Assembly: GCA_051294905.1 (NCBI GenBank)
Contig: CM119372.1
Coordinates: forward strand, 1,986,001-2,050,000
Direction: 5' to 3'
Length of the DNA stretch: 64,000 nt
Origin: Botryllus schlosseri
Lineage: Eukaryota
Shown here: positions 1 through 64,000 of the stretch, one piece after another
Numbering within the stretch: position 1 is the stretch's first letter
Layout of the letters: each line of letters begins with the position of its first letter
Program-made: the position numbers and the translations under genes
The notes under the pieces: model-generated
What the model saw: the letters and a program-made list of their open reading frames with translations, nothing else
Told to the model about the DNA's origin: nothing
The model's database searches: none

Positions 1-1072
1 TGAAATTAATTCACATTAATAGTTGGTAATACATTTTTATAAAAAATTCTCCGAGGGCAGAATTGACCGAGTAACCAGTGAATTGACCGGTGAATTCGGC
101 CGTCGGTAAATTCGGTCCCCGTGAATATCCGCGCTATCTCCCGTGATTACGCGATCTACGCATACCCTGACATCCAAATCACTTAATAATAGTATAATTA
201 TGTAATTAATTCATGTTAACGGTTGGTAATACATTTTAATACAATATTCTCGGTGGGCCGAATTTACTGATGTAATGGTCGAATTTGCCTGGGCCGAATT
301 TACTTTGGGGCGAGTTTACTGGCAACCCGGTACTATATTAACATAGCAATTGGGAACTAAACTAAACAATAACAAACACGAATTAGAACGCACTAATGGG
401 AAATTTGTAAGTGGTACAGAAAATCTTTTTGTCTACATAAAATAGGCTTGGTCAATTGGATGATTGTTGATTCTAAGACTTTCAAATGAAACAAGGATCT
501 AAGACTTTCAAATGAAACAAGGATCTACCTCGCGCAATGACAGTAAACATTTGGTCATTATAGTTTTGAGCGCAAGAAGGGTTCTCACTTAAATGTTGGC
601 CAATTGAAGCGTATGCTTGATAATCGTCATAACAGTCAGTTTTTGCGGCTAATTTGCATTGGCGTCCGAACTCCGTACGGTCATTTGCGCAAGTTTTTGA
701 GCGAATCAATTTGGGAATGTGTTGCGTTATCCGTTCAAACAATCTTTGTGATGTACGTCCCACATACCTACTATCACAGTGGCACTTAAATTCGTAGACG
801 ACGTTACTTGCATTTAAAGCAGGAAGTACATCCTTTCGGAAGTTTGGCAGAAGTAGTTTAGTTGTATACAGCACCGTAACTGCCGCACCCCAAACCCCCC
901 AATTGGGGGGGCGAGCACGACGGGGGCCGAAAATAATTTCGTGAATTAGCATAAATCATGGAGCATTTTTTGAAAATTTATGCAATTTTTTCAAAATTTT
1001 TTCGCGCTGCGCGCGAATTCAAGTACCCATTTATCTTTATTATTGGGTATTGGGCCATTACCGCGCAACGAC

Positions 1073-2307
1073 TAGGGTTGGGACTTCGGGATCAAATTTG
1101 AAATCCCGGGATCGGGATTTCCCGGGATTTTCGCTTCTCAATCCCGGGATTTCCCGGGATTAGTAAAATAGTAAAATACACATACAATACAAGCTACACA
1201 AATAACATTTATCCCTTGTAATATCGACGCAAAACATGAGAGCATCAAGAGCAATGATTCCAAACCGTGGCTCCAAGGTTGCGGCTCTGAGTGACCTCTA
1301 AATATGCCGCAAAAATATAATGGACGACAGTTGTTGTTTGTTTCTATGAATAGTTATAGGCAATTTCTGTATCTGAATGCTGAAATGAGGCATATTTGTT
1401 ATGCCTAAAGCCGTCCAAGACCGCTTGTGAAAACAGGGAAACAGAATTCTTGCAGACAAGCGTCAAACGCATGGATGAATACCCGCCAGACAACGATATA
1501 TTTGAGTTCTGCTGATCGCACACCTTTATATATCGACTTTGTGAATAGTAAACGTCGACACAATTTTACTAACATCAAAATAACGGCTCATAGTCAAGTA
1601 TAAATAGCAATTAGTCCAATATTATTCGGCGAATAATTCTCCCGCAAACTTGTGTATCAAGTGCTGGAATGTACGAGGATTGAGGAGCTAACACGACAAA
1701 ATATCAAGTTATACTAATGATATGCAAATTCAGTTTATTTCAATGCATATTGCATAGCACTTGTCAATCTGCGTATATAAATGCTAATATAACCGATATA
1801 GAATCAATAGAAGTCCATGTGCATGTGCATGCTGTTGAGATAGCTAGATGGTGAGATCCAGAGGTAGGTTATTCCTAGCTACCTTGAAATTTTCGTCTTA
1901 AGTATATAGCCTACTCGAGTGTTTATGCGGCTCCCTACGTATACTCCGAAGTTTGAAATGCAGCTCCGACATCCAAAATGGTGGAACCACTGATCAAGAG
2001 TATCGTCGTTTAGACGGTTCGTAAATTGTTGCTGAAATATCCTTAAAATATGGGTGTGAGCGCCAGACCTAGGCAATTTTCAAAAAGGGGTGCTGCAGGG
2101 AAAAGGGTTAAGAAACAATATTCCAAAGTTTGACAATCAGTCAAGTTTGTGACACTGCTTTACTACCAAAATAAGAGATATGGCGCTACGTAAGGCTTGG
2201 TAGATGCTGTTTACAAATCCCGGGATTTCATTGGGGTTAATCCCGGGATCGGGATTGCTTCAAATCCTGGGATCCCGGGCTCGGGATTTCCCGGGGTCCC
2301 AACGCTA
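1073..2307. mobile_element. hAT-type MITE nested in 869-3919
   Basis: TSD GCAACGAC at 1065-1072 and 2308-2315; TIR TAGGGTTGGGAC / GTCCCAACGCTA; subterminal ATCCCGGGAT repeats. Confidence 0.85.
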
Positions 2308-2968
2308 GCAACGACCCATCAACACATACAATCAAGTTTTAGGCCATATAACATGCGACTCCAAGAAGTGTGCCAGAACGATCGGCAGCGAGAAAACCTT
2401 GGCCGAAAAGGCCTATGCCCTTATGCTGACCGAAGACTTCGTTATATATACAAAATACATATAGGTTTAATTGTCCATAGGCGCCTATATGACTGGCGCC
2501 GAATGTTCCTGTCTTTGCAATCTGAAGCTCACAAGACAAATACCATCCCACTGGTAAAAATTTTATGCCGGTGAAGAAATACCAATTTGAAATCGTGTGC
2601 GTCTCTTAGTTTAGAAGACTACGTTGGGGCGATTCTATATTTTTTGATATAGCAGACTGGAAGTCACGAAATAACATCATGTAACGAAGTCATATCAACG
2701 GGTCCGCCCGCCCGAATATGTTTAATTATTATTTACGGGCCCTACCGTTTTCAAGACACTTCACTCAGCTCTACCGGTAAATCTAATTACTTGAGTAGAG
2801 AGGACAATAAATTGATAGCATGATATATATGCAATCGCCGATCTGATTGACCGATTTTATCATAAATTATCGAAAATCTTCGCGCTTCGCGCTGGCTCAC
2901 AATATAGTACAGATGATTTCGTGACAAACGCGGACAACGTGATGGAGGGGTCGTTCATCACCCTATGG

Positions 2969-3470
2969 TTGGGTTACCATACGTCCTCTTTTAAGAGGAT
3001 TTGTGGTCTTTTTTGACTTTTTTGAAAGTGTCCTCGGAGGACGCCCTTTTGTCCTCTTTTTTGAGATTTTGTCCTCTTTTTTGAAATTTAGGTCATATTT
3101 AGAGCAAAATGCGAGTAATAGGCCGTAAATTAGCACAGAAGTGACGATCCGCCTGGGCGAAAAGTTTACCCCTTTTTATTTTTATTTTTCAGTTAGCCAC
3201 CTAATAGCAATGTGGAGAGAAAAGCGGTATTTTGAGCTCTGAGCGAAAAGTTGACCTTTTTTTTAGGTAACCACCCGGCAATGTGAAGGAAGAAACGGTA
3301 TTTTGGGCTCTGAGCGTGAAAGTTGCCCTTTTTTTTGTTTTGTTTTTTTAGTCAACTGATCACAAAGTGGGAAAAATTCACCGATTTTTGAGAATTCTTC
3401 TCCGGTTTTGCAAGTCTCAAATTTCTGAAAAAGTGTCCTCTTTTTAGATTTCCAAAATATGGTAACCCTA
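2969..3470. mobile_element. hAT-type MITE nested in 869-3919
   Basis: TSD CCCTATGG at 2961-2968 and 3471-3478; TIR TTGGGTTACCATA / TATGGTAACCCTA. Confidence 0.85.
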
Positions 3471-6400
3471 CCCTATGGGAGCTCAAGACCCACGTTTTTG
3501 GGGGCCTGACGAGGTGCTGTTTCGTTCCTGCCAACGGGTATACGCCCGAAGATGTTTAGTTATTATTTACTGGTCCTACCTTTTCAAGTACACCTCACTC
3601 AGCGAGTCAGCTCTACCGGCAAATCTGATTACGTGAGCAGACAGAAGATAAAAATTGATAACAATATATATGCGATTCCCGATCATACTGACCGATTCAG
3701 CCATGAATTCTAGAAATTTCCTGCGCTTCGCGCGCTTAGGCGACAAAAGCTGATTCACTAAACAAACTCCCAACGAATATGATAAATAGCGGTAAACAGG
3801 GTATCGCCGGAGGGGGGGGGGCTGGGGGGCGAAGCCTCCCATAAGTTCGGTCTATACCCCTATGGGGGCCCAAGACAAAGTTTTTTTGGGGGGCCTGACG
3901 AAGTGCTGTGACGGCCCTGGTTGTATACACCACATGCGCATTTACACTATAATAACAACGGTGCACCGCCGATTTGATCAACTTTTCAAAACGATTGGAC
4001 ACGTTACCTAGCCAAGGTAGATGTAAAAATGCCGGGCATTTGTCTGGTCCATAATTGGGAGGTCCATCCGAACGTTTTAATACTCTTGCGATGGAGCATT
4101 TCAATATATGCTCAGGATAGCCATTTTTTGAGAGGATAGAATGGATCTTATCCAATTCACGTGGCAATTTTTCTGGCGAACAGATGCGCAAGGCCCGTTG
4201 AACCAGAGTTGATGTTAGGTTGAGTTTTCGCCGCTTCGGGCAAAAAGAATCCCAACGGGTATAATGGCCAGTGAACGTCGGCTTTCTATACACTGACGTC
4301 GAAAACATTTTTCCAGATCTCTCAACCAACACGTCTAAAAATGGAAGTGCCAAATCAGTTTCTTTCTCCACAGTAAATTGTAGAGCTGGGTGGAGACAAT
4401 TCAATTTAAAAAAAAACATATTACACTCTCGCTCATTATTGAGAGCAAAAAAGGTGTCATCGACATATCTATGGTAAAGGAGAGGTTTTGGGACGTTTGC
4501 AAACATTTTCTCTTCATGGTACCCCACAAATATATCTGCCAAACTAGGGCCCAAGGGAGAACCCATGGCAATCCCACCGATTTGCGTCTTCAGTGTGCCG
4601 TTAACTCTTGAAAAGAGGCACCCGAAAAGTATTCCAGTTGAATAAATGTTTTACTGCAATGGATGTTGTATTGAAAGTATCTTTCGTTGTAGCCTACTAC
4701 AACAAAATTTAATTGTTGCTACCATTATGCGTGATATAAGTAATGGATTTCATCATAGGTCCAGATATCGTTAAAATATAGTTTTTTCATGTAAAAAGTT
4801 GTCAGTTTTTAAGTCAAAAAGTTTTTTCAGGCCAAACTACTTCGTAAGAACAGACAGTTCCAACCAGAAATGAAGATAAGTAGTACAATTCTGACATTAT
4901 GTGAGAAAAAACCTAATTTACATACACGAGTGCAAAATTTTGTAAAAATGAAGTTTTTTTAAGGTAAAGAATGTCGACATTTTGCATTTTTAGTTCAAAA
5001 TCTTCCGTTTTACGTATAAAATAAATCGCCCTACTCATAACGTTATAAGCACCACTGTCGTATCCAATAATAATAATCTTATTCTGGCCAAAGTCTTGCC
5101 AATAATTAAATACACAGTTGTCTGGTTAAAGATGCCGTCATTCCTATTCTCGACAACCGAATTTTATCCAATTCCACCATCTAGTCTAGTTCATGTCAAA
5201 ACGGACGTCGACACATTGTGAGAAGCGTTCAGTTGATGATCTCCCAATTAAACAGGAGTTCTTAAACTTTTATGCTCGCGGACCCCTTCCCGTTTCGTGG
5301 GCGGTTGCGGACTTAAATAGAAAAAGGTCATGACATCAATCACAACTCTCTTCTGGCTATTCCATGTCAATCATCAGCGAACTAATGACTATAAGACAGA
5401 TTAGTCATAGTCCCACTTACGGCGTCATTAGGTTACCGAAGAACAATCTGGTTTTGTAGTTGCTTGATGATGCTGTTCATCATTTTCCTTTCACCGTGGA
5501 CTTCAGGTTAAGAACCCCCCGCAATAAAATATTTCGCACTAATGGAATGTATCCTGTATCGCTAAATATGAAACATTATTCTAGGACAGACCTGGTCAAA
5601 GTGCGGCCCGCGGAGCCATTCTGAGTGGCCCGCGAAGATTTGCTTTGAATTCAAAACATAACATCTACTGGCCTACTTGGAATGTTGCTGCGTGAGCCAA
5701 AACCACAGGCTGTATAAATCGGCACGGAAATTCGTTTGCTTTCCATCCTGTTCATTAATATGCCGTCACTACGCAGCCTGCTAACGCGCATGAGTAATCC
5801 AGATTCAAAATAAAGTCAATGCAGCAAAGTATACATAAACTAGTAAAGTCACAAGAAGTGAAGCTTTCCATATAGTTTAGTTCAAACTTTCTTTGTTGCC
5901 ATTATCACTTTACGCATTATACGGTCTGTGGTTCGAATTGTTACGATATATACGTTTCCAAATCCCTAATTCGTAAAACGAGTCAATCAGTGCTCGTGAT
6001 TACTATGAGTCACTTCACCATCACCCATAAACAGGCCATGTTATTTTTGACATTTCGGGAAAATGCCAAAACGGCACAAAATTTAAAATTTAAAATGCCA
6101 GAAATAAGGCTTTTTGAAAATATTGATATTTATGAAAGTTTTGGATAAAAATGTTAACAAGTATTGAAATGAGTTTGCATGAAGCGATAAAACAAGTGTG
6201 TAACCATGGTGTCCTATATGTTACAAGCAAATTATTGATTTTTAGACCGCTATTCAAAATGTTGGTTGGTTGTACCAAGTTTGCAATGCCAATTAGCATG
6301 TGACTGTTTGTTACATTGCTGCTTTACCACCAAAATCTGGTTTGAAGGACTTATCAGTTGATTTTTATATCAACCTAGCATACTTTGGATAGTAGAGAGA

Positions 6401-6559
6401 ATGATTGAAATTTCTTCATAGTTGCCAAGGAGCTACATGATCGTTGGATTTGGTGCAATGTATTTTCCATAAATGAGTTTCCTATTGCGCGGAAAGTCAA
6501 TCAACTGATGTTAAAATTTAGTGAAAAGTATTATTATAATCAACGAAAAAACTGATTCG

Positions 6560-6990
6560 TTTGTGGTAGGTCACGGCAAATTACGAGGAGAGGGTGAAAG
6601 ATGAAGAAAAGAAATATAAAGAAGAGAAGCAGAAAACTTGAATCTTGTGAATCTACTTCGATGGAAGAAAAGATGCCACTTTGAATATGGTTGCAGCACC
6701 CACTGGAAAATGCTCTATGACAGCAGAGCTGGAGGAACATATTATTTTAGTAGGAGAACCAGGTGGGTATTACCTCACTCACTTGTCACCTCCCAATGGA
6801 AAAGGTCGTGTTTTGGAAAAAGAAATGTATCAGTTTATTTCCAACACCGAACTCTGCAAAAACTTAGCGGTCGTGGGATCAGAAAGTACAGCTTCATTGC
6901 TTCAATGACAGGGAGATTCAAAGGCTGCAATCGTGCAATGGAAGAACTTTGAAAAATACCACTTTAATTACGATATGTTTTCACAGCAAT
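6560..6990 (+). pseudogene. Degenerate DDE (hAT-like) transposase fragment
   Basis: Frameshifted translation YFDGRKDA...EEHIILVGEPGGYYLTHLSP..GKG...LAVVGSEST...TGRFKGC resembles the RNase H-like core of invertebrate DNA transposases. Recognised by motif only. Confidence 0.6.
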
Positions 6991-9052
6991 GCGTAATTCA
7001 AACACGCAATACGTTACTGACCACCTCTGCTTATTTGAGCGTGCGAAACTTGAGTTACGAGAACATAGGTAGTGATGTTCCTTTTAAATGCAAGAATCCA
7101 TGATCACGTGCGTAGGTGGAGCCAAACATGGTCACTACAGCAGTACCCGCTCTAAGATGTGATTGATCAGAGACATGGTGTTAGTAGAAGCAAGTGAGGC
7201 AGTGCCTCACCTATTGTCAGCACGAATAAACGAAAATTATGAAACCTACAATTACTGTTAGTATTTTCTCTCGATGTTCATGAATGACCAGACTTTGAAT
7301 ATTTTTTTCCCAAAATCACACAATTTGCATATTTAATCTTCGAAACTAAAGCGCGAAACGAGAGCTAATGCACAGACGGGCCAAGCCTCACCATTGATAG
7401 GGCAAGTCACCATAAATAGCTTGGAACTTAATATAACTGGTATTAATCGAATGTAGCTGTCGCGTCGCACTGATTCCAAAAATCTATATACTGATCGACT
7501 TCTCAATTCTCAAAGTACTTGGCTTTAACAAAAAACGTTGCACTACATGCCTACATTTTATCGCCAGAACTACAAAGCTACTTACCAAACAAGAATGCGG
7601 ATAGCTATGTCGTTGTTTGCAATTAGATTTCGCAAATCTTGAATGTCACTTCCACGACAGTCTATTTCGCACCGTATATCAGGAAGGAAATGTGTATTTG
7701 AAAACTTCGTTGTCAGATGAGCGTCGCTGTGTCTGTTATTCTCTTTAATCAATCAACGTATCGTGCAATACAAGATTTCGAGTCGGGATCATCGAATTCG
7801 CGAGTGATGGTCGCCAAACGCGACAGTAATTTATATTTGAGGATTTTTAAAAAGGAATCTGAGCCCCTAACCCCATTGTCTTTACCTCTTAAAGATATGT
7901 TTATGTTAATACTGCCACAAGAATAATTATTCTGGCAGTGATGAACATTTACTACCAAGTAGATGCAATATTGATCAATTCAGTATAAAAATATATATCT
8001 GGCAAAGAGCCATATCTTACACCCAAAAGAGCCAAATATGTCTCGCGAGCCATAGGTTCCCGACCACTGGCCTAAAGTTTGGTATATATTTTACTGTATT
8101 TTTTCTGCTGGACAATTTATGTTCTCTTTATGGACGCGGATTTCAGTGCTGAAAGTATTCATATGCGATGTATATCAATATCGTTTTCACGGGCTCTTTC
8201 ATTGTAGTTCCAGCTTATCAGTGTCATATTCATTTTTCATATATTAGCAATTTCATCATCCAATCTCGATCACAGGCCTTCATCAAGACGTAAACGCGTG
8301 AGGAAAAGCATAATTCTCATTTCAGACATGTCTGGAACAAGATGTTTGGTCATATCAAAGTGTCAAAATTTGCCATCGTAAATACTATAAATTCAGAAAT
8401 GATCTAAATTTCAATTAAAGATTGCACGGCCTTTACTAGTCGGAATTGACTGAAATTTGGTGTGTAGAGTTTTTTTAGGCAACCTGACGATTTTATCAGT
8501 AAGCGAGTGAAATTTGGAAAAAAAGTTATTTTTAAACAACCCTATTGTACAGGAATTGGCTCTTTGGTTAAAGTAAGGAAACTGTGTAGACCAGACTGAT
8601 TAGTTCTTGCTGCTTACCCCGTTTCACAAACAAATTTTTCACTGTGAACTGTATTGGATAAACCTTTGCAACACTGATTGAAGTGCAGGACATGAAAACC
8701 TATGACTTTTTAAATATATAATATTTCTTCAGCATGAAAAAGTGGACATGAGTTGTTGAAAACTCTTCTCATGAATAGTTGAAGTTTATCGCTTCAATTC
8801 AAGTTAGATTTGTATTCGATGAGTTTCCCCACAAGCGAGGGAATGTACCGTCATCCTAGTTGGAGCTTTGGCACATGGCCTCTGATTCGTGTCTAGGAAT
8901 CTGAAGATGCACTCGCATATAGTATAAAATACTGTCACTTCACTTGATGCGATTCTAGTCTTCTTGCGTACTCAAATCAGAGTGTTTGTGTCACCCAACA
9001 CGCGAATTCGTCAACTTTAGGCCTATATGACGTCGATTTGAGTATTTAATAC

Positions 9053-10299
9053 CAGAGGTGGTCAGTAACGAAGTACTTCTACTTTTTCTAAGTACTCAAG
9101 TAATTTTCCACTACTTTTGGTGCTTACTCAAGTAGATAGAATCTTCGCTACTTCTACTTCTACTTCATAATATTTAGTGATCTACTTACTTACTTTTCGC
9201 TATTTTCAGTTTGTCAAGTAGAAGTAGTGTAACCCTCCAATTAGAAAGAGAAACTGGGGAATTCTCGGGCTGTTTTCACGGAGTTCTAACTTTCAATTTT
9301 AAGAAAATTTAAGTCAAACCCAGAATTTCCGTCGCGCTTCACATCTAGTAGATATTGAGTTACAAATATGTTTTCACGAAAGTGAATCTTATTTAGGTTG
9401 CAGGCTGCATTGCACCACATTGCCGCCCATATGACATATTTCGTCACAGTAAATATGGCCCATCATAACGTTTGAAACTACCGTTTCGCAATCTAGCATT
9501 TACCCATCATATCGTAATCTAGCAGCCAATGGCGTGTCCTAAACGGGAAAAGTTGGCTCTGACTTTTTGAGCGTTAGATCTGTTTTAGCAGACCACCGTT
9601 AAAACTGTCACGACAAAAGGCAGAAGATACATTTGCCGCTTTTCTGATGTAGTATTGGAAGTTGTCGTTAGCAATTAGCAGTATCATTAGCCTACTTTGA
9701 GTTCTAATTAGTTTCTGTTCTTTTGTCTGGAGAACATATATGTTTAAGTTTAAAAGCAAGTGTAGCATCGCCATCTATTTTCCTACGATACAATTACACC
9801 ATATGGCATTTTAACATTACGCCATAGTTCGTTATCATCGTATACGAATCGCGCAAAGTGTTAACATCGTATCCATACAACTTCTCCGTATTGCTCTTCG
9901 ACTAAATTAAAGGCCGTAATATGCGCGAGGGAACATGCCATGACATTTTCTAAAACGGTATGTTTTAGTAAACAAAAGGCTAGTATCTCATTTCCATAGC
10001 AAAACAATCATTTACAGCTCATGATTCAGTCGAATGCTCATGCTGTCGGAAATTTATACCTTCTGGGATGCATCAATATACATTGTATATGAAGCTCTCT
10101 GCACCCGCCTCATAGCTCAATTTGCAGCTTTTGAAAGTCCATGCAAACGTATTATGACCGTTTTCAAAACTACTTACTTACGCGAGTAGATTTAAAGCCA
10201 GCAAATTCTACTTCTACTTCAAGTAGTTTTAGGTTGCTTATGGAAGAAGTACTTCTACTTCTACCTGAGTAGCTTTCTTGACTACTTTGACCACCTCTG
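9053..10299. mobile_element. hAT-type MITE
   Basis: TSD TTTAATAC at 9045-9052 and 10300-10307; TIR CAGAGGTGGTCA / TGACCACCTCTG. A partial inverted copy lies at about 60020-60452. Confidence 0.85.
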
Positions 10300-11514
10300 T
10301 TTAATACACTTGTTAGCCTCTTGACATTTCATCTATACCAGCAGAATATTGAACAGATTCTGCCGTTCAGCAGAATTTAAATCTGAAGCTATACGATACT
10401 GAATAACGATGAGAGAATCATATATATGGCGATGACTATTTTCACCGGTATGGCATCGTAATTCGAGTAAATGATTACAAAGACCCGCTGGAATTATGAC
10501 TTATAGGCTAAGTACTTGCGCGAATGATGGTGGGTTGAGGACAGTAGCAAAATCTGATTGAACATCCACAAGCTACTATAAGTTGATCACTCGTCAAAAT
10601 GTGGCAGCACGTCAGCTTTTAATTTCGAAAAGCTCTTCACGCTCCTCCATTGTCTTGAGCGAAAGCATTACTTTTTATAGCGTAGTAGGCCTAGCATGAA
10701 CTATAACATATCTTGGGCTTCTTGGCTAAATATTATTATGTTGATGGTATTCATTAGGGGTTCCCAAACTAGGCGTCACGACCCCAGTGTCGTCTTTTGA
10801 TCATTCTCTGGCATTGAGTATTACAAGAACGTCAATCAAGTGGATGCTATTGGCGGCTCATTTCTTAATATTTTAGTTTATTTTTTAAAATAGAAGAAAA
10901 AACGACCTCTGAGGAATGCGAACCTGGCAAACAAGGTATCAGATCAGTCGAAGCGTCATTTTAAAGCGCCACCTACTATAACGTAAGGTTGATGTCTGGC
11001 CATTAGTATGCAGATTAAAGTGTCTGGACGGTAAATATTCCTTCTGGGAAAACTACAAGTAACCGGTATTGCTATGCATTAACTGTATAATACATACACA
11101 TGACACACGCTCATGGCGAGGTCGAATAAGTTAATATATATTTCGTATGACGCAGAAATTCACGTAGAAATACTCGCCAATTTCGATTGGATACAGATAG
11201 AATTCCTTCCGAAAGATTTAAATACGTTGCTATACTCTTGATTGAGTTGTTTCTTAATCTAAGGACGGAGGCGGAGGAGTTCATAATTACATCTCTGCTT
11301 TGTTATTTCTGCGCACATAATCGCAAGTTTTCCTACATAGGCCAATTGTAGGTTTGGGAGCAGGTGCTGACCTGATTTTAGTAATCAGCACGATAAATTA
11401 GAGAAGTGGGGTCGCCGAACATTTTAAAATCGCAATTTGTGAACCCCCGATCAAACAGAATGAACCTCGATGTTGACTCCTTGAAATGCCAATAAATTTT
11501 TTATGGGTTACTTG

Positions 11515-11724
11515 TCAGTCGGTTTTAAGATTTCGATACGCTTGTCGCAAGGAATCCAACTCCTTGTGTAGTTAATCGTTTGAATTCTTCAATGCATCCA
11601 TTTCCTTCCTCGTTTCCGCCTCCTTGTACAGTGCATCGTTCAAATTCTTCAATACATCCATTTCCTTCTTCCTCGTTTCCGCCTCCTTGTGTAGTGTATC
11701 GTTCGACTTCTTCAATACATCCAT
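11515..11724 (-). pseudogene. Decayed coiled-coil-coding tandem repeat (63/60-nt units)
   Basis: Minus strand reads MDVLKKSNDTLHKEAETRKKE-MDVLKNLNDALYKEAETRKE-MDALKNSND*LHKELDSLRQAYRNLKTD. Unit lengths are multiples of 3; in-frame stop at 11572-11574. Confidence 0.4.
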
Positions 11725-12249
11725 AGGATTGGATAAAATTATTTAGCTAGCTACGGCAATAAAATTATAATTTCCAGATTTCTGTAAAGCAGCGCTTCTT
11801 AACCTTTCCTTCAGCGCCCACCAAGGGGCCATTAGGATTTTGAAGGGGGTGGAAATGCCCAGGGTCCAATATGGGGGGTGCTGGGCTGAGGGGGCGATAT
11901 TGGGGGATGCTGAAGAAAAATGGCTTCGCAATAGATGGTGTAGTAGTAGGACATATCAATAATGAGTTTTTAGTGCAAATTAACATTCAACAAATCTCGA
12001 AATGTTTGGTCGCACTCCGTAACGATGTTTGCTGCACATGCTTTCATAAATTTAGTGGCTTAGTATAATTCATGTAAAATGAATTGCGCGTACCTTTTAA
12101 TCACCAATTACACGTTAAACAATGCCGTCACGCTTTCTAGGGTTATTTTCAACGAAATGTTTCCAACTAGGTATTGTATCCTGCAGCGCACAGCGTGTGG
12201 AAATCAAAGAAAGGGGCACTGTATATCACTTTTGAGTGAGAGGACCGAA

Positions 12250-12950
12250 ACAGCACATGCCGTACACAGGACCGAAACAGCACTTCGTCAGACCCCACTC
12301 CAAACGTTGGTATTGGGCCCCCATAGGGTGGTAAACCAAGGCCCCCCAGACCCCCCATCAACATGTACGCTTTTACCGCTGCTTATCAGCGAGATATGTT
12401 GTACAGTTTAGTGAGTTCTCTTGTATCGCATCAACCGCGCGGAAATTTTCTATATTTCGTGATTGAATGGGCCAATATGATCGGGAATTGCATATACATT
12501 GCTATCAATTTCTTATCCTCTCCCTGCTCATGTATTCAAATTTACCTGTAGAGCTGAGCGAGGTGTCTTGGAAAATATAGGGCCCATAAAGATTAATTAA
12601 ACATATTCCGGCGGACCAGTTGGTATAGTAACTTCGTTACATGATGTTATTTTTTTGACCTCCTGTCTGCTATGTCAAAATATATTGAAATCGCCCAAAC
12701 GTACGAAACTAAAAGACGCACACGATTTCAAATTGGTATTTCTGCACTGGCAAATAATTTTTCTCTCGGTCAGCAAAAAGGCATTTCTTTTCGGCCAAGG
12801 TTTTCTCGCTGCCGATCGTTCTGGCACACTTCTCGCAGTCGCATGTTACATGGTCAAATACATCATATATGTCTTGGTTCTTCGTGGCGCGTTAATGGCC
12901 GACGCTCAAATGCGCATTTCTATAAATCCTGCATTATTTTTTCTTGGGGA
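12250..12950 (-). mobile_element. Partial inverted copy of the 869-3919 element family
   Basis: Reverse-complement similarity to parts of 2330-2900 and 3480-3900. Confidence 0.6.
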
Positions 12951-13872
12951 AGGGTAACCAATAATCAAGAAATTAGACACCGTTACGATATACAATTATT
13001 ATATCGTTTATTAGTTGAGTGGTCCTCGGGCGCGATTGAAATGCGAAATATTTCCATTAGTAAAGTCTCAAGCCAAAAAGACCGACTGACTTTGACCTCT
13101 TACCAGGACGGTGAGTGCCACACCCCGACCCCCCCAATTAAAGGGCCCGAGCTCGAAGAGAGCCCAAAATTATTTCAGTCAATGAAAATAAATTAGACAT
13201 TATTCTATGACAATTTACGCAATATGTTTCAATTTTTTTCTCGCGCTGTGCGCGATTTAGCTTTGCCAAATTTTTGATTATTGGGTAGGCCTACCATTAC
13301 CCCACGACCAAATACGTATGATTTGTGAAAAATTGAAATAGGCATTTCGGTGTCGGCCATTACCACACCACGATGTCTAAAGACATATGAATTTTGGGCC
13401 ACTATGGGACTCCGAGAAGTGTGCCAAAAAGATCGTCAGCGAGAAAACCTAAGCCGAAAATGATTGCCTCATGTGGACCGTAAACTTCAATATAAATATG
13501 TCCATTAGGGTTGTTCAGAATTGACCGACTTTTAAAAAAATCATGGTTTATAGTCCGTTTCCCATGCCTTATGCCCTAAAAACATATTCTAGCTACATTT
13601 TTATGTAACTCTTCCCTTGCATCTGTGTGCTGTGCAAGTGTGCATGTTGAGCTGGAAGAAAATCGGCTGAAAATGGGGGATTCCCCTAACATTTGAGTGA
13701 CGCGATGTTACATAGTCTACTAAAATGCCATATATGTCAGGTTTTATGCAGCTGTTGTGGTTTGGGGTGATGGAAAACCTGACTCTAGATATTTTTCTGA
13801 GTTCAGGACATCATTCTATATTGCACACTGCCCTGTAAATCCTCAAACTTACCTAAAACTTAGCATAACTAC

Positions 13873-15160
13873 CAGGGCTTTGGAGCCGGAGCCGGAGCCC
13901 GGAGCCGGAGCCCCGGAGCCGTGCATTTTCACCGGAGCTGGAGCCGGAGCCGGAGCTCCACTTAAAATTCAGCCGGAGCCGGAGCCGGAGCTGGAGCCCG
14001 TTATTTGAGGAGTAGCTCCGGCTCCGACCTATTTCATAAGATGCTATTATATATGCAACAACCACATCTGCTGATTTATCATAATTGAACAGCAGGCCTG
14101 AATTTTATTGCTGTGCACAGCAATGGCATGGAGTAATGTGCGTTCTAGAGTGCAACTACGATGTTGTCGACAATCCACAAGTATTCAATATGACGTCACA
14201 AGCCGGTACGGCGGCCCCTATAGGTATTCGTTGCTACATGGGATGTTACTGACGGCTGACAGACTCTAGATTACTATAGATAACTAATCTATGGGTAGAT
14301 TAGTAATCTATATAGACCAAGAATGGACATTGGCCAACCTTTTCGGCTAAAGGGGCACATGCAATTGGCGAACGAGTGCGCGGTCCACTAGCCACGCCAA
14401 GCGGGTAAAATTTTCCAAGTTAATAAATAAACAAGGTCAATAATATTATTACTGGAGTATTGCGGATCTATTGTATACCGCCCACTAGGCTCAGTTTGCA
14501 AGGACACGGCTATTCGGCGTCTGGCCACATCGATATTGAAGGTCTCCGATAATATGAGACAATCATTTTGTGCCTACATTTCACCGTCGACGATCTTTAT
14601 ATGAGCGCAAACGCGAAAAGACTTTCTCCCGTAATTGTGAATACAGTTGGACTCAATCGGGTAAATTAGGCGTTTTTTCATTTTCAGTAGGGGGTAGGCT
14701 ACCAAGCAAGAAATCGTGTGACAATTAAACACGCGAAGCAGGACTACTATTTTAGTTTATTGTAATGTACTACGATTTCTGAAAATGTGACTGGACCCTG
14801 GATCTGCCAATGCGTCGGAACTGATATTTTAGTCATCAACATCCCAAGTGTCGCAGCCAGAATTGTAATTTTTGGTTGGCATTGCAAGTTCACAATCTGA
14901 TCAATTCATTTTCGATAACATAATAGGAAATTAGCTCGCGGGTCACGCAAAACCCTCTCTCTGGCCACATTTGACCCACGGATTTGCCACCCCTGATATA
15001 GACAGGCCCATTCGATAATTTCAGAGCCGGAGCCGGAGCTGGAGCCGGAGCAGTGGTAATAATGCGGCTCCGGAGCTGGAGCCGGAGCTAATGTATGATA
15101 GAAGAGAGCTCCGGAGCCGGAGCTGGAGCAGTTTAAATTTACGGCTGCTCCATAGCCCTG
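13873..15160. mobile_element. hAT-type MITE with GGAGCC subterminal arrays
   Basis: TSD ATAACTAC at 13865-13872 and 15161-15168; TIR CAGGGCTTTGGAGC / GCTCCATAGCCCTG. Confidence 0.88.
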
Positions 15161-16256
15161 ATAACTACGCACGATTCACCATGTAAAAGAATATAACTGT
15201 AAATGCACCATCCAATTACACAGCGGCATTGTGAATATCTTATCATTCAATGAAACGTAAGAACATAACGGAGAAATGGATACGAAACGAAATAACATAA
15301 CAAAGAAATGGATTAATTTGACAAAAATCCAATACCAATCAGGTGGATGAATGGGTTGATTTTTCGAAATTTTGAAATCTTTGCCGGAGATCTTCCCCGG
15401 CTTGTGTGTTTTCTGTCGTCAGGTATGTATATAGCTTGGTCGGTGTTCATTGAACACTGTTCAATTTCATCATATGGGCTGCTGTATCGTTAACCACCAC
15501 GTTGACCACGTTGACCACCATTCATGATTTCCCGAGCACTCATGAAACGCGGATTAATATGCCATTCTGACAATGGAAGACCCGACTTGATGATGTTCCA
15601 CAGCTATAGCATCAATATGGAACACGATTCTGTCCCGATCAAATACACAATTATAAACATGACGTATGTCTCTGCCATGGAATAGGTTTACAGGAGCTTT
15701 CAGAGTCACAAATGTAGATGATTGATCCGATCTGATCGAAATCCATGCTATGGGGGTGTCAGTTGCCTGTGAATTAAGATATAGATGTGCTCTAGCAGTA
15801 AGTTCGCCTTCGTTACTCCATGCTGCTGCAGGTCGTCTTCTAGTTATGTTCAGTCTTATTTTTGTTGTCTGATTTTAACTTTCAACACTTTATCTTTGCC
15901 GCCCATCGTTCCTAATCTGGGACCTTCCTAACCAGAGTATGAGGTTATGTCTTATAAATTCTTCAATCGTATCAAATGAGCATTTTTGCATCAATTTTCG
16001 AAATAGCTTCAGGGGTTCCTTTCCTATATCACATAGCTTACGCAGTACAGCTACAAAGTCACTTCGTGATGTTGCCACATATATTTGGTCTGGAACAGTT
16101 GAAGCAAACAGTCTTTTGCAGTGGATAAAGAAATTTGAAGGCAGGGCATTTTACCATGATCGGGGGTCCCAGATTAGGAACGATTGGTGCCAACGATAAC
16201 GAATTGTTAGTTAAACTCGGGCAACAAGAAAAAGACTGAACTGCTAGACGCTAGAG

Positions 16257-17498
16257 CAGAGGTCTCAAACTCAAATGTGCTCGCGGGCCAATTTCCTACT
16301 TCTGATGACGCCGCGGGCCGCAGCATCAATGATACGGCTATTCAATGTATGGTTTCCAAGTATAGGCCTTCTTTAACGGGATCTTGCAGACAGGCATTCC
16401 ACAAACATCGTGGAAATGTAATTCACGATTGTAATATTCACGCTTGATACGGAAAAAAATCACATTTTCAAATATTTGATAAACTTGTTTTTGTGCCGGG
16501 CATAATTTGTTAAAATAATGAGTTATAGACATCGTGCGTGGCGATTGATCATGATATCGTAAAACTGTCGGGTTATAATATTGCAGGTATTGGAACTTTG
16601 ACGTGCCACGATTTTATGTAGAATATTTTTAAATCTACTGAAGATTGATCTGATATCAGAATAAATTGGCCAAGATAAGATTCCACAGCATATAGGCCTA
16701 ATTCGACAATACATCTCGTAGCCCCTGATGTGGTTCTTCGTACCCCGATGGTGTCTACGGACCCTGGTTAAGAACCCCTGGAACAGAAATGTCCAATCGC
16801 CAAAGAATGCATTGGTGTTACAATTGTGGAGCATAGGCTACTATTACCTTACTCGCCACAGATAATAACATAGATAAAGAGAACAAAAACACCCAGCATG
16901 TAACCAACTATGCGTCACGGGGGGTCACAGAATGCCAATGGTGCCAGACTGGCTTGATTAGATAGCTATCTATATACCCTACGCAACGCAAACTACGACC
17001 TATTGATGTATTACTATTCCCCATGACAGTTTCATAGATTGTTGCGTCCATAGGATTACCAAGTCCCCGTTGCGAGTCGCAAGCCCTTCTCTGGTTTAAC
17101 GCTGGACCCGACTCAACTCGAGTCGTATTTATTTATTCACCCATAGTCAATCCAAAATAGAGAATAATTTGACGAAAGGTCGCACCAAACCAAATCACAA
17201 TTTTCAGTCAGGAATCATCAACGGGTAATGTTTTATCATCATGAACTAGAAATGTGACGTAAATAGCTGGTCTTCAACCGCAATGGTAGCTTTTAAAAAT
17301 GATGTGACAGTGAGTTTGTTGAGATTTCAGTGATTGCTATGGTAGTTTTAGGGTGAACTTCAGGTTCTTGTATCTAAAAAGATATATAGCGCATGAATAT
17401 TTTGATGAATACTTGAAATTTCAAAATGCCTTCGCGGGCCGCACAAAATGATCTCGCGGGCCGCATGCGGCCCGCGTGCCGCGTGTTTGAGACCTCTG
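16257..17498. mobile_element. hAT-type MITE
   Basis: TSD CGCTAGAG at 16249-16256 and 17499-17506; TIR CAGAGGTCTCAAAC / GTTTGAGACCTCTG. Confidence 0.9.
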
Positions 17499-19915
17499 CG
17501 CTAGAGGTTCACCGCTGCAGCAATTGGCCAAGTAAACATATCTGCACAAGCAGCTGATTCTCCCCGTAGCAGTGATTTTGAAGTTGCACAATAATTATCC
17601 GATCATCCATCTAAATTGACTACTCTGAAAGCCACTGGAAACCAAATAAACGACAGAGATCTTTGCCAGGTTTTTGATCGTTGATTTTCTTGAGACGGCT
17701 TCTTCGTTCACACGGAGGGTATGGTGGAAAAACACCATTGGACGAGTCTTCCAGTTTGAGAATGGCATAGGTATCCGCATTTCATGAGTGCTCGGGAATT
17801 CGTGAATACTGGTCAAGTACTTGAAGATCCAGCAGAATGTATGATGAAATTAAATACCGACCACGCTATATGTACATACCAGATGACAGAAAACAGCAAG
17901 CCTGTCTCTTACAAGCCGTGGAAGATCTCCGACAAATGATTCCAAATTTCGAAAAATCAACCCATCAATAATGTGATTGGTATTGGAATTTTGTCAAAAT
18001 AATCCATTTTTTTGTTATGTTCTTACGTTTCATTGAATAATAAGATAATATTTACAATGTCAGCGTTAGGTAAATTTGAGGATTTCCAACGCAGTGTGCA
18101 ATATGAAAACGGTGTCCTGAAGTCGGAAAAATATCTAGAGTGAGCCAGTGAGGTTCTGCATCACCCCAAACCACAACAGCTGCATAAAACCTGACATATA
18201 TGGCATTTTAGTAGGCTAAGTAAAATCGCGGCACTCAAATTTTTTGGGAATTCCCCATTTTCAGCCGATTTTCTTCCAGCTCTATATGCACACAAATGCA
18301 AGGGATGAGTTACAGAAAAAATTCAGGTAGAAATGTCTCCCTATGCAAGAGACTTGTGTAATTGAATAATATATCCGTATCGGAATAAACCGGAAAACTC
18401 TTTTGAATTCACTAATAAAAACATTCCGTGGTGTATTTCAATATGAATATATCCGAGTTCTGTACCGCCAAAACTTTCTCAAAGACTTGTGTAACCGGCC
18501 AAAACACACGGCTGCTTTTTCTAAATATTAACAGGTAATGTACCCAAGAATTAAATAACTAGCAGGCGAAATTTTCAGTTGGCCAGTGCTTCGCGCCCCC
18601 CTTACATATTAGGTTAGGTACCCCTGGTATATAGAAGATCTAATTAGCAAAGGTTAATTACATCTATCGGACGGCCAATTGATTCCATTCATGAACAAGT
18701 GGTTAAATATCACAACTTGTAAAATCTTACTGAAAAAAATCCATTCATACCTATGATTTCCATCAAATTCATTGTCCCTCCTAACAACGCTCATCTGCGT
18801 GTTAATCTGGTTCTGAAAGTAACAAAATTCATTATGTAGCGAAGAAAATGACAAATCAAGTAAGACTGGGAAGAATTGAGCACTAGGATTCACGTATCAC
18901 TTTCGAGTACTGTAATTTTACGCTCGCTGTCAGAGTTGGTTCATCAACAAGAATTATAGTTTCGATACTATTTTCCACTGTGGAAGTCTTGTAACCTCGA
19001 TTGGTCGTATTGCAGCATACAAAACATGTAATACAAATGTACGCACGTTAGCGGAAATGACATATCTGTGACGCTGGGATAACCCACAGCATTGCAACAA
19101 AGTGCAAGGAAATAGCCAATTATCTTTAATGGGATGTAGAACTGGCGTTTATTCATTGTGGTCGCATAAAAGGTACATATTTAAACTTTCCGCATCTTTC
19201 AAACTGTTATGACACCATAATGAGTGACTTTAACTAGTTGCCATATTTTGAGACCCGAAAAAGAGGACACTTTCAAAAATCCTGAAAGCTCCAGAAAACT
19301 AGTGATTTAAAAAAATTCTCCACCGATAGTACTGTGTTGACTAAAAAAATGGTCGTCACTTTGACTCGACTCCCGTTTTACCCGATTTTTTTTTACGAAA
19401 CTCTGACGCTCGTTGCGACGAGGTCGATGTTTTGATCGCATTTTAATACTTTTTCGAGAAAAGATGACAAATTCCCAAAAAGTAGAACATTTAGGAGTCC
19501 CCCGAGGCCACTTTCAATTTATTGAAAAAAGAGGAGGTATCCGTATGGTAACCCTACTTTAATCCTCGACTCAAAGTCTAATGCTTGATTCACAATCGAA
19601 TGACTCTGGTACTCGACGGCCCTAGTCGTGAGTTACCATTGCCGACGTGTCCGCGTATAGCTTGTCGGAGACTGCATGTCCACAATGAGAGGCGGCGATA
19701 TGACTTGGCCTATTCTGTTTCTCCGTAGGCCGATGATTCTCTGCTCTACGCATCCTGCCGAAAGCCTTGCTTCCGCGTCGTGATCCCAGCATTCATCAAT
19801 CGTGTCGCATAGCGTCACGTTGTCCTGACGTGTTCAAAATCGCATTAAATTTGTGTGCAGAGAATCAATCCTGATTTTACAATTTTTTGTTGTGATACTA
19901 TTGAGCTGTTTGAGT

Positions 19916-20780
19916 CAGTGGTTTTCAACCTTTTTGTCTTCGCAGACCCCTTTCGGAACGTCACGGACCCCGCGGACCCCACGAAGTTTTACTTCAACTT
20001 TAGCTCAATCATTGTGCAATCGTCATCTCCGTCTTGTGCAAATGATTACTGTAGGCATAGTGATAAACAGTAACAAAATTACTTTTCTTGAAAATAAGAT
20101 CATACTATTCATGTAGAACTAGGGTTGACTTCTAGTATTTCAAATTTCTGCAACTGCATTTCTTGAAATATACGTGGTCGTGTCTGGAAAATCCGCACCT
20201 TCGATTTGATGTGAACGAGTGCCGAAAATCCATTCCCACAATGGCCACAAATATATGTGGTGGCGAATGTAATAATAGCACATAACGCTTCCGACGACGC
20301 ATATGGGTATAATCGCAACAAATATGGCACCAAAATTGACTAACAATTTTTTTTAATGAATATATAACGTCAAGCCTGTTTTTTTTCTATCTAGCATTCT
20401 AGCAGCTTATCTTGAAGTTATCATGGAAAAATGGTTATGTATATCACAGGAGAAAAACGATTTTTGTAAACATTTCGAAGTCGCTGCGATTGACCTATGA
20501 CCTAACTCATCCAACTTTTTTTCACAATTTCCAACAAAACATGTCTAAACATCAAAATGTTTGTATCAGTAGGCTATTGCCAATTAAAATGCGTCTGCAC
20601 ATTGTAGGATATTTCATTTCAGATGGCCATTCTGTTAATGTGAGCTCTGGAGTTTTACTAGTAATGCAGTGAAACTGCCTCGTGATTTTCTGAATTTAAA
20701 ACAAAATTAGGTTATCAATTATTTTGAGGCTTCGCGGACCCCCTGAAAATGCTTCGCGCGCCCCCGGTTGAGAACCGCTG
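19916..20780. mobile_element. hAT-type MITE in an ACVR2-like intron
   Basis: TSD GTTTGAGT / GTTTAAGT (7/8); TIR CAGTGGTTTTCAACC / GGTTGAGAACCGCTG. Confidence 0.8.
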
Positions 20781-20834
20781 GTTTAAGTCTTGGAATGTGA
20801 AAGACGGGGGGAATACTCGAGAAATTATGGCGTA

Positions 20835-21259
20835 AGAGTTTCTTGGAGGTACAATTGAATAAAAAATGTGTATTGACATAAACCTGAATATTCTGGCACT
20901 TATCAGGGGTAATCGTTAGCAACTTGCAGAGAATTTTGAGAGAATAATGAATATGTTCATGAATGTTATTTTCAATTCACTATTAATTACTGACGAGGGT
21001 CCGCTGAAAATATCCAGGGTTATTTTAGTATGAATGCACTATTGAATTGTATATTAAAGTTCAAATATTGAAATATTCGAGGTAAACATTGTTTTTCTAT
21101 GCTAGTGAATTCATATTCGATGATACGATTGTAGATGTACAACTTCTTTTTCAATTCTCTACTATAGTTGCTGGCAATCACCCCTGACGGGTGTCAGCCG
21201 AAAATATTTGGGTGATATTTCAATACGAATATACTATTCAATTGTATGCTAAAGTTCTG

Positions 21260-21262
<3 letters not shown>
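20835..21262. repeat. Penelope pseudo-LTR remnants with degenerate hammerhead cores
   Basis: 21130-21262 is closely similar to 25925-26060. Further degenerate units occur at about 20990 (+) and 20880-20915 (-). Confidence 0.6.

Positions 21263-21291
<29 letters not shown>
21260..21291. repeat. (TAC)n microsatellite
   Basis: About 10 perfect TAC units. Confidence 0.9.
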
Positions 21292-23456
21292 ATTCTTTTG
21301 TCGAAATAAGTTATAAACACGCGTTCCACCCGAGACAAAAGCAGAGTTTGCCCCGAGTAATTTGTTCGTAAGTGATTACGCATGACACGTTCACTCGACG
21401 GTTCTTAGCTCCATCATACAAAACAAGTCCTGACAAAAGGCACGAACAAAGCTATCGAGCCGTGAATTCGTTCAAGTTGACTTGACAAACGGATGTCGAG
21501 GAAGTTATTGAACAGTGGCACGAGCAACATCCGAGATCAAATTGCGCGCCGAGCGCACCAACGTATATTGCAAACTTGCCAGCCTCAAATACAAAAATCG
21601 ACAAGCTACTAGCGTCATGCACCCAACCGCCGTGGCGAGTTTACTGCCGGCCCGAAAAATATATCACAATTTTTTTTCTCAATTCCGTAATTTAAGAAGT
21701 TGGACACTGGCCCACTAATTAGAGAAATGAAACATCAAATATTAAATTAATTAGCAGTTTGGAACGTATTTTTGGCATGGTGTCTCAATATACAGTTCGT
21801 GTGAAGCATACACAGACTTTTAAACAAACCACGTTACATTCCAACAATGGAATTAAGCGACACTCGGCAGTATAATAGAGGCTATAGCAAAATGCAACAG
21901 CAAAAAGCAAATTTGATTTACTTCAATTGATACCAAACAAGCACAATCAACTAAACGGTCATTAACAGGATTTCACGATCTTCGCGTTGCAGAAACTTGA
22001 ACAGAACCACGTGTAAATATCTAACATCATCATTAAATGAAGTTTCCAATATTAGCCAACATTCGAGCTGCATACATGAGTCGAAATTATATTTAGGGTT
22101 AATTTTCATTCTTGAAGGTTCACCAGAATTTGTTTGTGATTTGCTACCCCTGCTTTGTGAGTAAGTCATTCACATATTGGCACAGAATTGAATAAAATCT
22201 ACCTAAATCTATATTTTAATATACCCCATAGGGACCTTAATACGAGCCAGACTATCAGATCCATTTATACATAGATTTAACACGATCAATGTATTAAAAT
22301 TTAGAATATTGTCCGTTTTCAAAATATCCCTCTTCTCCTCCATTTTGTTTACCTCTCTCGCCTTTTGCCAGTCAGAGAGGTCTAAAAGGTTGAGAACCAC
22401 TGTGTTGCACTAGAAATATGTCGTTTCTGCTTGGGCACCTACGATGACTGCTCATCGCAAAATTCAACTTACAGCGAATTTTCATTTCCATGTACTGTGC
22501 TAAGACAAATTGCAGCACTCCAAGCAAAGAAGACCATTTCGACACACCCTATTGGACTTACCCTTACACCCATCTCTAATAGCGGGACGCAGTTTCATTC
22601 TCACCACGTGTTCCTGCATGAAGTCCGCGGACGGGTTAGGACCTCATTCTGCTTCGAAAGGCATTTTTAATTCTCCACACTCTGTGAAAATATTTGACTT
22701 TTACGCATTGGTGTGACGGCACAAAACAGGGTTGTAACCAAGTCACAAGGTTAGAGTCAATCTTATTTATATAATATTGACTCGTAGTACAAATCTAGAC
22801 ATGTCACAGAATATAACATATCTGTGAAATCGTTCTCGACCCACAGCATTGTCACAAAGTGCAATGATATAGGTATGGTCGAAAAAGCACCAAATTACGA
22901 TCTAGAACTAACATGATATTCTTTGTGGTCGCATAAAAGGTACATATTTCAACTTCGCACATCTTTCATACTGCCATGACGGACTAGTGATACTCAAAGC
23001 TTTATACTCGATTCCGGATGAAATCCCTCAGCCCAGCCGTAGTCTTTACAACCCTGACAAAAAGTATGCTACTGTACCCGCATATGCCGTGCATTTTACC
23101 ATGACTTCCAAGGTAACAAGGCCAAAGGCGTACATGTCGATGCGTAGAAATGCGTCTTTTTGAAAGCTGATCGCGCCTTCCAACACTTTAGGAGCCACAT
23201 ATCGAAAAGCGCCCACCTGCAGATACACATACATAGCTAAACATTTTTACAAATCAGACTACAATTACTTACAATTACAAGTACTGAGCTCTCAAAAACT
23301 TTGGGACAGATTCACAACTAAAGTCATGTTCAGTTCACATCAAATCAACTAAGAATTTGAATTATAGCCACACGCAGTTTCTTTGCTTCAAATTTCCGGT
23401 AGATTAGAATCAGAATTACTGAATTAATTGAAACTTGAAAATGAACGTATGTTATG

Positions 23457-23622
23457 TAGGGTTGCATTTAAACAAATATATTTTCAATTGTCAATGCCGC
23501 TTCACTATGACGTCACAATTGACTATTGGTGACGCCATGGCTTCAAAAAAACATGTCGTATACAAGGGCCTTGTTTTAAACATGTTTGTTTTTAAGTGAT
23601 TTTGGTTTTAAATGCAACCCTC
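23457..23622. mobile_element. 166-bp hAT-type MITE upstream of the peptide gene
   Basis: TSD ATGTTATG at 23449-23456 and 23623-23630; TIR TAGGGTTGCATTTAAA / TTTAAATGCAACCCTC. Confidence 0.85.
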
Positions 23623-23772
23623 ATGTTATGATAATCGTCGAAAATACTTCTGTAGGCATAATTGCATTATGCATCAAAATATGACAATATGGTGCCGTAA
23701 GTCCGGATAGACCCGTCGTCAAGTGTAGGCCCCATGTATAATTTCCGCTGATAATAATTCCGGCGCAATGAC

Positions 23773-23780
23773 TATATAAA
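23773..23780 (+). promoter_or_regulatory. TATA box of the peptide-precursor gene
   Basis: TATATAAA about 60 nt upstream of a putative 5'UTR intron donor (GTGAGA, 23839) whose acceptor TTTTACGCAG ends at 23907, 7 nt before the ATG. Confidence 0.6.
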
Positions 23781-23914
23781 GAGCGAGTCATATCGGCACA
23801 GATTCGATCGAGAGCTACTATAGCACTGGAACGACACTGTGAGAATGGATTGCGAATTACGCACCTTGTTCAAGGTGGTATGTTGAGTCTCATCTCGTTT
23901 TACGCAGATTCATC

Positions 23915-24184
23915 ATGCAGCTGAACACCGCATTGATACTTCTCGTTGTCGGCAGTCTTGTCCTACAGACTGACGCCTGGCACAGCACACGCTCGCGTAG
24001 GTCGTACCCTCAGTACCCTGGTGTCGGGGACCGCGGCTACGCGATCCGCTCGCGTAGGTCGTACCCTCAGTACCCTGGTGTCGGGGACCGCGGCTACGCG
24101 ATTCGCTCGCGTAGGTCGTACCCTCAGTACCCTGGTGTCGGGGACCGCGGCTATTACGATGTCGATGAGGACCATAAGAACTAA
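23915..24184 (+). CDS. Secreted multi-copy peptide precursor (signal peptide + 3 x RSRR-SYPQYPGVGDRGY)
   Basis: 89-aa ORF with ATCATG start context, hydrophobic LILLVVGSLVL and a TDA|W signal-cleavage-like site. Three 57-nt repeats start at 23990, 24047 and 24104. Acidic tail; GTAAGT donor directly after the stop. Confidence 0.8.
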   Translation: MQLNTALILLVVGSLVLQTDAWHSTRSRRSYPQYPGVGDRGYAIRSRRSYPQYPGVGDRGYAIRSRRSYPQYPGVGDRGYYDVDEDHKN

Positions 24185-24849
24185 GTAAGTCTTTTTCTAT
24201 GATGAAATAGTTATAATGAACCACCTGCCACCGATTTCAGTAGTGAGCTGAGATATATCATGGGTTGGCAACATATGACCCGCGACCGGATTTGGAGCGG
24301 CCCGCAGATAGTTTGAGAGTCTTGCATGGTAATGTGACCTGCGTCCACAGTCTGTCGCAATCTCTCACTGCTTGTTTACTATTAACAACATTACCAAGAC
24401 AAAGCTGCGTACCAATATAACTGACGTTCACGTGCAGTCTTAGGGTCCGACATGCGGCCAGAGTTTAAAGAATTTGTTGACAACTTTGATTGATCATGAC
24501 CAGAGATCTTTCATTGACTTCAGCAGCTATTGAAGTTCATTACGGCAATTAATTCATATTAAAATATTGAAATCGCCCAAACGCACTAAACTAAAAGACG
24601 CACATGATTTCAAATTGGTATTTCTTCACTGGCAATTTAAAGTCTCATGGTATACATGGCCTAAAGCTGTATATGTCGTCTTGGTGCGTCGCGGCGCGGT
24701 AATAACCGAAGCCGAAATGCTCATTTGTACAACTAATGCGTATTTTTTATTTTTTATTTTTTTTGGGGGTGAGTACCCAATAAGGCAGATAACTGGCAAC
24801 ATAAAATCGCGACTCGTTCCTTAAATTCACACTTTTGTTGAATTGTATA

Positions 24850-26075
24850 TTCATATCGTGTGTCCGTCAAACCATTGTTGTACCAACGATATGTAGACGA
24901 TACTTTTGTCATATTCAGGAATGAGTTGGACTGTGATCAATTTCCCATTCACTTAAACTCGCTTCACCCGGCTCTGCGATTCACAATTGAAAAAGAACGA
25001 AATAACTCATTGTCATTTTAGACCTTTTAGTCGAAAAGCATGATACCAATAAATTTGAAACATCCATCTTCAGGAAACCGACATTCACTGGCCAATACGT
25101 TCGTTGGAATTCATTTAGTCCAAGACGCAGAAAAATCAAGCTCACAGACCCCCTCGTGCATATAGAGCGTTGATGATATGATCGGGTAATAAACTGACCT
25201 TAGAACTTGACAAGATCCGCAAAATCTTACTTGATAACGGTTACCCTGAACATGTCATCAACCGCGGCATAGAGAGGACAGTAACGCTATTCAACGCAGA
25301 AAAGTCAACAGAGCCTACCGAACGAACAACCAAAGATGTTTACATCCATCTACCTCGGTTAGGCCCTAGTTCTACCCGCTTTGAAAAGCAATTGATTTCA
25401 GCGGTCAATAAGTGTTACGACACAGTGAAGACCAACGTTATTTTCACGATACCGCAACTGCTCCCTGCAACTCGTAAAGACGTGCTTCCCGCACTTCGAC
25501 AAAGCAATGTATAGTTTACGAATTTAAGTGTCACTGTGATTGTGGCTACGTGGGAAGAACGTCAAAGCGCTTGCAGGAACGCATAAATCAGCATGTCCTT
25601 GGATTCATTAGAGCACGCTCGGTGAAAAGCTCACCCTTAACTCATCCGCTCAAGATTGATGCGGAACAATCAAAGGCCATAGATTCTGCAATTGGCAGAC
25701 AATTGTTGGTTAATCCCGCATATGTGCGAAAAATTATCGAGACGACAGATTTCGCATAGTCGGAAAGGGTCGTTCACACTTTCATTTGTGTGCTTGGAGT
25801 CGACTTATATAAAAATACACCAGCCAAGGCTGTGTCAACAAAAAGAGTGAGTGCATCATCTAAAAATAGTACATTGAACGCTCTCGTATTCAGTATTTCA
25901 TGGTGGTGACGTCATATTTTGTGCTACGATTGTTGATATAAGCTGTTCTTTTCAATTCTCTACTGGTAGCTGACGATTACCCCTGACGAGTGTCAGCCGA
26001 AAATATTCGGGTTCATTTCAATATGAATATACTATTCAATTGTATATTGAAGTTCTGTACCTCCAAGAAGCTGGT
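24850..26075 (+). mobile_element. Decayed Penelope-like retroelement (RT C-terminal part, GIY-YIG, pLTR)
   Basis: Frameshifted PLLYQRYVDDTF, FRKPTFTGQY, NGYPEH, YEFKCHCDCGYVGRTSKRL; 3' hammerhead motif. Confidence 0.88.
25979..26012 (+). ncRNA. Minimal type I hammerhead ribozyme (Penelope pLTR)
   Basis: ACCC-CTGACGA-G-TGTCAGC-C-GAAA-ATAT-TC-GGGT: intact core, ACCC/GGGT stem I, palindromic AATATT stem III. Confidence 0.75.
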
Positions 26076-27679
26076 TTGTTGAATTCTGCGTTAGTTAGCT
26101 ATAATAAAAAGGTAACTCTCCGGCTCAGCTCCCGAAATAGCCACCGGTCGTCTCAGTCGAATTTTACTCTATCTTTAACCAAAATTCTCAAAAAAGAGAA
26201 CATTTGGGCGTCCTCCGAGGTCAAAGTCAAAAAAGAGGACAAATCCTCCTAAAAGAGGACGCATGGTAACACTACTTAAACTACCGGCACGTGAAACATA
26301 AGTTCCTGGGAGTCAGCATATGCAAGCATCGGATTTTTTGATCATCCATCCGCTATACAGGCCTAAATTTCATGATTTCATATTTGTTAAAAAAAATCAG
26401 CATAATCGTAGCCATTGACGTCAGATCATTCATGGATTTGCGTAATCTAACATAACTAAAGCTTGAAATCTACCCTTCCCCCCGCCCCAGTATGGAGTTG
26501 AGTTTTTCTTGCACTGTACATTGCACAAGTACATTCACACCCGTGTACCACCCCGGATATATGTGTAAATGGGTATGAATATACATCCTTTAGTACACCG
26601 AAACCAGAACCCACCTTTAACTTACACCGCGGTATAAATCGAACACAACATTGTAATCCAAATTATGTTTGCCCATCATTACGTAGGACTTGGAACCGTG
26701 ATATAATTCTGATTAGGTTATGTTTTCGTGTACACTCTTAGGGTGTGAGTGGGCACTTATTTCGCTAAAAGTTTGGGTTCAGCTGAGCTGCTATCCATTT
26801 CGTTTCGAAAATCCATGACTTCTAACAGTTTAAATTTCAATCAAACAAAGATCTAATTAATATATCCACCTCTTATGGATCGCACGATGTAAATCTTTTA
26901 TTGGTTCGGGTAAATGGTATAGGCCTACATTCAGTAGCATAAATATACTGGATTTACTGACCACTCATATTTTCTCATTTTCAGAGTCTTAAGACCAGAG
27001 TCAACGGCAAAGTGAAAAGCACGTATAAAATAAAAGTGCCCAAAACCAGATATCTCGAGCAGTATTGCATATCCGAGTCATTGTGCCCATTACTCGTCAG
27101 TATAGTAATCAGAGGATAAATAAATTAATTGGTATTGCTAGTCAGCTACGCTACTTTGTAGACAGTAGTGCTCGCTCTTGCCTCCCGACAGGGATACCAT
27201 ATTTTAAGATCCGAAGTCTTGATCGTACCCGGTCGGATTTATTAAGGCTCGGTGCGTTATACAAAGGGCATCATTCTCAAAAGTTGTACAGTACAGTGCC
27301 GTTTCGAAATTGACAAGCAATGCGCTGCAGGATACAACATCTAGTTCAAAATATGTTGTGGAGAATAACCCGAGCTATCAGTATAAGTAACAGTTTATTA
27401 ATATTTTCATCATTTCAAAACACCACAAAACTGCGATACAATGTGAAGATAGGAAGGTGTCGAGACGAGTTGGAGTAGCAAGCGTGACGGGAGTGTTATA
27501 ACGGAGAATTGGCAATCCGAAATAACGCCAAATTCATTTGACATGAATTAAAATAAAGTATCGTCGGTGGATATTTCGCGATGACCGATACAATGAAAAA
27601 CGTTTTGATTTGACAGATTTTGTCGAATGTTAGTTTGCAATGAGAACTCAGGGATATATAGAACTATTGTTCTACTATC

Positions 27680-28117
27680 CAGTGGTCGGGAACCTTTTTC
27701 GACTGAAGAGCCATACTAGCCCAATATTTCCAATTGTAACTCCCAAAGAGCCATACATGTCAATCAACTGTTACGTCACAATTGAAAATTCGTGACGTAT
27801 TGGTAGCACTAATATATGGGATTCGTAGTATATGCGCCATAATTATGTGCCGTGCCCACATGCATAAGTGGAACCATACATGAGGATTTTCAAATGGGGG
27901 GGGGGGGTACGAACCCTCAACCCTGGTTACCCCACTGTCTTAACCTCTAAAAGACATGTTTATGCTGTCACGAGAATATTTATTCGGGCCGTCATGAAAA
28001 TTTACCAACAAGTTGCAGCAATAGTGAATTAAGTGCAAAATTAAAATTTGTCAAAGAGCCATATCTTATACCCAAAAGAACCAGAAATGGCTCGCGAGCC
28101 ATAGGTTCCGACCACTG
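27680..28117. mobile_element. hAT-type MITE (short member of the 35877-37600 family)
   Basis: TIR CAGTGGTCGGGAACC / GGTTCCGACCACTG; flanks share TACTAT. Confidence 0.75.
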
Positions 28118-31100
28118 TACTATACATTCATACGTCCTTACTACACCATCTACGGCGAGGCCATTTTTCTTCATCGCCCCCCGTACCGTCCCCTTCCCCC
28201 CGAGCTTTTCCGCCCCTTCAAAATCTAAATCGTCCGCTGGGGGCGCTGGAGACAAGGTTAAGTACGAACCACTGCTGTAATGCCAAGCGCTATTCCATTC
28301 TCTTGACCGATAACCACGCAAATAGCTGAGGAATGTAGCTAATTTTTGTCTGGAACTTGCATATATCAATTCGGTATCTTGCCCGTCCCTGCCCTAGCAG
28401 TTCACCTCAGTTTATTATTAAATCGCTATCTAATCAATCCACCACAAGATTCCGATCCAATGAAAAGATAGGAAGGTGTCGAAATGACTTGGAGTAGTCT
28501 TTGAAATCAGACACCCACCTTGGCCTCGGCGGAGTAAAGAAGAGTCATGCACACTGTATGGAAAGTAGCAATAGAAGATAATAAAGACAAACAACAAATG
28601 AGGTGTCATATGATGGTAGGCCAGGTCGATATATCGGATCGTGGTCCAGCAATCTCGGGCTCTCTGACTTATATTTATTCAATAGAGCCTGCTTGTATTT
28701 CGATTTGAATGTTGACATGCTCGTCGACTGGCGGATAGCAAGCGATATACTGTTCCACAGTCCAGGTCCGGCATATTTGATAGAGCGAAGATCTTTTAGG
28801 TCTACCGTATGGCAATTGTACGACGTGGCCGCGCGTGTGTCGTTTTATGCCCTTTTGATTCCGAGGTAAAGAAGTCATTTGAAATATTCGGGGCAAAAAC
28901 CGCAGTGGAACTGACGCATAAACTTGGCAATTTCCCGTTTCCGAATCTTTTTAGCTGCGACTTGTTGGTTGGACGGACAACCAGGCCCTAGCTATGATAC
29001 GGCGTAGCATGTAACCGCATGCAGTATTAAAGCAGTAGATTTCGGCTTGCACAATTTAGTCGTCATGTGGTTAAATACTTCAAAAGATAACGATATATAG
29101 CACAAAAAATCGACAAGAAAGGTGGACATAGAATACGAAAATAGGCAAAAACAAAGAGAAGCCACAAAAATGACAATAAATTTAAAAATACATTTGACAT
29201 ACGACAGGTTACTAGCTTTCTGAGTCGCGATCCATAATTCCAATATCGAAAACTGTAATCCGGTAAAATGTAACAATCAAAGTATTTTGTACTGATTGTG
29301 ATTCTGTTGAACTGACAAGTTTCATAAGAGTCATACAAAGCGGTTGTTACAGCATTGAGATACTCAAATATGCAGTGTTACGAAGGAGATTTCATGCCAT
29401 TCAAACGTAAAAATGAATACACATTACAACATTTATTGCAACTGGATCAACATAGTCCATTGATCTTAGGTATGAAGGCTTTTTGAATCAAGATAGTTGT
29501 CTTGTGAATGTACCAGACCGGTTGTAACATCAGTCGAATGCAAGGTACTGGTGTAAGAATGAGAGTCGTTGAGAATGACATTGTTAGACGTAATAAAACC
29601 ACATCAGATGCTGTTACAAGTTGGATTTACAAAACAAATGGTGTTGCAAGTTGCATTCATTACATACTCGATTGCAAACCTGACTGAAACGGGTCTTTAT
29701 CAGTAACCATAATTGACACGATTATCAAAGTGATTTGATCACCAGAATCACCGAACGTATCCGATCCCGACACACAAATAACATACTAAGAAGAACAAAC
29801 ACCTTAGCCAAAATGCAACATCTTGCCAACTAGACCACCCTCGACGTGCATTAAATGAGAAAATAAATGAAAATATGAAGAACATTGGAAACCATTCAAG
29901 GTTACGGCATCGCATGAACTGCAAAGCTACAATCATTGTCGCATTATACATGAAATTTAGGAGAAATCTTGGGACATGACACTCCGGAAACAGTCCTCAT
30001 TCGAGTATAATTTCACAACTGCATTCATTGCAGTAAAGAATTTATCAACTCGAAGACTTTTCGTGTGCCCCTTATCGAGAGTTAACGGCATAATAACAAG
30101 CATACAGAAGGAGATTCAAACTAAAACCAAATTGGCAAAAGTATGACGTAATAATACAATAATAAAAAATTAACGCTAGGCAAAGTCAGCTGTACCGATA
30201 GTTATAACAAGAGACGAGAGAAAATCAGATTATACAATAATGCACGGAAGACAACACACAGACAAATAGCGGTATATATCAATGGGATATTTTGAGAATA
30301 TATAGAAACTCTTTCTGCCGACATTCGATACTCGAGAATGAAAATCTCGATTGTCTTTTCCACTGTGGATGGCTGTGAGCCTCAATTGGGCATATCGCAG
30401 CATACGAAACACGTAGCACAAAGCAACGTTCGTTAGTAAAAATCAAGTATCTGTGAACCTACAGCATTGTCGCAGTATGCAATGAAGTGGGCTTGTCCGA
30501 ACAAATGCCAAATTACAGACACGTGGAGTAGAAATGGCGCTATATTTTTGTGGGCACGCAAAAGGTTCACATTTCAACTTTCCACATCTTCCACTTGAAG
30601 CATAATACTCAATTCAAAATTGAATTACATGGACACTCAATTTTGCCCAGCCCTGCTGACCGCCACTAAACAACGAACGCGTTATATCTCACGCTCAAAT
30701 ATACACACCCAAGCAGTGTCTAGAATATGTTTTTGAGGCATAAGGCATGGGAAACGGACTGAAAACCACGGCTTTTTCAAAGTCGGTCAATTATTTACAA
30801 CCCTAATGTCTAATTGGCTATAGGTGCTTAAATAACTCGTGGCGAAATATCCTGTCGTGGCAATCCGAACAAATAACATCCCTCAGCGAAAAATCAATTG
30901 CCACTGAAGAAATACCAATTTTGAATCGTGTTCTTCTTTTAGTTAAGTATGTTTATGCTATTTCAAAATCTTTTGCCTATATACTATATTAACATGTAAC
31001 GATGGGGGAGGGGGGGGCGGAGCCACCAATAAAAGTTAGGTTTATCACCCTATGGGGGGAGGCAAATACCAACGCTTTTGGGGGAGGCTGGCGAAGTGCT

Positions 31101-32174
31101 GTTAAGGCCCTGCCTCTCACCCATTGTTTTTATAACCGTCCTTAAAACATGCTGGCCGCATTTGTACTGCTTTCTTCTCAGATTGCTGGGACGGAACTGT
31201 GCTATTTCGACGACCGGAGATATCAATATCCATGGTTTTGGCCAACCAACGACGATCTTGGGCAAGGTTTTATAACTGCAGATCTTGTTGGCACCTATCC
31301 TTGCCCAGCTGTGTGATGGCCAAAACTTCTTGTCTCCATGTGTTCCGACACTGAAGGGATTGGCTTCGAAATACCTGTATCACATGGTCCCGGACCCGTT
31401 AGTTTCACACCCCCACAGTGAAGCATACCAACGGTATCCGACGGTCTTTTCCAGACAAACCAATGTCGGACAAATCTTGTCATGAATTTAAACCAATTTG
31501 TTTAATACGAAGGTCGACAGATTTTCATGATCAAGCCATTTTGTAGCAACGGCTTTTCTGCGTGTCTCGCTTATTGGCTATAGGCCTAGTACAAAATACA
31601 CTGACCTCGAACACGCACAAACTATCCACAAATAATCGCGGCAAGCGCGAAGAATTCTTTTCGTTGCAAGAAATTCAACAAATATGACATACATATCAAA
31701 AGATCACTCTGGTGCCGTTGCGGCCAATACTTTAAGAATCCCTTTGTTTACACCATGAATCTATCAATCAGAACCGTATCTTCCGCGAAGTAACCAAAAG
31801 ACACGGAGAAAGTAAAGCGCCGACCGATATGGATGATTGTCTCAAACTGTGCAATAACTAAATTGGGACACACAAATAAGTAAATGCTGTTCAATCGCTG
31901 ACGGGTGGGATGAAATAATCGACCGACACACAGAAAATGGAAATTCTCAATTCTGAGGAAGGTTATGTTTTGGTGTATACCACCGTTTGATTGCCAATGC
32001 ACATTACACAGCACTTATTGAAAACCATGACCTCGACCCCGCACGTATCCATAGTGCTTAGAACTCGAAATATGTATGTTTAAGATTGGGCTTGATGTAA
32101 TGAGCAGGACGCAATGGAGCCGCCGCTTCCCGCGTAATGTAATTTAATCTGATAATGAGTAACGCAAGATAACA

Positions 32175-35100
32175 TTAAGGAATCGCCGCGACTGTATTCT
32201 CCATCACTGAGCTCATAAGTGACGAACCCTCATCGACAGTTTCAGATGTCTCCGAATCGCTGTCTTCCTCATCCCGAATCCTACACTTCAGGATATGATG
32301 CGTCACCAAATGATGAATAAGATACGCAAATATTTGAGTCATCGGTATAACGATAAAAACCAGAATCGAACACAAGATAGCCCCCCTTGCCGGTTCCTTT
32401 GACCAATCGAATAGATCCGGATAAATAGCGTGAATCACGCCCGTCCAATGCAAGATTAAAGTAAAGAATATATACGCGACTAGTACGATTTCTGCGTATA
32501 AGAATCGGAGAAGTCGAACAGGTAGGGCGCTGACGCACAAATCGACGGTCACGATCGCTCCGAGTACGGCTTGACGATGTAAGCTATCTCTCAACGTGCC
32601 CTCCCGCAAAGGAACGAGGAGGAACGTTACTGCGAACGATAAAGATGTCGAGACAGTCTTGAGGATCAATGTGGCTCTTTGGTACCAAAATAAATGATCT
32701 GAAATCAATACAAACTGTTATTACTCCTGTTCTCGGTTATAAAATATCAGGTAGGTACAGTGTCGTAGGAGCATATGCTGGCGCTCATGGCTTTCGTTGA
32801 AGATGCCGCCCAAGAAATAGTTTCAATCTTCTTAATTATATTCACTGGAAACCTGGTCTTGTTGACTAAAACAAGGTCATCACCGCCACCCATGGCGCAG
32901 AGCCATAAACGCCAAGTGGTTGCTACGCCACTGGGTAGGTAGGTATTAGGGGGTAATGGGGCTTAGCTACTCGGCTTTTTGCCCCAAGACGATATCTGGC
33001 GACAATGACTCCTGTACTATTTCAATAGTTTACAATTCTTATATATCCTTCCCACTTGAAATCGTGAATTCGATGACTGGTCATATAGTATGACCATCTG
33101 TGAGTATAGGGACTCTGACGTTAGTGGTCCTTTATTCCACTAGACGATTAATTCTGTTGCAGGGTTGTAACCAAGTCACAATGTTCAGGGTCACAAGTAA
33201 ATTTTACTTTTATAGTTTTTACTACACTCAAGTCGAGTCATTTTCAATTCACCACCGGGTCTAGTCTGAGTCTAAGTCAGGGGGCAACGGGTCGAGTCGG
33301 AATCATCGTGTTGAGACTCGAGTCCGAGTGCAAGTCATGGTGTTCACTGTTTATTATCGAGATCAAGTCAGGTTCAACTGACTTCTATGAAAAAATGCAT
33401 TTTATTGACCAATTTTTCAGGTAACAGTCCTGATACACAAGACTTGTATCATGTCATCTAGAATGTCTCCAGTAATATGACTTGATGGAGTCATACGCAA
33501 TGTCCGACTCGAGTCATTACAACCCTGCACAAATAAACGTTTTCCACAATTATCGTCCTGTGGGAGATAATAGTCTGACAGTACCTTTGGTAAATACGGG
33601 GCCTTAGACGCATTCATGCGATAGCTGGTTGTTATGGGGGCGAATCGAGACCATTTCTAGGCACTCTGGTTTAAATCAGTGGTTCCCAACGTGGGCGATA
33701 TCGCCCCTCAGTGGGAGATTTTGAGAAACAAGGGGCGAAAACACCAAAGGGGGCGATTGAGGGCGGCAGGGGGCGAAAATGTTAGAACGTCCAGTGAAAC
33801 ATGGCGTATTTAATTATCACGGCCAAAAATGCACGTGAAGACAGCTTATTCTGCACATGACGCGAAAGTTGACTACAAAAAGGTCAACACAACGGAAAGT
33901 GGTCGAGGAAACCGGTTTTTCTAGCACCGTCTCGGAAAATGACCTTTTAATAGTCAATTCACCAGCGATCAGAGTTAGGTGAATAAATTCCCCATTTATA
34001 TATATATCCTCTTTTTCGAGTCCGTAAATATGTAGGGACGGAAATTTGTGTCGAGCTTTGTAAGGGAGCGATTAGTCGAAAAGGGTTATGAACCACTGAG
34101 AACGAGTGACTTGAAACTGACACATGAAAAGAGAGTCTGGATAGTCATTAGGACTAATTTACACATTACGAATCGGTGTTTATTGAGCGGTGCTTTCACG
34201 ATGTGAATAGACCCTCTTCACTTCTACAATCTTCACCTGCGTGGGTAGGATGATTTTTAACCACGAGCCCTTCGACCGCCACGGCAAAGCTCGCCATAAG
34301 ACTCAATATCAAAATCCATTCACTCCAGTGATTGAAGTAGGCGTAGTAAAACTTCCAATGCGGCGTTTTAGAACTTGCTACCATCCCAGAGATTGTCCAT
34401 ATGATCCAGTACAACAACAGGAAACCACGATATACCACATATGTAATTCTTCTATCTGACCACTGTCAAAAAGAAAGTAGATTTGAATCAGATGTAGGGG
34501 AGATGTGGTACCGATGGATCAAAAATTGGAAAATGGTCGCTGGCCCCGAAATGTTCAGCCGAAAACAGCAGATCTTTTGCTGGCTCAGCACTTTGATACA
34601 AGCTCTACCTATCGCGCACATATACATGAATACCCGTCTTTTCAAAAAATATTTATGGACGTTCAAAAGTTGTTGCTCGAACGTGTCATCGGTCCCCACC
34701 CGGTGGGTCCAATGACACACGACCCGGCGACCTATGACACATATACCCTAAAAAACTCAAATGTGACTACTTTTCTTGCTCAGTATCATAATCTAAGCTG
34801 CTGCAAGCCAAAGAAGAATGTTTGGTCGCAACTGTTAAAAAATAGAAAAAATTATAACTCAAATGTTGTCATAAAATCACGTTTCGATTTAGGCTCGAAC
34901 TTATAAATTTCTGGGTACATACATATTGCCCGAAAATCGACAGTGTGACTTCCAAATACCTCGTTATAGCGATAAAACATCATATCCAATTATTAGATAA
35001 AGATTTTCTGTACGTAGGCATGTTTCATTTGTTTCATGATTAGTATGCTTGATTATTTTGCTTGATTTGGCTATTGTATCATAGGTCCCCACCCTACGAA

Positions 35101-37797
35101 TTTTATACATGAATCGAAAAAAGTCCACTCAAGGAAAGTACTGAAAAAAATAATAGGTGCCATTATATAGCCTGATACAAGCCCTACACTTCACACTAAA
35201 AATTATTGCTGGTTTGTTCGTGTTGAAGGTTACAAAGAAAAATGTATATGTCGATCTAAATTTAGTGTAGACCCCCCAAAACAAAAATCATCTGTGAGAG
35301 ACCCCATAGCTCGCCCACGTCGAATTGTTTTGTATGTGAGGAAAGATTTTGCCAGCATGCAATTGTAGACAAGTTCACGAAGTGTAATCATGGAATTATC
35401 ATAGAGAATTTTCAAAGTATTTTCGGTCCCAGTGATCCATCGGTACCACATCTCCCCTACAGCAGCATACACGCAAATCTCTCCTGAGCTCGAACTTGCG
35501 GGTTTAAACAACAGTTTAAACAACTTTAAACAACAGTTTAAGAAACATTTAGCTATATGCACAATGCCAGGAGCTCGCTAACTAGGCCTCACCTGTCGTC
35601 ACCATAGGTAGAAGTGAATAGTGAACCCCTTCAATGATTATAATATTGGTACACTACTGAATGACTAATTTGACTAATTTCTAGCATTTTTACATCTCAG
35701 ATCACGAGATTTGCATACTTATTGTTCACGAAGAGTGCAAAATGAAATATGACGCAGAGACACGCCAAGTCTCACCTGTGACAGCGACCCGACTTCACAC
35801 ATTAAGAAATGGCATCAATCGAATGATGTCGGACTGCTTTAGATATGGGGTGACCATATAACCTAATTGTCTATATCAGTGGTCGGGAACCTTTTTCGTC
35901 CTAAGAGCCATATTGACCCTATATTTTCCATTTCAACTCCCAAAAGAGCCATACATGTCAATCAACTCTTGCGTCACAATTGAAAAATCGTGACGTCATG
36001 GTAGCACAAATTCGAAATTACTACATGGGATTCGTCATTTGCACCTTATTGTCTCTGTAAAAACTCGTACTAATCATGCTGGTTGCCTTGTTTGAGTAAT
36101 GAGTAAGCGAAACTAGAGTTGCGTAGATATTTTGCAAGTTATATATTTTAAATTGTATTGCACTGAGAGGGATATGATATTTTTCGAAGCTTAAGACAAT
36201 TAACAGACGTAGACAGCAGTAAAAGTATTAATCTACTTTTACACGCTTTTTGCAGTTAGTGCGTCTTTTGGTGGTGTTGCATGGTATTCCTGCTGGCTTT
36301 GTAGTCTGATTGTTGATAATTGTTGAGGTTAAGCTTCATACAAAATTCCGTCTTCCGTCAGTGATACGAGATCGTAGGTTCGTCTTGATGCTATTCCAAA
36401 ATTCGAGGCCCCATGATTAGGCTTACCATACGTCCCGTTTTAGGCGGGACAGTCCCGCTTTTTAACGTCTTGTCCCGGCGTCCCGACCAGTCAGCCAAAC
36501 GTCCCGCTTTTTAAGGCCGACGGCTATTTTTAGGTCTGAGCGGAAAGATGACCTTTTTTTTTTTTAGTCAACCGATCACAAAGTGGGATAAATTCACCGG
36601 TTTTTGAGAATTCTTCTCCGGTTTTGCAAGCCTCGGATTTCTGATAAAGTGTCCCCCTTTTAGATTTCCAAAAAATGGTAAGCCTACCCATGATGGCATA
36701 TGTAGGTGGATCCAAACATGGTCACTATACATCATTATACATACCCATTGTAATGTGTGGTGCGTCAGTGAGGTGGGGTCAGGGGAGGCACGTAGGGCAG
36801 TGCATCACCTGTCTACCAGATTTTGAACATTTTTACTACCAAAATGATGCAACTTACCAAATTATTGTTCGAAAATAAAGCGTGAAAGGAGAGGTGAGGC
36901 ATAGGTGAGGAACGGCCGGGCCTTACCTTACCTTTGATAGCGCAATTAATCGTAAATACCATAGAATTTATAATAACTGATATTAATCGAATGTAATTGC
37001 GGCACTGATTCCAATTCGACTTTTCCATTCTCAAAATATTCGGCGGTAACATAACGTTGAGCCACACGCCTACATTTTTAAAGCGACTATACAAAGCTAC
37101 GTTATCAATCAAGAACGTGGATAGCTATGGCGTTGTTTGTAATTTGAATTTGTAATTGTGAATGTCACTTCCACGGCAGTTCATTTCTCGCCGTGGACCA
37201 GGAAGACAATGTGTATTTGAAAATTGCATTGTGATACAGGAGCCGCCGTATCTCCTAACGAAACTCTTTAATCAATCAACGTATCGTGCAATCCAAGATT
37301 TCGTGGCGGGTACATCGAATTCAGGAGTGATAGTGGTCGCCGGCGCGACAGCAACTTGAATTTGAGAATTTTGAAAAGGGGGTTTGAACCCCTAACCCTG
37401 AATACGCCACTGTATTAAACTCTCAAAGACATGTTTATATTGCCACAAGAATAATTATGCAGGTCGTGATGAAGATTTAAGAACAAGCTGCTGCAATATT
37501 GATAAATTAGGCACCAAAATAAAAAAAAAATCGCAAAGAGCCATATGTTCTGCCCAAAAGAGCCATATATGGCTCGCGAGCCATTGGTTCCCGACCACTG
37601 GTCTATTTGATAAGTCTAATAGATAAGTCTATATGACCACAATTATATAGGAAATCACAGAAAAAGGAACGTACCTGTGAAACATAAAAGTGAATAGGTT
37701 TGACTTCTTCCTCTAATGATAAATTTGTGATCCGACATTCTTGCCGCCAAGTTACGTTCCTCTGTTGAAGTCGTTGTTTCCAGTACGGGGTCTCCAT
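32175..37797 (-). CDS. Protein rolling stone-like multi-pass membrane protein, 3 exons, about 290 aa
   Basis: Exons 37797-37675 (…WRQECRITNLSL…FYVSQ), 34462-34237 (W…YVVYR…YFNHW) and 32698-32175 (DLCVSALPVRLLRF…YIFFTLILHWTG…IYPDLFDWSKEP). AG/GT sites with matching phases; 873 nt open. The exon-2 donor position is a best guess. Confidence 0.8.
34497..35457. mobile_element. Tc1/mariner-type MITE with TA target duplication
   Basis: Perfect TIR GGGGAGATGTGGTACCGATGGATCA flanked by TA on both sides; about 30 nt from the exon-2 acceptor of the rolling stone-like gene. Confidence 0.8.
35877..37600. mobile_element. hAT-type non-autonomous element with nested MITE (36418-36686)
   Basis: TIR CAGTGGTCGGGAACC, TSD GTCTATAT/GTCTATTT. 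The inner element has TSD CCCATGAT and TIR TAGGCTTACCAT. A related partial copy lies at about 7100-8069. Confidence 0.85.
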
Positions 37798-40174
37798 CCC
37801 ACGGTGATATGAGCGTTATGTGTAGCCTATATATATTCTACTGACATGAGAGGACAGTTCAGGGTATCTCTCATAGAAATTAGTGTTCATTATTCTACTA
37901 AATTCTCAAATTAATACCACAACTGACTGGCACTAGGTCGATATAACTGCAAAGTGCATTTTTTCATCTTATTTTCATGTTCAACATATCTTTACTACGG
38001 CGGCATGTACTATAATCCATAGCTGAAATCTGATGTTTCGATTTTACGATTGTTCTCCACCGTTGGCATATTGTTCAACAATTCATTGTGATGTGGCCAT
38101 TGTTAGGCTATTCTGTGTATGTTTCTGTTCGAAGCACCACCATGCGGGGGCAAATATGTACGTTAGTTTCTCAGAAACGCAACCGTTTCCTGTAGAAACT
38201 GTGCCAATGCTTTGTCTTACATACGACTGCAGCGTTGTTCGTCAGCTGACACCAAATGGGAAGACCAAAATTGCCAAAGATTACTATTAGATTTATGTTA
38301 CAGAATCGTGGAAACCGATGACTTGACTTTTATTGTGCTGAGAAGCACCTGTGACTAGAGACACATGAGTTTGAAATTCAATGACAAAAGATCACTGCCG
38401 TATCCACGTTCAAGATATATTTTGATTGACACTCACAAATCCGATCGCCATCATCCATCGTCATCGCCCTTCAACGCGTCAACCACGATGTCAGAATTCG
38501 ATTCATTTCACGCGATACCAGTGTTTAATGCGCTACAATCGTAAATGAAATTATATTATCGTCAACGCCAAAGCAGGCATAATATGGACCTGCAGTTAGG
38601 GCTGAGCAAAACCAATTAACTGAGCGCCCGACATAACAGTATGAAAGATGTTGACAGTTGAAATATTGTCCTTTTATGGTACGACATCGAATATAATGCC
38701 AGTTCTATTACACAGTAAAGAAAATCTAGTCTTATTCGGTATGCTGCGATACGACCAATCGAGGTTTCAAGGCTTCCACAGTGGAAAACAGTAGTGAAAC
38801 CATAATTATAATATTATAAATTTAGCTGATAAATTATCTGTTAGTGGCAGGGAGAGGATGAATTCAGTTCCGGAAAACGTCATGTGTCACAACTCGACTC
38901 GAATTGTTATAAATAATACTCAATTCATATTCGAATATCCTATACTCGAATGATGTGCCGAGCACAAGTGCGTTCTCCGTAATGTGACTAGATTTTAGTA
39001 ATCTGGTCTGTCCCCATCACTATCTGCTCGGTGGAAATGCGATTGACTATGATTTCTAATGTTTTGTGATGTTAACCTGCTTATATGCCTTACTATGAGA
39101 CGTGCATTTTCAGAAACTTTACGTTCCGGAGAGTCAAATAGAGTGACACCGTAGAACACGGTATGATTCGCAGCTACTGCTTCTTACCATTTCTGATAAT
39201 GAGAATAATTATAATTATTGTTTAAATGTGCGGAAGCATGTCGATGGCGTCGTGACGTAATGCCCACGATTTCGTGTGATTGGGCTGTTATAATTGTGTA
39301 ATAGGGAACGCGACGACCAATTATTTGATGCCTTCGACCAACGAATAATTAGTAATGATTAGGGATCGAACAAAGGATGATATCGGGAGAAATTTCCCTA
39401 GCAATGAGATTTGACATGCGGAAACCTGTGCCGTTGATGATATGGGTGATATATTCTTATTTGCAATTATTACAGTATAACATGTTGCCTCATGACTGCG
39501 TTTGCTCCTACGCTCCTTAATTATCGACTTCATATCATTCGATGCATCGCGCAAAACACTCACAAAAGGAGGATCTTTGTGATGTCATAAAATAGACTGA
39601 TTCTTGAGATTTTTGGACATATATAATAAATATACATGATAAAATGAGCCCCTTGCGTCACTGCTACGTGGTTTACATATATGCTTTACCTATATTCCGG
39701 TATAGTTTCAGAGTAGTCTACGTCTGATGAGTGCGAAACGGGTCCACGGTGCAAAAATACTTCCACGGTGCCGGAGATTCTCTGAGCCTCCTTGCTGTAA
39801 TGGGCGCGAACTGCTAATGCGGAGCGCTAACGGGTACTAATGTTGGAACTATTAATATTTACCAACGAGCTGTCAGAACAGCCTGTGATAAACACTGCGT
39901 TAAAATCACATCGCTATGAACAACATCTTACGAGTATCACCAAGTGTACTGCGATTGCTACCTACCTATATGGGAGTAGGCAAAGCGCTTTCCGATGCAA
40001 CCGTCAAATCTACAAGATTTTAAAGTGTACAAATGTCAATGGGCGAATATTCTGCTTTCAGCCTCTCCCGCTATTTTCGCGTACTAAGAATCAGAGTTTA
40101 TCGATTTGTCCGTTGTCAAGCATGTCTGCTTTTCGGCGTTTTAGGTTTTTAGCTCTTCAAAGATTGGTATAGAT

Positions 40175-41229
40175 CAGGGGTCACCAACCTTTTTGCAACC
40201 GAGAGCTACTTTTGCGTAATGAATGAAGCGGCGGGCGACTATTTACTCCCGCCGTTTACCCGTACCGCACTGAATTTCCGCTTTGATATTCATAGCACTG
40301 GGCAGGACTGGACATCATGTTATCTGTTTCTATAGCAGTCAGTGGGAAGCCTGGCATTGTATGATATCAACTAGTGCGCTGTACTCTGGTATTTAACTTG
40401 ACACTGCAATTCCTAGTGAGTGTTCCAGATGTGCATTAATTAAGCGTGTTTTGTATTTGTTTTTGATGAAGTTCATGTCCGAAAAGGCTGATATACAACG
40501 ATAAGTTGAACCATAGACGCTTGCAACCTTTATAGCTGCTGCGCATACACCACTGTACTTTTCCGTATCGACAGTGCACCAAACGTTTGCTGCAGACTGA
40601 GGTGGGGGTCATTTTGCTGTCATACAATTTCAATCTTCAAGTGTTCAGCATCCAGAAATGACAAGATTTGATTATACCGGACAGCAGCAACGATTACAGA
40701 AAGTTAGAAACATTGTATATTAAACTGCGGTTGAGTGTAACAGAAACAAGCTGTGCCAAAAGATGCAATACGTAATAGGTATACAGATATTGAAAATCTG
40801 CTAGTACTTCACGGCTATCTGACTCCGAATAGTAATATTGTTTACTACTTTGGCATTGTCCTGGTCGTCGAGCTATCGTAACGGGGCCCCTACCATTTCA
40901 AGAAGACCGTGGACGGCATTCCGTCATGTCGCTTGTATCGGCACTGCGCTGTATCTTCAATTTCTGGTGATTCTATCACATACATCTATATATTACTAAT
41001 TGTAATTGAAGATATTTCAAGTGTTTATATATGTAAGTTACATGTTAGTGTGTTTTAAACAAAGAATAGCTGAATCAATCAATCTATGTATTCAAAAGCT
41101 CACTGGTAATAATCTGACGAATATTGGTAAATGATGCTATTCCACCTATTTCTAGAATGGGTTCGCGGGCTACTCATCTAGTACTCGCGGGCTACCTGGT
41201 GCCCGCGGGCACCGGGTTGGTGACCCCTG
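40175..41229. mobile_element. hAT-type MITE
   Basis: TSD GTATAGAT on both sides; TIR CAGGGGTCACCAACC. Confidence 0.9.
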
Positions 41230-41325
41230 GTATAGATCATGTTGACATCTACATATGTGAATCAGATTGCACCCGCCAAATACTCACTATACATTAGTTA
41301 AGGCTATAAGATCTATATTCTATAT

Positions 41326-41717
41326 CAGGGGCGGGCAACTTCTCCAGTCGGCGGGCCGGATATAAGATTGCTGAATCGATACATTATTTGCCCATTTATT
41401 CACATATACATTATACATGGTATAAATCGTATTTAATGATAGTAGTTTAACGAAGCAGTGTTATTTAAAAGCAATATATCGCCGATCATGACGAAGAAAA
41501 TGTGTATTTGAGAACAGCATTGTCATGTGGTTCTCCAATTTTTTTTCAACACGCCCCCCTTTTTGACAGTGAAAAATTCCGCGCCCGCACAGATATTAAA
41601 GAGGTGAATCAGAATGCTAACCATCCCAACGGATAGTTGGATGGTATTAAAGGTTATGGCTATTGATGAGAGAATTCTCAAATATGAAATCCGCGGGCCG
41701 TATGTTGCCCGGCACTG
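41326..41717. mobile_element. hAT-type MITE
   Basis: TSD TTCTATAT on both sides; TIR CAGGGGCGGGCAAC / GTTGCCCGGCACTG. Confidence 0.8.
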
Positions 41718-42213
41718 TTCTATATCATTGCTCAGAATTCGAGTCGGGTTAGCTTTCGTTAGGGTATGGTATGAGCTTGTTTTAAGATTCAAGTCAGGGC
41801 TATAGACAATATCATATTAGCTTGCGTTAGGGTTTAGGTTAAGTTTAACTCAGGGAGGTTTACTAATCAGGTTAACCCGTGTTACGTATTGCATATAGCG
41901 TCCTGAGTAACGCAAAATTTGATTGGATTATAGTTTGTATGATTCGCTATCATGGCACTCGCTATTCTAAATGACTCCCCGTTATGACACCGATTTTGAA
42001 TCCCTCGCTGTTCTGAACAGGAGCCGCTTTACCCATATGTTATGCGATGCTTCATGATTGAAAGTTACATAAAAGCAATCATGCTTAAACCCTCTCTGAT
42101 TAAACGGTCACGCGGCGGCGTCGATAATTTGACAAATTACGAAAAGCGAAATGTTTTGTGTTTCAATTCCACCATGAAATTACCTGCTACGCGATAGCAT
42201 ATTCTCTTATCGC

Positions 42214-42223
42214 TATATATATA
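42214..42223 (+). promoter_or_regulatory. TATA box of WxxW gene A
   Basis: TATATATATA about 65-70 nt upstream of the ATG; positionally conserved in the paralog at about 62259-62275. Confidence 0.55.
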
Positions 42224-42286
42224 AGTCATCGGTATCTGCATTGTCAAGCAGAGATTCGCTTGTGCTCTCAGACTTACATCAAGAAA

Positions 42287-45200
42287 ATGCGAGTACACTT
42301 GATCTGCGGCGTGATTCTTGCCTTCTCAAGTTCTGGTGAGTATTAAATGTTAAACAACAGTTATTCAGAATTAAATTTGTTACATGCGAAATGTTAGGTT
42401 TCGTATACTTCTTTCTTGTTTTCTTGGAAGACTGCATTTAACCAAATGATCAATACAGGTATACAAAATCTATAGATAACGAATATTACTATAGTTATCT
42501 CTTGGGAAATGTGCGATGGATAAGAATTGATTAAATTGATGATGCGATAATTCAGGGTGATGACAAAATAGTGACATTCCAATGTGTCGTGGCCGCTTAT
42601 ATGCAATAATTTCATTCCGAGATGAAAAACTAGAAAATCTTCAGCTTTTTTCATTAATTATATTATAGTTAGAATAACTCATTCCGGAAAAACTTGGAAA
42701 ATTGAATTCAATTCCGAATCAGAAAGAATGCAAGATAAAATTGAGTTCAGTTCCTATCAAATCTTAGTTCATTTTCGTAAGCCTGAGAATGGAAAATGTC
42801 TACACCAGGCTTGGCTCGTCTCACACTATGCAGTTTTCCTCTAGCATTTACATGAAAACCAGAAATTAGATTACTAGAGTTATCTAGTCCAAGTCTGATT
42901 TAATCTGGTCTGTTTCAGTTCTATCCGTTCCAAAGTGTGATGGCACATGGACAGACTTTTATGACGCCGACAACCCAGATGGTCCTGGAGATCTCGAGAC
43001 ACTAAGCAGCCTGAGAAAGAAATATCCGGCAATCTGTCCCAACCCGTCCGGGATTGATGTTCGTCTGGTCCATCCGTTAGATGACGGAGTTGACTATTGG
43101 TAAGATTCAGCGCAGTCATTCTGTTGCGAATGAGATTCTTCGTATTTCATGGTGCATTGCAGTTACCAAGCATTTCGAATCCACAGCACAAAAGGAAGTG
43201 GTGAAATAGCGCAGTGGCACGTTCCATAGCCGCAACACCAATGGGTTGCGAGTACGACTCCAGAATTCCTGCCTAAGGGTGGATTGCTCAAATGCCGATT
43301 GAAAATTATTCGACTATCGCCCAAATCGGGGATAATTTAATAAGCGATCACGGATTGATCCGTATCCGTGCAATCCGCCGTAAATGTTGCAGGTTTATCT
43401 AGGTTCCTGCAGGGTTACCAACTTGCGGGCCATGAGCCTCTTTCAGATGGAGCATAGAAAAATTTGCAAAAGTGCATAATCTTTAAGTCTATGCTTATAA
43501 CAGAAGAAATAAATCGAATTTCAACAGCAGGAACCTGCTTCTTGATATTCAGTTATTCTCCTTGTTTTACTTTTAATTTATTAATATAAATTTTGTAAAA
43601 TTTGCGCAATGACTGCCCATGCTAAAAGATGTTGTGGATGTGAGAACAAAACAACACTGTGTCTTGGTTATTTAATATGACATTCAACATTAACTGGATA
43701 TGAAATAAAATAACCAATTTATGTACTATCAAGTTTATTGCGAGTTGTATTTACATCCTTTTATTATACCGATTAGTGAATAATCCATTTCTAAAATATA
43801 AATACCTTTGCTTAATTTTTTGAAACGACTGAAAAATACGAGAGCATTGATTTTTCAACATCTTCAAAGTGGCTAAGGGAACTCCTGATCTATGCTCTTT
43901 TGTCAAGTAATAAATCAAGAACTGATCACGCTTCAGGTACGTCGGTGGAAACGATATCAAAAAAGAAGATATGGGCCCTCACATCGGTTTCCAGTGCTTC
44001 AATAGCAATCAGAAGGGGCGGGAGGTCCCACATTGTAAAGACTACAAAATTCGGTTCTGCTGCAAATTTATCGGTAAGAAGTCGTCCGCCCACACTATGA
44101 GCGAGACTTACGAGACTGTTCCGATCGGTTTGTACAGGGTTGGTATAGAACTGAAATACTGACCTTCAATTGCTAAATAAGTTTGCTGAGTTATTACGTA
44201 AAGTCACCATAGTTTGTATTACTATTGATTGTAGTAATAATGGGTGTTTATTGTTAAAGTAAATTATACCTATAAACTCAATACCGGGATTCCAATGCGT
44301 CGCGACCGCTTGTGCACCGACTCTGCACTGTAAATCCATGGTTGGAAAATAAGTAAATTTATCAAATTTCTACCATAGCGCGGGTATAGAAGATCATGAA
44401 AGCGGTACTGTCGGGTAACAAATTGTTCTTACACACCCATTCCTATGAGTGAAATGAGTCAACGACACTGATCTTTGTGGATATATATCTCAGGGGTGTG
44501 GTGGGCTCTGTTTACGTACAGAACCTTTTGGGATTTCCTTGGTATCTGCATGAAAACAGAACCCACAACATCCCTGGGATAAATCTTTCCTAATGATTGG
44601 TGTATTTCAATCATTCTCATTCATTAGAAGGGTGTGAAAGCACAGTTTCGTACCTGGAAGTGCCGATAGGGTGAATATCAGGAAAATACACATACATTTG
44701 GTCTATTTCAGCTCCCCCCGTGCCAGAGTGTGATGGAACTTGGACAAGATTTTATGACGACGACAACGCAAGAAACTCGGGCGATCACGAGACGCTGGAT
44801 CGTCTGACCAAGAAATACCGAGAAATCTGTTCCAAACCGTCTGCGATTGATGTTCGTCTGGTTCATCCGGTACGTGGTGGAGCTGACTATTGGTAAGATG
44901 TGCCGCATAGTACAGAAGCCTTAAGGTTGTGGTCGGACTTGAGCAAATATGTCGGACCTGAATCGTGGCACAGGATTTCGCCGACTATCCGACAGTCGTC
45001 GAGCATGTCAAGTGTCCACATTCAAGTCAAAATAAAAGCAATTTCTACTGAATAAATACCATAGTCAGCCCACACGATTACCGGACCACGACCTGATCTA
45101 CCGATCTCGCCTTCTATCACGTGCCACCTCATTTTGTGACTTGTCCTTTTGTTTTATCTTCTTTTACTTTTCATTTAGTGTGCATGCCTCCTTTTTTTAC

Positions 45201-48200
45201 ATCGCCTAGGCCCAGGTAGGTGTCTGATTTCAAAGATTACTCCAAGTCGTTTCGACACCTTCCTGTCTTTTCACTGTATCGAAGTCTTGCGGTGTTTTGA
45301 AATGATGAAATTCTTAATAAAACTAATACTGATGGTGATACTAGAAAATCTGCAGCTTTTCCAAATTAGATCAGAATTAGAATAATAGCTGCACAGTTTG
45401 TTCCAAATTAGATTCGAATTAGAAATACTGAATTCTCAAAAACTCATAAATTGATTTAAACTCCGATTTCGAAAGAAATAGAACAAAAATCAAGTTCAGT
45501 TCAGGTCAAATTAGAGCTCATTCTTATTATCATGCGGATGACAAACGTCTGTACACAAATCTTGGCTCGATTCGCACTATACATTTGAGCTGTATCACTT
45601 TCAGTAAAACCTGAAATTAGATTAGAATTAAAATTGGAAAATACAGACATGTCACAAATCATATTGGAATCAGAGTACCGGAATTTCTCTCTGATTAGTC
45701 TTTTCAGTGGTTTTGAGAGACGAGACGAAAAAACTGCTGAAGTCACTACTTGAGAAAGTGGATGCAGTCTATACTCAAATACTACCGAAAAGTAACAGCA
45801 TAAAGATTAATTATGACTTCTAGTATTTGGGAGGCTATAAAGATAAGTTGAAGTTGATAAGGGGGTGATGAGTCAAAAAAAGTTTAGGAATCACTATCTA
45901 GTTAGACAGCTAGAATTATCTAGTTCTCCTAATGTTATTGTGGTAATTGACATATTAAATCTGACGAGAGTGATCACTTTCATTTACACCCTTTTCTTCG
46001 AGCAATAAAGGGTGATTCGATCGGTTTTAGGAAACTTGGTGGAAACGTTATCAAAGAGGGAGATATCGGCCCTCACGTCGGATTCAGATGTCTCAATGCA
46101 AACCAGAGGGGGCGGGCTGTCCCACATTGTAAAGACTACAAGATTCGGTTCTGCTGCAGTAAGGGTGAGAAAGTCACTCACAGGATGAGTGAGACTTACA
46201 TGAATCAACAGTCGACTACGCTTAATTCGTTTCATTCGGCCAAAAATACTCGGGAACTGAACAAAATAAAAATTGCACATAAAAAACTCCATCTAATTCG
46301 GTCAAATCTCCGCTTAATTCGAACACAGGGTCGCAATCATTATCGTTCGGTTATGATTACACAATTCACAGTACTTCGTTGGTTTTAACACAATGTGAGT
46401 GATTATGATGAAACAAAGTCAACCCATCCATCAACAATCGACAATGAACTCATATAACGCCGTGCCAGCCTTGCCAGCCTTGTAGGACAGACTGGGACAG
46501 AAATGTTTTCTGCCTAGCTAAAAGCATTTTTCCTACTGTTCTGTGGAATAGGCTACTTATATCACGCGAAAATAGTCTATCAGCCGTTAAAGAATTACTG
46601 TACTATTTTAACCCTATATGTGTGTTTTACACAGTAATATAATAAATAGTATATGATAAATTCTTGAATTGTTTCGTATCGTAATACAGTACTATACAAT
46701 GCAACTAACCTGAAGGTAAATAGATGCGATACAATCAATATAGTTTGTATTATACTGTTGATTTTAATTACAACGAATGTTCATCGTTAAAATAGGTTAC
46801 CTATAAACAGTTCAGTTTTAATATACATTTTAATAATATATTCATATTACAAATATATTAAAACCCGAAGCTTTTCGAGCCAACACTCTTCAGGGGTAAT
46901 CGTCGGCATAAATAGAATTTCAAAAACTTGCATATAACTACATTGCATACATCCAATTGTGACGTCATAGAAACAAAACAACATCAAGTGCAGACAAACC
47001 GCGAGCGCAGCTAGTGGCCAATTTTTAGCTGAAGCAAACGTTCCTTCGGCTGGCATAAGCGTGGTTGATGGATCTTAATTAATGCCGATTCCAGCGCGGA
47101 CAAGTGGAAAAGTGTGCGCCCTCTACCCAAAATTGAGAATCTGTCGTCACTATAGTTATTGGCGCAAGTAGCATGCTCAGCTAAATGCCTGCCAATGGCA
47201 GAGTTCATTGCCACGGCCTGATTGTGTTCCAACACCCTTAGGTCAGTTTCAGTTTCAGCGGCCTGTCCCTGGGAATTTAATGTACGTAGTCTAATAACGC
47301 GCTGTACATGTTGTTTGATACGTTCCTGCAAGCGCTGAGTTGTTCTTCCTACGTACCGACAATCACAGTGGCACTTAAATTAGTAAACTATATTGCTTTG
47401 TTGTGAAGCGGGAAGAACATCTTTGCGCGTTGCAGGAACTAGTTGTTTGGTGGTGAATACAACATTCGTTTTGACGTTGTCGTAACAACGATCTACGGCG
47501 GAGATCAACTGTTTCTCAAAACGAGAAGAGATGGGACCCAACCACGGTAAATGTATGTATACATTATTCTCAGGGCGTTCGTTCGTGTTTTGGGAATTGC
47601 TGGCATTGAAATTGTTGAGTTTTCTGTCCATAGAGCGCTTGATGATATGTTCCGGGTAACCGTTATCAATTAAAATTTTCCGGATATATTCGAGTTCCGA
47701 GTTTAATTTTACATCCGAACAGATCATCAATGCTCTATGTACCAATGTTCCAATTAAATTCAGTTTACGGTGGTTTGGGCTGGACGAATTCCAAACCAGA
47801 TATTGTCCGGTAAATGTTGGTTTCCGGTACACAGAAGTAACGATGTTAATACCCCGTTTCTGTACAAGAACGTCCAAGAACGGTAACGAGCTGTCGCACT
47901 CTTTTTCAAGTGTGAATTTCAATGAAGGATGTAGCGCATTCAAGTTAGTCAGAAAATCGTCAAACTCTGCCTCGTTATGGCAGATGACGAAGGTGTCGTC
48001 CATATATCGACGATACAAAAAAGGTTTTTTTTGATTGTATCAGCTGCAAATAATTTGGTCACATGGAATCCCACAAATATATTTGCTAAAATCGGGCCGA
48101 GAGGGGATCCCATGGCTAAGCCATCGGTTTGTCTGTACATAGTATCATTAAAACTAAACTCAACAGAGCAAGTGGCCATATTCAAAAGTTCAACCAAAAC

Positions 48201-51200
48201 TTTACGCGAGAAAGAGGGTGGTGGCAAATCACTATCGTATAGCGCGCAAGCACAGATATCAATTGTCTCTTTCAACAGAACGTTCGTGAAAAGACTAGTG
48301 ATATCATGAGACCCGAGGAACATGTTCGAATGCGGCAGGTTGGCAGGTTGGCAGGTTCAGTTTAGTAAGAATTTTCATCATTTCAAAACACCACCAACCT
48401 GCGATAACAATGAAAAGATAGGAAGGTGTCGAAACGTTTTGGAGTAATCTTTGAAATCAAACACAATAGCGAGATTCCAATGCTTGTGCACTTACGTTGG
48501 CCTGTAAATCCATCAGTGGAAAGTAAGTATATTTATCAGATTTCCACCACAGCACGGGGTGCAGATTAGGTAAGCGGTACTTTCGGGTAACAAATTGAGC
48601 TTTCACACGCATTACAATGAGTGAAATGAGTCCCATACACCAATTCTTACACGAATATATATATATATATATATATCAGGGGTGCAGTGGGTTCTGTCAA
48701 CGTCCATAAATTTTTTGGGATTTCTTTGGAATGCACATGAACATAGTACCAAGAAGATCCCTGGGGTATATATTCGTCAGAATCGATGTATTGAACTCAT
48801 TTTCACTCATATGAAGGGTTTGAAAGCACAGTTTCGTATCTGAACGTGCCGCTAGGGTGAATATCAAGGGAAAAGATTTTAGTTTACAGTATGTTCTATG
48901 ACAAATTCATCTGGTCTATTTCAGCTCCCCCCGTGCCAGAGTGTGATGGTACGTGGACAAGATTTTATGACGACGACAACGCAAGAAACTCGGGCGATCA
49001 CGAGACTCTGGATCGTCTGACCAAGAAATACCGAGAAATCTGTTCCAAACCGTCTGCGGTTGATGTTCGTCTGGTTCATCCGGGACGTGGCGGAGCTGAC
49101 TATTGGTAAGATACAGACTTGGACAACTAGATAATTCTAGTTGACTGATTAGGATAATTGGGGGAAATGTGAGCAATCTAATTCTGATCTACTTCGTGAA
49201 ATGTTTCTATACTAATACTTCTAATCACGTGCTACAGTAGAACAGCATAATAAGAGACGAGCCAAGCTTGCTGTAAAAACATTCGCTATTCTCATACTCA
49301 AGAGAATGAATTCTGATTTGATATGAACTGCATGCAGAACACGATTCAATGACCAAGTTTCAGTGAATTCAGTAATTCTACTTCTAATCTAATTTGAAAA
49401 AGATGAAAATTTTCTAGTTTTATGAAAAGACGCATCGCAGTCAGATTAGAATTAGAATTATAGCTGTACAGTTTGTTTTCAAAGTATATAGAATTAGAAG
49501 CAGCGGGATTACCATATTGATTACGTCAATAGTTTCTAGAAGGGACATATGTTCAACTTGATAAGGGCGAGCGACGAGCCAAAACAGTTTTTTAACCACT
49601 GCCACAATCAGGAGTTCCAAATCTTTTTTTTACCCCGTGGCTACCTTAGGCCCAAGGGGCCATGGCCCACAGGTTGAGAATTCCTGGTTTAATTACATTA
49701 GTCGAATTATCTACAGTTGTAGGCTACCATAACCGTGTCTCTGACGAGACTGATCATTTCATCTGCGCTCTTTTCGTCGAGTAATAAAAGATGAGTCGAT
49801 TGTGTTTTAGGAAACTTGGTGGAAACGTAATCAAAGAAGAGGATATCGGCCCTCACGTCGGGTTCAGATGCCTCAATGCAAATCAGAGGGGGCGCGGCGT
49901 CCCACATTGTAAAGACTACAAGATTCGGTTCTGCTGCAGTAAGGGTAAGAAGTCACTCACTAATTCAGAGAGACTTCTATGAAACTACAGTCGACTATAC
50001 GCTTAATTCAGACTCCGAATAACCCGGAGTTTATTCGTTCAAAATACTCGGGAACGAAACAAAAGTCAAAATTGCACCTAAAAAATGTCGGGTTGATTCG
50101 GACACTTCTCCGCTAAATTCGTACACAGGGTCGCAATTATTATCGTCAGGTTATGACACAATAAACCAGGGGTCGCCAACTCAAAACGGGTCGCGGGTCA
50201 CTTTCAAATTTCGTAGCGGCCGCTGGCAGCATGAATTCAATATCGGTGTAAACTAGGCACCACGTTTTGAATCTTTACGTCAGTACAACGCCGTGCTACC
50301 AAACATAGGCGATGGGCAATGGGTATAGTGACCACAAAAGAAGTAATGGTAATATTGTATTAAAGGAATACAAATACAACAAAAAATCATTATCATCAAT
50401 TTTATCATATTTTGAACTCTGAGCTGTGCAACCAGAATGCCGACAATCCCAACGGATAGTTTGATGGCATGGAAGGTTATGACTGTTGATGAGAGAATTC
50501 TATAATACGAATTCCGGACTATATACAAAATGTGAATTTGATGTAAATCGTGCGGAGTGGGAAAAAATTTTTAGTTGACCGCAGCTCCGCGCCCCCAAGT
50601 TTGAGAACCACTGCCCTATGCCGTTTTCTAAGCGTCTCGGTCTTGGCAATGTTTGGGCCATTGCACGTCAAGGCAATATGTCCAGCTCATTCATATGAGC
50701 TGATTATTGTCCATCGATGGAATGCTGCTGCTATCGCCAAAGCCGTTTTTGCTAGTGACGAATAGTGATGTTGGGCACAGAGTAGCTTATTTTGAAACAA
50801 CAATGACAATATGTTGAAACTGTAGACGATTTCAGCATTTCAAAATGGTTTTCTTAGCTTTCTTCTGACATCTCAAATCAAGTCGCGGGCCGCAAAATAT
50901 GACCTCGCGGGCCGCGTGTTGGTGACCCCTGCAATAAACAGTACTTTGTTCGTTTTAACACAAGATTATGGTGAAACAAGGTCGATCCATCCATTAACAA
51001 TCGACAATTAACTCGTATAAGGTCGTGTCATTCGCTTTTATTTCGGTACAATTGCGTCCGTCTTGTAGAACACAACGGTACAGAATTGTTTTCTGCCTAT
51101 AGCACTAGCTAGTATTGTAGTCCTTGAACAATTACTGAACTAATTTTATAGTAGCATACTCTCTACTAAGAGAAAAGAGTGTGAATTCACACCCTAAAGG

Positions 51201-52331
51201 TGTTACACGGCAACAGATCGGAACGCATAATGATATCGCGGTTACATAACCTACGTCCTTACGTGCAACATCATGTGGGTTAAAATGTTGCGTTTGATTT
51301 ATAACGTAGTTCAAGTCTGAGGTAATAGGTTCTGGTTTCGTCACATCACGGGTGGTACATGAGTGTGAATGCACACCTTTTTGACCAAAAGTGTAGTCTG
51401 TACAATTCGTGCATGTCACGCAAATGTAAATGACTGTTCATCATGAATCTGTCTTCCCAATTCAACAAAAGGCGAAATTCAACACGACTGCATACTTGTG
51501 TGCACTGTGCAGTACATAGTATCGGCGAAAATACACGATTATTGCAACGGACCACAAACCAAGTCACAAATAATACTAATTGCTTTCCATGCGCTGACTG
51601 CTGACTGGTGTGGAAAATCACATCAACTCCCTAATAGTTCTATAATTATTAAATATATAGGTTCCCAACGTAAATACTATTTTTCTCAAATCCAAAATTT
51701 TGTACTCCAATAACTTCGCTTCTGCCGGTTGGAATTGAGCCAAGTTTACGAAGCATCGCTTTTTTAGATAACTTAACAATATTTTTTTAACAAATTTAAA
51801 ATTTTCCAATTTTAATAGGTTTGCTTTTACATGTTGGAATCGAATTAAATTTGGTGTGTCGCGCTTTTTAGCAAACCTAATAATTTCTATCAGCATGACA
51901 GTCAAATTTGAAGAAGAGGGTTATTTTTGAAAAATTCTAGTGCTAATCCAAATTTAAAACGTGCCATATATACCAGTAATTAGAAATTTATCAGGTATCT
52001 TCTGATGTAGATGTCATTTTTATCCACAGACATCGTGTCCGGTTGGACCGGGTGGTTCAACGTCGACAAACCGTCTGTCGGAGGAGGAGACTTCGAAACT
52101 ATCTCCAACATAAAAATGAGAAAAAGGAGTGATCAAAGATATTGTCGTTCCACCCCGAAAAAGATCGTCGTCGTTCGCGCGAAGGATCATAAAGACCCGC
52201 GCAGGCTTGGACAGTCATATTACGCCCACCCGACATACGGCTTCAAGTGCTACAACAGAAAGCAAAGGAGGAGTAAATATTCCTATGCGCCAGCCGTATG
52301 CTTCGACTATAAAGTGAAATTCTTCTGCTAA
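42287..52331 (+). CDS. Secreted protein with four WxxW (mucin CysD/CILP-like) domains, 8 exons, 432 aa
   Basis: Exons 42287-42335, 42919-43099, 43937-44073, 44712-44892, 46031-46164, 48925-49105, 49811-49944 and 52030-52331. All AG/GT, phases consistent, 1299 nt open. Signal peptide MRVHLICGVILAFSSS; domain pattern WTxF/W-D-x-D…GD-x-ETL…IC…GFxC-x-N-xx-Q…[10 protein letters not shown]. Confidence 0.88.
43200..43420 (+). mobile_element. tRNA-derived SINE-like repeat (decayed)
   Basis: A-box TAGCGCAGTGG and a B-box-like GAGTACGACTCC; similar head on the minus strand at about 62010-62085. Confidence 0.5.
46830..48330 (-). mobile_element. Penelope-like retroelement in intron 5 of WxxW gene A, frameshifted
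   Basis: ORF pieces 48323-47949 (DITSLFTNV, GLAMGSPLGP), 48018-47380 (RYMDDTF, VYRKPT) and 47331-47011 (GIY-YIG C-terminal part, AIGRHL). Confidence 0.92.
46863..46897 (-). ncRNA. Minimal type I hammerhead ribozyme (Penelope pLTR)
   Basis: Minus strand ACCC-CTGAAGA-G-TGTTGGCT-C-GAAA-AGCT-TC-GGGT; palindromic AAGCTT stem III. Confidence 0.75.
50167..50931. mobile_element. hAT-type MITE
   Basis: TSD CAATAAAC on both sides; TIR CAGGGGTCGCCAAC / GTTGGTGACCCCTG. The empty site is visible in the duplicated intron at about 46362. Confidence 0.9.
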
Positions 52332-52342
52332 AGGGTGAGTAG

Positions 52343-53979
52343 TAGGGTTGTCCATAATTTGGAAAATCTTACAAATCCTCGGTTGTAATGTCTTATTCCA
52401 TAGATTATTGATAAAAAACGACACTGAGCCTGAAAGAAGCTCACAGAAAGGCCGTTAAGATTTCGTGCAAAGCGTTTGAAAGTAGCTGCCGAAGAATGGG
52501 CGTGCCACCGACCATAGAACGGCGAGAAGATTAGTAATCAAGAAGCCACGGCTCTTGATTGGATAATCGGCTATGCTTCAATGACCACGTCAGCAGCAGC
52601 TTGCTGATTAGGTGAACAAGGAGTCTGCTACTGGCGGCGATTCTGAAAGCGCATTGTATGTAGGTTGACAGATAATGATTTAGGATTGATTCAAGGTATC
52701 TTGAGGTACGAAATACATGATGTACAAACAACAGCTGCTTCACAAAAACGTCTAAAGCACGACCGCTTCATTGTGAAGGAAACCGCTGTAGCCTATATGC
52801 CTTGTTTTCAACGAGGGAAAGCATAGGCGCTTATGCAAGTGGCAATGGATTCCTAGTTTCAGAAATAATATATCATTATTGAATACAAAGATAAAGCTTA
52901 ACAATGACACTATAAGTTAGGTGATCTTATTGGGCTCAGGTTGCAGTACATAGTTGAAGTTTTGAATGCTCTAGCGATCGGCTGAATCAGACGGTTAGGC
53001 TTAGCACTCATCAGATGTTTGCAGCAAATTGAATTCACTTGTAAATGTTTTCAAAGTCCCTAATGATGTCGCAGAAACGAGGTTTAAATGCAAGCACAGG
53101 CCCTGCTAGATATGATATGCAAACTATGTTGGATACTATGCACTATGCAGCATTGTCTGTGTTTACCTTTACACCCCTTTTCTGCGCGATTAAGGAATTT
53201 GACATATCATATCCAGCATATTATGTGCTTACTTTTACGCCTCTTTTCTGCGTCATCATCAAGGACTCTGGCAACACTTGCAAGTGAATACAGTTTGATG
53301 CAAGCATCTGGCAAGTGCCAAGCATAACCCGCTGATTCAGCCGACCCTTAGAGCTTTCAAAACTTCAACTATGTACTACAACCTGAGCGCAATGAGATCA
53401 CACAAACTATACTGTCATTGTTAAGCTTTATCTTTGTATTCAATAATGATATATTATTTCCGAAACTAGGAATCCGTCGCCACTTGCATAAGCGCCTATG
53501 CTTTTCCTCGTTGAAAACAAGGCATAGAAGCTACGGCGGTTTCTTTCACAATATAGCAGTCATGCTTTAGACGTTTTTGTGAAGCAGCTGTTGTTTGTAC
53601 ATCATGTATTTCGTACCTCAACTTACCCTTAATCAATCCTAAATCATTACCCGTCAACCTACATACAATGCGCTTTCAGAATCGCCGCCAGTAGCAGACT
53701 CCTTGTTCACCTAATCAGCAAGCTGCTGCTGACGTGGTCATTGAAGCATAGCCGATTATCCAATCAAGAGCCGTGGTTTCTTGATTACTAGTCTTCTCGC
53801 CGTTCGATGGTCGGTGGCACGCCCATTCTTCGGCAGCTACTTTCAAACGCTTTGCACGAAATCTTAACGGCCTTTCTGTGAGCTTCTTTCAGGCTCAGTG
53901 TCGTTTTTTATGAATAATCTATCGAATAAGACATTACAACCGAGGATTTGTAAGATTTTCCAAATTATGGACAACCCTA
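52343..53979. mobile_element. 1.64-kb foldback hAT-type element
   Basis: Arms about 52343-53125 and 53196-53979 are reverse complements, nearly identical distally; TSD GTGAGTAG at 52335-52342 and 53980-53987. Confidence 0.93.
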
Positions 53980-55522
53980 GTGAGTAGTTACGGCTCACAT
54001 TTTTATAGGATATTGACAGCAGATTTCAAACACCTGAAATACGATATAACATCGTTTTTGCTATTATTAGCGAATCTGTGATCCGTGATGGTTATTCTCA
54101 ATCATGATTTAACAAAAACCAAGCACTGAAAATCAATGCGTGTCGTTATGCTAATACTCGTGACTATCACACCCCAAACCCATCAATGAGGGGAGGTCGA
54201 AGGTGACCTAAAACTATATCATAAATCAGCGTAGTGTCTTTTGGGGCGAATTATATTTATAGCGAAAATTTTATTAGCGCGATATAGTTTCACCAGATCC
54301 TTTGATATTAATTTCGGTGCATGAATAAATTAATTAATTAATTAATACACATTATACAGAAATGAGTCCCATCGTATTAGAAATCATGAAGAAACGGCAT
54401 CCTGATATCGCACGAGGTCGTTGGGATGATTTATTCCAGGTGTGTGCAACCAGTGGGAGCGTGCTGGAATGTTAAGAACCGGCAATATTTTTCAATCAAT
54501 TTGGCAAATATTTCGTACATCAAACCGTAGCTCTGGCGCGGTTGCGACCCAACTTTCTATCCTTCGCGACCCGTAAAGAACCACTCGCGTAACCGATTCC
54601 GTTGCCAGCTGTTGGTGGGATTCCTTGCTCGAAAAGATGATTATGTCAAAACTAAAAATATTTGGCACGACATTTCGTGATGTTTTGACACTGACATAGT
54701 TTGGCAAGCTGCACATGAAAGGTCGCCGACCGCTGATCCAGCGTTTAGCGAATTCACACCAGACGGATGGGGTTTCACGGTCTTTATATACCCGAATATA
54801 TGTCCATTACCCATGTCTGAACTACTACAATTGTCTACCCCTATGAAAGAGAGAATAATTTAACGCGATTGTACCCTTTGCATTATCCTTCGTTTCGCGG
54901 TTCACACTTTCAAGAATTTTCATTTTTAATATGGTATTAATCCTTAACAATAAAGATACCACCCCGCCATGAAAATGATCTAGCTATGCCTACTAAATAT
55001 TTTGCAACACGTTGCTAATTTCAGAAACATACGGCATGGACGAGACTGGCCTAATACCATCTACTCACGGCATATAGAATATCCAAAGGTACCAAAATGG
55101 AAGCAACGTGGCATATCAGTTATATGTGCAGTGAACACATTGCAGCCGTCGCAACCTAAAAAATCGAATAAATGGAATCGCTTCATTGCATTTGTGTGAA
55201 TACGTTATTATTTGATGTCGAACTGATGTCACTGCGATTAGCGCGTAGATGTATGGCCTTTATTTCACCATGGTGCTACATTAATTCGACTTGTTGAGGG
55301 AACCTTTGGTCAAGAATGCATTGCGATAAGATTATAATGGAAATCAGTAGGCCTATACACTATACACGCGTATATAGTCGCGCATGGATACTCGCGATGT
55401 GTCTGTGAAGCCGCTGTAGGAATTAATGCGAAAAGCTATTTTGTAGATTTGCTCAAGACAGTGTAGCAGCATTGTATATCTATTGATTGACCAAATTTAA
55501 AGAGATTAGATTGATTTGGCAA

Positions 55523-55620
55523 GGGAGATAGCGTAGTGGTAACGCTAAGCGCCCACCAATCTGGCGGGCCTAGTTCGATTCCCGTCGGAGGTTTACCTGG
55601 GCTCCTCTTCCCCCGCCGTT
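55523..55620 (+). mobile_element. tRNA-derived SINE head
   Basis: Pol III A-box TAGCGTAGTGG (55529) and B-box GTTCGATTCC (55573); no complete cloverleaf. Confidence 0.55.
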
Positions 55621-56610
55621 GCCGTTCTTACGGCCACAAAAAAGCCCAGAAAAAGATTCGACGATAGAAAGCACTCACAAGGAATGGATAGAACTAGTAG
55701 AAAGGGCAGCGGCTTCAAGAAGATCAACATCGAAAAGAACTGCGACATCGGGCACTCTAGGCCGAAGTGGATGTTATATTAAAAGGATTGCAACTGCATG
55801 CGTGTCGTTCGACATCCTCCTATCTATCTGTTCATTGCATCGCATTGTGTCTTATCGCATTGTAAATTGTGTGTGTGACTTGTTCAGATAAAAAATATAA
55901 CCCAACGATTATTATATTCTTTATTCACAGTAAAACTGGTAAATACACACATAATCTGGGGAGCAACCTGCCTCCAAAGGAAAATTGAAGTAAATTTTTA
56001 AAATTTCAATGATACAGTCAAATTGTTATTCCTATGCAATACATGAAGAGGACAGATTACAGAATTGCAGTAGATGAAGAATTGGCAAGGGTTATAGAGC
56101 AGAGGTAGAGATGATTGAAAATGAAAAATCGAAATTACAGAAATTATGCTGTGATTCACAAGTGTAATTTTAGTCCAGTGGTGCATTCAAGATTATTAAT
56201 ATTAATATTATTATTATTATAAAGAGCTTCTCGGAGGTACAGAGCTTCAATATACAATATGAATTATACGGTATATACAATATAGAATATGAATATACGA
56301 TATGAATATATATTTCAAATATAGTGATTTGCGCTGCTTAAATCGTTTGACTGATGCACTCGCATTCAATTTCTCTTTTTATGCAGTACACAGCAATCGT
56401 GGTGTAATCTTTTATCTCATTCAAAGCGAGAACTCTGATTACAACCGGTAAAGGAGATTGGATTCTCATCAACGTCACAGCAGGCAATAATATGGACCTA
56501 CAATCATAGTTCTTCGTAGTGAGACTTGATTTTAATCATCTGATTACTTCCTATACTTAATTGCGTGATCGACATGGAGCCTGTGAAGAGATATTGCCTA
56601 TACTTTCGAC

Positions 56611-57756
56611 TAGGGTTGCATTTAAAAGAAAAATCAATTGAAAACAAACATGTTTAAAGCAAGGCCCTATAGTTTAGAACAATTTAGCCATGATCTCCTA
56701 CAGAAGAAAAATTAACATCTAAAATTATAATGGTTCGAGTGGACAGCAGCATGCAATGCTTTAAGGTGGTGCTTCTATTTAAAAAATATTTTAACGCGAC
56801 AAAATTACTGAGAGGAGTCCTTTGATTTCATCCATCATTTCACCAGATTCTTCCTCCTTAGCAATAATTTGATTCAATGTCTGAGTGCTAGTCTATTCGC
56901 TAACGCGGAGTGACCATTGTCAAGAGCGTCACAGCTGATTAACATTAGTATATGGCTCGTTGGAAATTACAATTGGAGGTTATAAGGACCAATATTACTC
57001 CTTTGACGAAAATGTTTCCCCACCCCTGTCTCAAAGGGACCAAAGGATATCTTTGATCAGGACAACATCGTCATGCAGAATTTTCACTGCTTGCAGTCAT
57101 CATCATCAAAACGTCCATTCGTTTCAGCTGATAAATAGCGTGTTATAACAAGGAATGGACACAATGTTTCGGATAATCTAATCAGAATCTTATTTTAATT
57201 CTAATGATTTGAGTCGAGTAGTGATGATATTTTTACTATCGGTACTGAAATTATACTCTCCTTGCCACTATGGTTAATTTTTCTACGGGAATTATAGTTT
57301 TGATACTATTTCCATATTGGAAGTCTGTAAACCTCAATTGATCGTTACCGCAGCATACGAAACATGTGGTACGAAGCTATGTACGATAGTGGAAAAGAAA
57401 TATCTGTGAAGTTGTGATGAATCAAGTCGACAAAATATCAAAGATTCTTTAAAGTAATGTAGTACTGGCATAGTATCCTTTGTAGTCGCATAAAATTTAA
57501 ATATTTAAAGGTGTACTCAGCCCGATAGATAGCTGGCTGAACCGACAACTATGTCGAGGCGTCCAATCATTCCATATCGTATACGTCGACTAGTGTTGTA
57601 CTGCAAGTCGATCGAAGGTACATATACTATACTATACATGCTTTTTCGAAAGTATCTAGACAATTATGACATAATTAACCAAATTATATGCAATTTGCTT
57701 AAAACATGTCTTAAGCAAAGTGTTTTAAAACGCCTCTTATTTTTAATGCAACCCTA
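56611..57756. mobile_element. hAT-type MITE (TAGGGTTGCATT family)
   Basis: TIR TAGGGTTGCATT / AATGCAACCCTA; flanks CTTTCGAC / CTTCGAC. Confidence 0.7.
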
Positions 57757-60700
57757 CTTCGACAGTTTTTCCGAAGTCAACCTTTTGATATGCTTGGGTT
57801 GCGTATTTTTCTGGCAATTTGCGTTATGGAGAGGCATAATATAGAACGTGACCTTTTCGGACAATGTGTGATTCGAAGCTCCGTCTCTTCACAATTCAAG
57901 ATAACAAGAATAATTCGGCCGTCTGTTTACATGTACAGAAGTAAATTAGTGGTGCTGTGACGTGATCGCCCCGATTTCGTGTGATTGGTAGGTTATAATT
58001 GTGTGTCTCGTGCCGATCAATTGGTCGATGCGTTGGATCGGCAGTGGTAATCCGAAATGATTATTATAGATTGTACAAAATATTTCTGATATGATGGCGG
58101 GAGGAATTTCCTGATATAATTATATAGCAAAAAAGAGATTGGAGATGCGAAACCAATGCCGTTGATGATACATGCGATTAATTCTTATTTTTAAATCGAA
58201 TGATGCAGTATTATGCTTCACTTAGAATGTTCTGACGTCGTCCTCAATTAGCCGTTACTTTTTGAATTCGTCCTATCATATGGGAAATCTTTGTTACTTC
58301 TTTACTCTGTTGATATTACGCTCGTGGTTCAAAGTACCTGTCGGTCGTAAGCTAGGCTTACCAAAATTTCAGCACCCTAAAAGAGGACATTTTTTACTGG
58401 CGAATGCGGTTGTGATTGATGATGTTTTACATTTCCTTGGTGATTTTGGGTGAAAGTTACAAAAGCAAGGCTGAGCAAAACTTACAAGAACAGACGCAAA
58501 CAACAAATTAAATTTATTTTTCAGATTCAGCCCATGAATACTTCGCGGTTCCTTTTGCCAATAAATGATCATTTTTAACGAGTTCGTTAGCTTGTTCACA
58601 CGAATTATCATTGAAATTATATACAACCGTTATGATGCTCGAAACTGACTCAATCAATAGGTCTGTTCAGGTTGAACTTTCGCCAGACATATTGCATCGA
58701 ATCCTCGAATGTAAAAGGACTCAAATCAATCAATCAAGAAGGTAGAGCTGGTATGAGGGCAGAGCTGAAAACCTTTTCTAAACCAGTAATTCAGCATTTT
58801 TCATGACTACAGTGATTTTGGCAGTAAAAAGTCTTGTTGAATGGTATAAGCAACTAACTCGAAATGTTAGTTAATGTAAGTTTAGTTTTATTTGTTATAT
58901 TAATCGCTAAAAATACTAAAAATATATTCATATTATCTAATTATACGTAGGCTACGTAAAGCTTTTCATCCGACTCCGATGAGACGTAGTGGCACGTATG
59001 GAGTCAGCATGTCCAAGTCGAAAACGGGAGGAAGAAACAGCGGCCTTTTCCACGGGCTATGACAAGTGACAACCTACGGCTAACAGCAACTAAAATAACT
59101 TCGAGTATATAATAACTGAAAGGTAATGCTGAAGTAACCAAGTATTCCGGCAGGGTCATATGTCGTATGCCGTTGAACGGAGTGTGCAATAAACTCGGAA
59201 TGAAGTGTAATTGAGGTATAGATTTACTGTACTCAGGCAAGTCGTATTATTGTATAATAAAAATGGCCATAATTGCAAATTATTAGCAACTTCTGGCGGA
59301 GGTATCTGCACCACCGCAACTAATCGTAATGGATTGAGGATGTAGCGGAGCGCATTAATCTTAGGAGTCGGTTTAAAATGTCTGCCCTGGAAATCATTGT
59401 ACATAATGTAAGAGTCACATGAATTGATTGTATCATTGGATTGAATATTCTGACATCGCAACTTCAGTGTGCTTGGTACAAGACATACAATGTGCATTGT
59501 ACAGCATGCATATTAAATAAATCTCCACTTCTCTGTAGTACCTCATTCACCAATGAATTGTTTGAATCTGACCCAAAATTATTATATACTTCCCCACAAT
59601 AGTGGAACTAAAATCCCAATCACGCAGTGGATGCGTGGATTTGATCACTGTGTTTCGCGACGCGAATGTAGCAGCGGACTATCACAATATACACAGAGTT
59701 TTAGCCTATGATCTACCAGGGCCGTAACTGCTGCACCCAAACCCCCAATTGCGGGAGCTCGAAGGGGCCCAAGATTATTTCGTTGGTCGTTTGTCGGAGG
59801 ATATTTATTAGACATGAAAATTTTCGTCCCGCTCTGCGCGATTTCACGGGCCGAAAGGTCTACATTTAAATATCATCAGTGACTTTAGAGAAAAATGCGC
59901 ATATTGTAGAGAAATATTAGCAACAGTTGTTTGCTAAAACAGGTGTAAAGCTAAGAAAAAGTCGGAGTCCACTTTTCCAGATTAGGACACGTCCTGGGCT
60001 GCTAGATTTCGATATGATAGGTAAATGCTAGATTGCGAAATGGTAGTTTCAAACGCTATGATGGGCCATACTTACTGTGATGAAATATTTCATATGGGAG
60101 ACAATGCAGTGTGAATGGAACCACGCAACCCGTTACCTAAATTATATTCACCGCTACGGTCGTGAAATCATATCGGTCTACTGTGCGCGAAGCGCGACGA
60201 AAATTCTGGGCTATGTTGCTACTCCGTGAAAACAGCCCCGAAATTCCTCAGGCTATCTTTCTGATTGGAGGATTAAACTAGCTCTAGTTGACAAACTGTA
60301 AATAGCGAACAGTAAGTAAGTAGATCACAAAATATTACGAAGTAAAAGTAGAAGTAGCGGGAGATTAGATCTACTTGAGTAAGTATTTAAGCAGTGGAAA
60401 ACTACTTGAGTACTTCAAAAAAGTAGAAGTTATTCGTTACTGACCACCTCTGGGTAAATATGGCCCGTTCGACGAAAAGGGCTTCCGACATCAGTCATAA
60501 ATACCCTAGAAATATCTTCAACCAGGACTATACATCGTTATGCAGAAATTTTACGGTCGGCGGTCATCATCATCAGAACACCCTTTCTGTACCAATGACT
60601 GATATCTACTCTTGAACCGACGACACTTTTCGAGGGTTCCAGCCAATCGACATCGTATACGTCGACTATATTGGGTGCAAATCGTCCGTAGGCTCATACT

Positions 60701-60926
60701 ACATGGACAAGTATGGCATAATTATATATACAACGTTTAAAAACATTTTTTAACAACACCGTCTGTTTTAAATGCAACCCTATATATGATGTTAATTTCA
60801 TTCATGTATTTTCCGCGCTGTAGGGATGTGCAACGTGTTGATCCTTTCTCCCTGTAGCCTATAGTTATCAGGTCGCTTACCCACGGGTAATATATAGCTC
60901 ACGCTCCCTGTATTGACCTTTTAGAG

Positions 60927-61793
60927 CTGTGGTTCTCAACCTTTACTAAGCCCCGGAACACTTACGCTAATCTGGCTAATCTGCAAGCCTTCGCGGTACA
61001 CCTATTTTTCGCCGAGTTGTAAATGCAAAAATATATCACACTACACAACTACCTCCTAGACATCTAATAGATTACTGGTGCACAAAATGAACTGTACATC
61101 AACAGACTGTTAAATGAACGAAACCATAAAGATATAATTTTCACACAAAACGAAAACATTATGATGAATATTTATTGCAAATTGGAGTGACTTGTGCTTA
61201 TCTATAGGGTTGCATTTAAAACAAAAAATCAATTTAAAACAAACATGTTAAAACAACGTCCTCGTTTAAAACATGTTTTTTTCGTTTGTTTTTAGCCATG
61301 ACGTCACGGATATCCGTGTGTGGCGTAATAATGGGCTGTTTAAACGACTATTTTCAGGGTCCAATCATCCCACATCGTATACGTAGGCCTTATCGGATGG
61401 TAATTGTCCGGAGGCTCATATAACATGTTTTTTGAAACCATCTACACAATTATGGCATAACTTTACAACTTTAAAAAAAATTAAAAGGCTATTGTTTAAA
61501 AGTCTTGGAAGTAGATTATGGCTATAAGCATTTCAGAAGATCGGGGTTTAGATTCCGAGCCCCAACCTCCCCTGCGTTTAAACGATACTGTACACGTATT
61601 AACGCCGCAACACAACAGTCACAATTCTACTACTGATCCAACCTATAATTGCCTGCAACCAATGATGGCCAAGGTGGGCGTATAACCACAAATAATATGG
61701 ATGAATTGAGCGCGTGTCTTGTCCTCCGTGGAACCCCCGAGACTGGCTCATGGAACCCATAGTGTTCCGTGGAACACCGGTTAGGAACCACAG
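60927..61793. mobile_element. hAT-type MITE
   Basis: TSD TTTTAGAG on both sides; TIR CTGTGGTTCTCAACC / GGTTAGGAACCACAG. Confidence 0.8.
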
Positions 61794-62337
61794 TTTTAGA
61801 GTATAGGGCTAGTGGTTGAAGTCACGTTAGCTTGGCTTAGGGGCTTGTTTGCATTTTAGTATATTCTTGGAGTTCCGACTACCGCGATCATTTAAACTAG
61901 GCCAACAACCATTATACTGATTCCTGGTGAGCCGGCTTGTAGCAAGGCCCTCTTTTATTCAAGGCTTTTTGTAAGACACCGCTTGCGCGAATCACATAGC
62001 GCCAGCACTAAGCAGGAATTCTGGGGTCGAGCTCGTATCCCATTGCTGATGCAGGTGTGGATCGTACCACTACGCTATCTCGCCACGTCCTGCTTCGTGA
62101 TCGAAAGCAATCACGCTACACCCATCATCACCGATTGCACGGTCAAGCATAGTTGCGCATGATAATTAGAGGCATTTAAAAATGTCATGTTTTCTGTTTC
62201 AATTTCAATTCAAATTATCGGATACACGCTACGCTATATTATATAATTAACTTCTCGCTATATATATATATATATGAACCATTGCTATCTCCGTTAGCAT
62301 GCAGAGATTCGCCTGTACTTAGAGTTATAACAGGACG

Positions 62338-63755
62338 GTGCGAGTTCTCTTGATCTGCGGCGCGATCCTTGCCTTCTCAAGTTCGGGTGAGTTTTACCAG
62401 ACAGAAGTTATTCAGAAGTAAAAAAGGTTAAATGATGCTTGTTTCCTATTAGTGTAACATTTAACCAAGTGATCAGTCAACGATTTTTATTTTGTTTTAA
62501 AGGATCTAGCCTACAGGGGATGTTTCGGGGTGATAACTGAATAGAGAGATTCCAATACGTCACGAGTCACGACTGCTTGTTCACTGACGCTGTCCACCAA
62601 TTATTTCATTTGTTTGAATTTCAGTTCACTCAGTACCGAAGTGTGATGGCATATGGACCAGATTTTACGACCGCGACGACCCATCTGGTCATGGAGATTA
62701 CGAGTTACTAAGTAATCTGAGGGAAAAGTATCCAGAAATCTGTTCCAGACCGTCCGGAATTGATGTTCGTCTGGTTCACCCATTAGCTGACGGAGTTGAC
62801 TATTGGTAAGATGCATCGTAGGACGTCTGCGCGAATAAGATTGTGAATAACTAAGCTACGGATTGATGCGAACTGGGCAACCAGAAAACAGCTAACAATT
62901 TCTCGTAGCTTCGTTAACAATTATAGTAATATTTTACCTTGCGACCCGAACGCAAAATTCACTCTTGAACGGAAGCTACTGTTGCAGTGATTCTGAAAAT
63001 ATATTATAAAGTCTTGGCAACGCACTGCAACTACCCCTAAATTTCCCTTAAAAGTTGAAAATCGGCATTTTAAGAAAATTCAGAGCGCCGCATAAAATGA
63101 CCATAACCGTCATGTGCGGTGCTGGAGCGGTAATGCTTTGATTTGGGCTGGGAAAAATCGAATACCTATGTGTCGACTTTCAATCGAGTATATACTCGAA
63201 TTATTTTGCCAGGTCTTGTAGTTCAGGTGTGGGATTCATCAAATCTTACGAGAATGCCTTTTCATCTATGGCGTTTTCGTCAGGAAATAACGGTTGAATT
63301 AATCGCATTTCAGGTACCTCGGTGGAAACATTATCGATGACAAAGATATGGGCCCGCACATCGGCTTCCAGTGCCGCAATAGCTTTCAGAAGGAGCGGAA
63401 GGCTCCACCGTGTGAGGACTACAAGATTAGGTTCTGCTGCAAATTTGTCGGTAAGAAATCATCCTCACTTTGACTTGAAGGTGTCGATTGCTAAAGATCA
63501 CCCTAGTAAACAGTAATGCCGAATAGATTTGCTTCTGCCTTTGATTAATATTATCAGTGTCTACGTGGAATAGTCCGATTATTTCAAGCCCCTGTTCTGA
63601 TGATAGGGGCGTGTATAATGTTATGGGTACTGCGATTTAACGCGCATTCTCATCATTTCAGAACCAACACTTCCGAAAGGATATCACTGGACTCAATGGT
63701 TCGATAGAGACGATCCTTCCGTTACTGGGGACTACGAAACCCTAAACGACTTAAG
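62338..63755 (+). CDS. WxxW-domain secreted protein paralog B (partial, continues beyond the window; GTG at the start position)
   Basis: Exons 62338-62386, 62625-62805 and 63314-63450 have the same sizes as in gene A (49/181/137). Exon 63662-63755 reads [23 protein letters not shown]. Frame open, splice sites intact. Confidence 0.75.
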
Positions 63756-64000
63756 GTATGAACGGCTACATCCTAATAGAACAGATACATCGACGCATAT
63801 TTAAATAGATTGCTTACATGCGGACGTGAAGTTAATTTGAATTTGTGTGTTTTTCGTGGCATATACTCGGTACTGTAGACAATTGACGTTTTCCGAACGA
63901 ACCCTCGACTAAAAGAAGGAAAACGATTTCAGATTATTAATGAGCCATACACAGCGCCTTTCGAATTTGATCAATGGATACGATAAAGTCACGGATCTGT

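What the first reader, a model, noticed from the sequence alone, without database searches (positions are those of the whole stretch)
13104..31112. 18-kb nested transposon that carries host genes as cargo
Seen: a short element with the same termini as 869-3919 begins at 13104 and ends at 31112, with a 7/8 TSD (CCTCTTAC/CCTCTCAC). Its body breaks at 13505 and resumes at 30806, at the point that is contiguous in the copy at about 2390-2620. The intervening 17.3 kb is bounded by about 85-bp TIRs with 6/8 matching flanks. Inside are a long foldback, the last three ACVR2-like exons with their introns, and the complete peptide-precursor gene. Inference: a Pack-type or composite hAT element captured genomic DNA and moved it, which would explain why the receptor lacks its 5' exons. 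Pack-elements are established in plants; a gene-sized example in an animal would be notable.
Basis: partly seen in the sequence, partly recalled or inferred. Interest (0 to 1): 0.85.

Follow-up and report, generated by a model that had tools for sequence, protein, structure and literature searches.

The report
Permuted host-gene duplicate inside a transposon
A 17.3-kb non-autonomous hAT-type transposon, nested in an older repeat, carries a rearranged 12.4-kb copy of a nearby receptor and peptide gene region, and the block order points to a circular or template-switch copying event rather than capture by the transposon itself.

Summary
The nested structure is real. A high-copy repeat is split at 13505|30806 by a 17.3-kb element (13506-30805). 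That element has TAGGG...CCCTA termini and an 8-bp duplication (ATGTCCAT/ATGTCTAA). Six of seven other copies of the repeat have that octamer once.

The element belongs to a hAT-like, non-autonomous family with TIRs of at least 360 bp. The "foldback" is its own arms. It is intact apart from nested repeats and a 12.4-kb insert at 18325|30720.

The insert copies a 19-kb region about 124 kb away on the same contig (non-coding K2P 0.18). There the ACVR2-like gene is complete. The copy is circularly permuted: the donor order B-X-A becomes A-B. It is joined at 23425|23426, and X, which holds the receptor's true last exon, is missing.

The receptor fragment is decayed, with an in-frame stop and APE changed to APK. 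The peptide gene is intact, and RNA reads show it spliced.

The outer termini exist, but their "TSD" and flanks recur in copies elsewhere, so they record no local event. No second cargo-bearing copy exists, so movement with cargo is unproven.

The likeliest origin is a circular-intermediate or template-switch duplication that landed in the transposon.

The parts
12984..13103 (+). Left flank of the larger amplified composite repeat that contains the outer hAT-like element
   Evidence: 39 of 39 scored non-self hits start at 12983-12996 and cross 13104. The same flank and the CCTCTTAC octamer are present in 5 of 5 copies examined.
13104..13505 (+). Left part of the outer hAT-like element (CAGGAC... 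terminus). Its last 8 bases (13498-13505, ATGTCCAT) are the left target-site duplication of the inner element.
   Evidence: 869-1104 aligns to 13104-13339 from the first base. The family has 4151 candidates. TSD.
13506..13866 (+). Inner element (TE2): left terminus and long TIR
   Evidence: 918 candidates in the genome; the listed copies start at query base 1-6. Pairs with 30805-30720 and with 18336-18066.
13867..15168 (.). Younger high-copy repeat nested in the TE2 left arm
   Evidence: 39 non-self hits at 93-94% identity, 3094 candidates. TE2 copies L053-L055 are contiguous across this gap.
15169..18325 (+). TE2 internal region and the inner part of its right arm. 16249-17499 has almost no match in the three full copies and may be another nested repeat.
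   Evidence: Collinear with L053, L054 and L055. Inverted matches 15284-15731 to 18031-17597 and 13582-13856 to 18336-18066.
18326..23425 (-). Cargo block A: copy of the donor C2:2,145,048 down to about 2,140,606. It holds a decayed ACVR2-like fragment with exons at about 23219-23058, 22679-22563 (in-frame stop at 22646-22644) and 19830-19663.
   Evidence: BLAST blocks at 72-86% identity. Junction alignments. Exons.
23426..30719 (+). Cargo block B: copy of the donor C2:2,159,553 down to about 2,146,630. Clear homology ends at 30640; the last ~80 bp align only weakly.
   Evidence: Collinear BLAST blocks. Junction alignments.
23457..23621 (.). MITE-like insertion that arrived after the duplication. 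TAGGGTTGCA... ends, flanked by ATGTTATG on both sides; absent from the donor.
   Evidence: Three-way alignment. 38 of 40 matches to query 177-336 are copies of this repeat.
23915..24184 (+). Peptide-precursor CDS (89 aa: signal peptide plus three identical SYPQYPGVGD-containing units). The stop is at 24182-24184, followed by a 3'-UTR intron at 24185-26984.
   Evidence: ORF. 34 RNA reads of run X18 join 24184 to 26985 with GT..AG ends. Splice-site sequences.
24869..25756 (+). Penelope-like retroelement fragment inside the peptide gene's intron
   Evidence: 68% match to 48027-47306. Weak GIY-YIG hit, E 0.0027, at 25478-25756. The Penelope label is recalled from the motif.
30720..30805 (+). TE2 terminal 86 bp of the right TIR
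   Evidence: Aligns to the last 86 bases of L053, L054 and L055, directly continuing the position matched by 18325. Inverted match to 13506-13592.
30806..31112 (+). Right part of the outer hAT-like element. Its first 8 bases (ATGTCTAA) are the right TSD of TE2. It ends ...GGCCCTG.
   Evidence: 27 of 39 non-self hits stop at 31112-31117.
31113..31151 (+). Right flank of the amplified composite repeat
   Evidence: 9 of 39 hits run through to about 31151. The flank is conserved in 5 of 5 copies examined.

Best explanation
The proposed history has three steps.

1. Shown: a non-autonomous hAT-type element (TE2, originally about 4-5 kb with TIRs of at least 360 bp) inserted into one copy of an older composite repeat and made an 8-bp duplication.

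2. Structure shown, mechanism inferred: a 19-kb stretch lying about 124 kb away on the same chromosome was copied as a circle, or by replication that switched template from one end of the stretch to the other. The stretch holds the 3' part of a complete ACVR2-like receptor gene and the neighbouring peptide-precursor gene. Nearly one full turn of it was joined by short microhomologies into a break 86 bp from the right end of TE2. The copy is 12.4 kb today and lacks a 1.6-kb piece, X. TE2's long inverted arms are a plausible fragile acceptor site. TE2 was the landing site, not the agent.

3. Shown: the receptor fragment then decayed, further repeats inserted, and the peptide gene copy stayed intact and is transcribed and spliced.

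Whether TE2 ever moved after receiving the cargo is open. In-situ acquisition is favoured because it needs one event fewer.
For: TE2 insertion:
- TIR match 86.7% over 90 bp, E 5.5e-23.
- 8-bp TSD matching at 6 of 8 positions. 6 of 7 other copies of the outer repeat have the octamer once, and the two halves abut in 7 of 7.
- 4 of 4 complete family copies have 8-bp TSDs (7/8, 8/8, 8/8, 6/8).

TE2 is a single element: 18325 and 30720 map to adjacent positions in the 3 of 3 full copies fetched.

Donor and permutation:
- Window 18326-23301 matches C2:2,145,048 down to 2,140,877, and 23623-30640 matches 2,159,529 down to 2,146,689. Both blocks are in the same orientation with their order swapped.
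- The A|B joint is at 23425|23426, next to an AATT repeat.
- Donor homology starts at 18326, exactly where the TE2 match ends, with TAG-type microhomology.
- The donor gene is complete and X holds its last exon.
- The unique cargo pieces have only two copies in the genome.
- No TE2 sequence occurs in 50 kb around the donor.

Later history:
- The receptor fragment has an in-frame stop and APE changed to APK.
- 34 RNA reads span the GT..AG splice 24184>26985.

Precedent: the same order flip with microhomology junctions is taken as the mark of circular intermediates in human and cattle duplications (PMC7450558, abstract and Discussion read; PMC7188851, abstract read).
Against: - No circle or intermediate is observed, and a serial template switch gives the same product.
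- The 1.6-kb X is missing, so a simple cut-and-paste of a whole circle does not fit without loss or incomplete copying.
- All three donor breakpoints lie in or within about 120 bp of copies of one AT-rich satellite-like repeat. This hints at a more specific mechanism that I did not resolve.
- Dating does not favour in-situ capture. The TE2 arms are 0.076 and 0.079 (K2P) from their family consensus. Half the cargo-donor non-coding distance is 0.090. The difference is about one standard error, and both estimates are biased low.
- The junctions rest on one assembly. Among the pieces listed, an X1 contig ends exactly at 23425 and none is shown crossing that joint.
Confidence: 0.55

Rival explanations
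1. Pack-type transposon. TE2 acquired the host DNA at another site, possibly by the same circular or template-switch route. It then transposed to the present site as a 14-17-kb unit and made the 8-bp duplication.
For: - It meets the structural definition of a Pack-TYPE element (PMC8903248, Introduction read): non-autonomous, with TIRs and gene-derived DNA between them.
- The TSD flanks the whole unit.
- The termini are intact.
- Half the cargo-donor distance (0.090) is not smaller than the TE2-to-consensus distance (0.077), as capture before the last jump would predict.
Against: - Only one cargo-bearing copy exists, and the unique cargo pieces occur only here and at the donor.
- The dating difference is within error.
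- It needs one more event than in-situ capture.
- Nothing shows that an element of this size was ever mobilised.
Confidence: 0.3
2. Composite insertion made by alternative (reversed-ends) hAT transposition with re-replication, as described for maize Ac/fAc. Two transposon ends facing each other across X at the donor were excised and inserted here. Each dragged a re-replicated copy of its flank, and the flanks were then joined by end joining.
For: The overall layout matches the published composite insertions (PMC4270019, abstract and passages read):
- transposon termini on the outside with an 8-bp TSD;
- two donor flanks inside, joined at a short microhomology;
- the inter-transposon segment lost;
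- a target on the same chromosome, within the 13 kb-1.7 Mb range reported there.
Against: - The two TE2 parts are exact complements of one element, broken at a single point. Two independent elements would not give this.
- No TE2 sequence lies in the 50 kb around the donor.
- X contains a functional exon of the donor gene with no transposon ends beside it.
Confidence: 0.05
3. Assembly artefact, or a chain of ordinary events: an inverted segmental duplication followed by local rearrangements and deletions that only mimic a permutation inside a transposon.
For: - Junction-spanning reads could not be inspected.
- One X1 contig ends exactly at 23425.
Against: - Contigs of two runs from a separate study (X4, X6) carry unique cargo stretches with no differences, for example 29070-29428 and 29479-29939. 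An X1 contig bridges 30719|30720.
- All junctions are clean, with no loss of TE2 bases.
- A chain of events would need at least three steps with end points that coincide with the TE2 break.
Confidence: 0.07

Closest known systems
Segmental duplications made through circular DNA intermediates: the cattle colour-sidedness translocations and the human cSDPs (PMC7450558; PMC7188851)
   Same: - Two blocks keep their orientation but swap order (A-B becomes B-A).
- Only microhomology is present at the fusion and integration points.
- The location is non-tandem.
- There are two copies in the genome.
   Different: - The acceptor is the subterminal region of a DNA transposon with intact ends.
- About 1.6 kb of the circle is missing.
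- The copy is small (12.4 kb today) and lies about 124 kb from the donor on the same chromosome.
- The organism is probably a tunicate. The closest named homologue of the receptor is from Styela clava.
Pack-TYPE / Pack-MULE transposons of plants (PMC8903248) and transduplication in animals (Turmoil-1 of C. elegans, PMC2572040, abstract seen in the search listing)
   Same: A non-autonomous class II element with TIRs and a TSD that holds gene-derived DNA, with the parent gene elsewhere in the genome.
   Different: - There is a single copy with no sign of mobilisation after capture.
- The cargo is very large and includes a whole expressed gene plus intergenic DNA.
- The cargo is circularly permuted and sits at one point inside an otherwise complete element, rather than replacing its interior.
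Composite insertions from reversed-ends Ac/fAc transposition with re-replication in maize (PMC4270019)
   Same: - hAT ends on the outside with an 8-bp TSD.
- The two donor flanks lie inside, joined by about 4 bp of microhomology.
- The inter-element segment is lost.
- The target is linked to the donor.
   Different: The donor shows no transposon ends, and the two transposon parts here are halves of one element broken at a single position.

Membership tests
hAT superfamily, non-autonomous element (TE2) | 8-bp target-site duplication | tested here: met
   Window copy matches at 6 of 8. 4 of 4 complete family copies give 7/8, 8/8, 8/8 and 6/8. Paralogous empty sites are present in 6 of 7 copies of the outer repeat.
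hAT superfamily, non-autonomous element (TE2) | Terminal inverted repeats shared by a family of copies | tested here: met
   918 candidates. The listed copies begin at the same terminal base. TIRs are at least 350 bp in L053-L055.
hAT superfamily, non-autonomous element (TE2) | Relation to a hAT transposase | tested here: inconclusive
   1 of 123 ORFs scanned hit Dimer_Tnp_hAT (E 4.5e-6, 26.8 bits against a cut-off of 21.4). It lies inside the 6-kb family copy L054 and could belong to a nested element. No hit in the window copy.
Pack-TYPE transposon | Non-autonomous class II element with DNA captured from coding genes between its TIRs | tested here: met
   Receptor exons and the peptide gene lie between the TIRs, and the parent locus was identified. 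No transposase ORF is present.
Pack-TYPE transposon | Mobilisation of the captured DNA (transduplication) | tested here: inconclusive
   The unique cargo pieces occur only here and at the donor. The TSD fits either order of events, and dating cannot separate them.
Circular-intermediate segmental duplication | Order flip of two blocks that keep the same relative orientation | tested here: met
   Window A then B. The donor, read in the same orientation, is B-X-A.
Circular-intermediate segmental duplication | Microhomology or short indels, and no long homology, at the fusion and integration junctions | tested here: met
   AATT at 23425|23426. TAG-type microhomology at 18325|18326. Caveat: a shared satellite-like repeat lies at or near all three donor breakpoints.
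Circular-intermediate segmental duplication | Existence of the circle itself | not testable with these tools
   The event is old (non-coding K2P 0.18), so only its product can be seen.
Composite insertion by reversed-ends hAT transposition | Donor carries two transposon ends in reversed orientation flanking the lost segment | tested here: not met
   No TE2 match in the 50 kb around the donor. The two TE2 parts are adjacent positions of one element.
Activin type II receptor gene (the cargo fragment) | Complete coding capacity: ligand-binding domain, TM segment and full kinase | tested here: not met
   Only aa ~395-544 of a 665-aa homologue are present, with an in-frame stop and APE changed to APK. 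The donor locus covers aa 61-658.

The most novel reading that the evidence does not exclude
This locus may be a preserved snapshot of how Pack-type DNA transposons load cargo. A circular or template-switched copy of neighbouring genes was spliced by microhomology into the subterminal region of a non-autonomous hAT element. The element then transposed with a 12-kb payload that includes a still-expressed gene. That would make it a gene-sized Pack-hAT in a chordate relative.
Probability: 0.25. Interest if true: 0.8.

Novelty: new variant of a known kind. Interest (0 to 1): 0.55.

Why it matters
How class II transposons acquire host genes is still unsettled, and examples in animals are few. Here every junction can be read to the base:
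- The transposon is intact.
- The cargo sits at a single point 86 bp from one end.
- The donor is identified.
- The cargo is circularly permuted.

That links two literatures, Pack-type capture and circular-intermediate duplication. It suggests a concrete, testable route in which circular or template-switched DNA lands in a transposon's fragile inverted arms.

The locus also shows a duplicated peptide-precursor gene that has diverged sharply from its parent and is still expressed. It sits beside a receptor fragment that has decayed.

Tried and rejected
- Helitron or another nested transposon as carrier of the 12.4 kb: rejected. Donor homology starts at the very junction (18326), and I saw no terminal structure at the cargo ends.
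- Tandem duplication plus a macrotransposon made of two TE2 copies: rejected. The cargo abuts internal TE2 positions, not termini.
- Tyrosine-recombinase or other enzyme in the cargo: the Pfam scan of 139 ORFs of at least 44 aa in 18164-30733 gave only three weak hits, Pkinase, GIY-YIG and a low-complexity spidroin match.
- Homologues of the peptide precursor: 1148 candidates, none at E<=0.001.
- Earlier notes of this scan: nothing held (one search was a word-count slip).
- Dating the order of events: not decisive.
- Sequencing runs: no RNA holder was listed by the index.
- Expression of the receptor fragment: laying run X18 showed no listed splice joint among its exons, which says nothing either way.
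- Empty-site or cargo-free allele: none appeared among the 15 joints listed, with 247 more not shown.
- Synteny in related species: not possible. The genome has no relatives in the held collection.


Full report
SETTING

The window is C2:1,986,001-2,050,000 of a 495.5-Mb, 219-contig assembly. The closest named relative of its receptor gene is an activin receptor type-2B-like protein of the ascidian Styela clava (72% over the query exon). The genome is therefore probably a tunicate's.

OBSERVATION: THE INNER ELEMENT

- A self-comparison gives an inverted match of 13503-13592 with 30808-30720 (86.7% over 90 bp, E 5.5e-23).
- The same comparison gives 13582-13856 with 18336-18066 (81.8%) and 15284-15731 with 18031-17597 (69.5%).
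- The left arm is continuous. Its right-hand counterpart is cut in two, at 18325 and 30720.
- A genome search with 13505-13866 finds 918 candidates. The listed copies (81-88% identical) begin at query base 1-6 and share the terminus TAGGGTTGTTCAGAATTGA.
- Four of four complete copies have 8-bp flanking duplications: 7/8, 8/8, 8/8 and 6/8.
- In the three full copies fetched (3.9, 5.0 and 6.0 kb), the positions matched by window 18325 and 30720 are adjacent.
- The inner element (TE2, 13506-30805) is therefore one intact long-TIR element.
- A Pfam scan of 123 ORFs from the window's TE2 body (13506-18325), the 869-3919 element and the three full family copies gave one hit. It is a Dimer_Tnp_hAT remnant in the 6-kb copy (E 4.5e-6).
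- Together with the 8-bp TSD, this makes TE2 a non-autonomous hAT-type element. The transposase link is not secure.

THE NESTED INSERTION IS REAL

- In 7 of 7 other copies of the surrounding repeat, the sequences matching ...13504 and 30806... abut.
- Six of those seven show ...ATATAAAT ATGTC(C/T/A)AA TTGTCCATAGG... once. The window has ATGTCCAT [TE2] ATGTCTAA.
- These copies act as paralogous empty sites.

THE OUTER ELEMENT

- The termini at 13104 and 31112 align base for base with those of 869-3919. That copy has a perfect GTTGTATA duplication at 861-868 and 3920-3927.
- However, CCTCTTAC and the sequence beyond it recur on other contigs, in 5 of 5 left and 5 of 5 right flanks examined.
- All 39 scored non-self hits cross 13104.
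- On the right side, 27 of 39 stop at 31112-31117, 9 run on to about 31151, and 3 belong to another repeat.
- The hAT-like unit was therefore already sitting in a larger repeat when that composite was amplified. The 7/8 "TSD" is inherited and is not a local event.

THE CARGO

- Receptor exons lie on the minus strand at about 23219-23058, 22679-22563 and 19830-19663. They correspond to aa 395-544 of a 665-aa homologue.
- Searching the genome with two of the exons finds one paralogue each, at C2:2,140,925-2,141,122 (80%) and 2,143,424-2,143,609 (82%).
- That locus holds a complete gene: exons for aa 61-658 at 2,130,067-2,146,180 on the plus strand.
- DNA comparison of the window with 50 kb around the paralogue shows two collinear, inverted blocks:
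  - A: window 18326-23301 matches 2,145,048 down to 2,140,877.
  - B: window 23623-30640 matches 2,159,529 down to 2,146,689.
- Read in window orientation, the donor is B-X-A, while the window is A-B. This is a circular permutation.
- Refining the joint places it at 23425|23426, beside an AATT repeat. A MITE-like repeat at 23457-23621, flanked by ATGTTATG and absent from the donor, had hidden it.
- Donor homology starts at 18326, exactly where the TE2 match ends, with TAG-type microhomology.
- At the other end, clear homology stops at 30640. The last ~80 bp before 30720 align only weakly.
- X (donor 2,145,049 to about 2,146,630) is missing from the window and contains the receptor's true last exon, aa 607-658.
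- Unique cargo pieces occur only here and at the donor.
- No TE2 sequence lies in the 50 kb around the donor.

STATE OF THE GENES

- The receptor fragment carries an in-frame stop (22646-22644).
- The donor's GTLRYMAPEVLEG reads [13 protein letters not shown] in the window copy. The fragment is decayed.
- The peptide gene (ATG at 23915, stop at 24182-24184) encodes a signal peptide and three identical units.
- Its donor paralogue shares the signal peptide but has a different body.
- In RNA run X18, 34 reads join 24184 to 26985 across GT..AG. The splice sites have consensus sequence.
- This copy is therefore transcribed and spliced. At about 80% identity, donor-derived reads would not pass the 95% filter.

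MECHANISM

- An order flip with microhomology junctions is the accepted signature of a circular intermediate, or of replicative template switching, in the cattle and human cases (PMC7450558, abstract and Discussion; PMC7188851, abstract).
- The product was inserted at one point of TE2 without loss of TE2 bases. TE2 is therefore best seen as the acceptor.
- The layout also resembles the maize composite insertions made by reversed-ends Ac transposition (PMC4270019, passages read). That model needs two separate ends at the donor. Here the two parts are halves of one element, and the donor has none.
- Structurally the element fits the definition of a Pack-TYPE transposon (PMC8903248, Introduction), but mobilisation after capture is not shown.
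- Dating: the TE2 arms are 0.076 and 0.079 (K2P) from a consensus of 19 related arms. The cargo-donor non-coding distance is 0.179 over 3304 aligned sites, or 0.090 per lineage. These values are too close to order the events.

CAVEATS

- All of this rests on one assembly.
- Contigs of two runs from a separate study carry unique cargo stretches without differences. One X1 contig bridges 30719|30720.
- Only a few of about 100,000 pieces are listed. An X1 contig ends exactly at 23425, possibly at an indel in the AATT repeat.
- The three donor breakpoints lie in or within about 120 bp of one satellite-like repeat. I did not explain this.

VERDICT

The "transposon captured and moved genes" reading is only partly supported. 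The new and more interesting fact is that the cargo is a permuted copy of the donor region.

Noticed in passing
window 23915-24184 and 26985 onward; donor paralogue near C2:2,159,300: A duplicated peptide-precursor gene. The window copy encodes three identical SYPQYPGVGD-containing units after a shared signal peptide. The donor copy has a quite different mature region. The window copy is spliced in RNA reads, and no homologue was found in the protein database.
   Followed up: partly
window 869-3919: A 3-kb non-autonomous hAT-like element with a perfect 8-bp duplication, GTTGTATA, at 861-868 and 3920-3927. No Pfam hit in its ORFs.
   Followed up: partly
window 52343-53979: A 1.6-kb stretch that matches its own reverse complement at 89% (self-BLAST). 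This is a large palindrome or a head-to-head repeat pair.
   Followed up: no
window 485-955(-), 3739-4650(-), 25182-25756(+), 47014-48356(-): Several fragments with ORFs carrying a shared YEFKCHCD...YVGRT motif and reverse-transcriptase-like stretches. One gave a weak GIY-YIG Pfam hit (E 0.0027). They look like Penelope-like retroelements; that label is recalled, not tested.
   Followed up: partly
window 13867-15168: A young high-copy repeat, 93-94% identical to the 39 non-self copies scored among 3094 candidates. It is nested in the TE2 left arm.
   Followed up: partly
donor C2:2,140,108-2,140,933, 2,146,263-2,146,585 and 2,159,672-2,159,972: Copies of one AT-rich satellite-like repeat (AATTCTAATTCTAATC-type) lie at or near all three donor breakpoints of the duplication.
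   Followed up: partly
window 23425: A contig of run X1 (23137-23425) ends exactly at the A|B joint. This could be a heterozygous indel in the AATT repeat or a structural variant. It could not be examined further.
   Followed up: no
window 42600-50200 and 62000-63500: A cluster of mutually similar 200-650-bp blocks, for example 44274-44899 with 48459-49112 at 78% and 45960-46365 with 49740-50162 at 81%. This suggests local segmental repeats.
   Followed up: no

Follow-up and report, generated by a model that had tools for sequence, protein, structure and literature searches.

A spliced gene for a putative secreted peptide precursor with tandem RSRR-headed units in Botryllus schlosseri, and the multigene family to which it belongs

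A short gene of Botryllus schlosseri encodes 89 residues in which a signal-type leader is followed by three near-identical tandem units, each beginning with RSRR, and by an acidic tail. With a probability of about one half, the gene is young and lineage-restricted, belongs as a divergent member to a multigene family that evolves fast, and encodes a secreted effector precursor that is disordered and lacks cysteine. That the gene is real and that its product is secreted can be held with high confidence. The kind of protein is already known, as fast-evolving linear secreted effectors and polypeptide precursors have been described; the gene is unannotated and the family undescribed. The gene lies in a stretch of 64,000 nucleotides of contig CM119372.1 (assembly GCA_051294905.1), here called the window, and positions without a contig name are counted from its first letter.

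Transcript and open reading frame of the window gene

The transcript is spliced from three exons, and its coding sequence lies wholly in exon 2. RNA-seq data from two raw read runs (X17 and X21) and two contig sets were mapped on positions 23700-27300 of the window. The joint from 23838 to 23908 is spanned by 24 X17 reads and by one contig from a separate, older study (X3), and the joint from 24184 to 26985 by 34 X17 reads with 28 distinct start places. A preliminary description had proposed a gene at this place, and the GT..AG junction reads in X17, with one junction also present in X3, bear out that it is real and gives rise to a spliced transcript. The features are:

23773..23780, plus strand: TATA-like box TATATAAA, about 30 nt 5' of the start of the conserved 5'UTR
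23804..23838, plus strand: exon 1, 5'UTR only, without ATG (5' end approximate, 3' end exact)
23839..23907, plus strand: intron 1, 69 nt, GT..AG, within the 5'UTR (joint 23838 to 23908)
23908..24184, plus strand: exon 2, 7 nt of 5'UTR and the entire CDS, ending with the stop codon TAA at 24182-24184 (placed by both joints)
24185..26984, plus strand: intron 2, 2800 nt, GT..AG, beginning straight after the stop codon (joint 24184 to 26985)
26985..27055, plus strand: exon 3, entirely 3'UTR, containing AATAAA at 27029-27034 (3' end approximate)
23915..24184, plus strand: open reading frame of 89 aa with the layout MQLNTALILLVVGSLVLQTDA/WHST/(RSRRSYPQYPGVGDRGYAI)x2/RSRRSYPQYPGVGDRGY/YDVDEDHKN
23915..23977, plus strand: signal-peptide-like leader MQLNTALILLVVGSLVLQTDA, 21 codons (hydropathy, T/A at -3/-1, predicted helix, family alignment)
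23978..23989, plus strand: spacer WHST, its W aligning with the post-leader aromatic residue of most family members
23990..24046, plus strand: repeat unit 1, RSRRSYPQYPGVGDRGYAI (Tandem Repeats Finder)
24047..24103, plus strand: repeat unit 2, equal to unit 1 apart from its last base, ATC to ATT (Ile)
24104..24154, plus strand: repeat unit 3, partial, RSRRSYPQYPGVGDRGY, homologous to the lone unit RSRPVWPAWPGDAKRGY of the nearest paralog
24155..24181, plus strand: acidic tail YDVDEDHKN, aligning with the family tail motif RGYYD.DEDES

Over the CDS bins 23942-24183 the X17 read depth, with mate directions summed, is 52-64, against at most 0.3 in the intron bins 24184-24546. Since depth falls from 64 and 52 over the CDS to this level just downstream, the X17 signal stems from RNA and not from DNA. 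The library is unstranded, with mate directions about equal, and the plus-strand orientation therefore rests on the GT..AG ends of the introns. DNA similarity with other family members begins at 23804, the start given for exon 1. At the other end, read depth is present in bin 26967-27087 and absent from 27088-27208, and the exon 3 region is common to the family members L004, L007 and L011. In run X21 the window gene is near-silent over the CDS; 214 loose read ends at the exon-3 acceptor come from a paralogous tail ending in ...ESKGYYDQ. The TATA-like box probably has promoter function, and the paralog carries CATAAAGAGCGAGTCAT at the aligned position. A GATA-like TGATAA at about 23749, taken by eye for a promoter motif, was rejected because it is not conserved in the paralog.

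Tandem Repeats Finder reports a period of 57 nt at 23990..24153, with 2.9 copies, 99% matches, a score of 321 and no indels, and the sole mismatch between the full units is synonymous (ATC/ATT, Ile, at 24046/24103). The architecture as first described (three 57-nt units with one synonymous difference and RSRR starts, together with the leader, WHST and YDVDEDHKN) is exact in both the open reading frame and the Tandem Repeats Finder result. An open frame is weak evidence for this ORF, as other frames of the repeat are free of stops too, for example that of a 103-aa ORF on the minus strand (23913-24224) opposite the repeat. The coding frame is fixed instead by the plus-strand GT..AG introns, by the first ATG of the spliced mRNA, which is that at 23915, and by a leader common to the paralogs. 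The minus-strand ORF was rejected as a gene; it is a by-product of the stop-free repeat, and the orientation of the splice sites gives a plus-strand mRNA. The sequence R-X-[KR]-R occurs three times in the 89 residues, at residues 26, 45 and 64, with Ser next each time, and a search of the ORF for a Gly-basic amidation site found none. In the mature product R accounts for 17.6%, Y for 14.7%, G for 13.2% and P for 8.8% of residues, with no Cys; the net charge is +9 in the head and -3 in the tail. The DNA encoding the mature part (23978-24184) occurs once in the 495.5-Mb assembly.

Intron 2 holds a reverse-transcriptase fragment (24860-25021) and a repeated element (about 25878-26119). The latter is a dispersed repeat that many transcripts contain: its depth is very high in all four runs and contig sets, with a summed contig depth of up to 44,583 in X3, and many of its reads continue into unlike sequence. 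Rfam gave no match for it. Elsewhere in the window, ORF fragments resembling Penelope-type retroelements were recognized by eye at 482-955, 3736-4650, 24860-25021 and 47011-48356; they include reverse-transcriptase-like stretches (YRRYMDDTF...) as well as a GIY-YIG-like module (FKCHCD.RYVGRT...). A membrane-protein exon at 32175-32717 on the minus strand has a weak match to Rost (rolling stone; E 0.0024, below the cut-off), and ESM Atlas gave this ORF scores of at most 0.90 from mixed phyla. The ORF at 45951-46388 on the plus strand carries a Mucin2_WxxW repeat, which scores above the cut-off at 28.6 bits.

The gene family and its evolution

Of the two parts that the preliminary description singled out for a genome search, the leader belongs to a family of 42 loci and the core occurs at a single locus. 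The lone precursor first described is therefore a divergent member among 42 loci. These loci, which are search matches merged by coordinate, lie on seven contigs (C1, C2, C3, C4, C5, C10 and C14), mostly in tandem clusters; ORFs were translated for 33 of them and 21 members were aligned. The common plan is a leader, with the consensus MQxxTxLILLVVxGLVLQxDA, then an aromatic residue and arginine clusters, then a tail that is mostly acidic and Tyr-rich. The arginine clusters stand a few residues apart (3-6 residues in most members), often with Tyr-Tyr-x between them, as in WWARRRRYYARRRRY. Among the 21 aligned members R26 is invariant, R27, R28 and A21 are each present in at least 90%, and the leader is common to all. 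Since the window gene belongs to this family, its RSRR is the local form of the family-wide arginine cluster.

Tails are exemplified by RGYYGMDEDESKGYY... and by DRDVENREMHEDMDQVL, the latter in five near-identical copies on C4. Heads are net positive in 27/27 members and tails net negative in 23/27, one head (P0001) having been mis-parsed by the script. Tail charge does not scale with head charge (r = 0.11), so that a strict charge-neutralizing role of the tail is unsupported. Many members extend only 33-50 residues past the leader, and tandem repeat expansion recurs in L026, P0001 and the window gene. Several family loci contain in-frame stops. Between close paralog pairs, pN outside the leader (0.036-0.086) is lower than pS (0.046-0.168), which, on few sites, argues for constraint on the family ORFs.

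The individual clusters differ in character. At C14:19.16-19.27 Mb (L007-L010, L048 and L049) the proteins have 163-187 aa and consist of about 15-20 KGYYD(G/E)(A/S) units after a WWARRRRYYARRRRY head, WYDGAK replacing GYYDGAK in many units of L010. Five near-identical copies with a spacing of about 15 kb (L028-L032) occupy C4:13.519-13.580 Mb; their head LWGRRRRRYYSRRRYGDRD is invariant, all amino-acid changes fall in the acidic tail, and pN is below pS. The cluster at C5:19.21-19.52 Mb (L037-L040 and L042) comprises at least seven matches and has a leader distinct from that of other members: four of five ORFs start with MNSKLLVAVFLVVALLVVENEA or a near variant, and L037 differs. Its ORFs carry Arg runs (of 11-12 in four), then GGE, then a short variable tail, and secreted oligo-arginine peptides of this type are unusual. 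A third copy on the window's contig (C2:2172972-2175024, L004 and L017) is split by about 1.8 kb: L017 has a leader and an Arg-rich head and then a stop, and a tail ORF ending in ...ESKGYYDQ lies about 1.8 kb off, without an in-frame leader. The X21 reads that end in ...ESKGYYDQ-stop and are joined to exon 3 may come from this split copy or from a paralog allele.

The nearest paralog lies on the same contig, 149 kb distant. Its identity to the window gene is 82% in the 5' flank, 89% in exon 1, 90% in intron 1, 90.5% (nucleotide) in the leader and 78% at the start of intron 2, compared to 53% in the mature-peptide part, which indicates that the product-coding part changed faster than the adjoining non-coding DNA. 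Hypervariable effector families show this pattern, which could reflect diversifying selection or repeat turnover. In the leader, pN/pS against the paralog is near 0.8, on very few sites. BLASTP aligns the last unit and tail of the window gene, RSRRSYPQYPGVGDRGYYDVDED, with the lone unit of the paralog, RSRPVWPAWPGDAKRGYYDADED, which suggests that the 19-residue unit is ancestral to both genes and was triplicated in the window gene alone. Judged from the sequence of the units, the triplication appears very recent. The preliminary description had looked to homologues that keep both the frame and the RSRR sites, and this held in part: frame and leader are kept, but the nearest paralog reads RSRP where the window gene has RSRR, and RSRP is not a furin site.

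Outside this genome, 17 of 1.84 billion representative proteins matched a profile built from the 21 aligned members at E <= 0.001. The family layout is present in 6 of the 10 matches listed among these 17, all unnamed singletons from Logan and ENA assemblies. Two of the six relatives were compared with B. schlosseri loci and are only 49-62% identical to them, and are therefore assigned to other species. On these sequence comparisons the family seems to be older than B. schlosseri and unannotated. No named relatives turned up in the protein-library and profile searches. An exact sequence look-up of 10 family proteins in a collection of 15 billion proteins found 0/10. Against a protein library of 5.8 billion clusters, where E-values are weak for short proteins, the ORF had no match at E <= 0.01 and the member L011 none at E <= 1. 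For the 89-aa ORF, Pfam returned sub-threshold rows only and ESM Atlas a best score of 0.77, which gave no lead; Rfam had no match in positions 22000-29000 of the window. Peptide motif strings were found in no paper in a search confined to motif strings in main text, and a concept search of the literature yielded only the myticalin paper and general reviews. The statement that no described family is recognizable thus stands, as the searches made brought up no match among Pfam families, named proteins or paper texts.

Predicted processing, candidate roles and alternatives

Residues 6-16 form the hydropathy maximum (2.99), and positions -3 and -1 before Trp22 are taken by T and A. In an AlphaFold2 model made with the family alignment, residues 2-26 form a confident helix, and pLDDT is below 50 for nearly all of residues 31-89. 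From hydropathy, the residues at -3/-1, the predicted helix and conservation in the family, we infer that the leader is a signal peptide; the hydrophobic core, the T/A pair and the confident N-terminal helix agree with its first description as signal-like. The three furin-type RSRR sites pointed out at the same time are likewise present (n=3, with Ser after each) in a region that is predicted to be disordered.

Cleavage by furin-type proprotein convertases and subsequent trimming by carboxypeptidases are well-established steps in the maturation of secreted precursors. Predicted removal of the leader after Ala21 would give a product of 68 aa, 8.0 kDa and net charge +6. Most likely, furin-type convertases would then cut after each exposed RSRR in the secretory pathway, and trimming of the C-terminal basic residues would leave a 6-mer, WHSTRS, two 17-mers and one 22-mer. 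The two predicted 17-mers, SYPQYPGVGDRGYAIRS, are identical (1886.0 Da, net +1); the predicted 22-mer, SYPQYPGVGDRGYYDVDEDHKN, would carry the acidic tail (2574.6 Da, net -3). The predicted cores are thus nearly neutral (+1), unlike classic cationic antimicrobial peptides. Cleavage of the precursor at RSRR is probable. For the window gene, in which the units are long, the multi-core reading probably is the most natural one, and the very recent triplication of the 57-nt unit would have raised the dose of one peptide, making the gene a "protein operon" comparable to Baramicin A and apidaecin. We infer cleavage, trimming, secretion, release of the SYPQYPGVGDRGY cores and any modification of tyrosine.

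For the family as a whole, the arginine clusters may be the cationic active part, instead of or besides being cleavage sites. Cutting at each would leave fragments of 3-6 residues in most members, which speaks against their being simply cleavage sites. Across the family, the cationic arginines may therefore be the active part and the acidic tail a pro-piece, by analogy with myticalins. Or the reverse may hold, with a head that is a pro-region and a tail that is the product.

Myticalins and modiocalins are linear cationic antimicrobial peptides of mytilid mussels. In the available parts of their descriptions, myticalins form a hypervariable, multigenic family in which a signal peptide precedes the cationic mature peptide, which is followed by a dibasic site and then by an anionic extension (PMC12294457; PMC5577615). 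The family described here is likewise a cysteine-free, secreted, large, lineage-restricted and clustered multigene family. As far as these partial descriptions go, it and the myticalins both have a signal peptide, a cationic part rich in Arg, Tyr, Pro and Trp, and a C-terminal extension that is anionic and of low complexity; in both, the mature part is hypervariable next to conserved regions, and some copies are pseudogenes. The window gene also shares three exons, of which exon 1 is 5'UTR only. However, according to the same descriptions a phase-1 intron at a conserved position divides the myticalin CDS between exons 2 and 3, whereas in the window gene the entire CDS is in exon 2 and exon 3 is 3'UTR. 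They further give myticalins a conserved Lys-Arg (or Arg-Arg) site, often with Gly before it (PMC12294457; PMC5577615); here the last Arg cluster adjoins the tail (mostly ...RRR/Y[DG]...) as a run of 3-12 Arg with no preceding Gly, and tails are often Tyr-rich repeats, unlike those of myticalins. The likeness is one of layout, taken from descriptions; the window gene is not a myticalin, though the family resembles myticalins in layout.

The likeliest role of the family, by analogy with myticalins, is that of an exocrine or host-defence effector: its duplicates are clustered in tandem, leader and flanks are conserved while the mature part is hypervariable, and a cationic head is paired with an anionic tail. 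The host-defence role taken singly is tentative, at rather less than even odds, and is a label by analogy.

In its tandem units, the window gene resembles Baramicin A of Drosophila, in which, according to the part of the source available, IM10-like peptides stand in tandem between RXRR furin sites, as is likewise reported for apidaecin of the bee (PMC8423362). Like these, it has near-identical tandem peptides, each after R-X-R-R, behind one signal peptide, and the released peptides are not strongly cationic: the charge given there for IM10-like peptides is +1.1 to -0.9 (PMC8423362), and that of the cores predicted here is +1. The window gene differs in having three 19-aa units and no long flanking domains such as Baramicin's IM24 or IM22, as far as these are described. 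Homology to either was ruled out: PF08026 ("Bee antimicrobial peptide") scored 15.2 bits on the ORF, against a cut-off of 25, and the IM10-like motif, in the form given in the part of PMC8423362 available, is absent from the 89-aa ORF when read by eye.

It is unlikely that the product is instead an unprocessed structural or adhesive protein, in which the intact disordered chain, rich in Arg, Tyr, Gly and Pro, serves as a material. Such a chain could be part of a coacervate, glue, tube, egg case or mucus, held together by Arg-Tyr contacts and possibly by Tyr-to-DOPA cross-linking, as in mussel foot proteins and tube-worm cements. K/Y/G-rich repeats are typical of DOPA adhesives, and these resemble the family in being secreted and disordered, built of repeats, and rich in Tyr that has basic residues next to it. 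In favor of a structural role, the mature product is Arg/Tyr/Gly/Pro-rich, Cys-free and disordered throughout by prediction, and repeat expansion has recurred in L026, P0001 and the window gene. The long GYYDGAK relatives on C14, with 163-187 aa of about 15-20 KGYYD(G/E)(A/S) repeats, are the best fit to this idea and to DOPA adhesives. However, in the secretory pathway one would expect exposed RSRR and RRRR sites to be cut. Many members, with 33-50 residues after the leader, are also very short for a material, and convertase-like Arg clusters are not known to be a feature of DOPA adhesive proteins. No tyrosinase or other modifying gene is seen in the window either, as the preliminary description had already remarked: the ORF survey lists only retroelement, Rost-like and Mucin2_WxxW ORFs.

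It is improbable that the gene encodes a neuropeptide or hormone precursor, from which prohormone convertases would release identical SYPQYPGVGDRGY cores acting on a receptor. The window gene does have the classic multi-copy layout of neuropeptide precursors, a signal peptide and identical repeated cores bounded by basic convertase sites, and it has a small mRNA with moderate expression. This reading is weakened by a core that is unique to one locus and a mature part that has outpaced the introns. The core has no counterpart in the paralogs, nor do the protein libraries searched contain one; a Gly-basic amidation site is absent, and the nearest paralog, with RSRP, is without the cleavage site. 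A large, hypervariable family of 42 loci in tandem clusters is also unlike neuropeptides, which are constrained by their receptors.

Least probable of these alternatives is an expressed but decaying or neutral duplicate, a redundant member without a specific role in which replication slippage would have triplicated the 57-nt unit. Almost identical and so very recent repeats, a leader pN/pS of near 0.8 in the comparison with the paralog (few sites), the split third copy on the same contig, in-frame stops in several loci and nearly absent X21 expression would fit it. Against it, the frame is intact across three units whose lone difference is synonymous, the promoter, the splice sites, the start context and the stop have been preserved, and the gene is clearly expressed in X17, its spliced form occurring also in X3.

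Meaning for the family and the organism

Beyond the preferred reading of a divergent effector precursor in a fast-evolving family, it is possible, though doubtful, that the window gene and its 41 relatives constitute an undescribed animal superfamily of secreted oligo-arginine/aromatic peptides with bioactive Tyr/Pro-rich cores. Such a superfamily would be marked by heads such as WWARRRRYYARRRR or by an Arg run of 11-12, and its arginine clusters would serve for cleavage by convertases and, at the same time, be the cationic part that is active. Its tails would evolve by repeat birth, the window gene being a freshly born "protein operon", and the Tyr/Pro-rich cores, possibly Tyr-sulfated or hydroxylated, would be a new class of secreted bioactive peptide.

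If the reading of the window gene as a member of a family of secreted effector precursors is true, a whole unannotated family of secreted linear peptides would be added to an animal genome. The claim is directly testable, since the predicted products have exact masses. Gene prediction routinely overlooks families of this sort, which yield new antimicrobial and other bioactive peptides. The three-fold duplication of the unit, seemingly caught almost at birth, would be useful for understanding the origin of multi-copy peptide precursors. In B. schlosseri, clustering in tandem, conservation of leader and flanks beside a hypervariable product, and the birth of repeats together would represent the evolutionary pattern of immune effectors.
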